Assembly: GCA_051894195.1 (NCBI GenBank) | Contig: JBJFIB010000135.1 | Coordinates: 1 to 42,135, forward strand | DNA: 42,135 nucleotides | Direction: 5' to 3' | Origin: Acutalibacteraceae bacterium | GTDB lineage: Bacteria; Bacillota; Clostridia; Oscillospirales; Acutalibacteraceae | Shown: positions 1 through 42,135 of the stretch, piece by piece | How positions within the stretch are numbered: the stretch's first letter is position 1 | How the letters are laid out: the number at the start of each line of letters is the position of its first letter | Made by a program: the position numbers and the translations under genes | Notes under the pieces: model-generated | What the model saw: the letters and a program-made list of their open reading frames with translations, nothing else | What the model was told of the DNA's origin: nothing | The model's database searches: none

Positions 1-101
1 TATATATTTGGTACGAATCCGAAATCTATCATTTTGAAAAGTACAACCTTAAACTTAATGATGATTTTATAGAGTATGTGCTGAACAAGGTGAATAAATG
101 A
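1..101 (+). CDS. 3' fragment of a tandem paralog (hypothetical small protein), cut by the window edge
   Basis: The frame ending at TGA 99-101 reads YIWYESEIYHFEKYNLKLNDDFIEYVLNKVNK. This matches the C-termini of the 148..456 and 503..811 products. Confidence 0.6.
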   Translation, partial: YIWYESEIYHFEKYNLKLNDDFIEYVLNKVNK

Positions 102-147
102 ATTTTATACTTGTTATGTTTATTTGAGAAATCAGGAGGTTATGTAA

Positions 148-456
148 ATGCGGTTTATAAGAGATAAATATGTTAATAAACTGACAAAAGAAGAATTAAC
201 TGATAATTTTTCAAGCGAGCCTATAAGTGAAAAAGCAAAAATATTAGAATATATGAAGTCTTTTTCAGAACCTTATGCATTTACTACTCAACCGGTTATT
301 GATGTATTCACAAATGAGGAGCTTGAATATACAGATAATGAATTTTTTGATGGGGTATATTTTTGGTACAAGTCTGAAATATATCATTTTGAAAAGTACA
401 ACCTTAAACTTAATGATGATTTTATAGAGTATGTGCTGAACAAGGTGAATAAATGA
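148..456 (+). CDS. Hypothetical 102-aa protein, tandem paralog copy 2
   Basis: ATG start, with AGGAGG 8 nt upstream. The reading frame is intact and has a conserved paralog. I recognise no family. Confidence 0.7.
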   Translation: MRFIRDKYVNKLTKEELTDNFSSEPISEKAKILEYMKSFSEPYAFTTQPVIDVFTNEELEYTDNEFFDGVYFWYKSEIYHFEKYNLKLNDDFIEYVLNKVNK

Positions 457-502
457 ATTTTATACTTGTTATGTTTATTTGAGAAATCAGGGGGTTTTGT
501 AA

Positions 503-811
503 GTGCAGTTTATAAGAGATAAATATGTTAATGAACTGACAAAAGAAGAATTAGCTGATAATTTTTTAAGCGAGCCTATAAGTGAAAAAGCAAAAATATT
601 AGAATATATGAAGTCTATTTCAGAACCTTACGCATGTACTACTCAACCGGTTGTTGATGTATTCACAAATGAGGAACTTGAATTTGTAGATAATGGTTTT
701 TCTGACGGTGTATATCTTTGGTACAAGTCTGAAATATATCATTTTGAAAAGTACAACCTTAAACTTAATGATGATTTTATAGAGTATGTGCTGAACAAGG
801 TGAATAAATGA
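503..811 (+). CDS. Hypothetical 102-aa protein, tandem paralog copy 3
   Basis: GTG start after AGGGGG. It differs from copy 2 at 12 of 102 residues, all within residues 2-72. The C-terminal 30 residues are identical. Confidence 0.7.
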   Translation: MQFIRDKYVNELTKEELADNFLSEPISEKAKILEYMKSISEPYACTTQPVVDVFTNEELEFVDNGFSDGVYLWYKSEIYHFEKYNLKLNDDFIEYVLNKVNK

Positions 812-859
812 ATGTTTTGAATGTGGTATTTGTCAATTTTTTTGTGTAAGGGGGATTAT

Positions 860-1045
860 ATGAGGGTGATATATTCAGATAAGGTTAAGCAACTATACAA
901 AACAGTTGAGCCATATATTGAAAGAGTTGGATTAGATTCTCATATAAAAGCTGATGCACCACAGGAAATAAAAGAACTTTATGAAGAATGGAAAGAACTT
1001 GCAAACAAAGAATATATAGAAGCAATGAGTTATTATAATAAGTAA
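860..1045 (+). CDS. Hypothetical 61-aa protein
   Basis: An internal ATG at 860 follows GGGGGA with about 6 nt spacing, whereas the ORF-track start at 821 has no RBS. A terminator follows the gene. No family recognised. Confidence 0.45.
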   Translation: MRVIYSDKVKQLYKTVEPYIERVGLDSHIKADAPQEIKELYEEWKELANKEYIEAMSYYNK

Positions 1046-1053
1046 TTGCGTTC

Positions 1054-1087
1054 AAACCGCTTTGAATAATCAAGGCGGTTTTGTTGT
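1054..1087 (+). terminator. Rho-independent terminator after the small-gene cluster
   Basis: Stem AAACCGC(t)TTG / CAA(g)GCGGTTT, followed by TTGTTG. Confidence 0.6.
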
Positions 1088-1181
1088 AAAAGTTGAACCA
1101 AATAAGCCCCAAATCCTGAAAATTCACAAAAAACAAGCGACCTTCAAAACCCTGAAAGCCGCTTGAATACTGGATTTTTTA

Positions 1182-1257
1182 TGGAGCTGGAAATGGGACT
1201 TGAACCCACGACTTCCTCATTACGAGTGAGGTACTCTACCAACTGAGTTATTCCAGC
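1182..1257 (-). tRNA. tRNA-Thr, anticodon CGT, with encoded CCA
   Basis: The reverse complement is GCTGGAATAACTCAGTTGGTAGAGTACCTCACTCGTAATGAGGAAGTCGTGGGTTCAAGTCCCATTTCCAGCTCCA. It folds as a 76-nt cloverleaf: acceptor GCTGGAA/TTCCAGC, anticodon stem CCTCA/TGAGG with loop CTCGTAA, and T-arm GTGGG-TTCAAGT-CCCAT. Confidence 0.92.
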
Positions 1258-1288
1258 ACAAATGAACTGCATAAATTAAAGCACTGAT

Positions 1289-1317
1289 ATTATACTATAA
1301 AATCATACAAAGGTCAA
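1289..1317 (-). promoter_or_regulatory. Putative sigma-A promoter for tRNA-Thr
   Basis: On the minus strand: TTGACC, 17 nt, TATAAT, about 31 nt upstream of the tRNA 5' end. Confidence 0.45.
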
Positions 1318-1403
1318 TAGCAAATTCAAAATTGAAATTGTGAAAAAATATCATTTGATAATTGTCGAAAATTACAATTAAATGATTTTGTATAATTTAA
1401 TTG

Positions 1404-1432
1404 TTTACAGCTAAAAAGTCAGATGTTATAAT
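1404..1432 (+). promoter_or_regulatory. Putative sigma-A promoter for the recombinase operon
   Basis: TTTACA (1404-1409), 17 nt, TATAAT (1427-1432). Confidence 0.4.
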
Positions 1433-1467
1433 GTAAAAAGATTTATGAAACTGAAAGGAGGATTTTT

Positions 1468-2457
1468 TTGAAAAAAGAATATCTTTATGAAGCACCCGAA
1501 GATGTCCGTGACTTTTTGAATTATATGCAGAATGTAAAGGGAAAATCTCAGCTTACAGTAGATGAATATTATGTTGATTTAAGAATATTTTTCAGATTTA
1601 TGAAGAAATTCAAGGGTTGTGTCAGTGAAGATACGCCTGATGAAAAAATCAGAATTGACGATATTACAACGGATTTTATCCGACAGATAACATTTTCGGA
1701 TATAAACTATTATATGAATTATTGTATGAGTGAGCGTCACAATAAAGCAAGTGCCCGTGCAAGAAAAACATCAAGCCTCAGCACTTTTTTTAAGTATCTT
1801 ACGAATAAAGTCAATAAGCTCGAAAAAAATCCGACAGAACAGCTTGACGCACCAAAGAAAACAAAATCACTGCCGAAATATCTCACATTAGAACAAAGTA
1901 TAGAACTTCTCAACGCCGTTGAGGGTGAGTATAAAGAGCGTGATTACTGCATACTGACATTGTTTCTTAACTGTGGAATGAGACTTTCGGAACTTGTCGG
2001 AATAAATATCGGAGATGTCCGTTCAGACCGTTCTTTGCGTCTTTTGGGAAAAGGCGACAAGGAGAGAGTGGTTTATCTGAATGATGCATGTATAGATGCG
2101 ATTGAGGCTTACAAAAAAGTCCGTCCGGTTGACGGTGTAGTTGACAAAAATGCATTGTTTCTCAGTCGGCTGAAAAAACGCATAAGTCCGAAAACCGTTC
2201 AGGCTATGGTGTATAAATACCTTGAAAAAATCGGACTTGATTCGCAGGGCTATTCGGTTCATAAACTGCGTCATACCGCCGCAACGCTTATGTATCAGCA
2301 GGGACATGTTGACATTCGTGTGCTGAAAGAAATTCTCGGACACGAAAATCTCGGTACAACTGAGATTTATACACACCTTTCAAGTCAGCAGATAAAGCAG
2401 GCAATAAATTCAAATCCACTTTCGGATGTAAAACCGAAGAAAAAGAAAAACGGTTGA
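1468..2457 (+). CDS. Tyrosine-type site-specific recombinase, XerC/XerD-like
   Basis: TTG start after AAAGGAGG. It has an N-terminal SAM-like core-binding region, and catalytic signatures GMRLSEL (Arg box), HKLRHTAAT (H-x-x-R) and LGHENLGTTEIYTH (catalytic Tyr). Confidence 0.9.
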   Translation: MKKEYLYEAPEDVRDFLNYMQNVKGKSQLTVDEYYVDLRIFFRFMKKFKGCVSEDTPDEKIRIDDITTDFIRQITFSDINYYMNYCMSERHNKASARARKTSSLSTFFKYLTNKVNKLEKNPTEQLDAPKKTKSLPKYLTLEQSIELLNAVEGEYKERDYCILTLFLNCGMRLSELVGINIGDVRSDRSLRLLGKGDKERVVYLNDACIDAIEAYKKVRPVDGVVDKNALFLSRLKKRISPKTVQAMVYKYLEKIGLDSQGYSVHKLRHTAATLMYQQGHVDIRVLKEILGHENLGTTEIYTHLSSQQIKQAINSNPLSDVKPKKKKNG

Positions 2458-2460
2458 TTT

Positions 2461-3267
2461 ATGAAAAAATTTTTTATTTTTGTGACAGCACTTTTTGCAG
2501 CTTTTGCTTTGATTTCAACGGGAGTTTCGGCGGCAGAAGATGTACAGTTTTCACTGAGAACCGATAACGATATAAAGTCCGGACAAACATTCAGTCTGTA
2601 TATTTCCGCTGACAGCAGTACGGATATAGGTGTCTTTCGCATAAGTGTTGAATTTGATGATGACTTGCTGGCGTTTAAATCGGCACGGCTTGCTGATGAA
2701 TATAAAGACCATTATATGAAGTATGAAACGCACGAAAACCGTATCATAATTATATATATGAATGATACACAGAACTCGTCAAAGTCGCTTAAAGACTGTA
2801 TAAAACTGAGATTTTCGCCACTGAACAATGATGTTGAAAATTACACTTTTAAAACCTCACTGTATGAAACAGGCGACAAAAATGCAAATCCGCTTGAATG
2901 TAACGAAATGCCGTCTTTGTCGCTGAAAGTTACACAAAACGGAAGCAGTGCAGATGTTTCATATTCAAAGGTGACATCAAAGCCGCAAGGTGCAATATCA
3001 CAACATAAAACATCTTCTATTGATACGGGTAGTTCAGAGAGTACAAAAAATCCAATCAATTCAGACAATACAATTTCAGCACCATACAGTCTGCCGGAAA
3101 ATCACGAATACAGTCTTTCCGAAAACGATACGGATATTTCATTTAAACAGGATTATTTTTATTTTATTGCAGGGGCTGTTATTCTTGTTGTGCTTGTTGC
3201 GATAGTCGCTTTTAAACTCGGTGCAAAAAACAAATATTCCGAAAGTAGCGATAAAAACAGGAAATAA
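2461..3267 (+). CDS. Secreted, membrane-anchored protein with a cohesin-like module
   Basis: Signal peptide MKKFFIFVTALFAAFALISTGVSA. A ~140-aa beta-type module (SGQTFSLYISADSSTDIGVFRISVEFDDDLLAF...) resembles cohesin domains. A Ser/Thr/Asn-rich linker follows, then a C-terminal TM helix FIAGAVILVVLVAIVAF and a basic tail. The coding call is firmer than the domain call. Confidence 0.6.
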   Translation: MKKFFIFVTALFAAFALISTGVSAAEDVQFSLRTDNDIKSGQTFSLYISADSSTDIGVFRISVEFDDDLLAFKSARLADEYKDHYMKYETHENRIIIIYMNDTQNSSKSLKDCIKLRFSPLNNDVENYTFKTSLYETGDKNANPLECNEMPSLSLKVTQNGSSADVSYSKVTSKPQGAISQHKTSSIDTGSSESTKNPINSDNTISAPYSLPENHEYSLSENDTDISFKQDYFYFIAGAVILVVLVAIVAFKLGAKNKYSESSDKNRK

Positions 3268-3273
3268 TTTGAT

Positions 3274-3972
3274 ATGAGTATTTTATCTGCTTATAAAAAG
3301 GAGGAAAATAACCAGATGAAAAATAAGCTGACCATAAATGATTTAATATATGAAGCAAAAGCTTTCTGCGAAAATGTTTCAAAAGAAAACCATACAAAAT
3401 TGATAGGAGTAACAGACGGCAAAGCCGTAGGAACATATATTGAACATAAGTTTGAAGACTATCTTAGTGGGAAATATAATGTGTCAGTAGGCAGTAGTGC
3501 TAAGGGAATAGACTTGCCGGACAGCGATATTATGACAGATATAAAAGTTACTTCTATTACACAACCACAATCAAGCTGTCCTTTTGAAAATGCCCGTCAA
3601 AAAATCTTTGGTCTGGGATATAATCTGCTTGTTTTTGTATATAAAAAGTCTGATAGTGATAATACCTGTAATTTGAACTTTACACATTGTGCTTTTATCA
3701 ACAAAGAAAGAACAGGTGATTTCACTATTACAAAAAGATTGCGTGAAATGATTGATGATGGTGCAAATAAAGAAGATATAATTTCATTCTTACAGGACAG
3801 AAATGTTCCGGGTGATGAAATTGTATATAATAATATTGCTGATGAAATATTGAAGCATAAACCGGAACAAGGTTATTTGACAATCAGCAACGCACTTCAA
3901 TGGAGATTACAATATTCCCGTGTTATTTCCTTAAATAACAGTGTTTCAGGGGTGAAAAATTATGAGTGGTAA
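3274..3972 (+). CDS. Putative type II restriction endonuclease (PD-(D/E)xK-like)
   Basis: The candidate catalytic stretch GIDLPDSDIMTDIKVTS fits a PD...(D/E)xK pattern. The gene overlaps the downstream methyltransferase by 11 nt. An alternative start at ATG 3316 lies 11 nt after GGAGG and may be the real one. Confidence 0.55.
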   Translation: MSILSAYKKEENNQMKNKLTINDLIYEAKAFCENVSKENHTKLIGVTDGKAVGTYIEHKFEDYLSGKYNVSVGSSAKGIDLPDSDIMTDIKVTSITQPQSSCPFENARQKIFGLGYNLLVFVYKKSDSDNTCNLNFTHCAFINKERTGDFTITKRLREMIDDGANKEDIISFLQDRNVPGDEIVYNNIADEILKHKPEQGYLTISNALQWRLQYSRVISLNNSVSGVKNYEW

Positions 3973-5500
3973 GCGGGAATTTGGTGATTATCAGACACCT
4001 ATTGATTTTGCCGGACGAGTATGTGATTATTTGCGTTTTGAAAAGAATATCAGACCATCAGTGGTTGTTGAACCGACATGTGGTATAGGTAATTTTTTGC
4101 AGAGCAGTCTTTCTTTTGATGCAGAGAGATATTACGGAATTGAGATAAACCCTGAATACTGTGCATATTGCTGTGAGCATATTGATGATGAGCGAGTGAA
4201 CATTATTAACGGTGATCTTTTTAAAATCAGCCCGAAAAAAATTATCAGTCAGTTTTCAGATGTGTTGGTTATTGGAAATCCGCCGTGGGTAACAAACAGT
4301 ACGCTTTCAGTTCTTGAATCGGATAATTTGCCGCTGAAATCAAATTTCAAAGGTCTTAAAGGTATAGACGCTATTACGGGTGCAAGTAATTTTGATATAT
4401 GTGAATATATGATCTTGCGTTTGATAAATGAATTTCGTGATACAAACTGTGTTATTGCTATGTTATGTAAAACAACAGTGGCAAGAAATGTATTCAGAGA
4501 GTTGAAACGCAACAGTATAGATTTTGAATATTGCGATATATTGGAATTTGATGCATTCAAAGTGTTTGGAATAAATGCAAGTGCATGTGTTCTGGTTATA
4601 AAACTTTCCTGTCATAACTGTACATCAGATGTCTGCAATGTATATTCTTTTGATAATTATAAAAATGTAAAATATTCATTCGGATATGTAAATGGTCGGT
4701 TTTTAAACAATATTAAAAAAAATAATTATGATTTTGACGGTGAGTGCTGTTTTGAATGGCATCAGGGCATTAAACATGACTGTTCAAAAATTATGGAATT
4801 ATCAAAAAAAGATGGAGTGCTTTATAACGGAAAAGGCGATATTGTTGAGATAGAGGACAGTATATTATTTCCTTTGGTAAAAAGCAGTATGTTCAAAAGA
4901 CCGGTTATAAATGATTTTTCAAAATATGTATTGGTTACTCAGAAGAAAATCAAAGAGGAAACTTCCTATATAAAAAAATATGCTCCTAAAACATGGAGAT
5001 ATTTAACAGATAATATTGAATTTTTTAACAAGAGAAAAAGCTCTATATACAACAATTCGCCGCAGTTTTCTATGTTTGGAATTGGCGATTATTCTTATTC
5101 CGAATTCAAAGTGGGAGTAAGCGGTTTTTATAAAACGCCTTTATTTTCACTTATTTATTCTTCTGAAAATAAGCCTGTAATGACAGACGATACAAGCTAT
5201 TTTATAAGTTTTGATAACTATGATACAGCATATATCACAATGTTGCTGCTTAATACAAAGGCAGTTCAGGATTTTTTAACCAGCATAACTTTTCTCGATG
5301 CAAAGCGTCCATATACAAAAAGGGTCTTGAATCGTTTGTGCTTTCAGAAAATTTTATCTGTAATAACATATAAAGAATTGCAGGAAACGGAAAACAAGTT
5401 TAACTTAGAATCATATGTAACAGAAAAGATGTATTATGATTATAAGAATCTTCCTGTATTTAAACAAAATCAACAGATGACATTGGAGCAAATATCATAA
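3962..5500 (+). CDS. N6-adenine DNA methyltransferase, gamma-class order, with a C-terminal target-recognition region
   Basis: Motif I is VVEPTCGIGNFL and motif IV is IGNPPWV. Both lie in the first ~110 aa, followed by ~400 aa of non-conserved sequence. Confidence 0.85.
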   Translation: MSGKREFGDYQTPIDFAGRVCDYLRFEKNIRPSVVVEPTCGIGNFLQSSLSFDAERYYGIEINPEYCAYCCEHIDDERVNIINGDLFKISPKKIISQFSDVLVIGNPPWVTNSTLSVLESDNLPLKSNFKGLKGIDAITGASNFDICEYMILRLINEFRDTNCVIAMLCKTTVARNVFRELKRNSIDFEYCDILEFDAFKVFGINASACVLVIKLSCHNCTSDVCNVYSFDNYKNVKYSFGYVNGRFLNNIKKNNYDFDGECCFEWHQGIKHDCSKIMELSKKDGVLYNGKGDIVEIEDSILFPLVKSSMFKRPVINDFSKYVLVTQKKIKEETSYIKKYAPKTWRYLTDNIEFFNKRKSSIYNNSPQFSMFGIGDYSYSEFKVGVSGFYKTPLFSLIYSSENKPVMTDDTSYFISFDNYDTAYITMLLLNTKAVQDFLTSITFLDAKRPYTKRVLNRLCFQKILSVITYKELQETENKFNLESYVTEKMYYDYKNLPVFKQNQQMTLEQIS

Positions 5501-5546
5501 CAGTAAGCGTATAAAAATAAATATCTGTCATATACCACAAATTCGG

Positions 5547-5575
5547 TTGACAAGTGAAATAATTTGTTATACAAT
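5547..5575 (+). promoter_or_regulatory. Putative sigma-A promoter
   Basis: TTGACA (5547-5552), 17 nt, TACAAT (5570-5575). The ORF-track TTG start at 5547 is the -35 hexamer itself. Confidence 0.5.
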
Positions 5576-5630
5576 ATTTTTGATAATAATGGGATATTAT
5601 GTATCCTTAATGATGAAAGGACATAAAATA

Positions 5631-6350
5631 ATGGTTACATTTGAAGCTATGATACAGGACAAAAAGGTAAGAATGTTTGCTGACCTTCCACTCAAAAACG
5701 CAGCAGGAGCAATAATAAAAACACTCGTTCAGATAAGCCAGAAAACAGATATTTTTAACGGAAAGTTTGTTATGTGCTTTGGCTGGGCTTATTTCTTCCT
5801 CGATAAAAGACAGGACGAAAACGGCGAAGAATACTGGGTTATACAGACAACTGACTATAAGAAAAATCCTATGAATGACAAAACTGACAATACTACGGTT
5901 TCACTTCTCGTGCAGAATATGCAGATTGAAACCGTACAGACCGCAAGGGTACAGCCGCTTGCAACAACATTCAAGGATACCGTTCTTGTACTCAAAGAGG
6001 CAATAGGTGCAAAAGATGTTTATATGAACAGAACAGAACCTGAAAAAGAGGGAGATTCAGGCTGGTATTTCGGTTTGCTTGACGACCCGAATGAAGAAAA
6101 TCACAGTGCTGATGAATACACTGTGATTGCGTCCTATGAATTCCTTAAATTCCGCTCGGAAGCACTCAGAGTGCTTGAAATGCCTGTCGGAACTCTTGCG
6201 GTATTCCACGAAAATACACTTACTGCCCTTGTTGACAAGGACGACAATCCGCTGAAATTTACTACACCGCCGAAAGACTCGGAGAAAAATGTATATAATC
6301 CTGAGGAAGCTGTTTCCGAAAATAAAGACGAAAATCCACAAGATAAATAA
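5631..6350 (+). CDS. Hypothetical 239-aa protein whose C-terminal half carries a DSGW motif (Imm33/DUF2185-like, tentative)
   Basis: ATG 5631 follows AAAGGA. The motif context is EKEGDSGWYFGLLDDPNEEN...LEMPVGTLAVF. The tail is acidic. The family assignment is from memory only. Confidence 0.6.
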   Translation: MVTFEAMIQDKKVRMFADLPLKNAAGAIIKTLVQISQKTDIFNGKFVMCFGWAYFFLDKRQDENGEEYWVIQTTDYKKNPMNDKTDNTTVSLLVQNMQIETVQTARVQPLATTFKDTVLVLKEAIGAKDVYMNRTEPEKEGDSGWYFGLLDDPNEENHSADEYTVIASYEFLKFRSEALRVLEMPVGTLAVFHENTLTALVDKDDNPLKFTTPPKDSEKNVYNPEEAVSENKDENPQDK

Positions 6351-7502
<1,152 letters not shown>

Positions 7503-7512
7503 ATATTCACAC

Positions 7513-7541
7513 TTGAAACGGGTTTTGAAAATTGGTATAAT
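7513..7541 (+). promoter_or_regulatory. Putative extended -10 promoter for yajC
   Basis: TTGAAA, 17 nt, TGgTATAAT. Confidence 0.5.
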
Positions 7542-7610
7542 AAAACTGTTAATTTTTAAGTGCAGAAATATGAATTCTGTAATCAGTCTATTTTGAAAGG
7601 AAGAAGAATA

Positions 7611-8048
7611 ATGAGTTTTGCATTGCTTGACCAGGCATCACAGGCACAGGCATCACAGCAGGCGAGCGTATGGCAGATGGTGGGTACAATCGCTATATGG
7701 GTAGTTGTTATCGCAGTTTTTTACTTTTTGTTTATGCGTCCGCAGAAGAAAAAACAACAGCAGGAAGAACAACTCAGAAACAGCATTGAAATCGGCGATG
7801 ATGTTACAACAATCGGCGGTATAGTTGGCAAGATTGTTGCAGTAAGAGAGGACGACGATACATTCGTTCTTGAAACAGCAAGCGACAAAACAAAAATGCG
7901 TTTCAAAAAATGGGCAATTTCATCTGTTGACACTCCCGGCAAACAGCCTAAGCCAACAGAAAAGGGAAACAAACGCAGCAAAAAGAATAAATCAGAAGAT
8001 AAAAAAGAACTTCCTGAGGAAAAATCCACTGAAAGTTCAGAAAATTGA
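7611..8048 (+). CDS. yajC: Preprotein translocase subunit YajC, with a Lys/Glu-rich C-terminal extension
   Basis: ATG 7611 follows GAAAGGAAG. One TM helix, then FLFMRPQKKKQQQ...IEIGDDVTTIGGIVGKIV. The tgt-yajC synteny is conserved. Confidence 0.9.
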   Translation: MSFALLDQASQAQASQQASVWQMVGTIAIWVVVIAVFYFLFMRPQKKKQQQEEQLRNSIEIGDDVTTIGGIVGKIVAVREDDDTFVLETASDKTKMRFKKWAISSVDTPGKQPKPTEKGNKRSKKNKSEDKKELPEEKSTESSEN

Positions 8049-8060
8049 TTATAGCATATT

Positions 8061-8090
8061 GAGGAGTATCAGTTTTGGTACTCCTTTTTT
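8061..8090 (+). terminator. Rho-independent terminator after yajC
   Basis: Stem GGAGTA/TACTCC with a 10-nt loop, followed by TTTTTT. Confidence 0.75.
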
Positions 8091-8133
8091 GTTAGTTAGG
8101 AGTGAGGAGTTAGGAGTTGTGCTGACGGTCAGC
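8091..8133 (+). repeat. Heptad-repeat intergenic element, GGA class, GTNAGGA variant
   Basis: GTTAGGA GTGAGGA GTTAGGA GTTGTGC, followed by the near-palindrome TGCTGACGGTCAGC. Confidence 0.8.
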
Positions 8134-8201
8134 TTTGTTGCCGACATAATTTTATGCCCTTATGAATAAACATTATTAAAATGCTGATGTGGGGGCTTAG
8201 T

Positions 8202-8612
8202 ATGAAAAGTGATAAATCCCGTAACAGCGGAACTGCTGTAAGGGCAGCAAAGGCGGTGGCAGTCGGAACAGTTGTCGGCTTGGTAATCTGTATGCTGATT
8301 TTGCTTGTTATAACATTTATGCTTGTTAAAATTCAGAAATTCCCCGAAACTGCCGTTGTGCCTGTTGCAATATTCACGGCGTGTATCGGTGCGTTTGTCG
8401 GTGGATATTTTTCCGCAAGAGTCAAAAAAAGCAACGGTCTTTTAATGGGAGCCGTGTGTGCTTTGGTGATGTTCGTTGTACTTTTGCTTGTGGGAATTGC
8501 TTTTGCAGGGGATATATTCGGCGTTGTTTCACTGCTGAGAATGGGTGTAATGATTATTTCGGGTGCAATAGGCGGTGTTCTTGGCGTAAATAAACACAGA
8601 AGAAGAAAATAA
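8202..8612 (+). CDS. Small integral membrane protein with about 4 TM helices (possibly TIGR04086-type)
   Basis: ATG 8202 follows TGGGGG. There are four hydrophobic Gly/Ala/Val-rich segments and a basic C-terminus HRRRK. The family name is from memory and tentative. Confidence 0.7.
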   Translation: MKSDKSRNSGTAVRAAKAVAVGTVVGLVICMLILLVITFMLVKIQKFPETAVVPVAIFTACIGAFVGGYFSARVKKSNGLLMGAVCALVMFVVLLLVGIAFAGDIFGVVSLLRMGVMIISGAIGGVLGVNKHRRRK

Positions 8613-8615
8613 TGT

Positions 8616-8644
8616 TTGAATTTACGGGAAGAATGTGTTATCAT
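8616..8644 (+). promoter_or_regulatory. Putative promoter for scfA
   Basis: TTGAAT, 17 nt, TATCAT, preceded by TGTGT. Confidence 0.35.
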
Positions 8645-8724
8645 AGTATATGTAATACATATACGGTCGTTTTTGCCGAAAAAACGGTTTTGAGGCGGCG
8701 GCTTTTCAGAAAGGGTGATTTACG

Positions 8725-8871
8725 ATGAAAGAAACAAAGCACATCAAAACTCTTAACAATGCTAATCTCAAAGAGTCAGCAGTAAAGGGCGGTTGCGGTG
8801 AATGTCAGGCTTCCTGTCAGTCAGCTTGCAAGACTTCCTGCACAGTTGCTAACCAGAAGTGCGAGAAGTAA
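8725..8871 (+). CDS. scfA: Six-cysteine peptide SCIFF (RiPP precursor); absent from the ORF track
   Basis: My translation is MKETKHIKTLNNANLKESAVKGGCGECQASCQSACKTSCTVANQKCEK. This carries the canonical SCIFF C-terminal pattern GGCGECQ.SCQSACKTSCTV.NQ.C. AAGGGTGA lies upstream and the maturase gene downstream. Confidence 0.93.
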   Translation: MKETKHIKTLNNANLKESAVKGGCGECQASCQSACKTSCTVANQKCEK

Positions 8872-8896
8872 TTCTGCACTTTAACATCGTTTTTGT

Positions 8897-8930
8897 AAAG
8901 GGCGGATAATGTTTCCGCCCTTTATGTTTT
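8897..8930 (+). terminator. Hairpin with T-tract between scfA and scfB (terminator or attenuator)
   Basis: AAAGGGCGGA / TCCGCCCTTT with a 7-nt loop, followed by ATGTTTT. Confidence 0.6.
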
Positions 8931-8979
8931 AATTTTTTCGTAATTCAGACTTTATACTGTATTTCAGCGTATTAACTGA

Positions 8980-9007
8980 CGCATTATGCATTACGAATTA
9001 CGCATTT
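8980..9007 (-). repeat. Heptad-repeat element, TAATKCG class, inverted orientation
   Basis: The forward strand reads CGCATTA TGCATTA CGAATTA CGCATTT. This is the reverse complement of four TAATGCG/TAATTCG-type units. Confidence 0.75.
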
Positions 9008-9030
9008 TTATAAATCGAGGAGAATAATAA

Positions 9031-10443
9031 ATGATACACAAATACAAACTCGGCGGATATAATATATGCCTTGATGTACACAGCGGTGCGGTTCATATAC
9101 TTGACGATATTGCCTATGATATTCTTGACTACTGCGACGAAAATATGAGCGAACAGCCACCTGAAAAAATGTACACTGAGCTTTCATCAAAATATGATAA
9201 AGACGATTTGACAGAAACATATCAGGCACTGTACTCACTTTATCAGAACGGTCAGCTCTTTTCACCAGATGATTATGAACAGTTTGCCGATATGATGACA
9301 AAAGCACCGATAAAATCAATGTGCATAAACATCTCTCACGACTGTAACCTCAGATGTGAATACTGCTTTGCCGCAAAGGGCGATTTCGGACAGGGACGCT
9401 GTCTTATGTCGTTTGAAACAGCAAAGAAAGCTATTGACTTTATTATTGCAAATTCAGGTACAAGACATAATCTTGAAGTTGACTTTTTCGGCGGCGAACC
9501 GCTGATGAATTTCGATGTTGTCAAAAAGACCGTTGAATACGCAAGAAGTATCGAAAAACAGCACAACAAAAACTTCCGCTTTACAATTACAACAAACGGA
9601 CTTTTGCTTGATGATGATAAAATCGACTACATCAACAAAGAAATGTCAAATGTTGTTTTGTCGCTTGACGGACGAAAAGAAGTTAATGACAGACTGCGTG
9701 TTACACCTAACGGCAAGGGTTCATACGATACTATTGTACCGAAATATCAGAAACTCGTTGCGTCAAGAGGCGACAAGGATTATTATGTCAGAGGTACATT
9801 CACAAAGCATAATCTTGATTTTACAAATGATGTTATGCAAATGAAAAATCTCGGATTTGAACAGCTTTCAATCGAGCCTGTTGTGTCAGACCCTCAGCTT
9901 GATTATTCAATCAAAAATGAGGATTTGCCGGCAGTATTCAATGAATATGAACACCTTGCTGATACAATAATTCAGTCAAGACGCAAGGGCGACTATTTCA
10001 ATTTCTTCCACTTTATGATTGACCTCAACCAAGGTCCCTGTGCAATCAAGCGTCTGCGTGGATGTGGCTGCGGAAACGAATATGTTGCTGTTACACCACA
10101 GGGCGACATCTATCCGTGTCATCAGTTTGTCGGACACGAGGAGTACAAAATGGGCAACCTCAACGACGGCACATTCAACAATGATATGAAACTGATGTTC
10201 GCCAAGGCAAATGTATATTCAAAGGAAAACTGCAAGAATTGTTGGGCAAAATTCTATTGCAGCGGCGGCTGTAACGCAAACAATTTCCAGTATGAAGGCG
10301 ATATTCTTAAATCCCACAAGACTTCCTGCGAGCTTGAAAAGAAACGCCTTGAATGTGCAATTATGATTAAAGCGGCTCTTGCGGATATGCCGTCGGAAAA
10401 CTCACAGTGCGACGGGGACGACTGTTTCGGCGTTTGCAGATAA
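9031..10443 (+). CDS. scfB: SCIFF radical-SAM maturase with a SPASM domain
   Basis: Radical-SAM motif CNLRCEYC, a Cys-rich C-terminal SPASM region (CGCGNEY..., CKNCWAKFYCSGGC), and adjacency to scfA. Confidence 0.93.
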   Translation: MIHKYKLGGYNICLDVHSGAVHILDDIAYDILDYCDENMSEQPPEKMYTELSSKYDKDDLTETYQALYSLYQNGQLFSPDDYEQFADMMTKAPIKSMCINISHDCNLRCEYCFAAKGDFGQGRCLMSFETAKKAIDFIIANSGTRHNLEVDFFGGEPLMNFDVVKKTVEYARSIEKQHNKNFRFTITTNGLLLDDDKIDYINKEMSNVVLSLDGRKEVNDRLRVTPNGKGSYDTIVPKYQKLVASRGDKDYYVRGTFTKHNLDFTNDVMQMKNLGFEQLSIEPVVSDPQLDYSIKNEDLPAVFNEYEHLADTIIQSRRKGDYFNFFHFMIDLNQGPCAIKRLRGCGCGNEYVAVTPQGDIYPCHQFVGHEEYKMGNLNDGTFNNDMKLMFAKANVYSKENCKNCWAKFYCSGGCNANNFQYEGDILKSHKTSCELEKKRLECAIMIKAALADMPSENSQCDGDDCFGVCR

Positions 10444-10460
10444 AAAATTTTTGAAAACCC

Positions 10461-10489
10461 TTGACATACGCCTGTGACAATGGTATAGT
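10461..10489 (+). promoter_or_regulatory. Sigma-A promoter of the infC-rpmI-rplT operon
   Basis: TTGACA (10461-10466), 17 nt, TGgTATAGT (-10 at 10484-10489). Confidence 0.6.
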
Positions 10490-10682
10490 ATGTAGGTACA
10501 ACAAAGTAAAGCACACGCTTTCACCTGTAAAGTATCGTCTGTTACGGGTCAATAGTTATTAACAATACTTGTTTTGGTATTATTATGCTGTTGATGCACG
10601 GACGGTCGGCGACTGTACCGTGCTTTTCTTTATTGAATAATTATCCAGTAATAATGGGATTGAAACTTGGAGGTGCTTTAAC
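10490..10682 (+). promoter_or_regulatory. Structured 5' leader of infC, consistent with L20-leader type attenuation
   Basis: A ~190-nt untranslated leader contains an intrinsic terminator upstream of the infC RBS. This position matches the known L20-responsive leader of Firmicutes. I did not verify the L20-binding fold itself. Confidence 0.45.
10596..10634 (+). terminator. Leader (attenuator) terminator upstream of infC
   Basis: GCACGGACGGTC-GGC-GACTGTACCGTGC, followed by TTTTCTTTATT. Confidence 0.7.
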
Positions 10683-11201
10683 ATTAGCAAGCAGGAACTT
10701 CAGATTAACGAGGAAATTCGTGATAAGGAAATCAGAGTGATTGATTCTGACGGTGGACAGCTCGGAATTATGTCAGCGTCACAGGCTATCGAAAAGGCTG
10801 CGGCAAAAAATCTTGATCTCGTTAAAATTGCCCCTCAGGCAGTGCCGCCCGTATGTAAGATTATGGACTACGGCAAGTACCGCTTTGAACAGGCAAAAAG
10901 AGAAAAAGAGGCAAGAAAAAAGCAGCATATTGTCGATATAAAGGAAATCAGACTTTCACTTAATATTGACACACACGATTTTAACACTAAGCTTTCACAC
11001 GCTCAGCGTTTTATCAGCGGCGGTGATAAGGTAAAGGTGTCAATTCGTTTCAGAGGTCGTGAGATGGGACACCCCGAACTCGGTACCGAAATAATGAACA
11101 AATTTGCTGAGGCTTGTCAGGAATTTGCTTCTGTTGAAAAGCCTGCAAAGCTTGAGGGACGCAGTATGCTGATGTTCCTTGCACCAAAGACAAACAAATA
11201 A
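10683..11201 (+). CDS. infC: Translation initiation factor IF-3, with a non-canonical ATT start
   Basis: GGAGGTG lies 7 nt upstream of an in-frame ATT at 10683. The N-terminus ISKQELQINEEIRDKEIRVIDSDGGQLGI is typical of IF-3. The ORF-track start at 10737 would remove conserved residues. ATT/AUU starts are an established infC feature. Confidence 0.85.
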   Translation: MSKQELQINEEIRDKEIRVIDSDGGQLGIMSASQAIEKAAAKNLDLVKIAPQAVPPVCKIMDYGKYRFEQAKREKEARKKQHIVDIKEIRLSLNIDTHDFNTKLSHAQRFISGGDKVKVSIRFRGREMGHPELGTEIMNKFAEACQEFASVEKPAKLEGRSMLMFLAPKTNK

Positions 11202-11225
11202 CCCAATTTCAAGGAGGACAATATA

Positions 11226-11423
11226 ATGCCTAAGATTAAGACACACAGCGGAGCAAAAAAGCGTTTTAAGCTCTCTAAAAACGGAAAAGTAATTCGTGGA
11301 CACGCAAACAAATCACACATTCTCAACAAGAAAACAACAAAGCGTAAAAGAGGTCTGAGAAAGACTGTTGCCGCTGACAAAACAAATGTAGCAGCAATCA
11401 AGAAGCTCATTCCTTACAAATAA
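11226..11423 (+). CDS. rpmI: 50S ribosomal protein L35
   Basis: [15 protein letters not shown]..., 65 aa, located between infC and rplT. Confidence 0.96.
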
Positions 11424-11477
11424 TTTTTACTGATTTTTTTGACTAAAACAAATTAACCATTATCGGAGGTATATACA

Positions 11478-11831
11478 ATGGCTCGTGTAAAGGGTGCGTT
11501 GGCAACACGCAAAAGAAGAAAAAAGACTTTAAAGCTCGCAAAAGGTTACTGGGGTGCTAAGAGCAAACACTTCAAAATGGCGAAAGAAGCCGTAATGAAG
11601 AGCGGTAACTATGCATATATCGGCCGTAAGCAGAAAAAGCGTGATTTCAGAAGACTCTGGATTACCCGTATTTCAGCAGCTTGCCGTTCAAACGGTATCA
11701 ACTACTCAACATTTATGAACGGTCTTAAAAAGGCTGGCATCAATCTTAACAGAAAAATGCTCTCAGAAATTGCTATTGCTGATCCTCAGGCTTTCACAGC
11801 TCTCACAGAAAAGGCAAAAGCTGCTTTATAA
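11478..11831 (+). CDS. rplT: 50S ribosomal protein L20
   Basis: [16 protein letters not shown]...[11 protein letters not shown], 117 aa. Confidence 0.96.
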
Positions 11832-11844
11832 TCCAAGCAAAGAC

Positions 11845-11880
11845 GCACCTAAGATACATTTCTTAGGTGCTTTTTAATTT
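11845..11880 (+). terminator. Rho-independent terminator after rplT
   Basis: GCACCTAAG / CTTAGGTGC with an 8-nt loop, followed by TTTTTAATTTT. Confidence 0.8.
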
Positions 11881-12001
11881 TAAGCACTCAACTTAATAAG
11901 CTGTCAGTTAAGTCGGCTTATTTCGGCACATTAAAGCGTTATTATAAACAAAAATGATACATATATAACATATAATTAAGAATTTGGAGAAAAGAAAGAA
12001 A

Positions 12002-12517
12002 ATGAAAAATATAGTTTTAATCGGAATGCCCGGTTGTGGCAAAAGTACAATAGGCGTTGTACTCGCAAAGACAATGGGTTATCGTTTTTTGGACTCGGAT
12101 TTGCTTATTCAGGAGAGTGAAAACAGACTTCTTTGTGAAATAATAAAGCAGGAAGGTCTTGACGGCTTTAATGCAATAGAAAACAGAGTCAATGCCTCAA
12201 TCGAAGTTGACCGCTCGGTTATTGCAACAGGCGGAAGTGTTGTTTATGGCAAAGAGGCGATGGAACATCTCAGAAAAATCGGCGTTGTTGTCTATATAAA
12301 ACTGCCTTATGACGAGATAGAAAAAAGACTCGGCGACCTCACAAAGCGTGGAGTTTCAATAAAAGACGGACAAACTTTGCTCGACCTTTACAACGAGAGA
12401 GTACCGCTGTATGAAAAATATGCGGATATTGTTGTTGAGGAAAACGGTATGACAATTTCACAGACGGCACTTCTGATTAAGGATAAATGTACTGATTTTT
12501 TTGAAAACAGGAAATAA
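12002..12517 (+). CDS. aroK: Shikimate kinase
   Basis: MKNIVLIGMPGCGKSTIG (P-loop), followed by FLDSDLLIQ and GGSVV. ATG 12002 is preferred over TTG 11984, which has no RBS. Confidence 0.88.
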   Translation: MKNIVLIGMPGCGKSTIGVVLAKTMGYRFLDSDLLIQESENRLLCEIIKQEGLDGFNAIENRVNASIEVDRSVIATGGSVVYGKEAMEHLRKIGVVVYIKLPYDEIEKRLGDLTKRGVSIKDGQTLLDLYNERVPLYEKYADIVVEENGMTISQTALLIKDKCTDFFENRK

Positions 12518-12538
12518 TTTGTTTGAAGGATAAATATT

Positions 12539-13318
12539 ATGATTACAAGCAGAGATAATGAACTTATAAAAGAAACGGTCAAGCTGATTTCAAGTGCAAA
12601 ATTCAGGCGTGAAAAACAAAAATTTGTCGCTGAGGGCGTAAGACTTTGCCGTGACGGTGCAGAATCGGGTGCTGTTATAGTGGCTTTTCTCTTTACACCG
12701 ACGGCGGTTGAAAAATATCCTCAGGATTTTCGTCTTATTTCTTCAAAAGCAGAAAAAACCTATGAGATAAGCGAAAAACTCTTTAAGCAGATTTCCGACA
12801 CAACTGCACCACAGGGTTTTATGTGTATTTTTAAAACACTTGACAAACAGACAACATCGTATAAAATAAGTAATAAGGGTCGTTATGCGGCACTTGAAAA
12901 TATTCAGGACCCGTCAAATCTCGGCACAATTCTCAGAACCGCTGAGGCTCTCGGTACTGACGGTATAATTCTCTCAAAGGACTGCTGCGATATTTATATG
13001 CCAAAGGTTGTCAGGGGAAGTATGGGGGCAGTGTTCAGAATTCCTGTCATTATTGCGGAGGATTTCACGGAATATATTTCAAAGCTGACGCAAAACGGCA
13101 TAAAAACCTATGCGTCAACGCCGCATAACGCTGAGAATATAAATGATATTGATTTTTCGGACGGCGGCGTAATGCTTATCGGCAACGAGGGAAACGGTCT
13201 TAAAGATGAAACAATCAATGCTTGCTTCAAGCGTGTGAAAATTCATATGAAAGGTCGTGCCGAATCGCTTAATGCCGCCGCTGCCGCCGCAATACTGATG
13301 TGGTGTATGCAAGGCTGA
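12539..13318 (+). CDS. TrmH/SpoU-family RNA 2'-O-methyltransferase
   Basis: LENIQDPSNLGTILRTAEALG, LIGNEGNGL and SLNAAAAAAI match SpoU motifs 1-3. The position after rplT parallels B. subtilis ysgA. Confidence 0.85.
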   Translation: MITSRDNELIKETVKLISSAKFRREKQKFVAEGVRLCRDGAESGAVIVAFLFTPTAVEKYPQDFRLISSKAEKTYEISEKLFKQISDTTAPQGFMCIFKTLDKQTTSYKISNKGRYAALENIQDPSNLGTILRTAEALGTDGIILSKDCCDIYMPKVVRGSMGAVFRIPVIIAEDFTEYISKLTQNGIKTYASTPHNAENINDIDFSDGGVMLIGNEGNGLKDETINACFKRVKIHMKGRAESLNAAAAAAILMWCMQG

Positions 13319-13346
13319 AACTACGAAAACGGGGAGAGTGACATAA

Positions 13347-14576
13347 TTGGATAAAAATATATTCTGGATATGGCTGCAATGCTGTCTTGGCGTTGACAAT
13401 CCCCGTATTCACAGAATTTTTGAAGTTTTTGATGACGCTTATCATATATATAACGCCGACGAAAACGAACTCAGAATCAGCGGAGTTTTTTTGCATAAGG
13501 AACTTTTAAAGCTGAATGACAAAAATCTTGATACTGCAAAGAAAATATATAATAAATGTTTTTTGCACGGATATAATATATTTTCTTTACAGGATGAAAA
13601 TTATCCCGACAAGCTCAGAAAAACACCGACACCGCCTGTTGTTATATATGTAAAGGGCAGAATTCCCGATGGGAATCGTCTTTTTGCGGCTATTGTCGGC
13701 ACAAGACATTCAACAATAACAGGCAGGAAAACAGCCTTTTCGCTTGCCTATGACCTTGCAAAAAGCGGTGCGGTTATCGTCAGCGGCGGTGCTATGGGTA
13801 TTGATGCACAGGCTCATCTCGGTGCAATTCAGGCAGGCGGAAAAACCGTGTGTGTGCTTGGCTGTGGAATAAATTACGATTATTTGCCGTCAATGGAAAA
13901 TATCCGCAGCGAAATTTCAAAACACGGTGCATTGATTTCGGAATATCCGCCGGATTATCCGCCGACTAAATTTACATTTCCGAAGCGTAACAGAATTATT
14001 TCGGGAATTTCCGACTGTACGGTTGTCGTTGAGGCGGGAAAAACAAGCGGTGCATTGATTACCGCAAAAGAGGCTGCAAAACAAAACAGAACAATTTTTG
14101 CCGTTCCGGGAAGTATCGAAAGTCAGAGTGCAGTCGGTTCAAATCTTCTTATACAGGAGGGTGCAAAAATACTTCTCAGTGCCGAAAACATTATCGACTG
14201 GTATAATTCAGAAAATCAAAAAAATAATGACGGAAAAATTACAAAAACTCAGATAAACCCCGACTCAATAGCAAACATACGAACCAAATCAGAAAAAAAT
14301 AAAATATTGCCAACAGATGAAAAAACATTGGAAACACACTCTTTATCGCATAAACAGACCGTTAAAGCCGAAAAAAAAGAAAATAAAATTCCCGACGGAC
14401 TGTTGACAGAAAACGCTGTTGCGGTGTATCATACAATTTCAGATACCCCTATTCATGTAAACGACATCAAACTTGCAACAGGCTTAAAGATAAACGATGT
14501 AATTTCAGCACTCTCAGAACTTGAACTGAACGACCTTATTCTTGTTCACTCAGGCAGAAGATACACGAAAAAATAG
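13347..14576 (+). CDS. dprA: DNA-processing protein DprA (Smf)
   Basis: TTG start after GGGGAGAG. The Rossmann core reads IVGTRHST..., SGGAMGIDAQAH, RNRIISG. There is a long Lys/Asn-rich linker and a C-terminal winged-helix-like tail. Confidence 0.9.
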   Translation: MDKNIFWIWLQCCLGVDNPRIHRIFEVFDDAYHIYNADENELRISGVFLHKELLKLNDKNLDTAKKIYNKCFLHGYNIFSLQDENYPDKLRKTPTPPVVIYVKGRIPDGNRLFAAIVGTRHSTITGRKTAFSLAYDLAKSGAVIVSGGAMGIDAQAHLGAIQAGGKTVCVLGCGINYDYLPSMENIRSEISKHGALISEYPPDYPPTKFTFPKRNRIISGISDCTVVVEAGKTSGALITAKEAAKQNRTIFAVPGSIESQSAVGSNLLIQEGAKILLSAENIIDWYNSENQKNNDGKITKTQINPDSIANIRTKSEKNKILPTDEKTLETHSLSHKQTVKAEKKENKIPDGLLTENAVAVYHTISDTPIHVNDIKLATGLKINDVISALSELELNDLILVHSGRRYTKK

Positions 14577-14620
14577 AGTGGAGTGTGGAGAGTGGAGTGT
14601 GGAGTTGTACGAACCGTCAG
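14576..14620 (+). repeat. Heptad-repeat intergenic element, GGA class
   Basis: GAGTGGA GTGTGGA GAGTGGA GTGTGGA GTTGTAC GAACCGTCAG. The first G is the last base of the dprA TAG stop. Confidence 0.9.
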
Positions 14621-14696
14621 TTTTATTTGTTGAGTTAAGTCTGTTGTAATGATAACTTTTAAGAGATAATAAGAATAAATATCCGGAGGAAATTTT

Positions 14697-16790
14697 ATGT
14701 CAAAACTCGTAATAGTTGAGTCGCCTGCAAAGGCTAAAACAATCAAAAAATATCTTGGTAAAGGATATGAAGTTGTTGCGTCAATGGGACATGTAAGGGA
14801 TCTTAACCCGAACAGACTCAGCGTTGATATAAAAAAGAAATTTGCACCGAAATATGAAATAATAAAAGGCAAAGAAAAACTTGCAGACGAACTTGTTAAA
14901 CTCGCCGAAAAAAGCGACTATGTTTATCTTGCAACCGACCCCGATAGAGAGGGAGAGGCTATTTCGTGGCATCTTGCTTATCTTCTTAATCTTGACCTTA
15001 ACGACAGCAACAGAGTAACCTTTAACGAAATTACACAAACCGGCGTAACAAACGGAATGAGTTCGCCGAGAAAGATTGATATGGATTTGGTGAACGCACA
15101 GCAGGCAAGAAGAATTCTTGACCGACTTGTAGGTTATAAGCTCAGTCCGTTCCTTTCACAGAAAATAAGAAAAGGTCTGTCGGCAGGTCGTGTTCAGTCG
15201 GTTGCCGTGAGAATTATCGTTGACAGGGAAGAACAGATAAGAGCGTTTGTGCCTGAGGAATATTGGAGCATTGACGCAAAATTTATTCCAAAGGGTGAAC
15301 GCAAGGCTTTTCCTGCGGCTTTTTACGGCGACAGAAAAGGAAAAATAAAAATTACAAGTTCGGAACAGGCACATCAGATTCTTGATTCCATAAAAGACGC
15401 ACAACCTGTTGTCGAAAAGGTAAAGCACGGCACAAGAAAGCGTCAGCCTGCATCGCCTTTTATCACCTCAACTTTACAGCAGGAGGCGTCAAGAAAACTC
15501 GGTTTTCAGTCAAAGCGTACAATGAAAGTTGCACAGGAACTTTATGAAGGCGTTGACATCAAGGATATGGGTGCCGTCGGTCTTATAACATATATGAGAA
15601 CCGACTCTTTAAGACTATCTGAGGACGCTCTCAATGCCGCCGAATCATTTATCAGGGCAAAATGGGGCGACAAATATGTTCCGGCACAGCACAGACATTT
15701 CAAGTCAAGGGCTAACGCACAGGACGGACACGAGGCTATCCGTCCGACAATGATTGACCTTGAACCGTCACAGATAAAAGACAGCCTTACAAACGACCAG
15801 TACAAGCTCTACAAACTTATATGGGAGCGTTTTATTGCGTGTCAGATGGCTGAGTGTATTCAGAAAACAACACAGGCTGACATAGCTGTCAATGATTATA
15901 TTTTTAAAGCATCAGGCTACCGTGTAAGTTTTGACGGCTATACAGTCCTTTATGTTGAAAGCAAGGACACAGCCGACGACGAAAAGGAATCCGAACTTCC
16001 GACGCTTGAATCGGGAACAATCCTCAGAGTAAAGGAAATGACACCCAATCAGCATTTCACACAGCCGCCTGCACGATATACCGAGGCATCACTCATCAAA
16101 GCACTTGAAGAATACGGAATAGGCAGACCGTCAACCTATGCGGCAACAATCAGCACGATTACTTCAAGAGAATATGTCAAGCGTGAGGGCAAAACCCTTA
16201 TCCCGACGGAACTCGGCGAGGTTTCAACAAAGCTGATGGAGGAGCGTTTCCCGAAGATAGTAAATGTAAAATTCACCGCTCAGATGGAGCAAAATCTTGA
16301 TACGGTTGAAGAGGGCAAATGCGAATGGGTACAGTTACTGACTGATTTTTACGGCGATTTTGACAAAACGCTCAAAAAGGCAAAGGAAGAAATGAAAGGC
16401 GTCAAAATCGAGCTTGAAGAGGACAAAACCGACCTTATCTGCGACAAATGCGGAAAGCCTATGGTTGTAAAATTCGGACGATACGGAAAATTTATTGCTT
16501 GTTCGGGTTATCCTGACTGTAAAAATATCGTTAAGATTGTCAATAAGACTGGTGTTCCATGTCCGAAGTGTAACGGTGATGTTATCGTCAAAAAGACGAA
16601 AAAGGGCAGAGTATTTTACGGCTGTTCAAACTATCCGAACTGCGACTTTGTTTCGTGGTATGAACCTGTAAACGAAAAATGCCCACAATGCAACGCCATA
16701 CTTTTCAAGAAAAAAGGCAAAAAGCCAAAACTTTTCTGTCAGACAGAGGGCTGCGGTTTTGAAAAAGATGCAGCCGAAAGCAACGAATAA
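14697..16790 (+). CDS. topA: DNA topoisomerase I
   Basis: TOPRIM N-terminus MSKLVIVESPAKAKTIKKYLG, the active-site region, and C-terminal Cys4 zinc ribbons (CDKCGKPM..., CPKCNGD..., CPQCNA...). Confidence 0.97.
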   Translation: MSKLVIVESPAKAKTIKKYLGKGYEVVASMGHVRDLNPNRLSVDIKKKFAPKYEIIKGKEKLADELVKLAEKSDYVYLATDPDREGEAISWHLAYLLNLDLNDSNRVTFNEITQTGVTNGMSSPRKIDMDLVNAQQARRILDRLVGYKLSPFLSQKIRKGLSAGRVQSVAVRIIVDREEQIRAFVPEEYWSIDAKFIPKGERKAFPAAFYGDRKGKIKITSSEQAHQILDSIKDAQPVVEKVKHGTRKRQPASPFITSTLQQEASRKLGFQSKRTMKVAQELYEGVDIKDMGAVGLITYMRTDSLRLSEDALNAAESFIRAKWGDKYVPAQHRHFKSRANAQDGHEAIRPTMIDLEPSQIKDSLTNDQYKLYKLIWERFIACQMAECIQKTTQADIAVNDYIFKASGYRVSFDGYTVLYVESKDTADDEKESELPTLESGTILRVKEMTPNQHFTQPPARYTEASLIKALEEYGIGRPSTYAATISTITSREYVKREGKTLIPTELGEVSTKLMEERFPKIVNVKFTAQMEQNLDTVEEGKCEWVQLLTDFYGDFDKTLKKAKEEMKGVKIELEEDKTDLICDKCGKPMVVKFGRYGKFIACSGYPDCKNIVKIVNKTGVPCPKCNGDVIVKKTKKGRVFYGCSNYPNCDFVSWYEPVNEKCPQCNAILFKKKGKKPKLFCQTEGCGFEKDAAESNE

Positions 16791-16800
16791 TCATACTATA

Positions 16801-16829
16801 TTGTAAAAACCGCTAATATATGGTAAAAT
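16801..16829 (+). promoter_or_regulatory. Putative promoter for trmFO
   Basis: TTGTAA, 17 nt, TGgTAAAAT. It would place the heptad element and the conserved hairpin inside a ~190-nt leader. Confidence 0.4.
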
Positions 16830-16830
16830 A

Positions 16831-16866
16831 TAATGCGTAATTCGTAATGCGTAATGCGTAATTATT
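16831..16866 (+). repeat. Heptad-repeat intergenic element, TAATKCG class
   Basis: TAATGCG TAATTCG TAATGCG TAATGCG TAATTAT. The tail is loosely similar to the one after 27598 (…GAC..AAGTTTG.TG.G.TGA). Confidence 0.9.
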
Positions 16867-16981
16867 ATTGCGGACATTAAGTTTGTGCGTTGAATTTTGG
16901 TTTGATGCAAAATTCAGTTGTTGCGTGTAAAAATACAATACACTGATTTTGCGGAAAATGACTTAACGGTAAAAATAACTT

Positions 16982-17012
16982 TGAACGCAATTCGGGTGCG
17001 GCAGCTTGCCGC
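16982..17012 (+). repeat. Conserved 31-nt hairpin module, copy 1
   Basis: TGAACGCAATTCGGGTGCGGCAGCTTGCCGC is identical to 36375..36405. The core hairpin is GCGGCA-GCT-TGCCGC. Confidence 0.9.
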
Positions 17013-17028
17013 TGGAGGTGGAGTTGTT

Positions 17029-18339
17029 GTGTATATAAATGTGCTTGGTGCAGGTCTTGCAGGTTGCGAGGCGGCATATCAGATTGCAAAGCGTGGAATA
17101 AATGTAAAACTGTATGAAATGAAGCCGTCAAAGAAAACAGCGGCTCATAAAAGTAATAATTTTTGTGAACTTATATGTTCAAATTCGCTGAAAGCGGCGA
17201 GAATTGAAAGTGCCGCCGGACTTCTCAAAGAGGAAATGCGTAGAATAGGCTCACTGCTTATGGAATGTGCCGATAAATGTGCCGTTCCGGCAGGTGGTGC
17301 ATTGGCGGTTGACAGGGACGAATTTTCGTCAATGGTAACAAATGCAATACGCAATAATCCGCTGATTGAAGTTATCGAAAGCGAGATTACGGAAATTCCG
17401 CACGATGCAATTACAGTTGTTGCGACAGGACCGCTTACAAGCGACAAACTTGCCGACAGAATTATTGAAATGTGCGGAGGTTCACTGCACTTTTTTGATG
17501 CTGCTGCACCTATCGTTACCGCTGAAAGCATTGATATGAATTGTGCATTTACCGCCTCACGCTATGACAAAGGCGGAGATGATGCATACATCAACTGCCC
17601 TATGAACAAAGAGGAATACGAAAATTTCCACAGGGAGCTTGTTTCGGCTGAGCGTGCAGAACTGCACGATGTTGATGTGCAAAATCCGAAAGTTTATGAG
17701 GGTTGTATGCCTGTTGAAATTCTTGCACAGCGTGGACTTGACACCTTGCGTTTCGGACCTATGAAACCTGTCGGACTGCGTGACCCACGAACAAACCACA
17801 GACCGTGGGCAGTTTTACAGCTCAGAACCGAAAATTCCGACAAAACAATGTACAATCTTGTAGGCTTTCAGACAAACCTCAAATTCCCAGAACAAAAGCG
17901 TGTTTTCGGAATGATACCGGCACTGAAAAATGCCGAATATGTCCGTTTCGGAGTAATGCACAGAAATACATTCCTCGATTCGCCACGGGTTCTTAATTCC
18001 GATTATTCGATGAAGTCAAATCCGAAAATATTTTTTGCCGGTCAGATGACAGGTGTTGAGGGATATATGGAGTCGGCGTCGTCGGGAATGATGGCAGGCA
18101 TAAATGCCGTAAAACGACTGAAAAATGAAGAAACGGTAACGCTGTCAGATATGAATATGATTGGTGCATTGTCAAGATATATAAGCAATCCTACTGTAAC
18201 CGATTTTCAGCCTATGGGTGCAAATATGGGAATACTTCCACCGCTTTCAGAACATATAAGAGATAAAAGAGAGAGAGCGGCGGCATATTCACACAGGGCA
18301 TTGGCTGAACTTGAAAATATAAAAACTTTGCTTAAATGA
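17029..18339 (+). CDS. trmFO: Methylenetetrahydrofolate--tRNA-(uracil54-C5)-methyltransferase TrmFO (Gid)
   Basis: GTG 17029 follows GGAGGTGGAG. The N-terminus VYINVLGAGLAGCEAAYQIAKRG is a FAD-binding GxGxxG motif, and the ~436-aa length is typical. The ORF-track start at 16918 reads through repeat elements. Confidence 0.92.
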   Translation: MYINVLGAGLAGCEAAYQIAKRGINVKLYEMKPSKKTAAHKSNNFCELICSNSLKAARIESAAGLLKEEMRRIGSLLMECADKCAVPAGGALAVDRDEFSSMVTNAIRNNPLIEVIESEITEIPHDAITVVATGPLTSDKLADRIIEMCGGSLHFFDAAAPIVTAESIDMNCAFTASRYDKGGDDAYINCPMNKEEYENFHRELVSAERAELHDVDVQNPKVYEGCMPVEILAQRGLDTLRFGPMKPVGLRDPRTNHRPWAVLQLRTENSDKTMYNLVGFQTNLKFPEQKRVFGMIPALKNAEYVRFGVMHRNTFLDSPRVLNSDYSMKSNPKIFFAGQMTGVEGYMESASSGMMAGINAVKRLKNEETVTLSDMNMIGALSRYISNPTVTDFQPMGANMGILPPLSEHIRDKRERAAAYSHRALAELENIKTLLK

Positions 18340-18353
18340 GAAAGGATTTTTTT

Positions 18354-19361
18354 ATGAAAATTTTAGTTGACGCATTCGGCGGAGATAATGCTCCACTTGA
18401 AATATTAAAGGGTTGTTCACAGGCAAAGGAACTTTACACGGATACCGATATTGCCCTTGTCGGTAATGAGGAAATAATCAGAAAAACCGCAAAAGACAAC
18501 AGTATCAATATAGACAATATGCAGATTTATGACGCACCCGATGTCATAACAATGGAAGATGACGCAGGCGAAATAATGAAGTCAAAGAATAATTCGTCAA
18601 TGGCAGTAGGACTTAAACTTCTTGCAAACGGTGAGGGTGACGCATTCCTTTCAGCCGGAAACAGCGGTGCTTTGATTATGGGTGCAACACTCATAGTAAA
18701 ACGCATTAAGGGAGTAAAGCGACCGGCTTTTTCTCCTGTTATGCCTACATCAAAAGGTCCTGTACTTCTCATTGACAGCGGTGCAAATATTGAGGTTCGC
18801 CCCGAAATGTTACAGCAGTTCGGAATAATGGGTTCAATATATATGGAAAATGTCCTTAAAATTAAAAATCCCCGTGTTGCACTTGCAAATGTCGGCACAG
18901 AGGAACACAAGGGCGGCGAATTACAGCATCAGGCATTTAAACTCCTCAAAGACACAAAGCTGAATTTTATCGGCAATATCGAGTCAAGGGATATTCCTGC
19001 GGGAGCAGCTGATGTTGTTGTTGCTGACGGCTTTACGGGTAATATTATCGTCAAGATGTACGAGGGTGTTGCCGCCGAGCTGTTCAAGAAAATCAAGGGC
19101 GTATTTTTCAAGAACCTTAAAACAAAAATTGCCGCACTCATCATCAAAAAGGACCTTAACGAACTCAAACAGTATTTTGACTATAACCAGTACGGAGCTG
19201 CTCCCGTTATGGGCGTTTCAAAGCCTGTTCTCAAAACTCACGGCAGTGCAAAGGCAACAGCAATAGTTACCGCAATAAAGTCCGTAATTGATTTTACAAA
19301 CACTGATGTTATCGGAAAAATCGAAGAAAATATCGTTTCGCTGAAATCAAAGAATGAATAA
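18354..19361 (+). CDS. plsX: Phosphate acyltransferase PlsX
   Basis: MKILVDAFGGDNAP..., VVADGFTGNI and KTHGSA. Confidence 0.93.
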   Translation: MKILVDAFGGDNAPLEILKGCSQAKELYTDTDIALVGNEEIIRKTAKDNSINIDNMQIYDAPDVITMEDDAGEIMKSKNNSSMAVGLKLLANGEGDAFLSAGNSGALIMGATLIVKRIKGVKRPAFSPVMPTSKGPVLLIDSGANIEVRPEMLQQFGIMGSIYMENVLKIKNPRVALANVGTEEHKGGELQHQAFKLLKDTKLNFIGNIESRDIPAGAADVVVADGFTGNIIVKMYEGVAAELFKKIKGVFFKNLKTKIAALIIKKDLNELKQYFDYNQYGAAPVMGVSKPVLKTHGSAKATAIVTAIKSVIDFTNTDVIGKIEENIVSLKSKNE

Positions 19362-20052
19362 AAGGAATGAAATTCAGATGAAAAGTCTTGAAAAAAAAAT
19401 AGGCTATACCTACAAAAACATATCATATCTTGAAACGGCACTTACACATTCGTCTTATGCAAACGAAGTCAGACACGGCACAAAAAGCAACGAACGCCTT
19501 GAATTTCTCGGTGACGCCGTACTCAGCATAGTTGTTTCGGACTATATTTTCAATCACTGTCCGAATCTACCTGAGGGAGAGCTTTCAAAACTGCGTGCGT
19601 CACTTGTCTGCGAAAAAAGCCTTTGCCGCTTTTCAAAGGCACTTGGCGTAGGCGACTACCTTAAACTCAGCAAGGGCGAAAGAAACCTTAAAGGACAGGA
19701 AAGACCGTCAATTCTTGCCGACGCATTTGAGGCGATTATTGCGTCAATTTATCTTGACGGCGGCATTGAGGAGGCAAGGAGATTTATCTTATCGTTCGTA
19801 GAGCCTGAAATAAAAAATCCGAAACCGAGGGCATTTAAGGACTATAAGACAAATCTTCAGGAGATTATTCAGAAAAATCCTGAGGAACATCTTGAATATG
19901 TATTAACAGGGGAAGAAGGTCCCGACCACGATAAACATTTCTTTGTTGAGGTTCATCTTAACAGTAATGTAATCGGCAGGGGCGGCGGAAGAAGTAAGAA
20001 AGAGGCAGAACAGCAGGCGGCAAGAGAAGCTTTGGAGTTGATGGGATATTGA
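19354..20052 (+). CDS. rnc: Ribonuclease III
   Basis: NERLEFLGDAVL is the RNase III signature, and there is a C-terminal dsRBD (GRGGGRSKKEAEQQAAREAL). An alternative start exists at ATG 19378. Confidence 0.93.
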   Translation: MNKRNEIQMKSLEKKIGYTYKNISYLETALTHSSYANEVRHGTKSNERLEFLGDAVLSIVVSDYIFNHCPNLPEGELSKLRASLVCEKSLCRFSKALGVGDYLKLSKGERNLKGQERPSILADAFEAIIASIYLDGGIEEARRFILSFVEPEIKNPKPRAFKDYKTNLQEIIQKNPEEHLEYVLTGEEGPDHDKHFFVEVHLNSNVIGRGGGRSKKEAEQQAAREALELMGY

Positions 20053-21062
20053 AACATTCAAATGTAGCACTTTTTGTACCTCATAACGGCTGTCCTCATC
20101 AGTGCAGTTTCTGCAATCAGCGAACAATCACAGGAAAAAACGAACAGCCGACAGCACAAGATGTAAAAAATGCAATAGAAACAGCCGAGAACAGTCTTGG
20201 TGAAAATACAAAAAATGCCGAAATAGCTTTTTTTGGCGGCAGCTTTACGGCAATAGACAGAAATTATATGATTGAACTTCTTGAAGCGGCTGCACCGTCA
20301 GTGCATAGCGGAAGATTTTACGGCATAAGAATTTCAACCCGACCTGACGCAATCGACAGCGAAATCCTCGATATTCTTCAAAAATACGGCGTTACCGCTG
20401 TTGAACTCGGGGCTCAGAGTATGAGTGACGAGGTGCTTTATGCAAACCACAGAGGACATACTTCGGCTGATATTGTAAATGCGTCAACGATGATAAAAGA
20501 GCGTGGTATGTCGCTCGGCTTGCAGATGATGACGGGACTTTATAAAAGTGATGACGAAAAAGACACGGAAACAGCGGAAAAAATTGCCGCCTTAAAGCCT
20601 GATACAGTACGCATTTATCCTACAATAGTCCTTAAAGGAACGGAACTTTACGACCTCTATGTCAGCGGAAAATATCAGCCGCAAACGCTTGACGAGGGTG
20701 TAAGATTGTGTTCAAAGCTGCTTAAATACTTTGAGGACAGAAACATAAATGTTATCCGTCTTGGACTTCACGACAGCGACAGTCTGCGTGAAAATATGGC
20801 GGCAGGTGCATATCACCCTGCGTTCCGTGAACTCTGCGAAAGCGAGATTATGTACAACAACGCTCTTGAAGAACTCGAAAAAATGAACATAAAATTCGGC
20901 GTTGTCGAATTTTTCATAAATCCGAAATCGGTTTCACGCTTTATCGGTCAGAAACGAAAAAATCTTGACCGCCTTTCAAAGCTGGGTATAACGGCGGTTG
21001 TGCGTCAGGACTCACGGCTCTCAAAATATCAGACCGTATGCCGATATGTACCGCAAATTTGA
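20049..21062 (+). CDS. Radical SAM protein (ELP3/coproporphyrinogen-oxidase-like superfamily), function unknown
   Basis: N-terminal CPHQCSFC is a CxxxCxxC motif, followed by GGSFT. The TTG start overlaps the rnc stop. Confidence 0.8.
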   Translation: MKHSNVALFVPHNGCPHQCSFCNQRTITGKNEQPTAQDVKNAIETAENSLGENTKNAEIAFFGGSFTAIDRNYMIELLEAAAPSVHSGRFYGIRISTRPDAIDSEILDILQKYGVTAVELGAQSMSDEVLYANHRGHTSADIVNASTMIKERGMSLGLQMMTGLYKSDDEKDTETAEKIAALKPDTVRIYPTIVLKGTELYDLYVSGKYQPQTLDEGVRLCSKLLKYFEDRNINVIRLGLHDSDSLRENMAAGAYHPAFRELCESEIMYNNALEELEKMNIKFGVVEFFINPKSVSRFIGQKRKNLDRLSKLGITAVVRQDSRLSKYQTVCRYVPQI

Positions 21063-21108
21063 GAGTGGAGTGTGGAGAGTGGAGTGTGGAGTTGTGCAAA
21101 AGGTCAGC
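21061..21108 (+). repeat. Heptad-repeat intergenic element, GGA class
   Basis: GAGTGGA GTGTGGA GAGTGGA GTGTGGA GTTGTGC AAAAGGTCAGC. It starts immediately after the TGA at 21060-21062. Its 33-nt core is identical to 14576..14608. Confidence 0.9.
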
Positions 21109-21137
21109 TTATTCGCTAAAATCAGGACGGTGAGAAA

Positions 21138-24100
21138 GTGAGATTAAAATCTCTTGAAGTACAGGGTTTCAAAACATTTCCCGATAAAACAAAACTTGAC
21201 TTTACAAACGGCATTACTGCGGTTGTAGGGCCTAACGGCAGCGGAAAAAGTAACATAAGCGACGCTATACGCTGGGTGCTTGGTGAACAGTCGGCAAAGG
21301 CACTACGCTGTTCAAAAATGGAAGATGTAATCTTTAACGGTACACAGCAGAGAAAGCGTACAGGCTATGCACAGGTTACTCTGTCAATCGACAACAGCGA
21401 CAGAACCTTGCAGTTTGACGGTGACGAGGTTGCCGTTACAAGACGCTTTTACCGTTCAGGCAACAGCGAATATCTCATAAATAATGCCGCCGTAAGATTA
21501 CAGGATATACACGAACTTTTTATGGACACGGGTCTTGGCCGTGACGGATATTCTATGATAGGTCAGGGCAAAATCGACTCAATCGTTTCATCAAAGGGCG
21601 AGGACAGGCGTGAAATTTTTGAGGAGGCGGCGGGAATTTCCCGTTTCAGATACAAAAAAGCTGAGGCTGAACGCCGTCTTGACAAAACCGAAGATAACCT
21701 TGTCCGTCTGCGTGACATTATGTCGGAACTTGAAGGCAGGGTTGAACCCTTGCGTATTCAGTCCGAAAAGGCTAAAACCTATCTTGCCTGTGCAGAAGAA
21801 AAGCGTGGACTTGAAATTGCATTATGGCTTAAAACTCTCGAAAAATCCGCACTTGTAATTCGTGAACAGGAGGATAAAATTTCGGTTGCAAGAAGTCAGT
21901 ATAACGACGCCGAAAATGCACTTGAAAAAATACAGACCGAAAGCGAAAAAATCTTTTTGGAACAAAGCACATTTTCTTCCCGTGTTGACGAGATAAGGCG
22001 TGAAATTTCAGCGTATGAAGAACAGGCATCAGAAAAGAAGTCACAGGTTTCAGTTCTGAAAAATGATATTCTGCACAACCGTCAGACAATAGACCGCATT
22101 ACAGCCGATATTGCCACAATGCAGGATTCGGGAAAGCAGATAAAACTTGAAATAGAAGAAAAACAAAAGCTGATTTTGCAGCATTCGGAAAAACTATCGG
22201 AAAAACAGTCCGAACTTGAAAAATGCACCTCCGAACTCGGTTCTCTTAAATCGGGCGAAAGTGAGTCGGGTGAAAAACTCGACAAAATCAACACTCTTAT
22301 TGCCGAACTTACCGCAAAATCATCTGATTCCAAAATTAAATATATGACATCATCATCGTCAATAAATGAAATTACGGGAAGAATGGATGTTGTCGAAAAT
22401 ACCATAAAAGCCCGTAATTCACAGATTAAAACACTCAAAAATATAATTGACGATTATGACAAAATGCTTAACGACTGTCTTGACAGGATTACATATCTCA
22501 AAAATCGTGCAGACGGTCAGGAGCTTATCCTCAGAAATAAAAACAACAGCTGTAATGAACTGAAAAAACAGGCAGATAAGCTCTCCCTCGACAGTGAACA
22601 GCTTTTCCGCAAGGCAAAAATGCTTGAAGAACTTGAACGCAATCTTGAAGGCTTTACTAACAGCGTAAAAACCGTTATGCGTGAGGCAAAAAGAGGAACG
22701 CTCACGGGTATTCACGGACCTGTTTCAAGGGTAATAAAGGTGCCGTCAGAATACAGTATCGCTATTGAAACCGCACTCGGTGCCGCTATGCAGAATATCG
22801 TCACGACTGACGACAATGACGCAAAGCGTGCTATTGCATTTCTCAAAAAACACGACGGCGGTCGTGCAACATTTCTTCCTATGTCAACCATAAAAGGTCG
22901 TGAACTCAGCGAAAACGGACTTGAACAGTGCGACGGTTTTATCGGTATTGCGTCACAGCTTTGTTCGTGCGACGACTGCTACAAGGGAATACTGAGTTCA
23001 CTTCTGGGAAGAATTGTAATTGCAGAAAATCTTGACTGTGCAACGGTAATTGCGAGAAAATACAGCTATCGTTTCCGCATTGTTACTCTTGACGGTCAGG
23101 TTGTAAATGCCGGCGGTTCGCTTACAGGCGGTTCTCTTGCGAAAAATACGGGACTTCTCGGTCGTGCGGCAGAAATTGAAAAAATTCGCACTGAGGCTCA
23201 GAAAATTTCCGGACAGGCAGATATTGCCCGTCAGAACTTTGAAAAGGCAGAAAAACAGGCACAGCAGGCTCAGAACGAACTTTCAAAGCTGCGTGATGAA
23301 CTGACAGCAGTAGGCGAGGATAAAATAAAAATTGAGGCTGAAATAAAAAGCCGTAATTCAGAAATTCAGTCAACCGAAAAATCACTTCTTGAAGTGCAGA
23401 ATGAACGCAAAAATTCTGTTGAAAGACTTTCTCAGCTTACGAAAATTATGGAAACATCAAAGGCGGAGTTTGACGAATATAACAGACAGATTGCCGAAAA
23501 GGAACAGAGTGCATTACTCTTGTCGGGAAACAAAGCCGAATATGTCCGCAAGCGTGAAAGCATTACCGACAGAATGCAGGAAATCCGTCTTGAAATTCTT
23601 ACAATCGAAAAGGATATTTCATCGGCAAAAAACGATATTGAAAACGCAAATATGCGTTTCGGTTCATCAGATGAAAAGATAAAGCAGTACAAAGCCGAAA
23701 GTGCTGAAATTCTCGAAAAGAATAATTCAATAAGAACGGAAATTGAAGAACTCACAAAGCAGTCAGAAGAACTGACAGAAAAGGCAAAGCAGTCGGAAAA
23801 ATCAATCGAACAGCTTAACGCCGACAGAATGAACCTCGAAAAGCGTTCAACCGAACTAAGACAGATGGAGCGTGAGAAAACCTCAGAGCGTGAAAATGTC
23901 AGCGGCGAGCTTGCACGACTTGAAGAAAGACGGGATAATTTACAGAAAGAATATGACGAAATTATCCGCAAACTGTGGGACGAATACGAGCTGACAAAGC
24001 GTGAGGCGGAAAAAACTGCAATAAAAATTGAGGATACGGGCAAGGCACAAAGAAGACTTGCCGAACTCAAACAGAAAATACGCTCACTCGGTTCTGTCAA

Positions 24101-24710
24101 TGTTTCTGCGATTGAAGAATATAAGGAAGTCAGCGAGCGTTACGAATTTCTGAAAATTCAGATAGGTGATGTCGAAAAATCAAAATCCGAACTCACTAAA
24201 CTTATAGGTGAACTGACAAAGCAAATGCGTGAAATTTTCATAGACAGGTTTAATCTTATCAATAAGAACTTTTCCGAAACATTTGTTGAACTTTTTGGCG
24301 GAGGAAAAGCGTCACTGTCGCTTTCTGACCCTGAAAATGTACTTACAACGGGCATTGACATTTCCGTTGAACCGCCGGGAAAAATTGTATCTCATATTGA
24401 ACTTCTTTCCGGTGGCGAAAAAGCTCTTGTTGCAATCGCTCTGTATTTTGCTATAATGAAAGTAAGTCCTGCACCGTTCTGCGTAATGGACGAAATCGAG
24501 GCGGCACTTGATGATGTAAATGTTTACCGTTTTGCGTCATACTTACGCCGTATGAATGACAATACTCAGTTTATATGCATTACTCACAGACGAGGTACAA
24601 TGGAAGAGGCTGATGTCCTTTATGGCGTTACAATGCAGGACAGAGGTATTTCAAAACTGCTTGAACTCCGTGCAAGCGAAGTTGAGCAGAAACTCGGAAT
24701 AAAAGCGTAA
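21138..24710 (+). CDS. smc: Chromosome partition protein Smc
   Basis: Walker A GPNGSGKSN, long coiled coils, a hinge region, and C-terminal LSGGEKAL plus a Walker B motif. 1190 aa. Confidence 0.97.
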   Translation: MRLKSLEVQGFKTFPDKTKLDFTNGITAVVGPNGSGKSNISDAIRWVLGEQSAKALRCSKMEDVIFNGTQQRKRTGYAQVTLSIDNSDRTLQFDGDEVAVTRRFYRSGNSEYLINNAAVRLQDIHELFMDTGLGRDGYSMIGQGKIDSIVSSKGEDRREIFEEAAGISRFRYKKAEAERRLDKTEDNLVRLRDIMSELEGRVEPLRIQSEKAKTYLACAEEKRGLEIALWLKTLEKSALVIREQEDKISVARSQYNDAENALEKIQTESEKIFLEQSTFSSRVDEIRREISAYEEQASEKKSQVSVLKNDILHNRQTIDRITADIATMQDSGKQIKLEIEEKQKLILQHSEKLSEKQSELEKCTSELGSLKSGESESGEKLDKINTLIAELTAKSSDSKIKYMTSSSSINEITGRMDVVENTIKARNSQIKTLKNIIDDYDKMLNDCLDRITYLKNRADGQELILRNKNNSCNELKKQADKLSLDSEQLFRKAKMLEELERNLEGFTNSVKTVMREAKRGTLTGIHGPVSRVIKVPSEYSIAIETALGAAMQNIVTTDDNDAKRAIAFLKKHDGGRATFLPMSTIKGRELSENGLEQCDGFIGIASQLCSCDDCYKGILSSLLGRIVIAENLDCATVIARKYSYRFRIVTLDGQVVNAGGSLTGGSLAKNTGLLGRAAEIEKIRTEAQKISGQADIARQNFEKAEKQAQQAQNELSKLRDELTAVGEDKIKIEAEIKSRNSEIQSTEKSLLEVQNERKNSVERLSQLTKIMETSKAEFDEYNRQIAEKEQSALLLSGNKAEYVRKRESITDRMQEIRLEILTIEKDISSAKNDIENANMRFGSSDEKIKQYKAESAEILEKNNSIRTEIEELTKQSEELTEKAKQSEKSIEQLNADRMNLEKRSTELRQMEREKTSERENVSGELARLEERRDNLQKEYDEIIRKLWDEYELTKREAEKTAIKIEDTGKAQRRLAELKQKIRSLGSVNVSAIEEYKEVSERYEFLKIQIGDVEKSKSELTKLIGELTKQMREIFIDRFNLINKNFSETFVELFGGGKASLSLSDPENVLTTGIDISVEPPGKIVSHIELLSGGEKALVAIALYFAIMKVSPAPFCVMDEIEAALDDVNVYRFASYLRRMNDNTQFICITHRRGTMEEADVLYGVTMQDRGISKLLELRASEVEQKLGIKA

Positions 24711-24738
24711 TTTCTTATTTATGAGCGGAGGGAATTAA

Positions 24739-25656
24739 ATGGGATTTTTTGCGAAAATTAAAGAGGGTCTGAAAAAGACCAGAGATTCTATTGTCGGAAA
24801 AATCGACAGTGTGCTGAAATCTTTTACCAAGATTGATGAAAATCTTTTTGAAGAACTTGAAGAAATTCTGATAATGGGCGATGTCGGAATGACAACGGCT
24901 GAAAAAATCTGTACGGAACTTCGTGCAAGAGTCAAAAAAGAGGGAATAACAGACCCTGAGAAAATTCACGACCTGCTTGCCGATATAATCAGCGAAATGC
25001 TTTCAGGCGGACAGGAACTTGACATAAGCACAAAGCCGTCAGTTATTCTTGTAATCGGCGTAAACGGTGTAGGCAAAACCACAACAATCGGCAAAATGGC
25101 TGCAAATTTTGTCCGTCAGGGCAAAAAGGTTACGCTTGCCGCCGCAGATACATTCCGTGCCGCCGCTATCGAACAGTTACAGATATGGGCTGACCGTTCG
25201 GGTGCCGATATAGTAAAACAGGGCGAGGGTGCCGACGCCGCCGCAGTTGTTTTTGATTCAATATCGTCGGCAAAGGCAAAGGGCAGCGATATAATTATTG
25301 TTGATACGGCAGGCAGACTGCACAACAAGAGAAATCTTATGGGCGAGCTTGAAAAAATCAACAGAATTATCGACCGTGAACTTCCCGGTGCTGCAAAAGA
25401 GGTACTTCTCGTACTTGACGCAACAACAGGACAGAATGCGGTGAATCAGACAAAAGAATTCAAAACTGCGGCAGGAATTACGGGTATCGTTCTTACAAAG
25501 CTTGACGGAACAGCTAAGGGCGGCGTTGTCCTTGCGATAAAGGAAGAACTTGATGTGCCTGTAAAATATATAGGCGTAGGTGAACAGATTGACGACTTAC
25601 AGCCGTTCAATCCCGATGAATTTGCAAAGGCACTTTTTGCGGTAGATAATAAATAA
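24739..25656 (+). CDS. ftsY: Signal recognition particle receptor FtsY
   Basis: GVNGVGKTTTIGK, DTAGRL and TKLDGTAKGG are SRP GTPase motifs. Confidence 0.96.
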   Translation: MGFFAKIKEGLKKTRDSIVGKIDSVLKSFTKIDENLFEELEEILIMGDVGMTTAEKICTELRARVKKEGITDPEKIHDLLADIISEMLSGGQELDISTKPSVILVIGVNGVGKTTTIGKMAANFVRQGKKVTLAAADTFRAAAIEQLQIWADRSGADIVKQGEGADAAAVVFDSISSAKAKGSDIIIVDTAGRLHNKRNLMGELEKINRIIDRELPGAAKEVLLVLDATTGQNAVNQTKEFKTAAGITGIVLTKLDGTAKGGVVLAIKEELDVPVKYIGVGEQIDDLQPFNPDEFAKALFAVDNK

Positions 25657-25775
25657 AAAATAAAGGGGAAAATTATTGACGGATTTTATCCGTTTGATTA
25701 TGAGGAGTTGGCGGAGTTATTTTTGCACTTGAAAATAAAGAATAATGTTCAGACCTTAAAGGGAGGATGAAGTTT

Positions 25776-26372
25776 ATGAGATTTATTATAGCTTCAAATA
25801 ATGAAAAGAAAGTAGAAGAACTTGACAGAATATTACTTCCGCTCGGAATAGAGGTTAAAACCGCCAGACAACTCGGAATATCACTTGATGATGTCGAGGA
25901 AACAGGCACAACATTTGAAGAAAATGCTGAGCTTAAAGCAAAAGCCGCCTGTGAAAAAACAGGTATGCCTGCCATAGCCGACGATTCGGGACTTATGGTT
26001 GACGCACTCGACGGCAGACCGGGAGTTTTTTCGGCAAGATATGCGGGAGAAAACTCAACAGACGAAGAAAAAATCGGCAAACTGCTTGAAGAAATGTGCA
26101 ACGCCGAAAACAAAAGCCGTGACGCTCATTTTGTATGCGTTATATGCTGTTATTTTCCTGACGGCGAAAAGATTTTTGCCCGTGGCACCTGTGACGGCAA
26201 AATAGGCTATGCACCGAGAGGAACCGGCGGCTTTGGATATGACCCGATTTTCTTTACAACAGGAAACAAAACCTTTGCCGAACTCTCAAAAACTCAGAAA
26301 GACGCAATCAGTCACAGGGGCAAGGCTCTTAAAGAATTGGCGGAGCTTTTAAGAGTAAAACTTAATAAATAA
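25776..26372 (+). CDS. rdgB: XTP/dITP diphosphatase (RdgB/Ham1 family)
   Basis: MRFIIASNNEKKVEE..., DDSGL, GFGYDPIF and ISHRGKA. ATG 25776 lies 9 nt after GGGAGG, whereas ATG 25767 abuts the SD and is unlikely. Confidence 0.9.
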   Translation: MRFIIASNNEKKVEELDRILLPLGIEVKTARQLGISLDDVEETGTTFEENAELKAKAACEKTGMPAIADDSGLMVDALDGRPGVFSARYAGENSTDEEKIGKLLEEMCNAENKSRDAHFVCVICCYFPDGEKIFARGTCDGKIGYAPRGTGGFGYDPIFFTTGNKTFAELSKTQKDAISHRGKALKELAELLRVKLNK

Positions 26373-26412
26373 AACACCGTAAATTTATCGGGAGAGGATT
26401 AAGTGTAAATGT

Positions 26413-26934
26413 ATGAATGATACGAATAATAACAAGCGTCTGTTCATTTATGATGTAGATAAAAAGTATGAGGACATATTTTTAAAATTAAGTGATGATT
26501 TTCTGTTTCCGGCTTCACCGTCGGTAAAGGGTTGTATAGGCTGTTTTGGCTGCTGGATAAAAACACCCGGACAATGTGTGTTGAAAGACAGATGTAATAT
26601 TATTCAGAACTATATTTTAAAAAGCAGTGAGGTTGTTATTGTCAGTCCTGTATTATACGGCGGATATTCACCGGATATTAAATCCGTGCTTGACCGTTCT
26701 ATCGGATACATATTGCCGTATTTTCGGATTGTTGACGGCGAAATGCACCATCAGCTGAGGTATAAACATTCCTTTAAACTCAGCGTGTATTTTTACGGAA
26801 AATGCGGTGATGATGAAAAAAATATTGCTAAGCGTCTTGTAAAAGCAAATGCAATCAATCTTGGTGCAGAAAGTTATGAAGTTAAATTTTTTGATTCTGT
26901 GGATTCATTAGGAAAGGTAATCGGTGAAAAATGA
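26413..26934 (+). CDS. Flavodoxin-fold protein with a Cys cluster (Isf / FMN-reductase-like), lacking the N-terminal phosphate-binding loop
   Basis: CIGCFGCWIKTPGQCVLKD followed by VVIVSPVLYGGYSPDIKSVLDRS resembles iron-sulfur flavoproteins. No GSPR-type loop is present. Confidence 0.65.
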   Translation: MNDTNNNKRLFIYDVDKKYEDIFLKLSDDFLFPASPSVKGCIGCFGCWIKTPGQCVLKDRCNIIQNYILKSSEVVIVSPVLYGGYSPDIKSVLDRSIGYILPYFRIVDGEMHHQLRYKHSFKLSVYFYGKCGDDEKNIAKRLVKANAINLGAESYEVKFFDSVDSLGKVIGEK

Positions 26935-27566
26935 AAATTCTTATGCTGTGCGGAAGTCCACGACCACAAAAAAGTACATCACACTATTTACTCAATGTAC
27001 TGAAAGAAAGATTGTGTAATGAAAATGAAATTCTGATGTGCAATATTGCGGGAAAAAATCCGGATATTGAACGGACTGTTCTGGAAAATGCGGAAGATGT
27101 TGATGTAATTGTTGCTGCATTTCCGCTGTATGTTGACAGTATTCCGGGAAGTTTTCTGAGAGTGCTTGAAAATATTGAAAAACAGATTAAGGAGCATAAA
27201 GTCGATTGCAAGTTGTATGTTATTGTCAATAACGGATTTTATGATGCAAAACAAAACAGTATTGCTATTGATATTATGTGGAACTGGTGTGAAAAATGCG
27301 GTATGACAAAGGGCAGAGCAATAGCTGTTGGTGCAGGAGAAATGGTACAGGGCATACCGCTCGGAGCAGGACCGATGAAAAATCTTGGAAACGCTATAAA
27401 TCAGTTTACTGATGATATACAACACAGAAATACCGGCGAAACAATTTTTGTTGAACCGAATTTCCCGAGATTTTTATATAAAACAGCGGCACATATGGGT
27501 TGGCACAGAAATGCAAAAAAGAACGGTCTTAAAATTTCAGATATTAAGAAAACAGATATAAAATAA
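26931..27566 (+). CDS. Flavodoxin-like NAD(P)H-dependent oxidoreductase family protein
   Basis: MKILMLCGSPRPQKSTSHYLL is an FMN phosphate-loop type sequence. There is a 4-nt ATGA overlap with the upstream gene. Confidence 0.65.
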   Translation: MKILMLCGSPRPQKSTSHYLLNVLKERLCNENEILMCNIAGKNPDIERTVLENAEDVDVIVAAFPLYVDSIPGSFLRVLENIEKQIKEHKVDCKLYVIVNNGFYDAKQNSIAIDIMWNWCEKCGMTKGRAIAVGAGEMVQGIPLGAGPMKNLGNAINQFTDDIQHRNTGETIFVEPNFPRFLYKTAAHMGWHRNAKKNGLKISDIKKTDIK

Positions 27567-27600
27567 TTCGTAATGCGTAATTCGTAATGCGTAATTATTG
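27564..27600 (+). repeat. Heptad-repeat intergenic element, TAATKCG class
   Basis: TAATTCG TAATGCG TAATTCG TAATGCG TAATTAT. The first TAA is the stop codon of the 26931..27566 gene. Confidence 0.9.
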
Positions 27601-27655
27601 TGAGTGACGCAAGTTTGATGTGCTGAGAGAATTTATTTATGAAAGGAAACAATAA

Positions 27656-27961
27656 ATGCTTACAAGTAAACAAAGGGCGTTTTTACGCTCTCTTGCAAAT
27701 GATATTGATACAATAGTTATGGTCGGAAAGGGCGGCATAAGTCAGCAGATTGTCAAACAGGCTGACGACGCCCTTACCGCAAGGGAACTCATCAAGGGTA
27801 AAGTCCTTGAAACAGCGGGAGTTGACGCACGGGAAATTGCCGAACAGATTGCCGCTCAGACACAGTGCGATGTTGTACAGGTAATAGGCTCAAAATTCGT
27901 GCTTTTCAGAAGAAATCCGAAAGCACCGAAAATTGAACTGCCCAAAGCCAGAAGAAAATAA
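27656..27961 (+). CDS. yhbY: YhbY-family (CRM-domain) RNA-binding ribosome assembly protein
   Basis: LTSKQRAFLRSLANDIDTIVMVGKGGIS...ELIKGKV, about 100 aa, upstream of nadD as in the B. subtilis yqeI arrangement. Confidence 0.88.
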   Translation: MLTSKQRAFLRSLANDIDTIVMVGKGGISQQIVKQADDALTARELIKGKVLETAGVDAREIAEQIAAQTQCDVVQVIGSKFVLFRRNPKAPKIELPKARRK

Positions 27962-27966
27962 TAAAT

Positions 27967-27994
27967 TTTCAACTTTCCATTTTCCATTTTCAAT
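27967..27994 (+). repeat. Heptad-repeat intergenic element, TTTCMAY class
   Basis: TTTCAAC TTTCCAT TTTCCAT TTTCAAT (then TTACTCG), beginning 5 nt after the yhbY stop. Confidence 0.8.
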
Positions 27995-28016
27995 TTACTC
28001 GACTGGGGTGTTTTGT

Positions 28017-28613
28017 GTGAGAACAGCTATGTTCGGCGGCAGTTTTAATCCGATACATATCGGTCACATTCAGCTTGCACAGGCTTTTGTTAAAAAACTG
28101 AGCCTTGACAGAGTGCTGATTATTCCGACTTATATTCCGCCGCATAAACAGTGTGATAATTCGGTGTCGCCGCAGGACAGACTGCAAATGTGTCGTCTTG
28201 CAGTAAAAGACCTGCCGTTTGCACAGGTCAGCGACATTGAAATACAAAGAAAAGGTGCAAGCTATACTTATATTACACTGCAAGAACTTGCACAGCAGTA
28301 TAAAAATGACGAACTGTTTCTGATAACAGGTGCTGATATGTTTATGTCAATTCAGGACTGGAAACACCCCGAGATTATTTTTTCTCTTGCGACGGTGTGC
28401 GGTGTGCCGAGAAATGACGATGATATAAACCGTCTTGAAAAACAGTCGGAATATCTCAGAACTCTCGGAGCAAAAACAGAAATCCTTGACGCAGGTGTTA
28501 TCACGGTTTCATCAACTGAAATCCGCAGAAAAATACACAACGGCGAAAGCACAAACGGACTTCTTACAAATGAAGTAAGAGAATATATAGATAAAAATAA
28601 GCTGTATATCTGA
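28017..28613 (+). CDS. nadD: Nicotinate-nucleotide adenylyltransferase
   Basis: GTG 28017 follows GGGGTG with 6 nt spacing. FGGSFNPIHIGH is the HxGH motif, and SSTEIR is also present. The ORF-track start at 27933 reads through the heptad element. An alternative start is ATG 28029. Confidence 0.9.
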   Translation: MRTAMFGGSFNPIHIGHIQLAQAFVKKLSLDRVLIIPTYIPPHKQCDNSVSPQDRLQMCRLAVKDLPFAQVSDIEIQRKGASYTYITLQELAQQYKNDELFLITGADMFMSIQDWKHPEIIFSLATVCGVPRNDDDINRLEKQSEYLRTLGAKTEILDAGVITVSSTEIRRKIHNGESTNGLLTNEVREYIDKNKLYI

Positions 28614-28628
28614 AAGAATAATTTATGC

Positions 28629-28657
28629 TTGAAAGACAAATTATATGTTGGTATAAT
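28629..28657 (+). promoter_or_regulatory. Putative extended -10 promoter for yqeK-rsfS-leuS
   Basis: TTGAAA, 17 nt, TGgTATAAT. Confidence 0.45.
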
Positions 28658-28674
28658 CTATTTGTATAATTTTT

Positions 28675-29268
28675 ATGGAGTTGATAAAAGTGACAGTTAA
28701 GGATTATGACAAAATCATCAAGGAAAGACTTTCATCAAAGCGTTATGAACATTCAAAAAATGTTGCAAAAGAGGCTGTGCGTCTTGCAAAAAAATATGGT
28801 GCTGATGTTGAAAAGGCGGAAATTGCCGGAATTCTGCATGATATTACAAAAGAGGCACAGCAGGAAGAACAGTTCGATTTAATCAGAAAAGCCGGAATTG
28901 AACTCACGGAATTTGAAAGCTCAACTCCAAAGCTATGGCACGCTATTTCGGGCAGTGCTTATTTAAAGGTTATTCTCGGAATTGAAGATGAGGATATTAT
29001 AAATGCAATAAGATTCCATACAACAGGAAGATGCGGAATGTCACTTCTTGAAAAGGTGATTTTTATTGCGGATTTTACATCTGACGACCGTGACTATGAC
29101 GGCGTTGAAAAAATGCGTAAAGCCGCTGACAAAAGTCTTGAAGATGCTATGATTGAGGGAATGTCGTTTACAATATGCGACCTTTCCGAAAGAAAACTTC
29201 CGATTGCACCCGATACATTCCGGGGATATAACGAAGTGGTTTTTTCAAAATCAAAGAAAAAGAAATAA
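28675..29268 (+). CDS. yqeK: HD-domain bis(5'-nucleosyl)-tetraphosphatase YqeK
   Basis: RYEHSKNVAKEA...ILHDITKE is an HD motif. Synteny is nadD-yqeK-rsfS. GTG 28690, 9 nt after GGAG, may be the true start. Confidence 0.87.
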   Translation: MELIKVTVKDYDKIIKERLSSKRYEHSKNVAKEAVRLAKKYGADVEKAEIAGILHDITKEAQQEEQFDLIRKAGIELTEFESSTPKLWHAISGSAYLKVILGIEDEDIINAIRFHTTGRCGMSLLEKVIFIADFTSDDRDYDGVEKMRKAADKSLEDAMIEGMSFTICDLSERKLPIAPDTFRGYNEVVFSKSKKKK

Positions 29269-29286
29269 TTTGACGGAGGGAATTAA

Positions 29287-29679
29287 ATGACTTCACTTGA
29301 AACAGCTGAACTTGCTGTCAAAGCACTTGACGGCAAAAAAGGACTTGATATAAAACTTATTAAAATTGATGATGTATCGTCAATCGCAGATTATTTTGTA
29401 ATTGCAACGGGTACATCAAATACTCATGTTAAGGCACTCGCAGACGAGGTTGAATTCAAACTCGACCAGAGCGGAATAAGCGTAAGTCACATTGAGGGCT
29501 ATCGTTCGGATTCGTGGATATTGCTTGATTATGTTGATGTTATCGTTCATGTATTTTCTGAGGAGGCAAGAGAATACTACGACCTCGAAAGATTGTGGCA
29601 GGACGGCACTCAGATTGATATATCGCATATAATCGACAAAGAAACAAATCTCGACGAACAGAAAAAAGGAGAGGAATAA
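29287..29679 (+). CDS. rsfS: Ribosome silencing factor RsfS
   Basis: [35 protein letters not shown]..., [14 protein letters not shown] and YYDLERLW. Confidence 0.93.
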
Positions 29680-29681
29680 TT

Positions 29682-32093
29682 TTGAAGTACGAGCCGAAAA
29701 AGATTGAACCAAAATGGCAGGCAGAATGGGAAAAGGCAGGAGTTTTCCACGCTGAACAAAAAAGTCCGAAGCCAAAATATTATGCACTTGTTGAGTTTCC
29801 TTATCCGTCGGGACAGGGACTCCATGTAGGACACCCACGCTCATATACAGCTCTTGACATTGTTGCAAGAAAACGCAGAATGCAGGGCTATAATGTGCTT
29901 TATCCTATCGGCTGGGACGCATTCGGACTGCCGACAGAAAACTATGCAATAAAAAATCATATTCACCCGAAAGAAGTAACAAAGAAAAATGTTGCACGCT
30001 TTAAAAGTCAGCTGCAATCTCTCGGAATTTCTTTCGATTGGAGCAGAGAAATAAACACAACAGACCCAAGCTACTACAAATGGACGCAGTGGATTTTCCT
30101 TCAACTCTACAAACACGGTCTTGCCTACAAAAAGGAAATGGCTGTAAACTGGTGTACTTCCTGTAAATGCGTTCTTGCAAATGAGGAAGTTGTAAACGGC
30201 GTATGCGAACGCTGTGGCAGTGAGGTAGTCAGAAAGGTAAAATCTCAGTGGATGCTGAAAATTACCGCTTATGCCGACAGACTTATTGAGGACCTTGAAC
30301 TTGTTGATTATCCCGACAGAGTAAAGGCACAGCAGAAAAACTGGATTGGCCGTTCAACAGGTGCAGAGGTTGACTTTACAACAACAACAGGCGATACACT
30401 TACGGTTTATACAACACGACCTGATACGCTTTTCGGTGCTACATATATGGTAATTTCACCCGAGCACCCGATTATCGAAAAGCTGTCGTCAGTAATCAGA
30501 AATATGGACGAAGTAAGAGCATATCAGGAGGCTGCATCAAGAAAATCTGACTTTGAACGCACAGAGGTTGCAAAGGATAAAACAGGTGTCCGTCTTGACG
30601 GCGTTGAGGCAATAAACCCCGTAAATCAAAAACAAATTCCGATATTTATTTCAGACTATGTACTTGTTTCATACGGTACAGGTGCAATTATGGCTGTTCC
30701 TGCACACGATACTCGTGACTGGGATTTTGCAAAGAAATTCAATCTTCCAATAGTAGAAGTCGTAAAAGGCGGAGAAGATGTTCAGAAAGAACCGTTCACA
30801 GACTGTGCAACAGGCGTTATGGTGAATTCGGATTTCCTTGACGGACTTTCCGTTGAGGACGCAAAGAAGAAAATTATCGAAAAACTCACCGAAACAGGCA
30901 AGGGTCACGCAAAAGTAAACTTCAAGCTGCGTGACTGGGTATTCTCCCGTCAGCGTTACTGGGGCGAGCCTATTCCGATTGTTCACTGCGAGTGCTGTGG
31001 TGCTGTTCCGCTGCCTGAAAGCGAACTTCCGCTTGAACTGCCTGATGTTGAGTCATACGAGCCTACCGATAACGGCGAATCACCGCTTGCAAAGATGACT
31101 GACTGGGTAAACACAACCTGTCCGAAATGCGGCGGTGCTGCAAAGCGTGAAACCGACACAATGCCACAGTGGGCAGGTTCATCGTGGTATTTCCTCAGAT
31201 ATATGGATCCGCACAACGACGAGGCTCTTGCAAGTCCTGAGGCACTTGAATACTGGTCACCTGTTGACTGGTACAACGGCGGTATGGAGCATACAACACT
31301 TCACCTGCTTTACAGCCGTTTCTGGCATAAATTCCTTTATGACATCGGCGTTGTTTCTACTCCTGAACCATACGCAAAACGCACAAGTCACGGTATGATT
31401 CTCGGCGAGAACGGCGAAAAAATGAGTAAGTCAAGAGGAAATGTAATAAATCCTGATGATATAGTAAACGAATATGGTGCAGACACACTGCGTCTGTTTG
31501 AAATGTTCATCGGCGACTTTGAAAAGGCTGCTCCATGGAGTTCGGCAGGCATTAAGGGCAGCAGAAGATTTATCGAACGCTATTTCAATATGATGTCATT
31601 TATGACTGACAGTGAGGAAATCCGTCCTGAACTTGAAGGTTCGTTCCACAAGGCAATCAAAAAGGTTACGGACGATATTGAAACACTTAAATTCAACACG
31701 GCTATTGCGGCACTTATGTCGCTTATCAACGATATTTATGCGACAGGTTCAATCACAAAGGGCGAGCTTAAAGTCTTTACACTCCTGCTCAATCCGTTTG
31801 CACCACATGTTACGGAAGAAGTATGGGCAGAAAAGAAACTCGGCACAGGCTTTGCGTCAGCAGCAGAGTGGCCTGAGTATGACGAGAGCAAATGTAAAGA
31901 GGAAACCGTTGAAATCGCCGTACAGGTAAACGGCAAGGTTAAGGACAAGATTGTTGTTTCTGTTGACATCAGCAACGACGACGCAGTAGCACAGGCAAAA
32001 CAGAGTGAGAAAATTGCCGCACTCATTGACGGCAAGAATATCATCAAGGAAATTTATGTCAAGGGCAAACTTGTTAATATCGTTGCGAAATAA
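29682..32093 (+). CDS. leuS: Leucine--tRNA ligase
   Basis: TTG start after [22 protein letters not shown] is the HIGH motif and KMSKS is present. 803 aa. Confidence 0.97.
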
Positions 32094-32200
32094 TCCTTGA
32101 TTTGTTTTCGTGATTTAATGAAAAAGATTTTTTGGGATTTTCTATAACTCTTATGCAAAATTACTATACTTTTGTATGTAAATTTATTGCATTTTTGGTG

Positions 32201-32230
32201 TTGACAAAATAAGGTGCTTTAAGGTATAAT
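32201..32230 (+). promoter_or_regulatory. Sigma-A promoter for rpsU
   Basis: TTGACA (32201-32206), 18 nt, TATAAT (32225-32230). Confidence 0.55.
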
Positions 32231-32287
32231 ACATAAGTATCGTAATGACACAAACCCCTGCCTTACGGCGGATGGGAGGGAAGATAA

Positions 32288-32464
32288 ATGGCTGAAATCA
32301 GAATCAAGGATAACGAATCTCTTGAAAGTGCATTGAGAAGATTCAAAAAACAGTGTGCAAGAGCCGGAGTTATTGCTGAGGTTCGTAAAAGAGAAGCTTA
32401 CGAAAAGCCTTCTGTAAAGCGTAAAAAGAAGTCTGAAGCTGCTCGTAAACGTAAATATAAATAA
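32288..32464 (+). CDS. rpsU: 30S ribosomal protein S21; absent from the ORF track
   Basis: My translation is [58 protein letters not shown] (58 aa). GGGAGGGA lies upstream. Confidence 0.93.
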
Positions 32465-32495
32465 TTTATAATTTGCAGTTTACACAAGAAAATTT

Positions 32496-32578
32496 AAGGG
32501 ATATTTCCAAGCGTTGTCGGTTGCCTGCGTTTGCTATGGCAGATTATGCAGCCGTACAATATGGAAATATCCTTTTTT
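32496..32578 (+). terminator. Long composite hairpin with T-tract after rpsU
   Basis: The outer 11-bp stem is GGATATTTCCA / TGGAAATATCC. It encloses nested helices CGGTTGC/GCAGCCG and CTGC/GCAG, and is followed by TTTTTT. Confidence 0.5.
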
Positions 32579-32610
32579 GCGTTTATTGAGTAACAGATGT
32601 CGTGGCTTTG

Positions 32611-32647
32611 CTACAACTCCACTCTCCACTCTCCACACTCCACACTG
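32611..32647 (-). repeat. Heptad-repeat element, GGA class, inverted orientation
   Basis: The forward strand reads ACAAC TCCACTC TCCACTC TCCACAC TCCACAC. This is the reverse complement of GTGTGGA GTGTGGA GAGTGGA GAGTGGA GTTGT. Confidence 0.9.
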
Positions 32648-32667
32648 AAAAAAGGGGGTTAATATAT

Positions 32668-33195
32668 TTGCCGATTTTAAAACCGACAGTCGCTTTGAGA
32701 AATGTTACGGATATTACTCCCGAACTGCTGAAATCTCTCGGAACAGACGCTATTCTGCTTGATGTTGACAATACGCTTGCTCCGCCTACATCAAAAATTG
32801 CCTATGACGGTGTACAGGAATGGATTGACAAAATCAAAGCCTGCGGAATTTCGATTGTAATATGTTCAAATAACTACAAAAAGCGTGTAAAACCGTTTTC
32901 CGACAGCGTTGGACTCGACTGCGTTGCTATGAGCCTGAAACCTACTCCAATCGGCTTTAACAGGGCGAAAAGACTGTTAAAGGAAAAGCCTGAATCTGTG
33001 CTTGTTGTCGGCGACCAGATTTATACGGATATTCTCGGTGCAAATCTTGCAGGAATGAAGTCCGTACTTCTTGTGCCACGCTCTGAGGAACACGGATTTT
33101 CAATATATATAAGGCGAAAACTCGAAAAAAATATAAGAAAAAAATTGAGAATTATGAACAAGGGTGAACTTTATGTCAGTAATGGAAAAAGATAA
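32668..33195 (+). CDS. yqeG: YqeG-family HAD-superfamily phosphatase
   Basis: TTG 32668 lies 8 nt after AAGGGGG. ITPELLKSLGTDAILLDVDNTL is the DxDxT motif, and VVGDQIYTDILGAN is also present. The ORF-track start at 32602 reads through the repeat. Confidence 0.85.
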   Translation: MPILKPTVALRNVTDITPELLKSLGTDAILLDVDNTLAPPTSKIAYDGVQEWIDKIKACGISIVICSNNYKKRVKPFSDSVGLDCVAMSLKPTPIGFNRAKRLLKEKPESVLVVGDQIYTDILGANLAGMKSVLLVPRSEEHGFSIYIRRKLEKNIRKKLRIMNKGELYVSNGKR

Positions 33196-33505
33196 AATCG
33201 ACGGCGTCGGAATAGACGAAAAGACAAACACGCTTGTGTTTCTTGTAGTTGACCATCTGCCGTGGATTATTGAAGAATACAGTCATCTCAAAACTTTACA
33301 GGCAAAGCTTAACACTTATATAGCCTATATCGAAACAAAACAGTATAAGTCCGTTTACCGCAACAAAGAGTTTGACAGGTTCAGAATTGAAATTGCGTTC
33401 AAGTATCAGTTTACGGAAAACTGCGAGAAATTTCTCGGAGCGGCTCGTGCAGAGCTGAAAAGCCATAATATTGATATAAAATATTCTGTTGTGCAAAACG
33501 ATTAA
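33173..33505 (+). CDS. Hypothetical 110-aa protein
   Basis: ATG 33173 follows AAGGGTGA. It overlaps the yqeG 3' end by 23 nt. No family recognised. Confidence 0.55.
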   Translation: MSVMEKDKIDGVGIDEKTNTLVFLVVDHLPWIIEEYSHLKTLQAKLNTYIAYIETKQYKSVYRNKEFDRFRIEIAFKYQFTENCEKFLGAARAELKSHNIDIKYSVVQND

Positions 33506-33518
33506 AGGAGTTATGACA

Positions 33519-33953
33519 ATGAAAAAGGTGCTTTTTATTCTCGGTCCTAATCTTAATATGGTTGGTATTCGTGACAAGGCTGTCTATGGCACGGAAACCG
33601 CCGAAAGCATAAACGAACAGGTGAAAAAATGGGCTGACGAACTGAATATTGACCTCGAAATTTTTCAGTCAAATCACGAGGGTGACATTATCGACAAGAT
33701 ACATTCAGCATACGGAAACAAGGACGGAATAATGATAAATGCCGGTGCATTGACGCATTATAGCTATGCACTCCATGACGCAATAGAGGCGGTACATATT
33801 CCGACGGTTGAAACTCATATGTCGAATGTTTATGCAAGGGAAGAATTCCGGCATAAATCGGTAATTTCTGCGGTTTGTGCAGGAACTATTGCAGGATTCG
33901 GAAAAAACAGCTATTATCTCGGACTTGTGTCGCTCAAAGATTTGATGAAATAA
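33519..33953 (+). CDS. aroQ: Type II 3-dehydroquinate dehydratase
   Basis: LGPNLNMVGIRDKAVYG, QSNHEG, NAGALTHYS and ETHMSNVYAREEFRHKS. ATG 33519 lies 8 nt after AAAGGAG. Confidence 0.93.
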   Translation: MKKVLFILGPNLNMVGIRDKAVYGTETAESINEQVKKWADELNIDLEIFQSNHEGDIIDKIHSAYGNKDGIMINAGALTHYSYALHDAIEAVHIPTVETHMSNVYAREEFRHKSVISAVCAGTIAGFGKNSYYLGLVSLKDLMK

Positions 33954-33985
33954 TCATAAAAAGTCAAAAGAAAGGAAAAATAAAT

Positions 33986-35062
33986 ATGGAGTCAAGATTA
34001 AAAATGCTTTCTGCTCTTTTGCCTGAATATGCGGACTCGGCACTTATCGTTTCAAACGAGAACAGAAGATATTTTACGGATTTTGTGTCATCTCTCGGAT
34101 ATCTGCTTGTCACGAGAAAAGAGGCATATTTGCTTGTCGATTTTCGCTACGGCGAGGCGGCAAAGAAATATGCAAAAAACTGTCAGGTTATTACTTTTAC
34201 AAATCTCGGAAATACCCTGAGAGATATTATATATAAACATTCACTGCACGATATTATGCTTGAAGGTTCGGCTTTTACACTCAATCAGGCGGCGTCAATC
34301 GAGGAGATTGTAAAGTCTGCATGTGCAAGCACGATAAAATCCCCTGAGCTTGACAAAATCATAAGCCGTATGAGAATTGTCAAGACCGCTGAGGAGGTTG
34401 ACAAAATCCGTCACGCACAGCTTATCACGGAAGAGGCTTTCAACGAAACGCTTAAATTCATAAAAGAAGGCGTTACTGAGAGTGACATAGCACTTGAACT
34501 TGAATACAGAATGAGAAAAATGGGTGCTGACGGTGTTTCGTTTGACCTTATTGTAATAGCCGGAAAAAAGACATCAATGCCGCACGGCGTGCCTGACAAC
34601 AACAAAATTCAGGCAGGAGATTTCATTACATTCGACATAGGTGCAACAGTTGACGGCTATCACAGCGATATGACAAGAACCGTTGCACTCGGCGGTGTTG
34701 ACGAGTATCAGATGAGAGTTTACAATACCGTTTTACAGGCACAGCTTAACGCACTTGACGCCGTAAAAGACTGTGCAACCTGTAATTTTGTTGACAATGC
34801 CGCACGGTCGTATATATATCAGGCTGGCTTTGAGGGCTGTTTCGGTCACTCGACAGGTCACGGAGTAGGATTGGAAATTCACGAGGCACCGTCGGTATCA
34901 CCGAAAAACAGCTTTGTTCTTCACAGCGGAATGGTTATCACAATCGAACCCGGAATTTATATTCCCGACAGGTTCGGCGTAAGAATTGAGGATATGGTCG
35001 TTGTCACAAAAGAAGGCTGTATCAATCTTGCACAGCTGCCAAAAGAACTTATTGTACTTTGA
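33986..35062 (+). CDS. Xaa-Pro aminopeptidase/dipeptidase, M24B family
   Basis: Creatinase-like N-terminal domain and metal ligands in FDIGATVDGYHSDMTRT, HSTGHGVGLEIHE and EPGIY...RIED. The aroQ-peptidase-efp order matches B. subtilis yqhS-yqhT-efp. Confidence 0.9.
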   Translation: MESRLKMLSALLPEYADSALIVSNENRRYFTDFVSSLGYLLVTRKEAYLLVDFRYGEAAKKYAKNCQVITFTNLGNTLRDIIYKHSLHDIMLEGSAFTLNQAASIEEIVKSACASTIKSPELDKIISRMRIVKTAEEVDKIRHAQLITEEAFNETLKFIKEGVTESDIALELEYRMRKMGADGVSFDLIVIAGKKTSMPHGVPDNNKIQAGDFITFDIGATVDGYHSDMTRTVALGGVDEYQMRVYNTVLQAQLNALDAVKDCATCNFVDNAARSYIYQAGFEGCFGHSTGHGVGLEIHEAPSVSPKNSFVLHSGMVITIEPGIYIPDRFGVRIEDMVVVTKEGCINLAQLPKELIVL

Positions 35063-35084
35063 GTTTTTATTTATAATAAAAATC

Positions 35085-35113
35085 TTGCAATTTTTTGAGG
35101 CATATAGTATAAT
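35085..35113 (+). promoter_or_regulatory. Putative sigma-A promoter for efp
   Basis: TTGCAA, 17 nt, TATAAT. Confidence 0.5.
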
Positions 35114-35200
35114 TAAACGAGCATATACAGCTTTTTTCTTGAATTTTGTTTTTTCAAGAATGATTAACTTTTTACACATACACAAACAGGAGGATTTTTT

Positions 35201-35758
35201 ATGATTACAGCAGGCGATTTCAGAAACGGCGTTACTTTTGAAATGGACGGACAGGTTGTTACAATCCTTGAATTCCAGCATGTAAAGCCGGGTAAGGGTG
35301 CAGCTTTCGTTCGTACAAAGATTAAAAATGTTATTACAGGTGCGGTTGTTGAAAAGACTTTCAACCCTAACGATAAGTATCCGACAGCTTTCATTGAGAG
35401 AAAGGATATGGAATATCTCTATAATGACGGCGACCTTTACTACTTTATGGATAACGAAACCTACGAACAGCTCCCGATTAACAAGAGCGTTCTCGGCGAC
35501 AACTTCAAGTTCGTAAAAGAAAATATGACATGTAAGATTCTTGCTTACAAGGGCAATGTTTTCGGAGTTGAGCCGCCGAACTTTGTAGTTCTCACAGTAA
35601 CACAGACAGACCCTGGCTTTAAGGGTGATACAGCTACAAATGTAACAAAGCCTGCAACACTTGAAACAGGTGCTGAAATCAAAGTGCCGCTCTTTATCAA
35701 CGAAGGCGACGCAATCCAGATTGATACAAGAACAGGCGAATATATGGCAAGAGCTTAA
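35201..35758 (+). CDS. efp: Elongation factor P
   Basis: [18 protein letters not shown]...[17 protein letters not shown], 185 aa. Confidence 0.97.
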
Positions 35759-35795
35759 TTCCGTATATATGTAATTTTTTATGGGGGACAATATT

Positions 35796-36248
35796 ATGGA
35801 ACTTACAGAAAAAGCAGCATACATCAAGGGACTTGTTGACGGTCTTAATCTTGACGCAAACGACAAGCAGACAAAGGTTATAAAGGCTCTTGTTGAACTT
35901 GTGAATGAAATGGCTGAGGAAATTTCTAATCTCGAACAGTGTTATGACGATGTATGTGATCAGATTGACGCTATTGATGAGGATCTTTCAGGAGTAGAAG
36001 ACATAATCTATGATGAGGATTATGACGATGATATGTGCAACTGTTCATCATGCAATGACCTTGACGATGATATGCAATATGAGGTTACTTGTCCTACATG
36101 CGGAACAACCATAGGTCTTGACGAAGATTCTTTGAATGACGGCAGTATTGTTTGTCCGTGTTGCAACGAAGAACTCGAATTTGATTATGACAAAGACGAA
36201 CTCGACGACGAGGAAGACGACGACGAAACACCGACTGTCGAAGAATAA
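35796..36248 (+). CDS. Acidic zinc-ribbon protein (CD1247 N-terminal-domain-like, tentative)
   Basis: ATG 35796 follows GGGGGA. The N-terminus is MELTEKAAYIKGLVDGLNLD. The protein is Asp/Glu-rich and has a CPTCG...CPCC ribbon. Confidence 0.7.
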   Translation: MELTEKAAYIKGLVDGLNLDANDKQTKVIKALVELVNEMAEEISNLEQCYDDVCDQIDAIDEDLSGVEDIIYDEDYDDDMCNCSSCNDLDDDMQYEVTCPTCGTTIGLDEDSLNDGSIVCPCCNEELEFDYDKDELDDEEDDDETPTVEE

Positions 36249-36265
36249 TTTTTCTGACTTAAAAA

Positions 36266-36306
36266 GGCGGAATCTTACTGCATTAGCAGGATTCCGCTTT
36301 TTGTTT
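36266..36306 (+). terminator. Rho-independent terminator
   Basis: GGCGGAATC...GGATTCCGC, followed by TTTTTGTTTT. Confidence 0.8.
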
Positions 36307-36374
36307 TATTTTTGACTGTATAATTTTTAAGCAGTCTGATATGCGGAAATTATCTTGCTGTTATATAATAAGTC

Positions 36375-36419
36375 TGAACGCAATTCGGGTGCGGCAGCTT
36401 GCCGCCGAATTACGCATTA
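36375..36419 (+). repeat. Conserved 31-nt hairpin module, copy 2, fused to two inverted TAATKCG heptads
   Basis: 36375..36405 is identical to 16982..17012. Here the flank CGAATT extends the helix by pairing with AATTCG, and is followed by CGAATTA CGCATTA (36406..36419). Confidence 0.9.
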
Positions 36420-36440
36420 GTTATGTTGGGAGATGTGTTT

Positions 36441-37136
36441 ATGTTATTAAGTCTGATTTTATCGGGTAATTTTAATTTTAATACAGCAATTACCTGTATT
36501 CTGGCGTCACTTATTGTAATATTCCTTGTACTGCCGTTTCACGAATATGCACACGGCTTTGTTGCATATAAGCTCGGCGACAATACAGCAAAAAGAATGG
36601 GAAGACTCTCGCTCAATCCGCTTGAACATCTGGATTATGCGGGTGCATTACTGCTTATATTTATCGGTTTCGGCTGGGCAAAGCCTGTTCCGATTGACGA
36701 CAGAAATTTCAAAAATCCAAAAGCCGGAATGGCTATAACTGCCCTTGCCGGTCCTGTTGCTAACCTTATCGCAGCTATTGTTGCAGGTTTGATTTATAAT
36801 GCGATTATTGCTTTTGTGGGTATGATTACAATACTTACAAATCAGTTCTGGTTTTATGTGCTTATGTTCTTTCAGTATCTTATGATAATAAATATTGGTC
36901 TTGCGGTGTTTAACCTTATACCTATTCCGCCGCTTGACGGTTCAAAGATACTTATGGCTTTTCTGCCCGACAGAATTGTTGATAAGATTTATCAGTATCA
37001 GCAGTTTTTCTCAATGGGACTTTTTATACTTGTTATGATGGGCGGACTCAGCGGCGGATTTATCACATCAATTCAGAACTGGCTGTTTAACGGTATTAAC
37101 TGGCTGACTGCATTACCGTTTTCATTTATGCATTAA
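36441..37136 (+). CDS. Site-2 protease family (M50) membrane metalloprotease
   Basis: ATG 36441 lies 7 nt after GGGAGA. It has multiple TM helices, HEYAHG (HExxH) and NLIPIPPLDGSK. The ORF-track TTG at 36399 sits inside the repeat hairpin. Confidence 0.85.
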   Translation: MLLSLILSGNFNFNTAITCILASLIVIFLVLPFHEYAHGFVAYKLGDNTAKRMGRLSLNPLEHLDYAGALLLIFIGFGWAKPVPIDDRNFKNPKAGMAITALAGPVANLIAAIVAGLIYNAIIAFVGMITILTNQFWFYVLMFFQYLMIINIGLAVFNLIPIPPLDGSKILMAFLPDRIVDKIYQYQQFFSMGLFILVMMGGLSGGFITSIQNWLFNGINWLTALPFSFMH

Positions 37137-37156
37137 ACGATTGAGGAGAGTTTTCG

Positions 37157-37885
37157 TTGGACAAAATATCATATAAGCTTGATGTTTTTGAGGGTCCTCT
37201 CGACCTTTTGTTACATCTTATCGAAAAAAATAAACTTAATATATATGATATACAGATTTCCGAATTGTGTGAGCAGTATGTGGAGCATATCAGGACTATG
37301 CAGGAAGAAAACCTCGACATAGCAGGTGAATTTCTTGATATGGCATCAAGGCTTATACAGATTAAATCGGCAATGCTACTCCCGAAATACGACGAGGGAG
37401 AGGAAATGAAAAAAGAACTTACAGGACAGCTTATCGAATACCGCAAGTGCAAGCAAATGGCGAAAATTTTGTCTGAGAAAATCAGCTTTGACAGCTTTTG
37501 CCGTGAGCCTGAGAAGATTAAATGCGATATGAAATACAAGCGTAAGCACGAACCTGTTGTTCTCGTCAATGCATATATGGCGGCAGTCGGCAGAGGAAAA
37601 CAGAAAATTCCGCCGTCAGAGGACGCTTTTTCGGGAATCGTAAAAAGACGGATTGTGTCCGTAAGCTCAAAAATCATAGGCGTTATGAAAAAGCTGTGGG
37701 GCGGACGAAGTGTTCGTTATGAAAAGATTTTTGAAGACTCGGCGGACAAAAGCGAACTTGTTGCAACATTTCTTGCCGTTCTCGAACTCATCAAGGGCAA
37801 GCGTGTCCGTGCTGACGGCGAGGGCGAGGATTTAACCTTAAAAATGATTAGCGGTGGTGGAAAGCATTGGAAGAAAGAGAACTGA
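37157..37885 (+). CDS. scpA: Segregation and condensation protein A
   Basis: LDVFEGPLDLLLHLIEKNKLNIYDIQISEL is a canonical kleisin N-terminus. TTG start after GAGGAGAG. Confidence 0.93.
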   Translation: MDKISYKLDVFEGPLDLLLHLIEKNKLNIYDIQISELCEQYVEHIRTMQEENLDIAGEFLDMASRLIQIKSAMLLPKYDEGEEMKKELTGQLIEYRKCKQMAKILSEKISFDSFCREPEKIKCDMKYKRKHEPVVLVNAYMAAVGRGKQKIPPSEDAFSGIVKRRIVSVSSKIIGVMKKLWGGRSVRYEKIFEDSADKSELVATFLAVLELIKGKRVRADGEGEDLTLKMISGGGKHWKKEN

Positions 37886-38475
37886 AAAATGCGGCAGAGG
37901 CAATAATATTTGCCTGCGGAACACCCGTTGAGTCTGAAAGAATTGCACAGGCTCTCGGTATAAAAAAACAACACGCAGTTGTTATATGCGATAATCTCGT
38001 GAAAGAATATTCCGATGCAAAGCGTGGAATACGGATTGTAAAGCTGAACGAAAGCTATCAGATGTGTACGGTTGAAGCTTATGCGGAATATATCCGTGAG
38101 GTTATGGACTTACGCAGAAACACACCGCTTTCACAGGCGGCGTCTGAGGTTCTTGCGGTTATCGCATACAATCAGCCTGTGACAAAGGCGTTTATCGAAC
38201 AGGTAAGAGGCGTTGACTGTTCGGGAGTTGTTTCGAGCCTTGTTGCCCGTCAGCTTATCGAGGAAAAGGGCAGACTTGAACTTCCGGGCAGACCGCTGAT
38301 TTACGGAACAACCGAGCATTTTCTGAGATGTTTTAATATTTCTTCACTTGACGAGCTTCCGCCGCTCCCGACGGAAGAAGATGAAGAAAACAAAGACGAA
38401 AATTCTCAGGAAAATTCCGGAACTCCTGTTGAACACTCATCAGAAAACAATCAGAGCGGTGATGATGAAAAATGA
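37867..38475 (+). CDS. scpB: Segregation and condensation protein B
   Basis: AEAIIFACGTPVESERIAQAL..., SQAASEVLAVIAYNQPVTKAFIEQVRGV and GRPLIYGTT. It overlaps scpA by 19 nt. Confidence 0.93.
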   Translation: MEERELKNAAEAIIFACGTPVESERIAQALGIKKQHAVVICDNLVKEYSDAKRGIRIVKLNESYQMCTVEAYAEYIREVMDLRRNTPLSQAASEVLAVIAYNQPVTKAFIEQVRGVDCSGVVSSLVARQLIEEKGRLELPGRPLIYGTTEHFLRCFNISSLDELPPLPTEEDEENKDENSQENSGTPVEHSSENNQSGDDEK

Positions 38476-39086
38476 CGGCACTTTGGATTATTCTCGGAAT
38501 AATTGCGTTTATTTTTGTTTTGCTGATATGTCCTTTGTCGGTGTCGGTTGTTTATGACGGCGAACTCGAACTGAAAATAAGGTATCTGTTTTTGTGCTTT
38601 AAGATTTTGCCGAAAAAAGAGAAAAAGCCGAAAAAACCTAAACCGCAAAAAACTGAAAAGACAGAAGAATCAGACAACAAGCCGCAGGACAAAAATAAAA
38701 ATTCAATAAAGGATTTCGTTAAGAAAAAGGGAATAGACGGTCTTATTGAACTCCTGAAAAAATTTGTTGATATAGTTCTGAAAGCCGCAAAGACCGTTAC
38801 ATCACATCTTGTGATTTCAAAACTGGATATAAATGTTCTTGTTGTCGGTGATGATGCGGCTGACACGGCGATGAAATTCGGATATTTGTGTTCGGCGGTT
38901 TATCCGCTTGTTTCAATCGTTGAAAGCCACATAAAAAAATGTAAGCATAACGAAAATATCGTTGCAGGCTTTAACGACAGCGAAACAAAGATTTATCTTG
39001 TGTTAAAAGCAAGAATAAAACCGCTGTTTCTGGTCGGTGCGGCTTTGAGGGCATTATTCAGCGGGATTAAAGCTATTGCAAAATGA
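38472..39086 (+). CDS. Membrane protein, YtfI/DUF2953-like (tentative)
   Basis: ATGA overlap with scpB. It has an N-terminal TM helix and a Lys/Pro-rich segment, and sits immediately upstream of ytfJ as in ytfI-ytfJ pairs. Confidence 0.55.
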   Translation: MTALWIILGIIAFIFVLLICPLSVSVVYDGELELKIRYLFLCFKILPKKEKKPKKPKPQKTEKTEESDNKPQDKNKNSIKDFVKKKGIDGLIELLKKFVDIVLKAAKTVTSHLVISKLDINVLVVGDDAADTAMKFGYLCSAVYPLVSIVESHIKKCKHNENIVAGFNDSETKIYLVLKARIKPLFLVGAALRALFSGIKAIAK

Positions 39087-39130
39087 TAATAATTATATTA
39101 TAATATTTACCAATAAAGGCGGTGGAATTT

Positions 39131-39571
39131 ATGAGCGATACTCCAATAGAAGGTCTTATGGACACAACTCTTGAAAAAATTCGTCAGATGGTTGATGTCA
39201 ATACTGTTATAGGCACACCGATTACAACTCCTGACGGCACAACAATTATTCCCGTTTCAAAGGTTGTTTACGGCTTTGCGTCGGGCGGTTCGGAATTCGG
39301 CAGTAAAAAGACGGATAATAAGCCGCTTTTCGGCGGCGGTACCGGTGCAGGTGTTACGATTAACCCTATTGCTTTTATTTCAATCTGCAACGGTGATGTA
39401 AAACTGCTGAATATTGCCGACTATCAGGATTCTCAGGACAGAGCGGTAGGTATGATTCCGGAAATGTTTGATAAGATTGTCGGACTTTTCAAAAAGGATA
39501 AGTCAAAGGAACTCAGCGAACAAAAACCGGAAACAAAAAAAGAGTCAGGACTTGACGACCCGCAGATATAA
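39131..39571 (+). CDS. ytfJ: Sporulation protein YtfJ (GerW family)
   Basis: MSDTPIEGLMDTTLEKIRQMVDVNTVIGTPITTPDGTTIIPVSKVVYGFASGGSEF is a typical YtfJ N-terminus. Confidence 0.88.
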   Translation: MSDTPIEGLMDTTLEKIRQMVDVNTVIGTPITTPDGTTIIPVSKVVYGFASGGSEFGSKKTDNKPLFGGGTGAGVTINPIAFISICNGDVKLLNIADYQDSQDRAVGMIPEMFDKIVGLFKKDKSKELSEQKPETKKESGLDDPQI

Positions 39572-39582
39572 GACAATGAAAT

Positions 39583-39642
39583 AATCACCTGTCCCTTGCA
39601 TATAAATTTATATACTTTGAGCAAGGACGGGTGATTTTTTTG
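39583..39642 (+). terminator. Strong Rho-independent terminator after ytfJ
   Basis: AATCACCTGTCCCTTGC / GCAAGGACGGGTGATT form about 16 bp with one bulge and a 21-nt loop, followed by TTTTTTT. Confidence 0.85.
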
Positions 39643-40770
39643 TATTTCCGAAAAATAACGGCATTTATGCTTTCAATTTTTACGGTGTTTCTTTGTGCTT
39701 TTTCGTCTGGAAATAAGACAACCGCTGTTTCAACCTCAGCGTCAGCGGCAATACTCTATTGTGCGGACAGCGGTGAAATTCTCTACGAAAAAAATCCGCA
39801 CGAAAAACGAGCAATAGCAAGCATAACAAAAATTATGACAGCAATTATTGCACTGGAATATGCCGCAGTCAACAACAAAGAAGTGAAATTTACATCTGAA
39901 ATGTCTGCAATAGGTTCGAGTATGTATCTCAAAGAGGGAGAAATACTCACACTTACCGAGCTTACAAAGGGAATGATGATGGTGTCGGGAAATGACGCCG
40001 CAAATGCTGTTGCAATTTCGGTTGCGGGCAGTACAGAAAAATTTGCGGAACTTATGAACCAAAAGGCACAGCAAATCGGAATGAAAGACACACACTTTGT
40101 CACGCCGTCGGGACTTGACGACGAAAATCACTATTCGACGGCGTATGATATGGCACTTTTGTGTTCGTATGCGATGGATAACGAGCAGTTCAGAAATATC
40201 GTTTCTCAAAAAAGCATAAAGGTTTCATACATTTATCCCGAGAACAAAACTCAGATATGCACAAATCACAACAGACTTCTGTCAATTTATGATGACTGCG
40301 TAGGAATTAAAACAGGTTTTACCGAAAAAGCAGGTAGAACGCTGACCTCAGCCGCCGAGCGTGACGGAATAAGGCTTATTGCCGTGACACTGAATGACGG
40401 AAACGACTGGAATGACCATTCGGCATTGTATGACTACGGCTTTTCGCTTGTCGAGCGTGTTCAGCTTTCAACAAAATATAAAAGCATTGATGTTGCACTT
40501 GTCGGTGCTGAACAGAACAGCGTTACTGTTGTGCCTTATTCACAGGCAGAGGCAACCGTTATGAAAAACGATATAAGCAAAATAGAAGAAAAAATCTATC
40601 TTCCACGATTTGTTTATGCACCTGTAAAAAAGGGCAGTACAGTCGGAAAAATTGTTTATACCTTAAACGGAAAAGTGATTTCCGAAACAAAACTTATTGC
40701 ATCGTCTGATGTACAGGCACAGACAGCGGAAAAACACTGGTACGATTTTTTGAAACTAAGATTATTTTAA
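39631..40770 (+). CDS. D-alanyl-D-alanine carboxypeptidase (S11, DacB/DacF-like)
   Basis: SITK is the SxxK motif, SGND the SxN motif and KTGFT the KTG motif. There is an N-terminal signal or anchor sequence. The start is uncertain because GTG 39631 lies inside the terminator 3' arm; TTG 39640 or ATG 39667 are possible. Confidence 0.88.
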   Translation: MIFLYFRKITAFMLSIFTVFLCAFSSGNKTTAVSTSASAAILYCADSGEILYEKNPHEKRAIASITKIMTAIIALEYAAVNNKEVKFTSEMSAIGSSMYLKEGEILTLTELTKGMMMVSGNDAANAVAISVAGSTEKFAELMNQKAQQIGMKDTHFVTPSGLDDENHYSTAYDMALLCSYAMDNEQFRNIVSQKSIKVSYIYPENKTQICTNHNRLLSIYDDCVGIKTGFTEKAGRTLTSAAERDGIRLIAVTLNDGNDWNDHSALYDYGFSLVERVQLSTKYKSIDVALVGAEQNSVTVVPYSQAEATVMKNDISKIEEKIYLPRFVYAPVKKGSTVGKIVYTLNGKVISETKLIASSDVQAQTAEKHWYDFLKLRLF

Positions 40771-40790
40771 TTATGCATTATGAATTATAA
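40769..40790 (-). repeat. Degenerate, inverted TAATKCG-class heptads
   Basis: The forward strand reads TGCATTA TGAATTA directly after the dacB-like stop. There are only two decayed units. Confidence 0.35.
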
Positions 40791-40804
40791 AAGATGGTGA
40801 AGAT

Positions 40805-41605
40805 ATGGCAAATGAGGAAAAAATAAGAGTACAGAAAATTATAGCTGACGCAGGAATTGCGTCAAGAAGAAAAGCTGAGGAACTTATCACAAGAGGGGCA
40901 GTAACAGTAAACGGCAGAAAGGCAAAACTCGGCGATAAGGCTGACCCATACAAAGACCGCATTACCGTTGCAGGTCGTGAAATAAAACTCAGCAAAAACG
41001 CAAAAAAATATTATATTATGCTCCACAAGCCGAGAGGATTTATCACTACAATGAATGACGAGGGAGGCAGAAAATGCGTTGCTGAGCTTGTTGATGATGT
41101 TCCGGCAAGACTGTTCCCTGTCGGCAGACTTGACAAGGAGTCGGAGGGCTTGCTGTTTATGACAAATGACGGCGATTTTGCGAATATGATAAGTCACCCG
41201 TCAACGCATTTTGCAAAGACCTATCGTGTAACCGTAAGACCGAGAATAAGCGAAGAACAGCTTACTTCACTTACAACAGGTGTGCTGGTTGACGGGCGTA
41301 TGTCGTCGCCTGCGGCAATTCGTGTAATCAAAAATGAACAGGACAGAACAGTCCTCGAAATTATACTCGAAGAAGGTCGCAACAGACAGATAAGAAAAAT
41401 GTGCGAGGCGGTTAATCTTGAAGTTGCAAGGCTGAAAAGGGTTGCAATAGGTCCTGTGAAACTCGGAATGTTACAGCCTGGAAAATGGCGTGAGCTTACA
41501 CCCGACGAAATGCGTAAAATCTCAAATCTGCACAAAAAACTTGTCGCACAGAATCAGCACGAGCAAGAGATGAAAAAACACGACAGAAAATCCGGCAACA
41601 GATGA
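40805..41605 (+). CDS. rluB: 23S rRNA pseudouridine synthase, RluB/RsuA family
   Basis: S4 domain RVQKIIADAGIASRRKAEELI, a catalytic PVGRLDKESEGLL, RQIRKM, and a basic C-tail. Confidence 0.92.
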   Translation: MANEEKIRVQKIIADAGIASRRKAEELITRGAVTVNGRKAKLGDKADPYKDRITVAGREIKLSKNAKKYYIMLHKPRGFITTMNDEGGRKCVAELVDDVPARLFPVGRLDKESEGLLFMTNDGDFANMISHPSTHFAKTYRVTVRPRISEEQLTSLTTGVLVDGRMSSPAAIRVIKNEQDRTVLEIILEEGRNRQIRKMCEAVNLEVARLKRVAIGPVKLGMLQPGKWRELTPDEMRKISNLHKKLVAQNQHEQEMKKHDRKSGNR

Positions 41606-41612
41606 TAATTAA

Positions 41613-42135
41613 ATGAAAGTACTGATTTATACAGGATTTTTCAGGCGGCTGTTTTTGAAAAAGCGTCTGAAATCAATGAAATTTTTTTGGAAAAAAGACG
41701 AAAAACACTGGCAAAGGCATATTGACGACAGCAACAAAGACGAACTGAAAAAAGTCAGAAAATTCTGTCGCAGAAAATTTCTCAGATACGATTTTGTCGA
41801 TGACAGTATGGACAGGAGTACAAACTACCGGAATTATTTTTTCAAAATGAGAAAGGGAATTTTCGGCAGTGATATATATGTTTGTGCATACTGCGGCAAG
41901 TTTCTCACAAAAAAGCGTGTATGCGTTGACCACATCATACCTGTTTACAGGGCAAAAAATGACGATTTTTACAGAAAAGTTCTGTCGTTCCGACATATAA
42001 AAAATGTAAATGATATACGCAATCTTGCACCAAGCTGCAATAAATGCAACAGCAAAAAAAGTGCAAACTGCGGTTTTTGGGTAATTCGGGGATGCTTTGG
42101 CAGGTCGGCAGGGCGTGTTGTATTTAAGGAAATTG
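41613..42135 (+). CDS. HNH endonuclease, 3'-partial (open to the window end); absent from the ORF track
   Basis: My translation of the frame from ATG 41613 is ...IYVCAYCGKFLTKKRVCVDHIIPVYRAKND...NLAPSCNKCNSKKS.... This carries CxxC...DH..P...N...CxxCNxxK, an HNH/zinc-finger pattern. There is no stop before position 42135. Confidence 0.8.
   Translation, partial: MKVLIYTGFFRRLFLKKRLKSMKFFWKKDEKHWQRHIDDSNKDELKKVRKFCRRKFLRYDFVDDSMDRSTNYRNYFFKMRKGIFGSDIYVCAYCGKFLTKKRVCVDHIIPVYRAKNDDFYRKVLSFRHIKNVNDIRNLAPSCNKCNSKKSANCGFWVIRGCFGRSAGRVVFKEI

Follow-up and report, generated by a model that had tools for sequence, protein, structure and literature searches.

The dispersed GGA-rich repeats of this Acutalibacteraceae genome are one unit family (GWGTGGA, with the variant GTKAGGA) of a broader class of tandem heptanucleotide arrays, which comprise about four units (~28 nt) each and fill short spacers in the genome. 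In the window (the whole 42,135-nt stretch of contig JBJFIB010000135.1 analysed here), the arrays are similar to short tandemly repeated repetitive (STRR) sequences and probably represent solo arms of elements resembling the intervening sequences (IVSs) of 23S rRNA genes. As an explanation of the observations as a whole, we favour on balance that the arrays are arms, or half or decayed remnants, of IVS-like selfish inserts and make up near-neutral spacer DNA. Tandem heptanucleotide repeats in bacteria have been on record since 1990, and heptanucleotides have been known since 2007 as the most over-represented class of long simple sequence repeats (SSRs). To our knowledge, no mechanism or function has been established for them.

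Four GGA-class arrays, each of three to four GWGTGGA or GTKAGGA units followed by GTTGT, are present in the window, and TRF reported a period of 7 (or 14) at all four sites. The array at 14576..14620 (+), in the dprA-topA spacer, consists of four units, alternately GAGTGGA and GTGTGGA, followed by GTTGTAC...GTCAG (tail GTTGTACGAACCGTCAG); its first base is the G of the TAG stop codon of dprA (assigned by Pfam), and an identical copy is present in the orthologous locus L063. At 21061..21108 (+), in the spacer before smc, four units continue into GTTGTGC...GTCAG (tail GTTGTGCAAAAGGTCAG), beginning at the TGA stop codon of a radical-SAM gene; positions 14575-14608 and 21062-21095 are identical over 34 nt. 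The array at 32611..32647 (-), also of four units, is a reverse complement (87-94% complementary): its tail (GTTGTAGCAAAGCCACGAC...) points left, and 7-8 nt separate its head from the downstream RBS (AAGGGGG) of the plus-strand gene that follows. The variant array at 8091..8133 (+) reads GTTAGGA, GTGAGGA and GTTAGGA, its tail (GTTGTGCTGACGGTCAGC) shows the same GTTGTGC...GTCAG as the 21061..21108 array, and it stands directly 3' of an intrinsic-terminator-like hairpin and T run (8062-8090).

The first-pass annotation had located these four arrays correctly and described their sequences as we find them, with the shared core measuring 34 nt. Its description of a dispersed intergenic repeat family, distinct from coding IS elements, holds, as do its exclusion of CRISPR (the 7-mers are contiguous and lack spacers) and of simple terminators (the window arrays lack a hairpin, and the terminator at 8062-8090 precedes its array). 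The motif exceeds chance expectation: the pattern GWGWGGAGWGWGGAG (<=2 mismatches) matched 11 times in the window versus 0.39 +/- 0.67 times in shuffles, a count reached by 0 of 100 shuffles. A sequence at 17011..17031 (+), previously read as a decayed copy, is a real contracted GGA-class array of ~1.5 units followed by GTTGT, as supported by the orthologous site in L188, which reads TGGAGAGTGGAGTGTGGAGTTGTTgtg and holds 2.5 units. It occupies the Shine-Dalgarno region before the GTG start of trmFO, and its GGAG array (17013-17030) doubles as the trmFO Shine-Dalgarno, a use that is incidental. The second proposed decayed copy, at ~25700-25727, resolved into only two weak units and no clear array; these units sit in an insertion of ~86 nt containing a second copy of the final ~24 nt of ftsY.

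Six further tandem 7-mer arrays with non-GGA units (TAATKCG, TTTTCCA), missed in the first-pass annotation, are present in the window. Four-unit TAATKCG arrays lie at 16831..16872 (+; tail TAATTATTATTGCGGAC), directly downstream of a promoter-like TTGTAA-17-TAAAAT (16801-16829), and, also with a tail, at 27564..27599 (+), where the first TAA is the stop codon of an inserted FMN-reductase-like gene, X2. On the minus strand, a TAATKCG-type array of four units (8979..9006) precedes the SCIFF maturase gene, with ~10 nt between its head and the RBS, a two-unit remnant of this type (CGAATTA CGCATTA; 36406..36425) has a conserved hairpin core on one side and the next RBS on the other, and a three-unit TGCATTA/TGAATTA array (40769..40789), likewise a TAATKCG remnant, fills the 35-nt spacer from a stop codon to the next RBS. 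The yhbY-nadD spacer contains a TTTTCCA/TTTTCAA array of ~4 units (27964..27996, no strand assigned). A repeated hairpin core accompanies the arrays (GCGGAAAATGACTTAAC...ACTTTGAACGCAATTCGGGTGCGGCAGCTTGCCGC; 16944..17012, +), with a second copy at 36342-36412 (95% identity) and related cores following arrays in L017, L039 and L189. All window arrays are intergenic, within the non-coding ~10% of the window, and their 5' heads adjoin a stop codon if sense and an RBS if antisense. Period 7 was the sole enriched tandem-repeat period in the window, with 8 arrays at period 7 and 0 at periods 4-6, 8, 10, 11 and 13. In an unrelated background set of metagenome contigs with NadD matches (all of <=48% identity; an exact YhbY match was found separately, on one 1.2-kb contig), the period-7 excess was weaker (19 arrays in 0.7 Mb), consistent with a general bias of slippage.

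Comparison of orthologous loci, gathered via FtsY homologs, showed that the arrays evolve by gain and loss of whole units and by concerted unit replacement, and that one unit family can stand in for another at a given site. The spacer before smc (the 21061..21108 site) holds (GTTAGGA)x4 in L188 and (GTTAGGA)x3 in L183, both with an identical tail; L182 has a TAATKCA array, and L185, L187, L189 and L192 have none. At the 32611..32647 site, L183 carries (GTTAGGA)x4 and L189 no array. Units are replaced in concert (GWGTGGA x4 versus GTTAGGA x4) while the flanks stay identical. Unit number at the 16831..16872 site is 4 in L182, 3 in L183 and 1 in L188, and at 27964..27996 it is 2 in both L188 and L182, 1 in L183 and 0 in L189; the 8979..9006 site is occupied by (TGAATTA)n in L063. 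The 27564..27599 array begins, in L182, at the ham1 stop codon, and the window has two additional genes (X1-X2) inserted precisely at its head. Overall, gain, loss, resizing and changes of array sequence were seen between genomes whose FtsY proteins are 97-98% identical; arrays were absent from relatives at 86-88% FtsY identity, and in more distant relatives the spacers are compact and array-free. An assembly artefact, a concern raised in the first-pass annotation, can be dismissed, as the same arrays occur at orthologous sites in independent assemblies (L063/L183, L188), and the presence/absence polymorphism it had proposed to look for was found (L185, L187 and L192 have orthologous spacers without arrays). 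As a Firmicutes example, these loci make the spacers of near-identical housekeeping operons directly comparable for unit number, unit replacement and presence/absence.

Such variation, from 0-1 to 4 units at one orthologous site, together with concerted unit replacement between identical flanks, is what would be seen if the arrays were pure SSRs, generated by in-situ slippage favouring 7-nt units and tolerated outside reading frames, with neither mobile origin nor function. Mrazek's slippage hypothesis for long SSRs (cited in PMC4679880 and PMC4692102) is of this kind, and period 7 is the commonest long period in the unrelated contigs too. We nevertheless consider slippage an unlikely full explanation, given how the arrays are distributed across genomes. 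A 23-mer of the GGA-class array matched at least 100 stretches in GTDB genomes, and the matches listed came nearly all from Oscillospirales (rumen and gut MAGs). Among these listed matches, 93 of 110 array sites fell outside crude ORF calls, and array lengths had a median of 30 nt and clustered at ~4 units. The distance from array head to co-directional stop codon had a median of 18 nt (lower quartile <=2 nt), the next gene on the tail side was ~200 nt away, and the GTTGT tail faced the spacer interior; about one-third of the listed GGA-class copies were antisense to the flanking genes. Neighbouring arrays in the same list formed 30 head-out pairs, 30-330 nt apart, and no tail-out pair closer than 483 nt. 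Of 103 listed sites, 49 had a partner array within 400 nt on the tail side, compared with 9 of 102 for the head side; 32 of the partners were inverted and A-like, and 15 had another unit. This strong polarity and head-out pairing speak against slippage alone, as do the recurrence of identical 23-34-nt arrays with the GTTGT tail at many loci in many genera, the clustering of lengths at ~4 units with no geometric decay (also seen in PMC4692102), and a specific association of arrays with PF05635 genes.

The GGA and GGAG motifs had been proposed in the first-pass annotation to titrate ribosomes or a CsrA-type protein. This idea is unsupported, because non-GGA units (TAATKCG, TTTTCCA, others) hold equivalent, even identical orthologous, spacers; because the RNA of the antisense third of GGA-class copies would read CUCC; because the arrays turn over at 97-98% FtsY identity and are absent at 86-88%; because the GGA motifs lie outside predicted hairpin loops and the regions fold like shuffles; and because no separate promoter and terminator unit typical of a sponge sRNA was seen. 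GGA-class arrays do resemble the CsrB/RsmZ sponge RNAs in having several GGA motifs in a short stretch, but they differ in lacking their own promoter and terminator, in carrying GGA outside hairpin loops, in the equivalence of non-GGA units and in the frequency of antisense copies. A CsrA-binding sponge RNA was disfavoured by the absence of predicted stem-loops, the absence of an Rfam hit and the presence of non-GGA units at the same sites. Rfam, which the first-pass annotation had suggested consulting, gave nothing for arrays, tails or cores when the window and four two-armed loci (see below) were searched at gathering and E-value thresholds. Readings of the tail as a promoter or UP-element, Spo0A box, ECF promoter or integron attC site were also rejected by inspection, with no consistent motif emerging.

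A wider form of this reading, in which the arrays are functional RNA platforms offering sites for CsrA, cold-shock proteins, S1 or the anti-Shine-Dalgarno and thereby tuning the translation or stability of flanking cistrons, appears very improbable to us. The arrays lie inside likely polycistronic transcripts, beside stops and RBSs; GGA-class arrays contain 4-5 GGAG motifs, and one such array serves as a Shine-Dalgarno; and solo arrays are predicted to be unstructured and hence accessible. Cold-shock domains, moreover, are known to bind ~7 nt, a point taken up in PMC4679880. Against these points stand the interchangeability of unrelated units at one site, the third of copies that are antisense, presence/absence differences between near-identical housekeeping operons with absence in close outgroups, and the finding of no covariation or conservation beyond periodicity. 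The equivalence of unit sequences in particular argues against a sequence-specific binder. RNA platforms of this sort would cover both the titration idea and MacGregor's idea for TAACTGA repeats. The window repeats thus offer no evidence of a new regulatory RNA; under an origin from IVS-like inserts, their GGAG content would have no class-wide role and would only occasionally be co-opted, as in the trmFO Shine-Dalgarno.

In related genomes, approximately half of the arrays form one arm of a compact palindromic insert whose arms are 30-330 nt apart, with the layout array>, GTTGT, (hairpin), core, (hairpin), ACAAC, <array. These two-armed inserts occur as multi-copy families within genomes, and the two arms may differ in unit (in L003, the left arm is of the GGA type and the right arm has CGCATTA units). 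The two-armed element of L095 has a predicted 29-bp stem (z = -10.5), and some two-armed copies end in T runs (L014, L075, L077). In the window, two-armed elements were absent: its arrays are solo, have no ~28-bp terminal-repeat stem and show predicted folding z-scores of -0.1 to +0.8, no better than shuffles. A stable hairpin directly after GTTGT was found in 24% of copies versus 11-13% of controls (p ~0.04), and was dropped as a general feature at these frequencies.

The head-out inverted pairs that bound short multi-copy segments raise the alternative that the arrays act at the DNA level as recombinase, transposase or invertase sites, that is, as TIRs of an active MITE/REPIN-like family or as boundaries of invertible segments. 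Related genomes do contain TIR-like arms and multi-copy families, one two-armed family has flanks TA|AACCATAATTT...AAATTATGGTT|TA, and the precise insertion of X1-X2 at an array head would also suit such sites. We regard this as a long shot. The TA flank in that family cannot be told apart from a longer TIR, and no clear target-site duplication was seen elsewhere; an element bounded by arms of different units is hard to reconcile with a sequence-specific enzyme; and no transposase, RAYT or invertase was recurrently adjacent, PF05635 genes being the only recurrent gene neighbour of the arrays. No transposase was found between or beside arrays, nor any Y1-transposase-like neighbour among 274 array-adjacent ORFs, and the ORFs between distant head-out pairs, considered as candidate transposases, were ordinary genes (VTC/DUF4956, an MBL-fold protein, GroES).

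Correia and ERIC elements are RNA-hairpin MITEs; like them and like REP/REPIN elements, the present elements reside in operon spacers and would be able to form long RNA hairpins. REP/REPIN sequences with RAYTs (Bertels and Rainey 2011, PMC3116915) further share the organisation of short intergenic repeats into inverted doublets and decaying singlets, the doublets being thought to be the replicating unit (PMC3116915). In contrast to REPs, the present arms are tandem direct 7-mers rather than a single imperfect palindrome, have no GTAG motif, and have no RAYT or IS-family transposase beside them; a REP/REPIN-RAYT assignment was rejected on the first and last of these grounds, the last within the 274 array-adjacent ORFs.

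Some of the two-armed inserts carry a gene for a PF05635/TIGR02436 four-helix bundle (S23p, "23S rRNA IVS protein"). All five PF05635 genes found in array loci (L050, L069, L071, L075, L087) belong to array-bounded elements and lie within 250 nt of an array; those of L050, L071 and L075 are bracketed by convergent arrays, and that of L069 is inside a family whose ORF-less, 170-nt form occurs in L043, L049, L022 and L083. The window arrays share their unit family with the arms on either side of the PF05635 genes of L071 and L075. Neither the window nor ~150 kb of its syntenic relatives yielded a PF05635 ORF or relic, and the window contains no two-armed element, so the IVS-like link draws on family resemblance to other genomes. 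The L050, L071 and L075 elements, together with 12 plasmid cassettes, resemble the 23S IVS of Coxiella burnetii (PMC4990558) in being compact, with terminal inverted repeats of ~28 bp (4 x 7) and an ORF inside. In the Coxiella IVS, RNase III cuts a terminal stem of 28 bp; the element also contains an S23p ORF and, at its 5' end, two to three GACAGAT heptamers, their number variable between strains, and it is regarded as a selfish element that RNase III excises from RNA (PMC4990558). Unlike the 23S IVS, the present elements are located between protein-coding genes and not in rRNA, and in the window are one-armed and without an ORF.

On these grounds, the two-armed inserts and the S23p-encoding IVSs of 23S rRNA are probably selfish elements of one kind. 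The arms would pair in the transcript into a stem of ~28 bp, which RNase III would cut, freeing the insert from host RNA; such release has been shown experimentally only for 23S IVSs. Weighing against this reading, no transposase, clear target-site duplication or other means of mobility was found. Window copies, as single arms with a short shared tail, would be unable to form the stem; they are probably halved or decayed elements, left behind as near-neutral spacer DNA that slippage reshapes. Tying the arrays to S23p/IVS-type cassettes and RNase III makes the proposal concrete and testable.

Similar arrays are known from other phyla. The heptameric intergenic SSRs of Xanthomonas (GGGAATC/GGGANTN) and Nostoc (GGGGAYT) have one to two variable unit positions and mostly four units, are ~90% intergenic, lie 28 nt from the 5' neighbouring ORF versus 160 nt from the downstream ORF, include many convergent +/- pairs, and vary in length and sequence between close species (Rehm et al. 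2015, PMC4692102). The present arrays show every one of these features (convergent pairs in related genomes, not in the window), but they are in Bacillota, have other units, mix several unit families in one genome and share the GTTGT tail; their units contain no G-tracts and so have no G-quadruplex potential. No link to mobile elements was found in that study, in which S23p and RNase III were not considered (PMC4692102). TAACTGA repeats occur in Beggiatoaceae, Cyanobacteria and Bacteroidetes (MacGregor 2015, PMC4679880), nearly all in one orientation upstream of starts and with a single inverted pair, whereas the present arrays occur in both orientations with many inverted pairs. Both these and the cyanobacterial STRRs share with our arrays the form of dispersed intergenic tandem heptamers of 2-6 units, often by start codons, and differ in units and lineages; several unit families per genome (STRR1-3) are a further likeness of the STRRs. 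The cyanobacterial STRR heptanucleotides were reportedly described by Mazel et al. in 1990 (cited in PMC4692102).

More tentatively, and with somewhat less than even confidence, we propose that bacterial heptamer arrays in general (STRRs, Xanthomonas GGGAATC, Beggiatoa TAACTGA and those of Oscillospirales) are terminal arms, or orphaned arms, of one cross-phylum class of selfish S23p cassettes. The insert would comprise the S23p/four-helix-bundle "IVS" cassette and its ORF-less miniatures in intercistronic positions, and its RNase III stem would remove it from rRNA or operon mRNA, allowing residence in essential genes and operons. In favour of the IVS-like origin of the present arrays itself, and read by eye, PF05635 homologs on all 12 sampled plasmids, from five or six phyla (among them Bacillota, Cyanobacteriota, Bacteroidota, Spirochaetota and Chloroflexota), had heptamers on both sides, the two flanks being mostly inverted copies of one unit. 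Under a strict 17-of-21 threshold, 15 of 24 flanks scored at period 7 and 0 of 24 at other periods; in three of the 12 cassettes (L193, L199, L203) neither flank scored. The idea that the protein reads its own heptamer was dropped, as PF05635 proteins with ~60% identity have unrelated units. Our literature search found no paper tying heptamer arrays to S23p cassettes, which is not proof that none exists.

If true, the proposal would link the over-representation of heptamer SSRs, the way in which 23S IVSs arose and the scattered PF05635 genes, and would account for the ability of small selfish inserts to live in rRNA genes and essential operons. For annotation, a simple rule would follow: a pair of heptamer arrays indicates an insert, a solo array a scar. 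The scattered PF05635 genes are found within operons for R-M, CRISPR and housekeeping functions. As counter-examples to the IVS-like reading, the PF05635 homologs on two phage-like scaffolds are accompanied by repeats that are dispersed, not tandem; one further example of PF05635 with heptamers was found in a viral contig. The GGA-class pattern was absent from viral contigs, and the TAATKCG pattern was present in 23 of them.

The GGA-class arrays, tandem 7-mers of GWGTGGA or the variant GTKAGGA followed by a GTTGT tail, were present as first annotated at four sites of the window, each with a period of 7 (TRF): 14576–14620 (+; (GAGTGGA GTGTGGA)x2, then GTTGTACGAACCGTCAG), 21061–21108 (+; the same for 34 nt, then GTTGTGCAAAAGGTCAG), 32611–32647 (−; the reverse complement, 87–94% complementary) and 8091–8133 (+; the variant, GTTAGGA GTGAGGA GTTAGGA GTTGTGCTGACGGTCAGC). 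A degenerate two-unit pattern of this class matched the window 11 times against 0.39 expected, and none of the shuffles reached 11. The decayed copy described at 17011–17031 is a genuine contracted array, with 2.5 units at the orthologous site of the comparison locus L188; the one described near 25700 is unconvincing, consisting of two weak GGAGTT units within an insertion of ~86 nt. Relative to the syntenic loci L182, L183 and L188, this insertion (25657–25745) duplicates the terminal ~24 nt of ftsY, creates a new FtsY C-terminus, leaves the old 3' end of the gene as non-coding DNA, and also holds a small hairpin.

TRF and a self-match scan of the window revealed additional tandem 7-mers with unrelated units that had been overlooked at first reading: TAATKCG arrays at 16831–16872 (+), 27564–27599 (+) and 8979–9006 (−), TAATKCG-type remnants at 36406–36425 (−) and 40769–40789 (−), and a TTTTCCA-type array at 27964–27996. 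Using 21-nt windows, eight arrays were counted at period 7 and none at periods 4–6, 8, 10, 11 or 13. All arrays are housed in non-coding DNA (~10% of the window), in 10 of its 22 spacers, and none in spacers with clear TTGACA/TATAAT promoters. At 14576 (TAG), 21062 (TGA) and 27566 (TAA), arrays begin on the upstream gene's stop codon, and the antisense arrays at 8979, 32611, 36406 and 40769 stop a few bases short of a ribosome-binding site (RBS). Given the non-GGA units, the period-7 excess and these shared positions, the defining property is therefore not GGA; what the arrays have in common is a 7-nt period, a length of ~4 units and their position. One TAATKCG-type array lies between the terminator of a SCIFF ranthipeptide precursor (8725–8871; TIGR03973, E 2e-24) and the RBS of its radical-SAM/SPASM maturase (9031–10443; TIGR03974, E 1e-223).

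Across GTDB contigs (one genome per species), the 23-mer TGGAGWGTGGAGWGTGGAGTTGT occurred in at least 100 stretches and at least 107 sites. Nearly all carriers among the matches listed were rumen or gut Oscillospirales MAGs, including Ruminococcus, Acutalibacteraceae, Oscillospiraceae, Faecousia and Limivicinus, with a few contigs labelled Bacteroidales, Kiritimatiellota or Saprospiraceae. The listed stretches (0.71 Mb) contained 266 period-7 arrays with >50 different units, versus 1–11 arrays at other non-multiple periods. Period 7 was also the commonest long tandem period in 0.70 Mb of unrelated, unselected metagenome contigs (19 arrays, with 10 at period 9, 6 at period 12 and 0–3 at 5, 6, 8, 10 and 11), consistent with the general heptanucleotide SSR excess already reported. 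The window elements are members of this dispersed class of tandem heptanucleotide arrays: a real feature, newly added to a known but unexplained class. One carrier locus, L063, was 92% identical to the window along 7.5 kb, which places the latter in Acutalibacteraceae.

Presence or absence in related genomes, a comparison suggested by the first-pass annotation, was assessed at syntenic loci obtained through FtsY homologs (protein identity to the window 98% for L182 and L189, 97% for L183 and L188, 92% for L190 and L191, 88% for L185, 87% for L192 and 86% for L187). The arrays proved polymorphic, being full, shortened, replaced or missing at orthologous spacers. The rSAM–smc spacer holds (GWGTGGA)x4 in the window, (GTTAGGA)x4 in L188, x3 in L183, a TAATKCA array in L182, a TTTTCAA array in L190 and none in L189; its window and L188 versions are both 75 nt long, with identical tail and RBS. 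TAATKCG units in the topA–trmFO spacer number 4 in the window, 1 in L188, 3 in L183, 4 in L182 and none in L190 (the gene context differs in L189), and the yhbY–nadD spacer has 4, 2, 1, 2 and 0 units in the window, L188, L183, L182 and L189, respectively. A complete 100-nt element occupies the smc–ftsY spacer of L189, which is empty elsewhere, and its core matches a repeated hairpin core of the window (16944–17012 and 36342–36412). L185, L186 and L187 contained no arrays in 53 kb and have compact spacers of 14–30 nt. The window (26413–27566, before yhbY) and L188 carry an insertion of two genes precisely between ham1 and an array head: X1, with no family assigned, and X2, which is FMN_red/flavodoxin-like. 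The insertion stops right where the TAATKCG array starts, the X2 stop codon being the first TAA of the array, and both genes are absent from L182, L183, L189, L185, L187, L191 and L192. Orthologous sites show rapid gain and loss, whole-unit slippage and concerted unit replacement, patterns that do not fit a conserved regulatory site. The proposal, made at first pass, that the GGA motifs titrate ribosomes or CsrA-type proteins fails because non-GGA units are interchangeable with them, copies occur in antisense, arrays turn over between near-identical operons, and predicted folds do not present GGA in loops.

On crude ORF calls, the head (5' end) of GGA-class arrays lay a median of 18 nt from a co-directional stop codon (lower quartile ≤2 nt; 55 sites) or, for antisense copies, 46 nt from a gene start (29 sites), with ~200 nt to the next gene on the tail side. 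A search of 400 nt to either side turned up a second period-7 array beyond the tail for 49 of 103 sites and beyond the head for 9 of 102; the tail-side partners were inverted GGA-class (32), another unit (15) or direct (2). Head-out neighbours (+ then −) numbered 30, spaced 30–330 nt apart, and no tail-out neighbours were nearer than 483 nt. About half of the arrays thus make up the arms of separate palindromic inserts with the layout array>, GTTGT, sometimes a short hairpin, a variable core, ACAAC, <array. The window elements share unit family and tail with these arms in related genomes, where two families of two-armed inserts are multi-copy within genomes. An insert in the comparison locus L003 combines a GGA-class left arm with a CGCATTA-type right arm, and unit families are thus interchangeable as arms. 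The predicted fold of a two-armed element has a 29-bp stem (−72 kcal/mol, z = −10.5), the solo arrays of the window are predicted to fold no better than shuffles, and only about a quarter of copies have a stable hairpin right after GTTGT. L063 (orthologous to window ~8941) and L183 (11640–11760) each carry a MITE-like insert of ~140 nt that the window lacks at both positions. It is bounded by AAACTGTTTCT...AGAAACAGT and contains internal GC hairpins and CCCCAAA/CCCCACA units, and one of its ends, TTGAGTAACGAATGTCGTGGCTTTGC, matches the array tail at window 32580–32612.

Some two-armed inserts of related genomes encode PF05635 proteins. Clustering of 274 array-adjacent ORFs yielded a single recurrent non-housekeeping family, a 110–130-aa protein in five genomes matching PF05635 (23S_rRNA_IVP, E 1e-27 to 1e-31) and TIGR02436 (four helix bundle protein), with a solved homolog (2RLD). 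Arrays lie ≤250 nt from all five genes (L050 5606–5974; L069 25–351; L071 5402–5791, −; L075 5590–5973; L087 7328–7837, −), and a viral contig, L225, provides a further case with heptamers (646–1005, −). These cassettes, like those on the plasmids described below, sit between genes of host operons (hsdS–hsdR, RND adaptor–permease, helicase–methylase, fabZ–accC) and are flanked by convergent tandem heptamers, each cassette with its own unit. In L071, a fabZ-like stop TAA is followed by a GGA-class array x4.5, the ORF, an inverted array x4 and the RBS of an accC-like gene; the L069 gene lies within an insert family whose 170-nt ORF-less form is found in L043, L049, L022 and L083. Using tblastn against PLSDB, homologs were detected on 30 plasmids, mostly from Nostoc and other cyanobacteria. 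Heptamers, read by eye, stood either side of the gene at 12 of 12 plasmid loci (L193–L204) picked by protein similarity only, from Monoglobus, Euhalothece, Bernardetia, Chondrinema, Treponema, Nostoc (two), Dolichospermum, Chlorohelix, Planktothrix, Pseudanabaena and Gloeocapsa. The unit differs per cassette, and the two flanks are mostly inverted copies of one unit, such as (GTCGGAR)x4 ... (YTCCGAC)x5, (CAATTCG)x4 ... (CGAATTG)x4 and TAATTCG ... CGAATTA; flanks are more complex in L196 and L199, and the L203 repeat has a longer period. With a strict threshold, period 7 scored at 15 of the 24 flanks and other periods from 4 to 12 at 0 of 24, with no array scored on the flanks of L193, L199 and L203. 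Two fecal phage-like scaffolds were exceptions to the association.

PF05635 proteins were first found in intervening sequences (IVSs) of 23S rRNA, and the crystal structure of this protein, S23p, is from Xanthomonas campestris. The 428-nt Coxiella IVS, described as a selfish element, carries an S23p ORF, terminal inverted repeats forming a 28-bp stem that is an RNase III substrate, and two or three tandem GACAGAT heptamers, depending on the strain (PMC4990558). By analogy, the two-armed inserts may work like 23S IVSs, in that their arms would pair and RNase III would then cut. GGGAATC arrays of X. campestris have the same anatomy as the arrays here: mostly four units, ~90% intergenic, 28 nt to the 5' ORF versus 160 nt to the downstream ORF, and 70–75 convergent pairs per genome (PMC4692102). 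S23p, IVSs and RNase III are unmentioned in that paper and in the one on TAACTGA heptamers (PMC4679880); the literature describes PF05635 genes lying between cas genes and within rRNA inserts of CPR bacteria, with heptamers unmentioned there. We infer that the arrays of the window are orphan arms that slippage has reshaped and that are nearly neutral. Several points count against these readings: neither a PF05635 gene nor a two-armed element was found in the window or its close relatives, no mobility enzyme was identified, and a general 7-nt slippage bias exists. For heptamer arrays in general, a proposed origin as arms or scars of S23p/IVS-type cassettes is defensible and has the support of a sample that is consistent, though limited.

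The edge of the window (1–813) is formed by a 355-bp tandem repeat of 2.3 copies, 94% identical, each holding a 102-aa ORF (148–456 and 503–811) with no Pfam match, and adjoined by a tRNA gene (1185–1257, −). Upstream of an infC–rpmI–rplT-like operon, positions 10498–10635 resembled the ribosomal protein L20 leader of Rfam, though at 41 bits (E 7e-5) the match fell short of the gathering score, 58.7. An ORF fragment in the last 530 nt (41606–42135) bears the motifs CxxC...HxxP...NxxxxCxxCN and, judged from sequence alone, is putatively HNH endonuclease-like.

Follow-up and report, generated by a model that had tools for sequence, protein, structure and literature searches.

Across the whole 42,135-nt stretch of DNA analysed here (the window), the gaps between genes hold short head-to-tail runs of seven-nucleotide units that differ in sequence and share one design. 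The earlier note had listed five sites with a TAATKCG repeat and a parallel GGA class, and all of them are present (Table 1). Searched with the pattern TAATKCGTAATKCG at up to one mismatch, the window returns 10 two-unit matches against 0.06 expected, and none of 100 shuffles reached 10 matches. In total the window contains 11 heptad arrays (TAATKCG, GGAG-type, and one ATTTTCM), all of them intergenic and in contact with coding sequence only through stop codons, in DNA that is 89.5% coding. The ATTTTCM array is the third of the arrays added here to those in the earlier note. TRF assigns the arrays of the window and the lineage a period of 7, with 3.6–4.7 copies in every array of this lineage and 80–92% matches.

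Table 1. Heptad arrays and adjoining features in the window (+, forward; -, inverted relative to the strand shown).
Feature	Positions	Strand	Units	Context
GGAGTGA/GGAGTTA array	8094-8118	+		After a terminator-like hairpin (8061-8086); additional to the earlier note
TAATKCG/TAATGCA array	8980-9007	-	4, inverted: AAATGCG TAATTCG TAATGCA TAATGCG	Precedes the SCIFF maturase gene ATG (9031) by 23 nt
GGAGWGT array	14575-14606	+		Degenerate first unit overlaps the TAG stop of dprA
Promoter-like site	16801-16829	+	TTGTAA-17-TAAAAT, TG extension	Ends 2 nt before the 16831 array
TAATKCG array	16831-16865	+	TAATGCG TAATTCG TAATGCG TAATGCG TAATTAT (G,T,G,G + terminal TAATTAT)	topA-trmFO gap
Tail after the 16831 array	16866-16900	+	TATTGCGGACATTAAGTTTGTGCG...	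Related to tails of other arrays, both classes
Short GGAG array	17014-17026	+	2: GGAGGTGGAGTTG	SD region of trmFO; additional to the earlier note
GGAGWGT array	21061-21093	+		Overlaps the TGA stop of a radical SAM gene; upstream of smc
TAATKCG array	27564-27598	+	TAATTCG TAATGCG TAATTCG TAATGCG TAATTAT (T,G,T,G + TAATTAT); exact period 14	Upstream of yhbY; ORF 26931-27566 ends with the first TAA of the array
ATTTTCM-type heptad array	27964-27996	+	4.7 copies, 84% matches	Begins 2 nt past the yhbY stop codon
GGAGWGT array	32615-32649	-	Inverted	Directly upstream of SD and start of a HAD hydrolase gene
TAATKCG array	36406-36419	-	2, inverted: TAATGCG TAATTCG	Precedes the M50 peptidase gene ATG by about 20 nt; adjoins a 30-nt repeat at 36376-36405
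Decayed TAATKCG array	40769-40787	-	Inverted: TAATTCA TAATGCA TAATT	Palindromic end TAATTA includes the TAA stop of ORF 39631-40770; ATG at 40805, 17 nt downstream

Heptad arrays break short-read assemblies in practice, which lends some plausibility to an assembly artefact. Against one, a Logan contig 100% identical to 27574–28757 begins within the 27564 array, and arrays occur at the same intergenic regions in close relatives that were assembled independently (NCBI, ENA, and Logan), which refutes the chimeric assembly that the earlier note had named as grounds for doubt. Exact-protein look-up returned one short contig only for YhbY and no match for TopA. With the observed count also beyond every shuffle, the probability that the arrays are chance matches or assembly artefacts is negligible.

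The heptad classes of this lineage (TAATKCG, TAATKCA, GGAGWGT, GGAGTKA, TTAGTKG, and ATTTTCM) are each made of about four units, with a 4-mer core that stays constant and variation at one or two positions, bearing out the proposal that the architecture is independent of any one sequence. The arrays are built of 4–5 copies of a constant core (TAAT or GGAG) separated by 3-base spacers, of which one or two bases vary, and the variants TAAT[G/T]C[G/A] conserve positions 1–4 and 6, as in the criterion of Rehm et al. 2015. A design of this kind gains further support from the dominance of period 7: about 1 Mb of array-bearing loci contains at least 181 exact tandem arrays of period 7, compared with 0–14 for each of the other periods from 4 to 12, and 52 heptads besides TAATTCG. 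Counts from genome and metagenome contigs are lower bounds; contig scans placed (TAATKCG)x3 in at least 120 loci from many phyla, and viral contigs with three units numbered 74 for TAATKCG and 20 for GGAGWGT. The viral totals of 107 loci for TAACTGA and 74 for TAATKCG compare with 2 and 6 for composition-matched controls, and some heptads are 10–50x commoner than such controls in viral contigs. Among the matches listed, arrays of three, four, and five units number 48, 64, and 6, respectively, GTGG is the commonest four-unit pattern (30 of 64), and an identical 32-nt array (TAATGCG TAATTCG TAATGCG TAATGCG TAAT) turns up in several genera at loci that are not orthologous. The single-position, two-state alternation that had been described is visible in the units, but it is not a fixed code, since the order of G and T differs between strains at one and the same site.

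The arrays are confined to untranslated gaps between co-directional housekeeping genes, and the flanking genes (e.g., topA, trmFO, smc, and yhbY) are core functions unrelated to one another. The head of an array points to the nearest gene: sense arrays begin on or adjoining the stop codon of the upstream gene, while antisense arrays end 10–25 nt before the RBS or start of the downstream gene, a rule followed by nine of the ten orientable arrays in the window. Among the metagenomic matches listed, 61 of 106 arrays are placed at gene ends in sense orientation, most of these in register with the TAA of the heptad, and 12 of 106 at gene ends in antisense orientation, with 5.8% for random positions. 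A putative promoter (16801–16829), with hexamers conserved in the relatives L122, L123, and L127, ends so close to the 16831 array that the array would form the 5' end of the trmFO leader. The TAATKCG heptad supplies TAA in all three frames, with gene stop codons in register, and the arrays, which supply or overlap stop codons, are relevant to gene calling. A stop fence in all frames was rejected as a general rationale; GGAGWGT is without stops, and the TAACTGA loci of viral contigs, although strictly oriented to gene ends, lie with the stop-free strand after genes. Since viral genes are followed by the complementary (TCAGTTA)n, the all-frame-stop property of TAATKCG is not common to TAACTGA.

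The regularity of placement could be read as gene-boundary punctuation, in which the geometry (about 4–5 cores, 7-nt spacing, head at the end of an ORF), not the sequence, would define the arrays across many phyla and phages as sense/antisense complementary RNA modules. Such punctuation would be made or selected by a conserved cellular process connected with translation ending or with the uncoupling of transcription and translation, and the order of G and T would serve as a pairing barcode joining the site where one cistron terminates to the site where another initiates, whether in cis or in trans. As an account of the arrays as a whole, this is decidedly unlikely.

Turnover at a fixed site is very rapid: the number of units, the order of G and T, and even the class of heptad change. 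In close relatives, with TopA identity of 95% or more, these gaps carry one to four units, another G/T order, another class, or no array. The topA–trmFO gap holds one unit in L123, three (T,T,G) in L127, four (G,G,T,G) in L122, and none in L124 or L125. At the dprA–topA site (14575), a TAATKCG array is present in L122 and L130, the tail only in L124, and neither in L125. The site upstream of the SCIFF maturase gene (8980–9007) has an inverted TAATTCA/CAATTCA array in L127, which conserves the GGAGTGA/GGAGTTA array at 8094–8118, and the short array at 17014–17026 is expanded in L123 (GGAGAGT GGAGTGT GGAGTTG). Between the radical SAM gene and smc (21061), L123 has GGAGTTA/GGAATTA units of equal total length beside a 3' flank that is 98% identical, so that a whole array has been swapped at equal length between 98% identical flanks. 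The TAATKCG and GGA classes likewise replace each other at orthologous sites in strains with an identical L20 protein. Upstream of yhbY, L122 has the same type of array and tail, but there another upstream gene supplies the stop codon on which the array begins. Integron-like cassette sites were considered and rejected: the deletion of two genes in L122 ends exactly on the first TAA of the array, but its other junction, at 26372 in the window, has no array.

The load is equally uneven. The 11 arrays in 42 kb of the window are matched by seven in 16 kb of L122 and six in 20 kb of L127, with none in L125, L466, and L467 (60 kb together). A narrow clade is rich in arrays, whereas its relatives at 85–92% identity have none in 16–22 kb, a lineage-specific burst. 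Array-rich genomes include the MAGs GCA_029226955.1 and GCA_051880775.1 and a 125-kb ENA contig; GCA_965323185.1 is one of the relatives without arrays. Within strains at least 95% identical, sites range from empty through tail only and one to four units to a different class, a natural allelic series which along with array-free close relatives makes the generator tractable both experimentally and comparatively.

Strains that are near-identical and differ by one versus four units at the topA–trmFO gap recall the heptanucleotide repeats that drive phase variation in Haemophilus, in which case the arrays would be contingency loci where changes in copy number switch neighbouring genes. This is very improbable, as the arrays follow the -10 hexamer or a stop codon and do not sit between promoter hexamers or inside ORFs, their size range is narrow instead of broad, and their neighbours (topA, trmFO, smc, and yhbY) are core housekeeping genes. 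No array of the window resembled a contingency locus in being a promoter or ORF repeat of a surface or virulence gene.

The same turnover bears on a possible cis-regulatory role, in which the arrays would be binding platforms that are read in RNA form and set the translation, termination, or stability of the flanking genes. HutP binds NAG-N4 repeats, and one version of the platform has an oligomeric RNA-binding protein that would, in the manner of HutP, contact one 4-mer core per 7 nt; in a second version, complementary antisense arrays on other transcripts would be the reader. The narrow range of 4–5 cores, the constancy of the core beside variable spacer bases, the strict orientation and register relative to stop codons, and a preferred heptad vocabulary common to phyla and phages are all consistent with a reader, as are the predicted duplexes (-45 to -68 kcal/mol) between sense and antisense arrays, both presumably transcribed from the + strand. 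Protein readers have been speculated on in the literature (PMC4679880; bioRxiv 10.1101/2022.06.06.494920), with ribosomal protein S1, cold-shock proteins, or CsrA proposed for TAACTGA repeats (PMC4679880). A platform nevertheless appears unlikely. Arrays are gained, lost, and class-swapped at the same gene in near-identical strains and are absent in the 85–92% relatives, the flanking genes are unrelated housekeeping genes with no conserved regulon, at least five to six unrelated cores would require equally many readers, and the window yielded no candidate gene for a reader. A HutP/TRAP-type test found GAG/UAG every 7 nt in the GGAG classes and none in the TAAT class. A structured RNA was rejected because Rfam 15 gave no array match at the gathering score or at E<=1 in the window and ten related loci, and because the arrays fold no better than shuffles (z-scores of -0.64 to +0.89).

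The sequences that follow the arrays connect the two classes. The loose likeness that had been pointed out between the tails of the 16831 and 27564 arrays is real and extends to the GGA class, so that the description of the classes as unrelated in sequence is not supported: TAATKCG and GGA arrays have a related tail of about 25 nt in common and swap at orthologous sites, and for these two reasons are not independent of each other. Gut Ruminococcus-type contigs carry a homologue of the tail at 16866–16900, ATTTTTGCTCCGCAAATTTGTTGCG, and in gut contigs a composite recurs of an array, then this homologous tail, then a REP-like GTAG-plus-hairpin module. Two candidate partners of the arrays were rejected. 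The tail motif GAACCGTYRGTT, at up to two mismatches, has 9 matches in the window against 8.98 expected, is thus not enriched, and does not qualify as a shared site, the tail being conserved only loosely; a REP-type hairpin is not a constant partner, as the window holds a single GGCGGA...TCCGCC hairpin (8894–8926). The tail probably consists of decayed older heptads, such as single TCAGTTx units. The arrays are most likely a variable module at the head of an intergenic repeat family that is dispersed in a narrow clade of uncultured gut/rumen-type Clostridia.

A module of this kind invites comparison with a mobile element. An array with its tail, and in some genomes a hairpin, could be a non-autonomous MITE or REP/REPIN-type element that a transposase encoded elsewhere would move into TA/TAA near gene ends. 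The tail common to classes and loci, the recurrent composite of gut contigs, sites filled or empty between relatives, the lineage-specific load, and assemblies that break at arrays are all in keeping with such an element. In L122, the window sequence is present with a 32-nt TAAT array (G,T,G,G) inserted after the TA of a stop codon, and the filled/empty comparison places the array between two TA dinucleotides, a flank of only 2 nt in AT-rich DNA. Against an element of this kind, the L122 insert is a bare array with no tail, L124 has the tail with no array, arrays change while the tail persists, and the tail motif occurs in the window at expectation. Terminal inverted repeats were not found, and no transposase adjoins any copy in the window, where the only recombinase ORF (1468–2457) is far from the arrays. 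Nor are the arrays palindromic like REP/REPIN sequences, the window having its one hairpin. A MITE or REP/REPIN-type element is therefore rather unlikely.

On balance, the arrays are probably self-propagating; slippage and array-to-array copying would turn them over, and they would be transcribed as unstructured spacer. Slipped-strand mispairing that shifts by 7 or 14 nt at a time may drive the turnover, and steps of these sizes would yield the period-14 two-state pattern. In addition, arrays would be copied between dispersed sites, probably by microhomology-primed template switching or gene conversion, a mechanism derived from one clean insertion allele (L122) with a flank of 2 nt. Copying might be primed by the TAAT or GAG core, sequences common to stop codons and ribosome-binding sites, and, given founders, would let arrays proliferate within a lineage. 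Within mRNAs, the arrays would be unstructured spacer, and any function would be modulatory rather than essential (spacing, translation termination or re-initiation, or RNA–RNA pairing). The earlier note had argued for a common mechanism or reader and against a single ancestral mobile element. The second part is not supported: arrays are likely to be copied from locus to locus, which is itself a form of mobility, given the tail in common, the class replacements, the recurring 32-nt array, the L122 insertion, and the clade-restricted abundance.

Slippage by itself does not explain the whole pattern. Among the matches listed, the size limit is sharp (48, 64, and 6 arrays with three, four, and five units), the strong orientation rule at gene ends is left unaccounted for, some heptads exceed composition-matched controls 10–50x, and close relatives with the same replication machinery are without arrays. 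Together, the size limit, the orientation rule, the heptad preference, and the array-free relatives suggest selection, or a specific maker or reader.

The arrays belong to a known kind, the intergenic heptanucleotide repeats (STRR/heptameric LSSR), being 7-nt head-to-tail tandems in dispersed non-coding copies that vary at the same site between relatives. Knowledge of heptanucleotide repeats goes back to 1990 for cyanobacteria; those of Xanthomonas, Beggiatoaceae, and Bacteroidetes were found later. To our knowledge, Firmicutes were not among the genomes that a survey found to be rich in LSSR. The STRR were reportedly described by Mazel et al. 1990. A literature search with the exact array strings returned unrelated primer matches only.

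The account of STRR in heterocystous cyanobacteria (Calothrix PCC 7601) that is relayed in PMC4692102 has several unrelated heptamers as dispersed intergenic tandem arrays in one genome, as in the lineage here. Among the matches listed, (TAATTCG)n and GGAGTTA arrays are abundant in Nostocales loci. However, cyanobacterial STRR are mostly homogeneous and often far longer (up to 12 or more units in the loci seen), whereas gut/rumen contigs and some from Chloroflexi typically have mixed G/T arrays of three to four units. The TAACTGA direct repeats that MacGregor 2015 (PMC4679880) treats in marine Beggiatoaceae, cyanobacteria, and Bacteroidetes likewise have 2–6 heptamer copies, are intergenic near gene boundaries, and are patchy across phyla; the unit differs, and in Beggiatoaceae they lie mainly a few nt upstream of start codons (PMC4679880). 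The LSSR survey of Mrazek et al. 2007, as summarized in PMC4679880 and PMC4692102, found heptamers to dominate long repeats and proposed polymerase slippage; the loci here have the same excess of period 7, while the ~4-unit limit, the orientation rule, and the class swapping seen here do not figure in those summaries of the survey. The REP/BIME/REPIN sequences of proteobacteria (PMC3116915) are also short, dispersed, and modular, occupy post-stop gaps in both orientations with a lineage-specific load, and find a counterpart in the REP-like GTAG-plus-hairpin module after the array in gut relatives, but they are palindromic, whereas the arrays here are direct repeats, with one such hairpin in the window and no RAYT gene seen.

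The closest likeness is to the G-rich heptamers GGGAATC of Xanthomonas and GGGGA(C/T)T of Nostoc PCC 7120 (Rehm et al. 2015; PMC4692102), for which the rules seen here had already been published. Both sets conserve positions 1–4 and 6 and have a two-state variable position, lie between aligned ORFs, sense at a stop or antisense before an ORF, with convergent pairs, and vary in length and sequence among close relatives at the same intergenic regions. They differ in that the Rehm heptamers reach 26 units, against about five at most here, and are rich in G-tracts, and the low-GC Clostridia are unlike the Xanthomonas and Nostoc hosts. The preference for about four units was attributed to G-quadruplex formation (PMC4692102). 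Four G-tracts are lacking here, as TAATKCG units have no GG run and GGAGWGT has GG doublets only, which puts the arrays outside the G4 subclass. TAATKCG cannot form a G4 and yet keeps the four-unit rule, so the G4 explanation of that rule cannot be general. The window and its relatives thus add to these systems a lineage of low-GC, gut-type Clostridia in which A/T-rich and GGAG-type units obey the rules of the G-rich heptamers.

The TAATKCG heptad arrays (tandem 7-base units) described in the earlier note were present at all five sites on direct reading of the window, their sequence description was borne out, and arrays of further heptad classes bring the total to eleven (see table). The arrays are real. 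The pattern of two TAATKCG units, with one mismatch tolerated, gave 10 matches in the window against 0.06 expected, and no shuffle reached that count; the arrays were recovered both by Tandem Repeats Finder and by a scan for periodicity, with the TAAT and GGAG arrays exact at period 14; and a Logan contig matches 27574-28757 with full identity, its start falling within the array at 27564.

Heptad arrays and other features of the window and, where a contig is named, of its relatives
Feature	Position	Strand	Units or score	Context
TAATKCG array	16831-16865	+	TAATGCG TAATTCG TAATGCG TAATGCG TAATTAT	40 nt 3' of topA
TAATKCG array	27564-27598	+	TAATTCG TAATGCG TAATTCG TAATGCG TAATTAT	begins on TAA stop of ORF 26931-27566
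Inverted TAATKCG array	8980-9007	-	four units, two degenerate	between SCIFF peptide gene and its maturase
Inverted TAATKCG array	36406-36419	-	two units	
Decayed inverted TAATKCG copy	40769-40787	-		
GGAGWGT array	14575-14606	+		overlaps dprA TAG stop
GGAGWGT array	21061-21093	+		overlaps TGA stop of radical SAM gene
GGAGWGT array	32615-32649	-		
GGAGTGA/GGAGTTA array	8094-8118			
GGAG array	17014-17026		two units	
ATTTTCM array	27964-27996			begins 2 nt past yhbY stop
355-bp tandem repeat	1-813		2.3 copies, 94% identity	102-aa ORF per copy (148-456, 503-811)
tRNA gene	1185-1257	-		adjoins recombinase ORF
Tyrosine recombinase (phage integrase family) ORF	1468-2457	+		
SCIFF-type cysteine-rich peptide gene (MKETKH...CEK)	8725-8871			
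Radical SAM/SPASM maturase gene	9031-10443			
L20-leader-like RNA	10498-10635		41.3 bits, under Rfam gathering score 58.7	upstream of infC-rpmI-rplT
30-nt repeat GAACGCAATTCGGGTGCGGCAGCTTGCCGC	16983-17012			
30-nt repeat, identical copy	36376-36405			
L123, methylase and Eco47II-like restriction pair	1203-2979			inserted after rplT
L124, two additional genes	5940-6646			between topA and trmFO
L124, TTAGTGG/TTAGTTG two-state array	14357-14389		4.7 copies	smc|ftsY gap
L122, window genes 26413-27566 missing	~15842			deletion ends exactly on TAA that begins array
L127, GC-rich insert missing from window	~7320-7440		~120 nt	SCIFF|maturase gap

The window comes from the core chromosome of a Clostridia bacterium (40% GC), and its genes all lie on the + strand, in an order that includes the SCIFF peptide and maturase, infC-rpmI-rplT, dprA, topA, trmFO, plsX, and rnc and continues with a radical SAM gene, smc, ftsY, yhbY, and leuS. 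Coding sequence makes up 89.5% of it, and all eleven arrays are intergenic, overlapping stop codons only. The sense arrays begin on or beside the preceding gene's stop codon, except for that at 16831, which has a promoter-like TTGTAA-17-TAAAAT immediately 5', and the antisense arrays (8980, 32615, 36406, and 40769) end 10-25 nt short of the following gene's ribosome-binding site or start, so that the head of the array points toward the nearest ORF in nine of the ten orientable arrays. Both copies of the 30-nt repeat, which has a small hairpin, directly adjoin a heptad array, with related copies in two intergenic regions of L124. At the start of the window, the tRNA gene and recombinase may mark the edge of an integrated element, and the 102-aa ORFs had no Pfam match.

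Syntenic contigs of relatives, reached via TopA homologues and an identical L20 protein (TopA identity: L123, 98%; L122, 97%; L124, 95%; L125 and L126, 92%; also L127 and several short contigs), reveal that the arrays evolve very fast. The gap between topA and trmFO holds units in the order G,T,G,G (state of the variable position) in the window, G,G,T,G with a different tail (the ~25-40 nt directly after an array) in L122, T,T,G in L127, one unit in L123, and zero units in L124 and L125; as orthologous gaps differ in unit order between relatives, the G/T order is not a fixed code. The dprA|topA gap is occupied by GGAGWGT in the window, L123, L127, and L131 and by TAATKCG in L122 and L130, with the tail only in L124 and a 17-nt gap in L125. 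The L122 allele is the window sequence plus 32 nt (TAATGCG TAATTCG TAATGCG TAATGCG TAAT) 3' of the stop codon's TA, followed by a GGAGWGT remnant and a GGAGTKA array. Between the radical SAM gene and smc, GGAGTGT/GGAGAGT in the window corresponds to GGAGTTA/GGAATTA in L123, with exactly equal total length and a 98% identical 3' flank, while L127 has three decayed units, L122 a TAATKCA array with a different tail, and L124 and L125 none. L127 also has an inverted TAATTCA/CAATTCA array in place of the inverted array between SCIFF gene and maturase. TAATKCG and GGAGWGT are thus alternative occupants of identical sites and have a related tail in common (roughly TT.TGC(G)AAC.GTYAGTTTTG.TG), so that the earlier note's view of the classes as unrelated in sequence is not supported; the tail looks like decayed older heptads and, as a strict motif, was not enriched within the window. 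Strain-specific differences in gene content of L123, L124, and L122 fall in array-holding gaps, and the GC-rich insert of L127 is probably another small repeat element.

Array load is lineage-specific, with proliferation in a narrow clade: 11 arrays in the 42 kb of the window, seven in 16 kb of L122, six in 20 kb of L127, four to five in 18 kb of L123, two in 16 kb of L124, and none in the syntenic region of L125, L466 (TopA, 87%), and L467 (TopA, 85%; 16, 22, and 22 kb scanned, respectively). Copy number is 3.6-4.7 in every array of the window lineage.

Beyond this lineage, (TAATKCG)x3 occurs at at least 120 loci among species-representative genomes (chance expectation by our own estimate, ~2), with hosts among the matches listed from the Nostocales, Bacteroidota, Chloroflexota, Acidobacteriota, Planctomycetota, Verrucomicrobiota, Treponema, and gut/rumen Clostridia. 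Cyanobacterial arrays among these matches are purely TAATTCG and frequently long, and mixed G/T arrays are typical for gut/rumen contigs and some Chloroflexi. Across ~1 Mb of fetched sequence, period 7 accounted for 181 exact tandem arrays with three or more copies, compared to 0-14 for any other single period between 4 and 12, and 71 of the 181 represent 52 other heptads. Among IMG/VR viral contigs, matches to three tandem units of TAATKCG (74 loci), GGAGWGT (20), and TAACTGA (107) exceeded the composition-matched controls TTATACG (2) and TCTAATG (6), indicating a preferred heptad vocabulary common to bacteria and phages. Among IMG/VR GVMAG contigs, labelled giant-virus MAGs (L139, L168, L184, L186, L213, L216, L219, and L225), both heptad classes are likewise represented, and some of the arrays are long.

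A metagenome scan for TAATGCGTAATTCGTAATGCG returned at least 120 loci; among the matches listed, full units numbered three in 48 arrays, four in 64, five in 6, six in 4, and seven or more in 7, with G,T,G,G the commonest four-unit order (30/64). Of 106 arrays in these matches, 61 overlap the stop of a sense ORF (≥100 aa) or are at most 33 nt away from it, and in most of them the heptad TAA shares its register (offset 0 in 21, 7 in 9, and 14 in 4); the corresponding figure is 12 of 106 for antisense ORFs and 5.8% for random positions; placement at gene ends is similar in the cross-phylum set. Many gut contigs carry a composite in which the gene stop is the first TAA of the array, followed by ATTTTTGCTCCGCAAATTTGTTGCG, to which the window tail at 16866 is homologous, and then the hairpin GTAGGGGCGGATTCTATATCCGCCC. 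In L350, L378, L384, L433, L442, and other gut contigs, GGAATKC arrays lie directly 5' of the TAATKCG arrays and REP-like GTAGGGGCGGATTCTATATCCGCCC hairpins 40-60 nt 3' of them. TAACTGA arrays are on the opposite strand after genes in 47 of 118 versus 2 of 118, such that orientation rules differ by class; this placement rules out a three-frame stop function as a general rationale.

In sum, gene boundaries here carry short heptanucleotide arrays that are hypervariable, of a known kind, and part of a modular intergenic repeat family. Turnover would combine 7- or 14-nt slippage with copying between dispersed arrays. Copying is suggested by the insertion allele, a bare 32-nt array, by arrays that are identical across genera, and by class swaps in which the flanks are conserved; the earlier note's reading against descent from one mobile element is not supported. 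The flush junctions might be due to microhomology with stop codons (TAAT, TAG-AG, TGA-G). The sharp four-unit limit, head-to-gene orientation, preferred heptads, and array-free near relatives argue that more than passive slippage, either a size/placement constraint or a specific maker or reader, shapes the arrays. The common generator or reader suggested in the earlier note is in part sustained. Rfam searches of the window and related loci and folding against shuffles gave no sign of structured RNA in the arrays. With every gene running in one direction, sense and antisense arrays would be transcribed off one strand, and their RNAs could form strong duplexes (computed, -45 to -68 kcal/mol).

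Among long simple repeats, heptanucleotides have been described as predominating in many bacteria and ascribed to polymerase slippage (Mrazek 2007, as summarised in PMC4679880 and PMC4692102). For Beggiatoaceae, cyanobacteria, and Bacteroidetes, TAACTGA arrays close to starts have been described (MacGregor, PMC4679880), and in Nostoc, arrays of TTTTGAA and of GAC(C/T)AAT are reported in a preprint to have regulatory effects (bioRxiv 10.1101/2022.06.06.494920). New here are the host and unit sequences, within a known but unexplained kind. The closest match is to the G-rich intergenic heptamers of Rehm et al. (PMC4692102), GGGAATC in Xanthomonas and GGGGA(C/T)T in Nostoc, in which positions 1-4 and 6 are conserved, repeats are sited between aligned ORFs, convergent pairs occur, most repeats are transcribed, and length and sequence differ between close relatives. 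The window arrays obey all of these rules, with transcription inferred. Rehm et al. attributed the four-unit preference to G-quadruplex formation; TAATKCG, however, has no G-tract, and the main value of these arrays is as a natural counter-example to that explanation and a tractable allelic series.

Follow-up and report, generated by a model that had tools for sequence, protein, structure and literature searches.

The DNA considered here (the window) is a stretch of 42,135 nucleotides from an Acutalibacteraceae bacterium whose genes include dprA, topA, trmFO, a radical-SAM gene upstream of smc, and the gene for a site-2 (M50) protease. An identical 31-mer (TGAACGCAATTCGGGTGCGGCAGCTTGCCGC) is present on the + strand at 16982-17012, upstream of trmFO (copy 1), and at 36375-36405, upstream of the M50 gene (copy 2), confirming the exact repeat described in an earlier sequence-only reading. 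No third copy was found in the window with up to 3 mismatches allowed, and 100 shuffles yielded 0 matches. The core hairpin of the 31-mer, GCGGCA-GCT-TGCCGC, is likewise limited within the window to these two sites, with a fold energy of -9.5 kcal/mol for RNA and of about -7 to -8 for DNA. Both copies are in the sense orientation, 16 nt (copy 1) and 35 nt (copy 2) from the start codon. The assignment of the RBS and GTG next to copy 1 to trmFO is borne out, as GTG 17029 opens a 436-aa TrmFO (PF01134) and the closest homologues are called at 436 aa; ATG 36441 opens a 231-aa M50 protease (homologues called at 229–231 aa). The N-terminal extensions that open reading frames acquire by running through the module, ...LNAIRVRQLAAGG... 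and (L/M)PPNYALVM, had rightly been regarded as false, as the homologues are called without them. The features of the window are collected in Table 1.

Table 1. Repeat modules and gene-start signals in the 42,135-nt window.
Feature	Position	Strand	Remarks
AGGAGTK heptad array	8094..8135	+	Directly after terminator T-run; followed by GTGCTGACGGTCAG tail
Inverted TAATKCG-type array	8980..9007	-	Gene starting at 9031 has its RBS about 12 nt downstream
GGAGWGT heptad array	14573..14607	+	Same repeat system; begins at TAG stop of dprA
Sigma-70-type promoter-like site, TTGTAA-17-TAAAAT with TG	16801..16829	+	Native trmFO leader, outside the repeat
TAATKCG heptad array	16831..16866	+	4 units plus a degenerate one; first module
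Middle modules (B/C)	16867..16945	+	Align with full-length copies in L005, L010, L003, L009
Hairpin unit (D unit), copy 1	16946..17012	+	nhmmer E=8e-23; exact 31-mer; hairpin covariation
Copy 1 hairpin	16998-17012	+	
Heptad-like TGGAGGTGGAGTTGTTGTG	17013..17031	+	SD GGAGG 17014-17018 and GGAG 17020-17023; GTG 17029
GGAGWGT heptad array	21060..21094	+	Begins at TGA stop of radical-SAM gene upstream of smc
TAATKCG heptad array	27564..27598	+	First TAA is the upstream gene's stop; truncated B module next
Inverted GGAGWGT array	32614..32648	-	Just 5' of the next gene's RBS
GTATAAT, -10-like box	36316..36322	+	Upstream of insertion point; shared with empty site
Hairpin unit (D unit), copy 2	36340..36405	+	nhmmer E=5e-19; without heptad and B/C modules
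Copy 2 hairpin	36391-36405	+	
Two inverted TAATKCG heptads	36406..36419	-	CGAATTACGCATTA on + strand
SD GGGAG (36428-36432) and ATG (36441), M50 protease gene	36428..36443	+	
Short inverted TAATKCA-type heptads	40774..40787	-	Between stop codon (40768-40770) and next RBS

The two window copies stay alike for about 35 nt 5' of the 31-mer (27 of 41 aligned columns, 66% identity), and this continued likeness indicates that the repeated unit is about 66 nt in length rather than 31. Copies in other genomes give the unit a consensus of GTGCGGAAAATGACTTAACGGTAACAATAACTTTGAACGCAATTCGGGT followed by the hairpin, and its conserved 3' end is made of the 6-bp GC hairpin with the short sequence TTTGAACGCAATTCGGGT flanking it; conservation among units extends to the TTGCGG and GGTAACAAT blocks. 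The 31-mer is the 3' end of this hairpin unit and is no free-standing module, so that the exact repeat seen by the sequence-only reading stands while its 31-nt extent does not.

The hairpin itself is real and is supported by covariation. Across 14 distinct unit ends, 96.4% of the cells of the 6-bp stem with its 3-nt loop are paired, a value reached by 0 of 500 shuffles and well separated from slid controls (30–57% paired). Five of the six stem pairs are changed on both sides (GC/CG, CG/UA, GC/AU, CG/AU, AU/GC), and the stem variants among copies include GCGGCA, GTGGCG, CCGGCG, GCAGA, and CGGAG, with G-U pairs among them. Because the stem letters vary while the pairing stays, the conserved feature is a folded single strand (RNA or ssDNA) and not a sequence-specific duplex site. 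The compensatory changes show that the hairpin is selectively maintained, while the remainder of the element drifts.

No convincing structure was found elsewhere in the element, and fold z-scores are unremarkable (-0.8, +0.66, and -1.1). A global RNA structure of the ~190-nt element was considered and rejected, with single-sequence z-scores of -0.8 and -1.96 and an RNAalifold covariation term of +2.68, which is a penalty. A long-range pairing between the B and D modules was also rejected; it is 92% complementary over 13 nt in L005 and is lost in L009, L010, and the window copy. A short closing helix within the unit (UGCG/CGCA) shows one compensatory case only.

In copy 1 the hairpin unit is the last module of a mosaic of about 190 nt, composed of a heptad array, two middle modules, and the hairpin unit, that fills nearly all of the topA-trmFO spacer. 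Full elements of ~155–190 nt can be aligned across window copy 1, L005, L010, L003, and two L009 copies; full-length copies in other loci begin with different heptad sequences, and each element carries one to four hairpin units after the heptads and B/C modules. Copy 2 consists only of a hairpin unit, to which an inverted pair of heptads is joined.

The heptads extend well beyond the two hairpin sites. Ten runs of at least 3 units are present in the 42-kb window, eight of which belong to the described families, while shuffles give about none; all eight are intergenic and overlap at most a stop codon. Seven runs were found in 17.6 kb of L012 and none in ~70 kb of sister-lineage DNA (L013–L015, L017, L018). 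At least six heptad sequences co-exist (TAATKCG, GGAGWGT, AGGAGTK, AATTATG, GAATTAG, and TAAGAGT), with one wobble position each, and in the dprA-topA and radical-SAM-smc spacers the heptad family of the window differs from that of L012. Direct arrays start exactly at the upstream stop codon (window positions 14574, 21060, and 27564; L012 positions 3912, 10367, and 15842) or at a terminator T-run, and inverted arrays adjoin the next RBS. This hugging of gene boundaries may reflect tolerated space combined with microhomology (AATAA, TAG, GGAG).

The distribution of the unit in other genomes was probed with its 22-mer core, and the loci carrying units were found through exact matches to this core. 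A scan of species-representative genomes returned 11 exact matches on both strands in 4 rumen MAGs: seven in Acutalibacteraceae LOHA31_bin.016 (JBJEOP01), two in 'Clostridia' SUG1651 (JAQXZA01), and one in each of the 'Ruminococcus sp.' MAGs RUG11404 and RUG14171. Matches to all 31 nt number 6 in LOHA31_bin.016, at unrelated sites, and 2 in SUG1651, one of which (L007) is orthologous to copy 1. When some 70 kb of fetched DNA was searched with an nhmmer profile, ~25 related units emerged, and the hairpin sequence differs in many of them. Where units cluster, they stand as direct tandems of two to four: L001 has a 66-nt period (Tandem Repeats Finder counts 3.7 copies, nhmmer 4 units), L006 has 2 copies with the same period (nhmmer hit spacing), L003 has 1.9 copies with a 96-nt period, and L004 has 3 units. 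Several other readings of these repeats were rejected. The 66-nt period equals 22 codons, and a coding interpretation fails as the + strand has stops in all frames and the sole open frame on the - strand in L001 is not kept at other sites. A CRISPR array is inconsistent with the whole 66-nt period being repeated at 84% identity with no unique spacers. An intrinsic terminator would need a U-tract, and the stem is followed by TGGAGG or CGAATT, with the hairpin left unflagged by two terminator scans. An integron attC site was rejected on anatomy.

Placement relative to genes is varied. At ~10 independent sites a sense unit precedes a co-directional gene whose start lies 11–265 nt away, with several copies besides the window pair at 11–57 nt; at 3 independent sites it is antisense between co-directional genes. 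Overall, the orientation is sense at ~10 of 13 sites with co-directional or downstream flanking genes. Units are also found after terminators, and for at least five units the hairpin end lies no more than 3 nt from, or overlaps, the stop codon of a convergent gene. The esterase of L002 and the pseudouridine synthase of L006 read 13–14 codons into an inverted unit, and both proteins end in ...GKLPHPNCVQ. Many copies at random positions relative to genes had been named beforehand as the mark of a plain dispersed repeat, and this is largely the pattern seen, with the 31-mer at no fewer than eight other sites in two MAGs.

Searches beyond these genomes were negative. A degenerate pattern of the unit's 5' flank gave one match in JGI metagenomes, within an unrelated coding region, and no match was obtained in viral contigs, phage genomes, or plasmid collections; the repeat is not obviously phage- or plasmid-borne. 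Rfam returned only noise at the gathering threshold and at E<=10, and the literal sequence strings were not found in full-text papers. An exact look-up of the TopA protein of the window returned no record. The 10 neighboring ORFs scanned encode ParB-like, ParA, and HTH proteins, an M78 peptidase, and sugar enzymes, with no Y1 transposase, TnpB, RAYT, or other transposase among them.

Syntenic loci gathered via TrmFO, M50, and EF-P homologues allow the same spacers to be compared across lineages. The topA-trmFO spacer is 238 nt in the window and contains the full element. The same element, with a single heptad only, is present in L007 (TrmFO 97% identical); L012 (95%) has a 125-nt spacer containing heptads and a short tail, no hairpin unit, and its own RBS and ATG; L013 and L014 (91%) have a 77-nt spacer with no repeat; and L015 (88%) has an extra ORF and no repeat. 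In front of the M50 gene, the unit is kept in three loci conspecific with the window (L016, L020, and L021) with a few SNPs and an indel, including GAACAC inside the 31-mer of L016; efp of L020 is 97% identical to the window at the nucleotide level. L019 (M50 93%), from the same sample as L012, has 4–5 inverted heptads and no hairpin unit, and the leader in L017 and L018 (M50 83%) reads ...GTATAATAAAAACAGTTTGAT/AAAAAAGGAGATG with no repeat. Taken across loci, lineages ~89% DNA-identical to the window have other modules in the same spacers, and those at ~80% have none. Because the orthologous leaders of sister lineages lack the hairpin unit, both window copies are shown to be recent insertions between an existing promoter region and an RBS, and the recent spread that had been proposed is upheld.

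The signals on either side of the insertions differ in their history. The promoter-like site of trmFO has a conserved counterpart in L007 and L012, and element-free L013 has a different promoter at this position. In the M50 leader, the GTATAAT box is shared with the empty site and is consequently native; it is a putative promoter element, which a promoter scan did not flag. The dprA-topA site is AGAAAATAA/ATATCCGG when empty and ...AAAATAA-element-AAGAATAA/ATATCCGG when filled, consistent with a 2–8 bp duplication or with chance in AT-rich DNA. No target-site duplication is recognizable at the M50 site, and an inverted-repeat search found internal arms only, none of which pair the element ends.

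At trmFO, copy 1 provides the SD and the GTG start. The RBS and start of trmFO differ in L012 and L013, both of which use ATG, and it is clear that the window lineage has lost an ancestral AGAGGTGAAACA-ATG in favor of a repeat-derived GGAGGTGGAGTTGTT-GTG. The ending ...GGAGTTGT that follows copy 1 also closes the GGAGWGT arrays at 14601 and 21088, and the heptad-like GGAGGTGGAGTTGTTGTG beside copy 1 was probably co-opted as the SD and start codon of trmFO. At the M50 gene, the GGGAG lies 8 nt 3' of the inverted heptads, and a perfect TATAAT is found 7–8 nt upstream of the 31-mer.

Collectively, these results indicate that the 31-mer is, with a probability of roughly 80%, the end of a modular, lineage-specific, selfish or neutral interspersed repeat and not a dedicated regulator of trmFO or the M50 gene. 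The element is dispersed, occurs in both orientations, can be amplified in tandem, and is present or absent at orthologous sites. Within a narrow group of uncultured Clostridia from the rumen (Acutalibacteraceae/'Ruminococcus' MAGs), the spaces between genes are filled by full elements and fragments. As selfish or neutral DNA, the element would spread between spacers through a trans-acting enzyme that recognizes the hairpin, or through template switching or gene conversion between copies, and the two identical 31-mers would reflect recent descent from the same dominant subfamily. Mobility is deduced from the presence/absence patterns only, since the ORFs scanned include no transposase and neither terminal inverted repeats nor a clear target-site duplication could be recognized. 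In transcripts that carry the stem-loop in their 5' UTR or after a stop codon, it may alter mRNA stability or RBS access as a side effect.

The repeat represents a previously undescribed family of a known kind, that of the REP/BIME-, BOX-, and STRR-like interspersed repeats. Its closest functional analogues include the BOX, RUP, and SPRITE repeats of Streptococcus pneumoniae (Croucher et al. 2011, PMC3049150), which are modular, parasitic, and lineage-specific and alter the ends of genes. Like BOX, the present element is small, non-coding, and modular, resides in a Firmicute, contains an internal module in variable tandem number, is confined to a narrow lineage and almost missing from sister species, has no transposase of its own, and is intergenic, co-transcribed with its neighbors, and able to modify gene ends. 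In contrast to BOX, in which the terminal modules A and C are complementary, the element runs in one direction, from a heptad array to a single terminal hairpin, and the hairpin unit is low-copy. The resemblance is functional only, and no sequence similarity is expected. Small size, non-autonomy, a tandem unit amplified within the element, and insertions that differ among strains are shared with MITEs that have an internal minisatellite, such as those of Porphyromonas gingivalis (PMC4596501). MITEs are, however, defined by terminal inverted repeats and target-site duplications; none of the former was found here, and the ~8-bp duplication that may exist at a single site is ambiguous. A riboswitch or attenuator class was rejected on the basis of absence from orthologous leaders, no covariation-supported structure beyond one hairpin, and no Rfam match.

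The flanking heptads, and not the 31-mer, recall other repeats. Cyanobacterial STRR sequences are likewise intergenic heptanucleotide tandem repeats. TAACTGA heptamer repeats, known from Beggiatoaceae, Cyanobacteria, and Bacteroidetes (MacGregor 2015, PMC4679880), similarly form lineage-specific blooms of intergenic arrays of 2–8 heptamers, frequently beside start codons or RBSs, and have an untested, proposed post-transcriptional role. Unlike the TAACTGA arrays, the heptads described here comprise six or more sequences, are joined to non-heptad modules and the hairpin unit, and, in direct arrays, have a stop codon or a terminator T-run as their exact starting point.

Some observations sit less easily with selfish or neutral DNA. 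One is that placement is non-random, with elements ending exactly at stop codons or beside an RBS; together with the sense bias, this could reflect selection for a role at the RNA level. Another, which runs against plain neutral decay, is that the 31-mer is identical at non-orthologous sites across species while the 5' half of the unit is 66% identical between the window copies. This identity points to constraint on, or continual re-copying of, the 3' part, and part of it is ascertainment, as the loci were found through the exact 22-mer. A more active reading of the repeat is kept alive by this identity and by the TTGAT-like words that precede units, and it carries a small share of the probability.

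One specific account of how the repeat would spread is that the unit is a REP/REPIN-type or IS200/IS605-derived (PATE-like) sequence, in which a Y1 (HUH) transposase or RAYT, its gene lying elsewhere in the genome, recognizes the hairpin as an ssDNA structure and copies the unit next to a short target. ISDra2 inserts 3' of TTGAT. The units follow TTGAT, CTGAT, or CTAAT, and the empty M50 site in L017 and L018 (...CAGTTTGAT/AAAAAAGGAGATG), which is the single informative junction, ends in TTTGAT exactly at the insertion point. Retention of the hairpin by covariation rather than sequence, the conserved 5' flank, the lack of terminal inverted repeats and of a clear duplication, the canonical 31-mer shared across species, and the orientation bias along the direction of genes are all consistent with this mode of spread. 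REP, BIME, and REPIN sequences are short, GC-rich extragenic hairpins with compensatory changes that form mosaics with other motifs, are often located directly 3' of stop codons, and are plausibly RNA stem-loops (PMC2817692, PMC3116915, PMC3733652). The anatomy of the unit is different, however. The GTAG or CGTC tag that defines these sequences (PMC3733652) is absent beside the stem, which is preceded by ...AATTCGGGT and followed by variable sequence. The hairpin is 15 nt in length compared to palindromes of 20–40 bp in REPs. One hairpin is present per unit, at the 3' end, instead of the left- and right-end subterminal hairpins of IS200/IS605 and PATE elements or the inverted doublets of REPINs, and the units are amplified as direct tandems rather than as the alternating or inverted pairs of BIMEs. 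REPs usually exceed 100 per genome (PMC2817692), whereas the exact core 22-mer, in a count confined to undiverged copies, has 1–7 matches per species-representative MAG. The host is a Clostridial bacterium, and the tagged REPs are predominantly found in Proteobacteria (PMC3733652). In addition, the ORFs checked encode neither Y1 transposase nor TnpB. This origin is considered unlikely.

It is also conceivable, if somewhat more doubtful, that the heptads and the covarying hairpin unit belong together in a single, hitherto undescribed repeat system of gene boundaries, actively maintained by a hairpin-specific Y1/HUH-type enzyme with a TTGAT-like target or by an RNA/ssDNA-binding protein. Such a system would seed at stop codons, terminator T-runs, and RBSs and would rewrite stops, SD sites, and starts genome-wide, and the cross-species identity of the 31-mer would reflect protein recognition and not recent copying alone.

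The sequence-only reading had proposed that the hairpin is a dedicated cis-regulatory leader RNA that controls translation initiation of trmFO and the M50 gene. The sense orientation and start-proximal position of both window copies, and of the copies 11–57 nt upstream of other genes, fit this proposal. In copy 1, the fold with the module lowers the predicted unpaired probability of the second SD (17020-17023) from 0.47 to 0.19, because the unit's flank or stem is predicted to pair with GGAGUUGUUGU; in the predicted fold, flank ACGCAAUUC pairs with GGAGUUGUUGUG and covers this SD, while the first SD stays at 0.62. In copy 2, the flanking heptads do extend the stem as had been described, with CGAATT pairing with AATTCG and the inverted heptads pairing with CGCAATTCG, yet the predicted accessibility of the SD is unchanged (0.54–0.63 compared to 0.61). 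The predicted fall in SD accessibility is seen for copy 1 only, and the models offer no consistent mechanism of SD occlusion across the two copies. Against dedicated control are the absence of the unit from orthologous leaders of close relatives (TrmFO 95, 91, and 88%; M50 93 and 83% identity), the dispersal of units on both strands as antisense copies, tandems, copies after terminators, and copies inside the 3' ends of convergent genes, the unremarkable z-scores, the lack of an Rfam match, and the restriction of covariation to a simple hairpin. A dedicated regulatory role is therefore improbable.

Two further alternatives are given very little weight. The palindromic GCGGCA-N3-TGCCGC core could be a double-stranded DNA binding site (an operator or a nucleoid-associated or partition-type site) with heptads as cooperative protein-binding arrays, for which the omega repressor of inc18 plasmids provides a precedent, and the four-unit array of L001 lies between a parB-like gene and parA; the divergence of stem sequences with pairing retained, G-U included, and the presence of six or more unrelated heptad sequences in one genome argue against such a site. 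Equally remote is a multi-copy sRNA gene or mobile promoter, in which each unit would carry a weak promoter (TTGCGG-16/17-AACAAT, or the perfect TATAAT of copy 2) and a hairpin-protected 5' end: the conserved TTGCGG and GGTAACAAT blocks are compatible with it, but the promoter scan left the units unflagged, most copies match 3–4 of 6 positions per hexamer, the hairpin lacks the U-tract that would terminate an sRNA, and tandem and antisense copies argue against a gene.

The preferred interpretation, that of a selfish or neutral interspersed repeat, does not on present evidence open a new kind of mechanism. The repeats yield false N-terminal extensions (trmFO and the M50 gene), add real C-terminal tails, and replace native RBSs and starts, so the family needs to be masked if gene callers are not to be led astray on rumen MAGs. 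The window and its relatives provide a clean, datable case of intergenic repeat turnover in which a repeat has probably been co-opted to give a housekeeping gene its SD and start codon, and they contribute an example from Clostridia to the heptamer-array blooms of intergenic DNA, which are so far unexplained.

The hairpin units, dispersed intergenic repeats of ~66 nt, are preceded by the words TTGAT, CTGAT or CTAAT in the window and in L002 and L003, two loci from other rumen MAGs. In a sister lineage (L017), whose M50 protease leader is free of the element, the last letters before the precise point of insertion are TTTGAT. ISDra2 targets TTGAT, and the words found 5' of the hairpin units recall this target in a comparison with one informative site. 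In a further rumen locus (L001), approximately four hairpin units lie in tandem with a 66-nt period (3.7 copies, Tandem Repeats Finder) between parA and a ParB-like (noc/spo0J-type) gene. These units are preceded by a heptad array, which itself has a terminator upstream, and a terminator-like hairpin is located downstream of the last unit.

Several heptad families (including TAATKCG, GGAGWGT and AGGAGTK) form arrays whose positions coincide exactly with gene boundaries, both in the window and in the topA-trmFO locus L012 (TrmFO identity 95%). Every family has a single wobble position, and a given spacer can be occupied by one family in the window and by another in L012. Direct arrays begin at or within a stop codon, which can itself be the first TAA of the array; some others start from a terminator T-run, and inverted arrays adjoin the next RBS. 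Another 7-nt periodic run, TTTCCAT x3 in the yhbY-nadD spacer, is kept in the window and L012 and is missing from L013 and L015 (TrmFO identity 91% and 88%).

Elsewhere in the window, a unit of 355 nt is repeated in tandem (about 2.3 copies, 89-96% identity), with a 102-aa ORF in each unit; these ORFs have no Pfam match and look like small tandem paralogous genes. The sole Rfam match in the window is a tRNA gene.

Positions of repeats and neighboring features
Feature	Locus	Positions
Word before hairpin unit	Window	36338-36345
Word before hairpin unit	L002, L003	
TTTGAT leader end	L017	3890-3900
Tandem hairpin units	L001	5716-5957
Inverted hairpin unit at gene end	L002	7859-7900
Inverted hairpin unit at gene end	L006	4506-4547
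Heptad arrays	Window	8094-8135, 8980-9007, 14573-14607, 16831-16866, 21060-21094, 27564-27598, 32614-32648, 40774-40787
Heptad arrays	L012	3912, 10367, 15842
TTTCCAT run	Window	27972-27992
TTTCCAT run	L012	about 16250-16275
trmFO RBS and start	Window	17013-17031
trmFO RBS and start	L012	6300-6335
trmFO RBS and start	L013	6430-6458
177-aa ORF	L015	9404-9937
355-nt repeat	Window	1-831
102-aa ORFs	Window	148-456, 503-811
tRNA gene (-)	Window	1185-1257

Hairpin units also enter coding sequence. Two unrelated genes, encoding an Abhydrolase_3 esterase (L002) and a pseudouridine synthase (L006), extend into an inverted unit, and their products share an acquired C-terminal tail, ...GKLPHPNCVQ(NS/SN)-stop.

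In L015, the topA-trmFO spacer holds an additional ORF of 177 aa that belongs to no Pfam family. No two of the three lineages compared share the RBS and start of trmFO (GGAGGTGGAGTTGTT-GTG in the window, TAGGAGAATTTATG-ATG in L012 and AGAGGTGAAACA-ATG in L013). The translation-initiation region of this housekeeping gene is replaced through repeat turnover.
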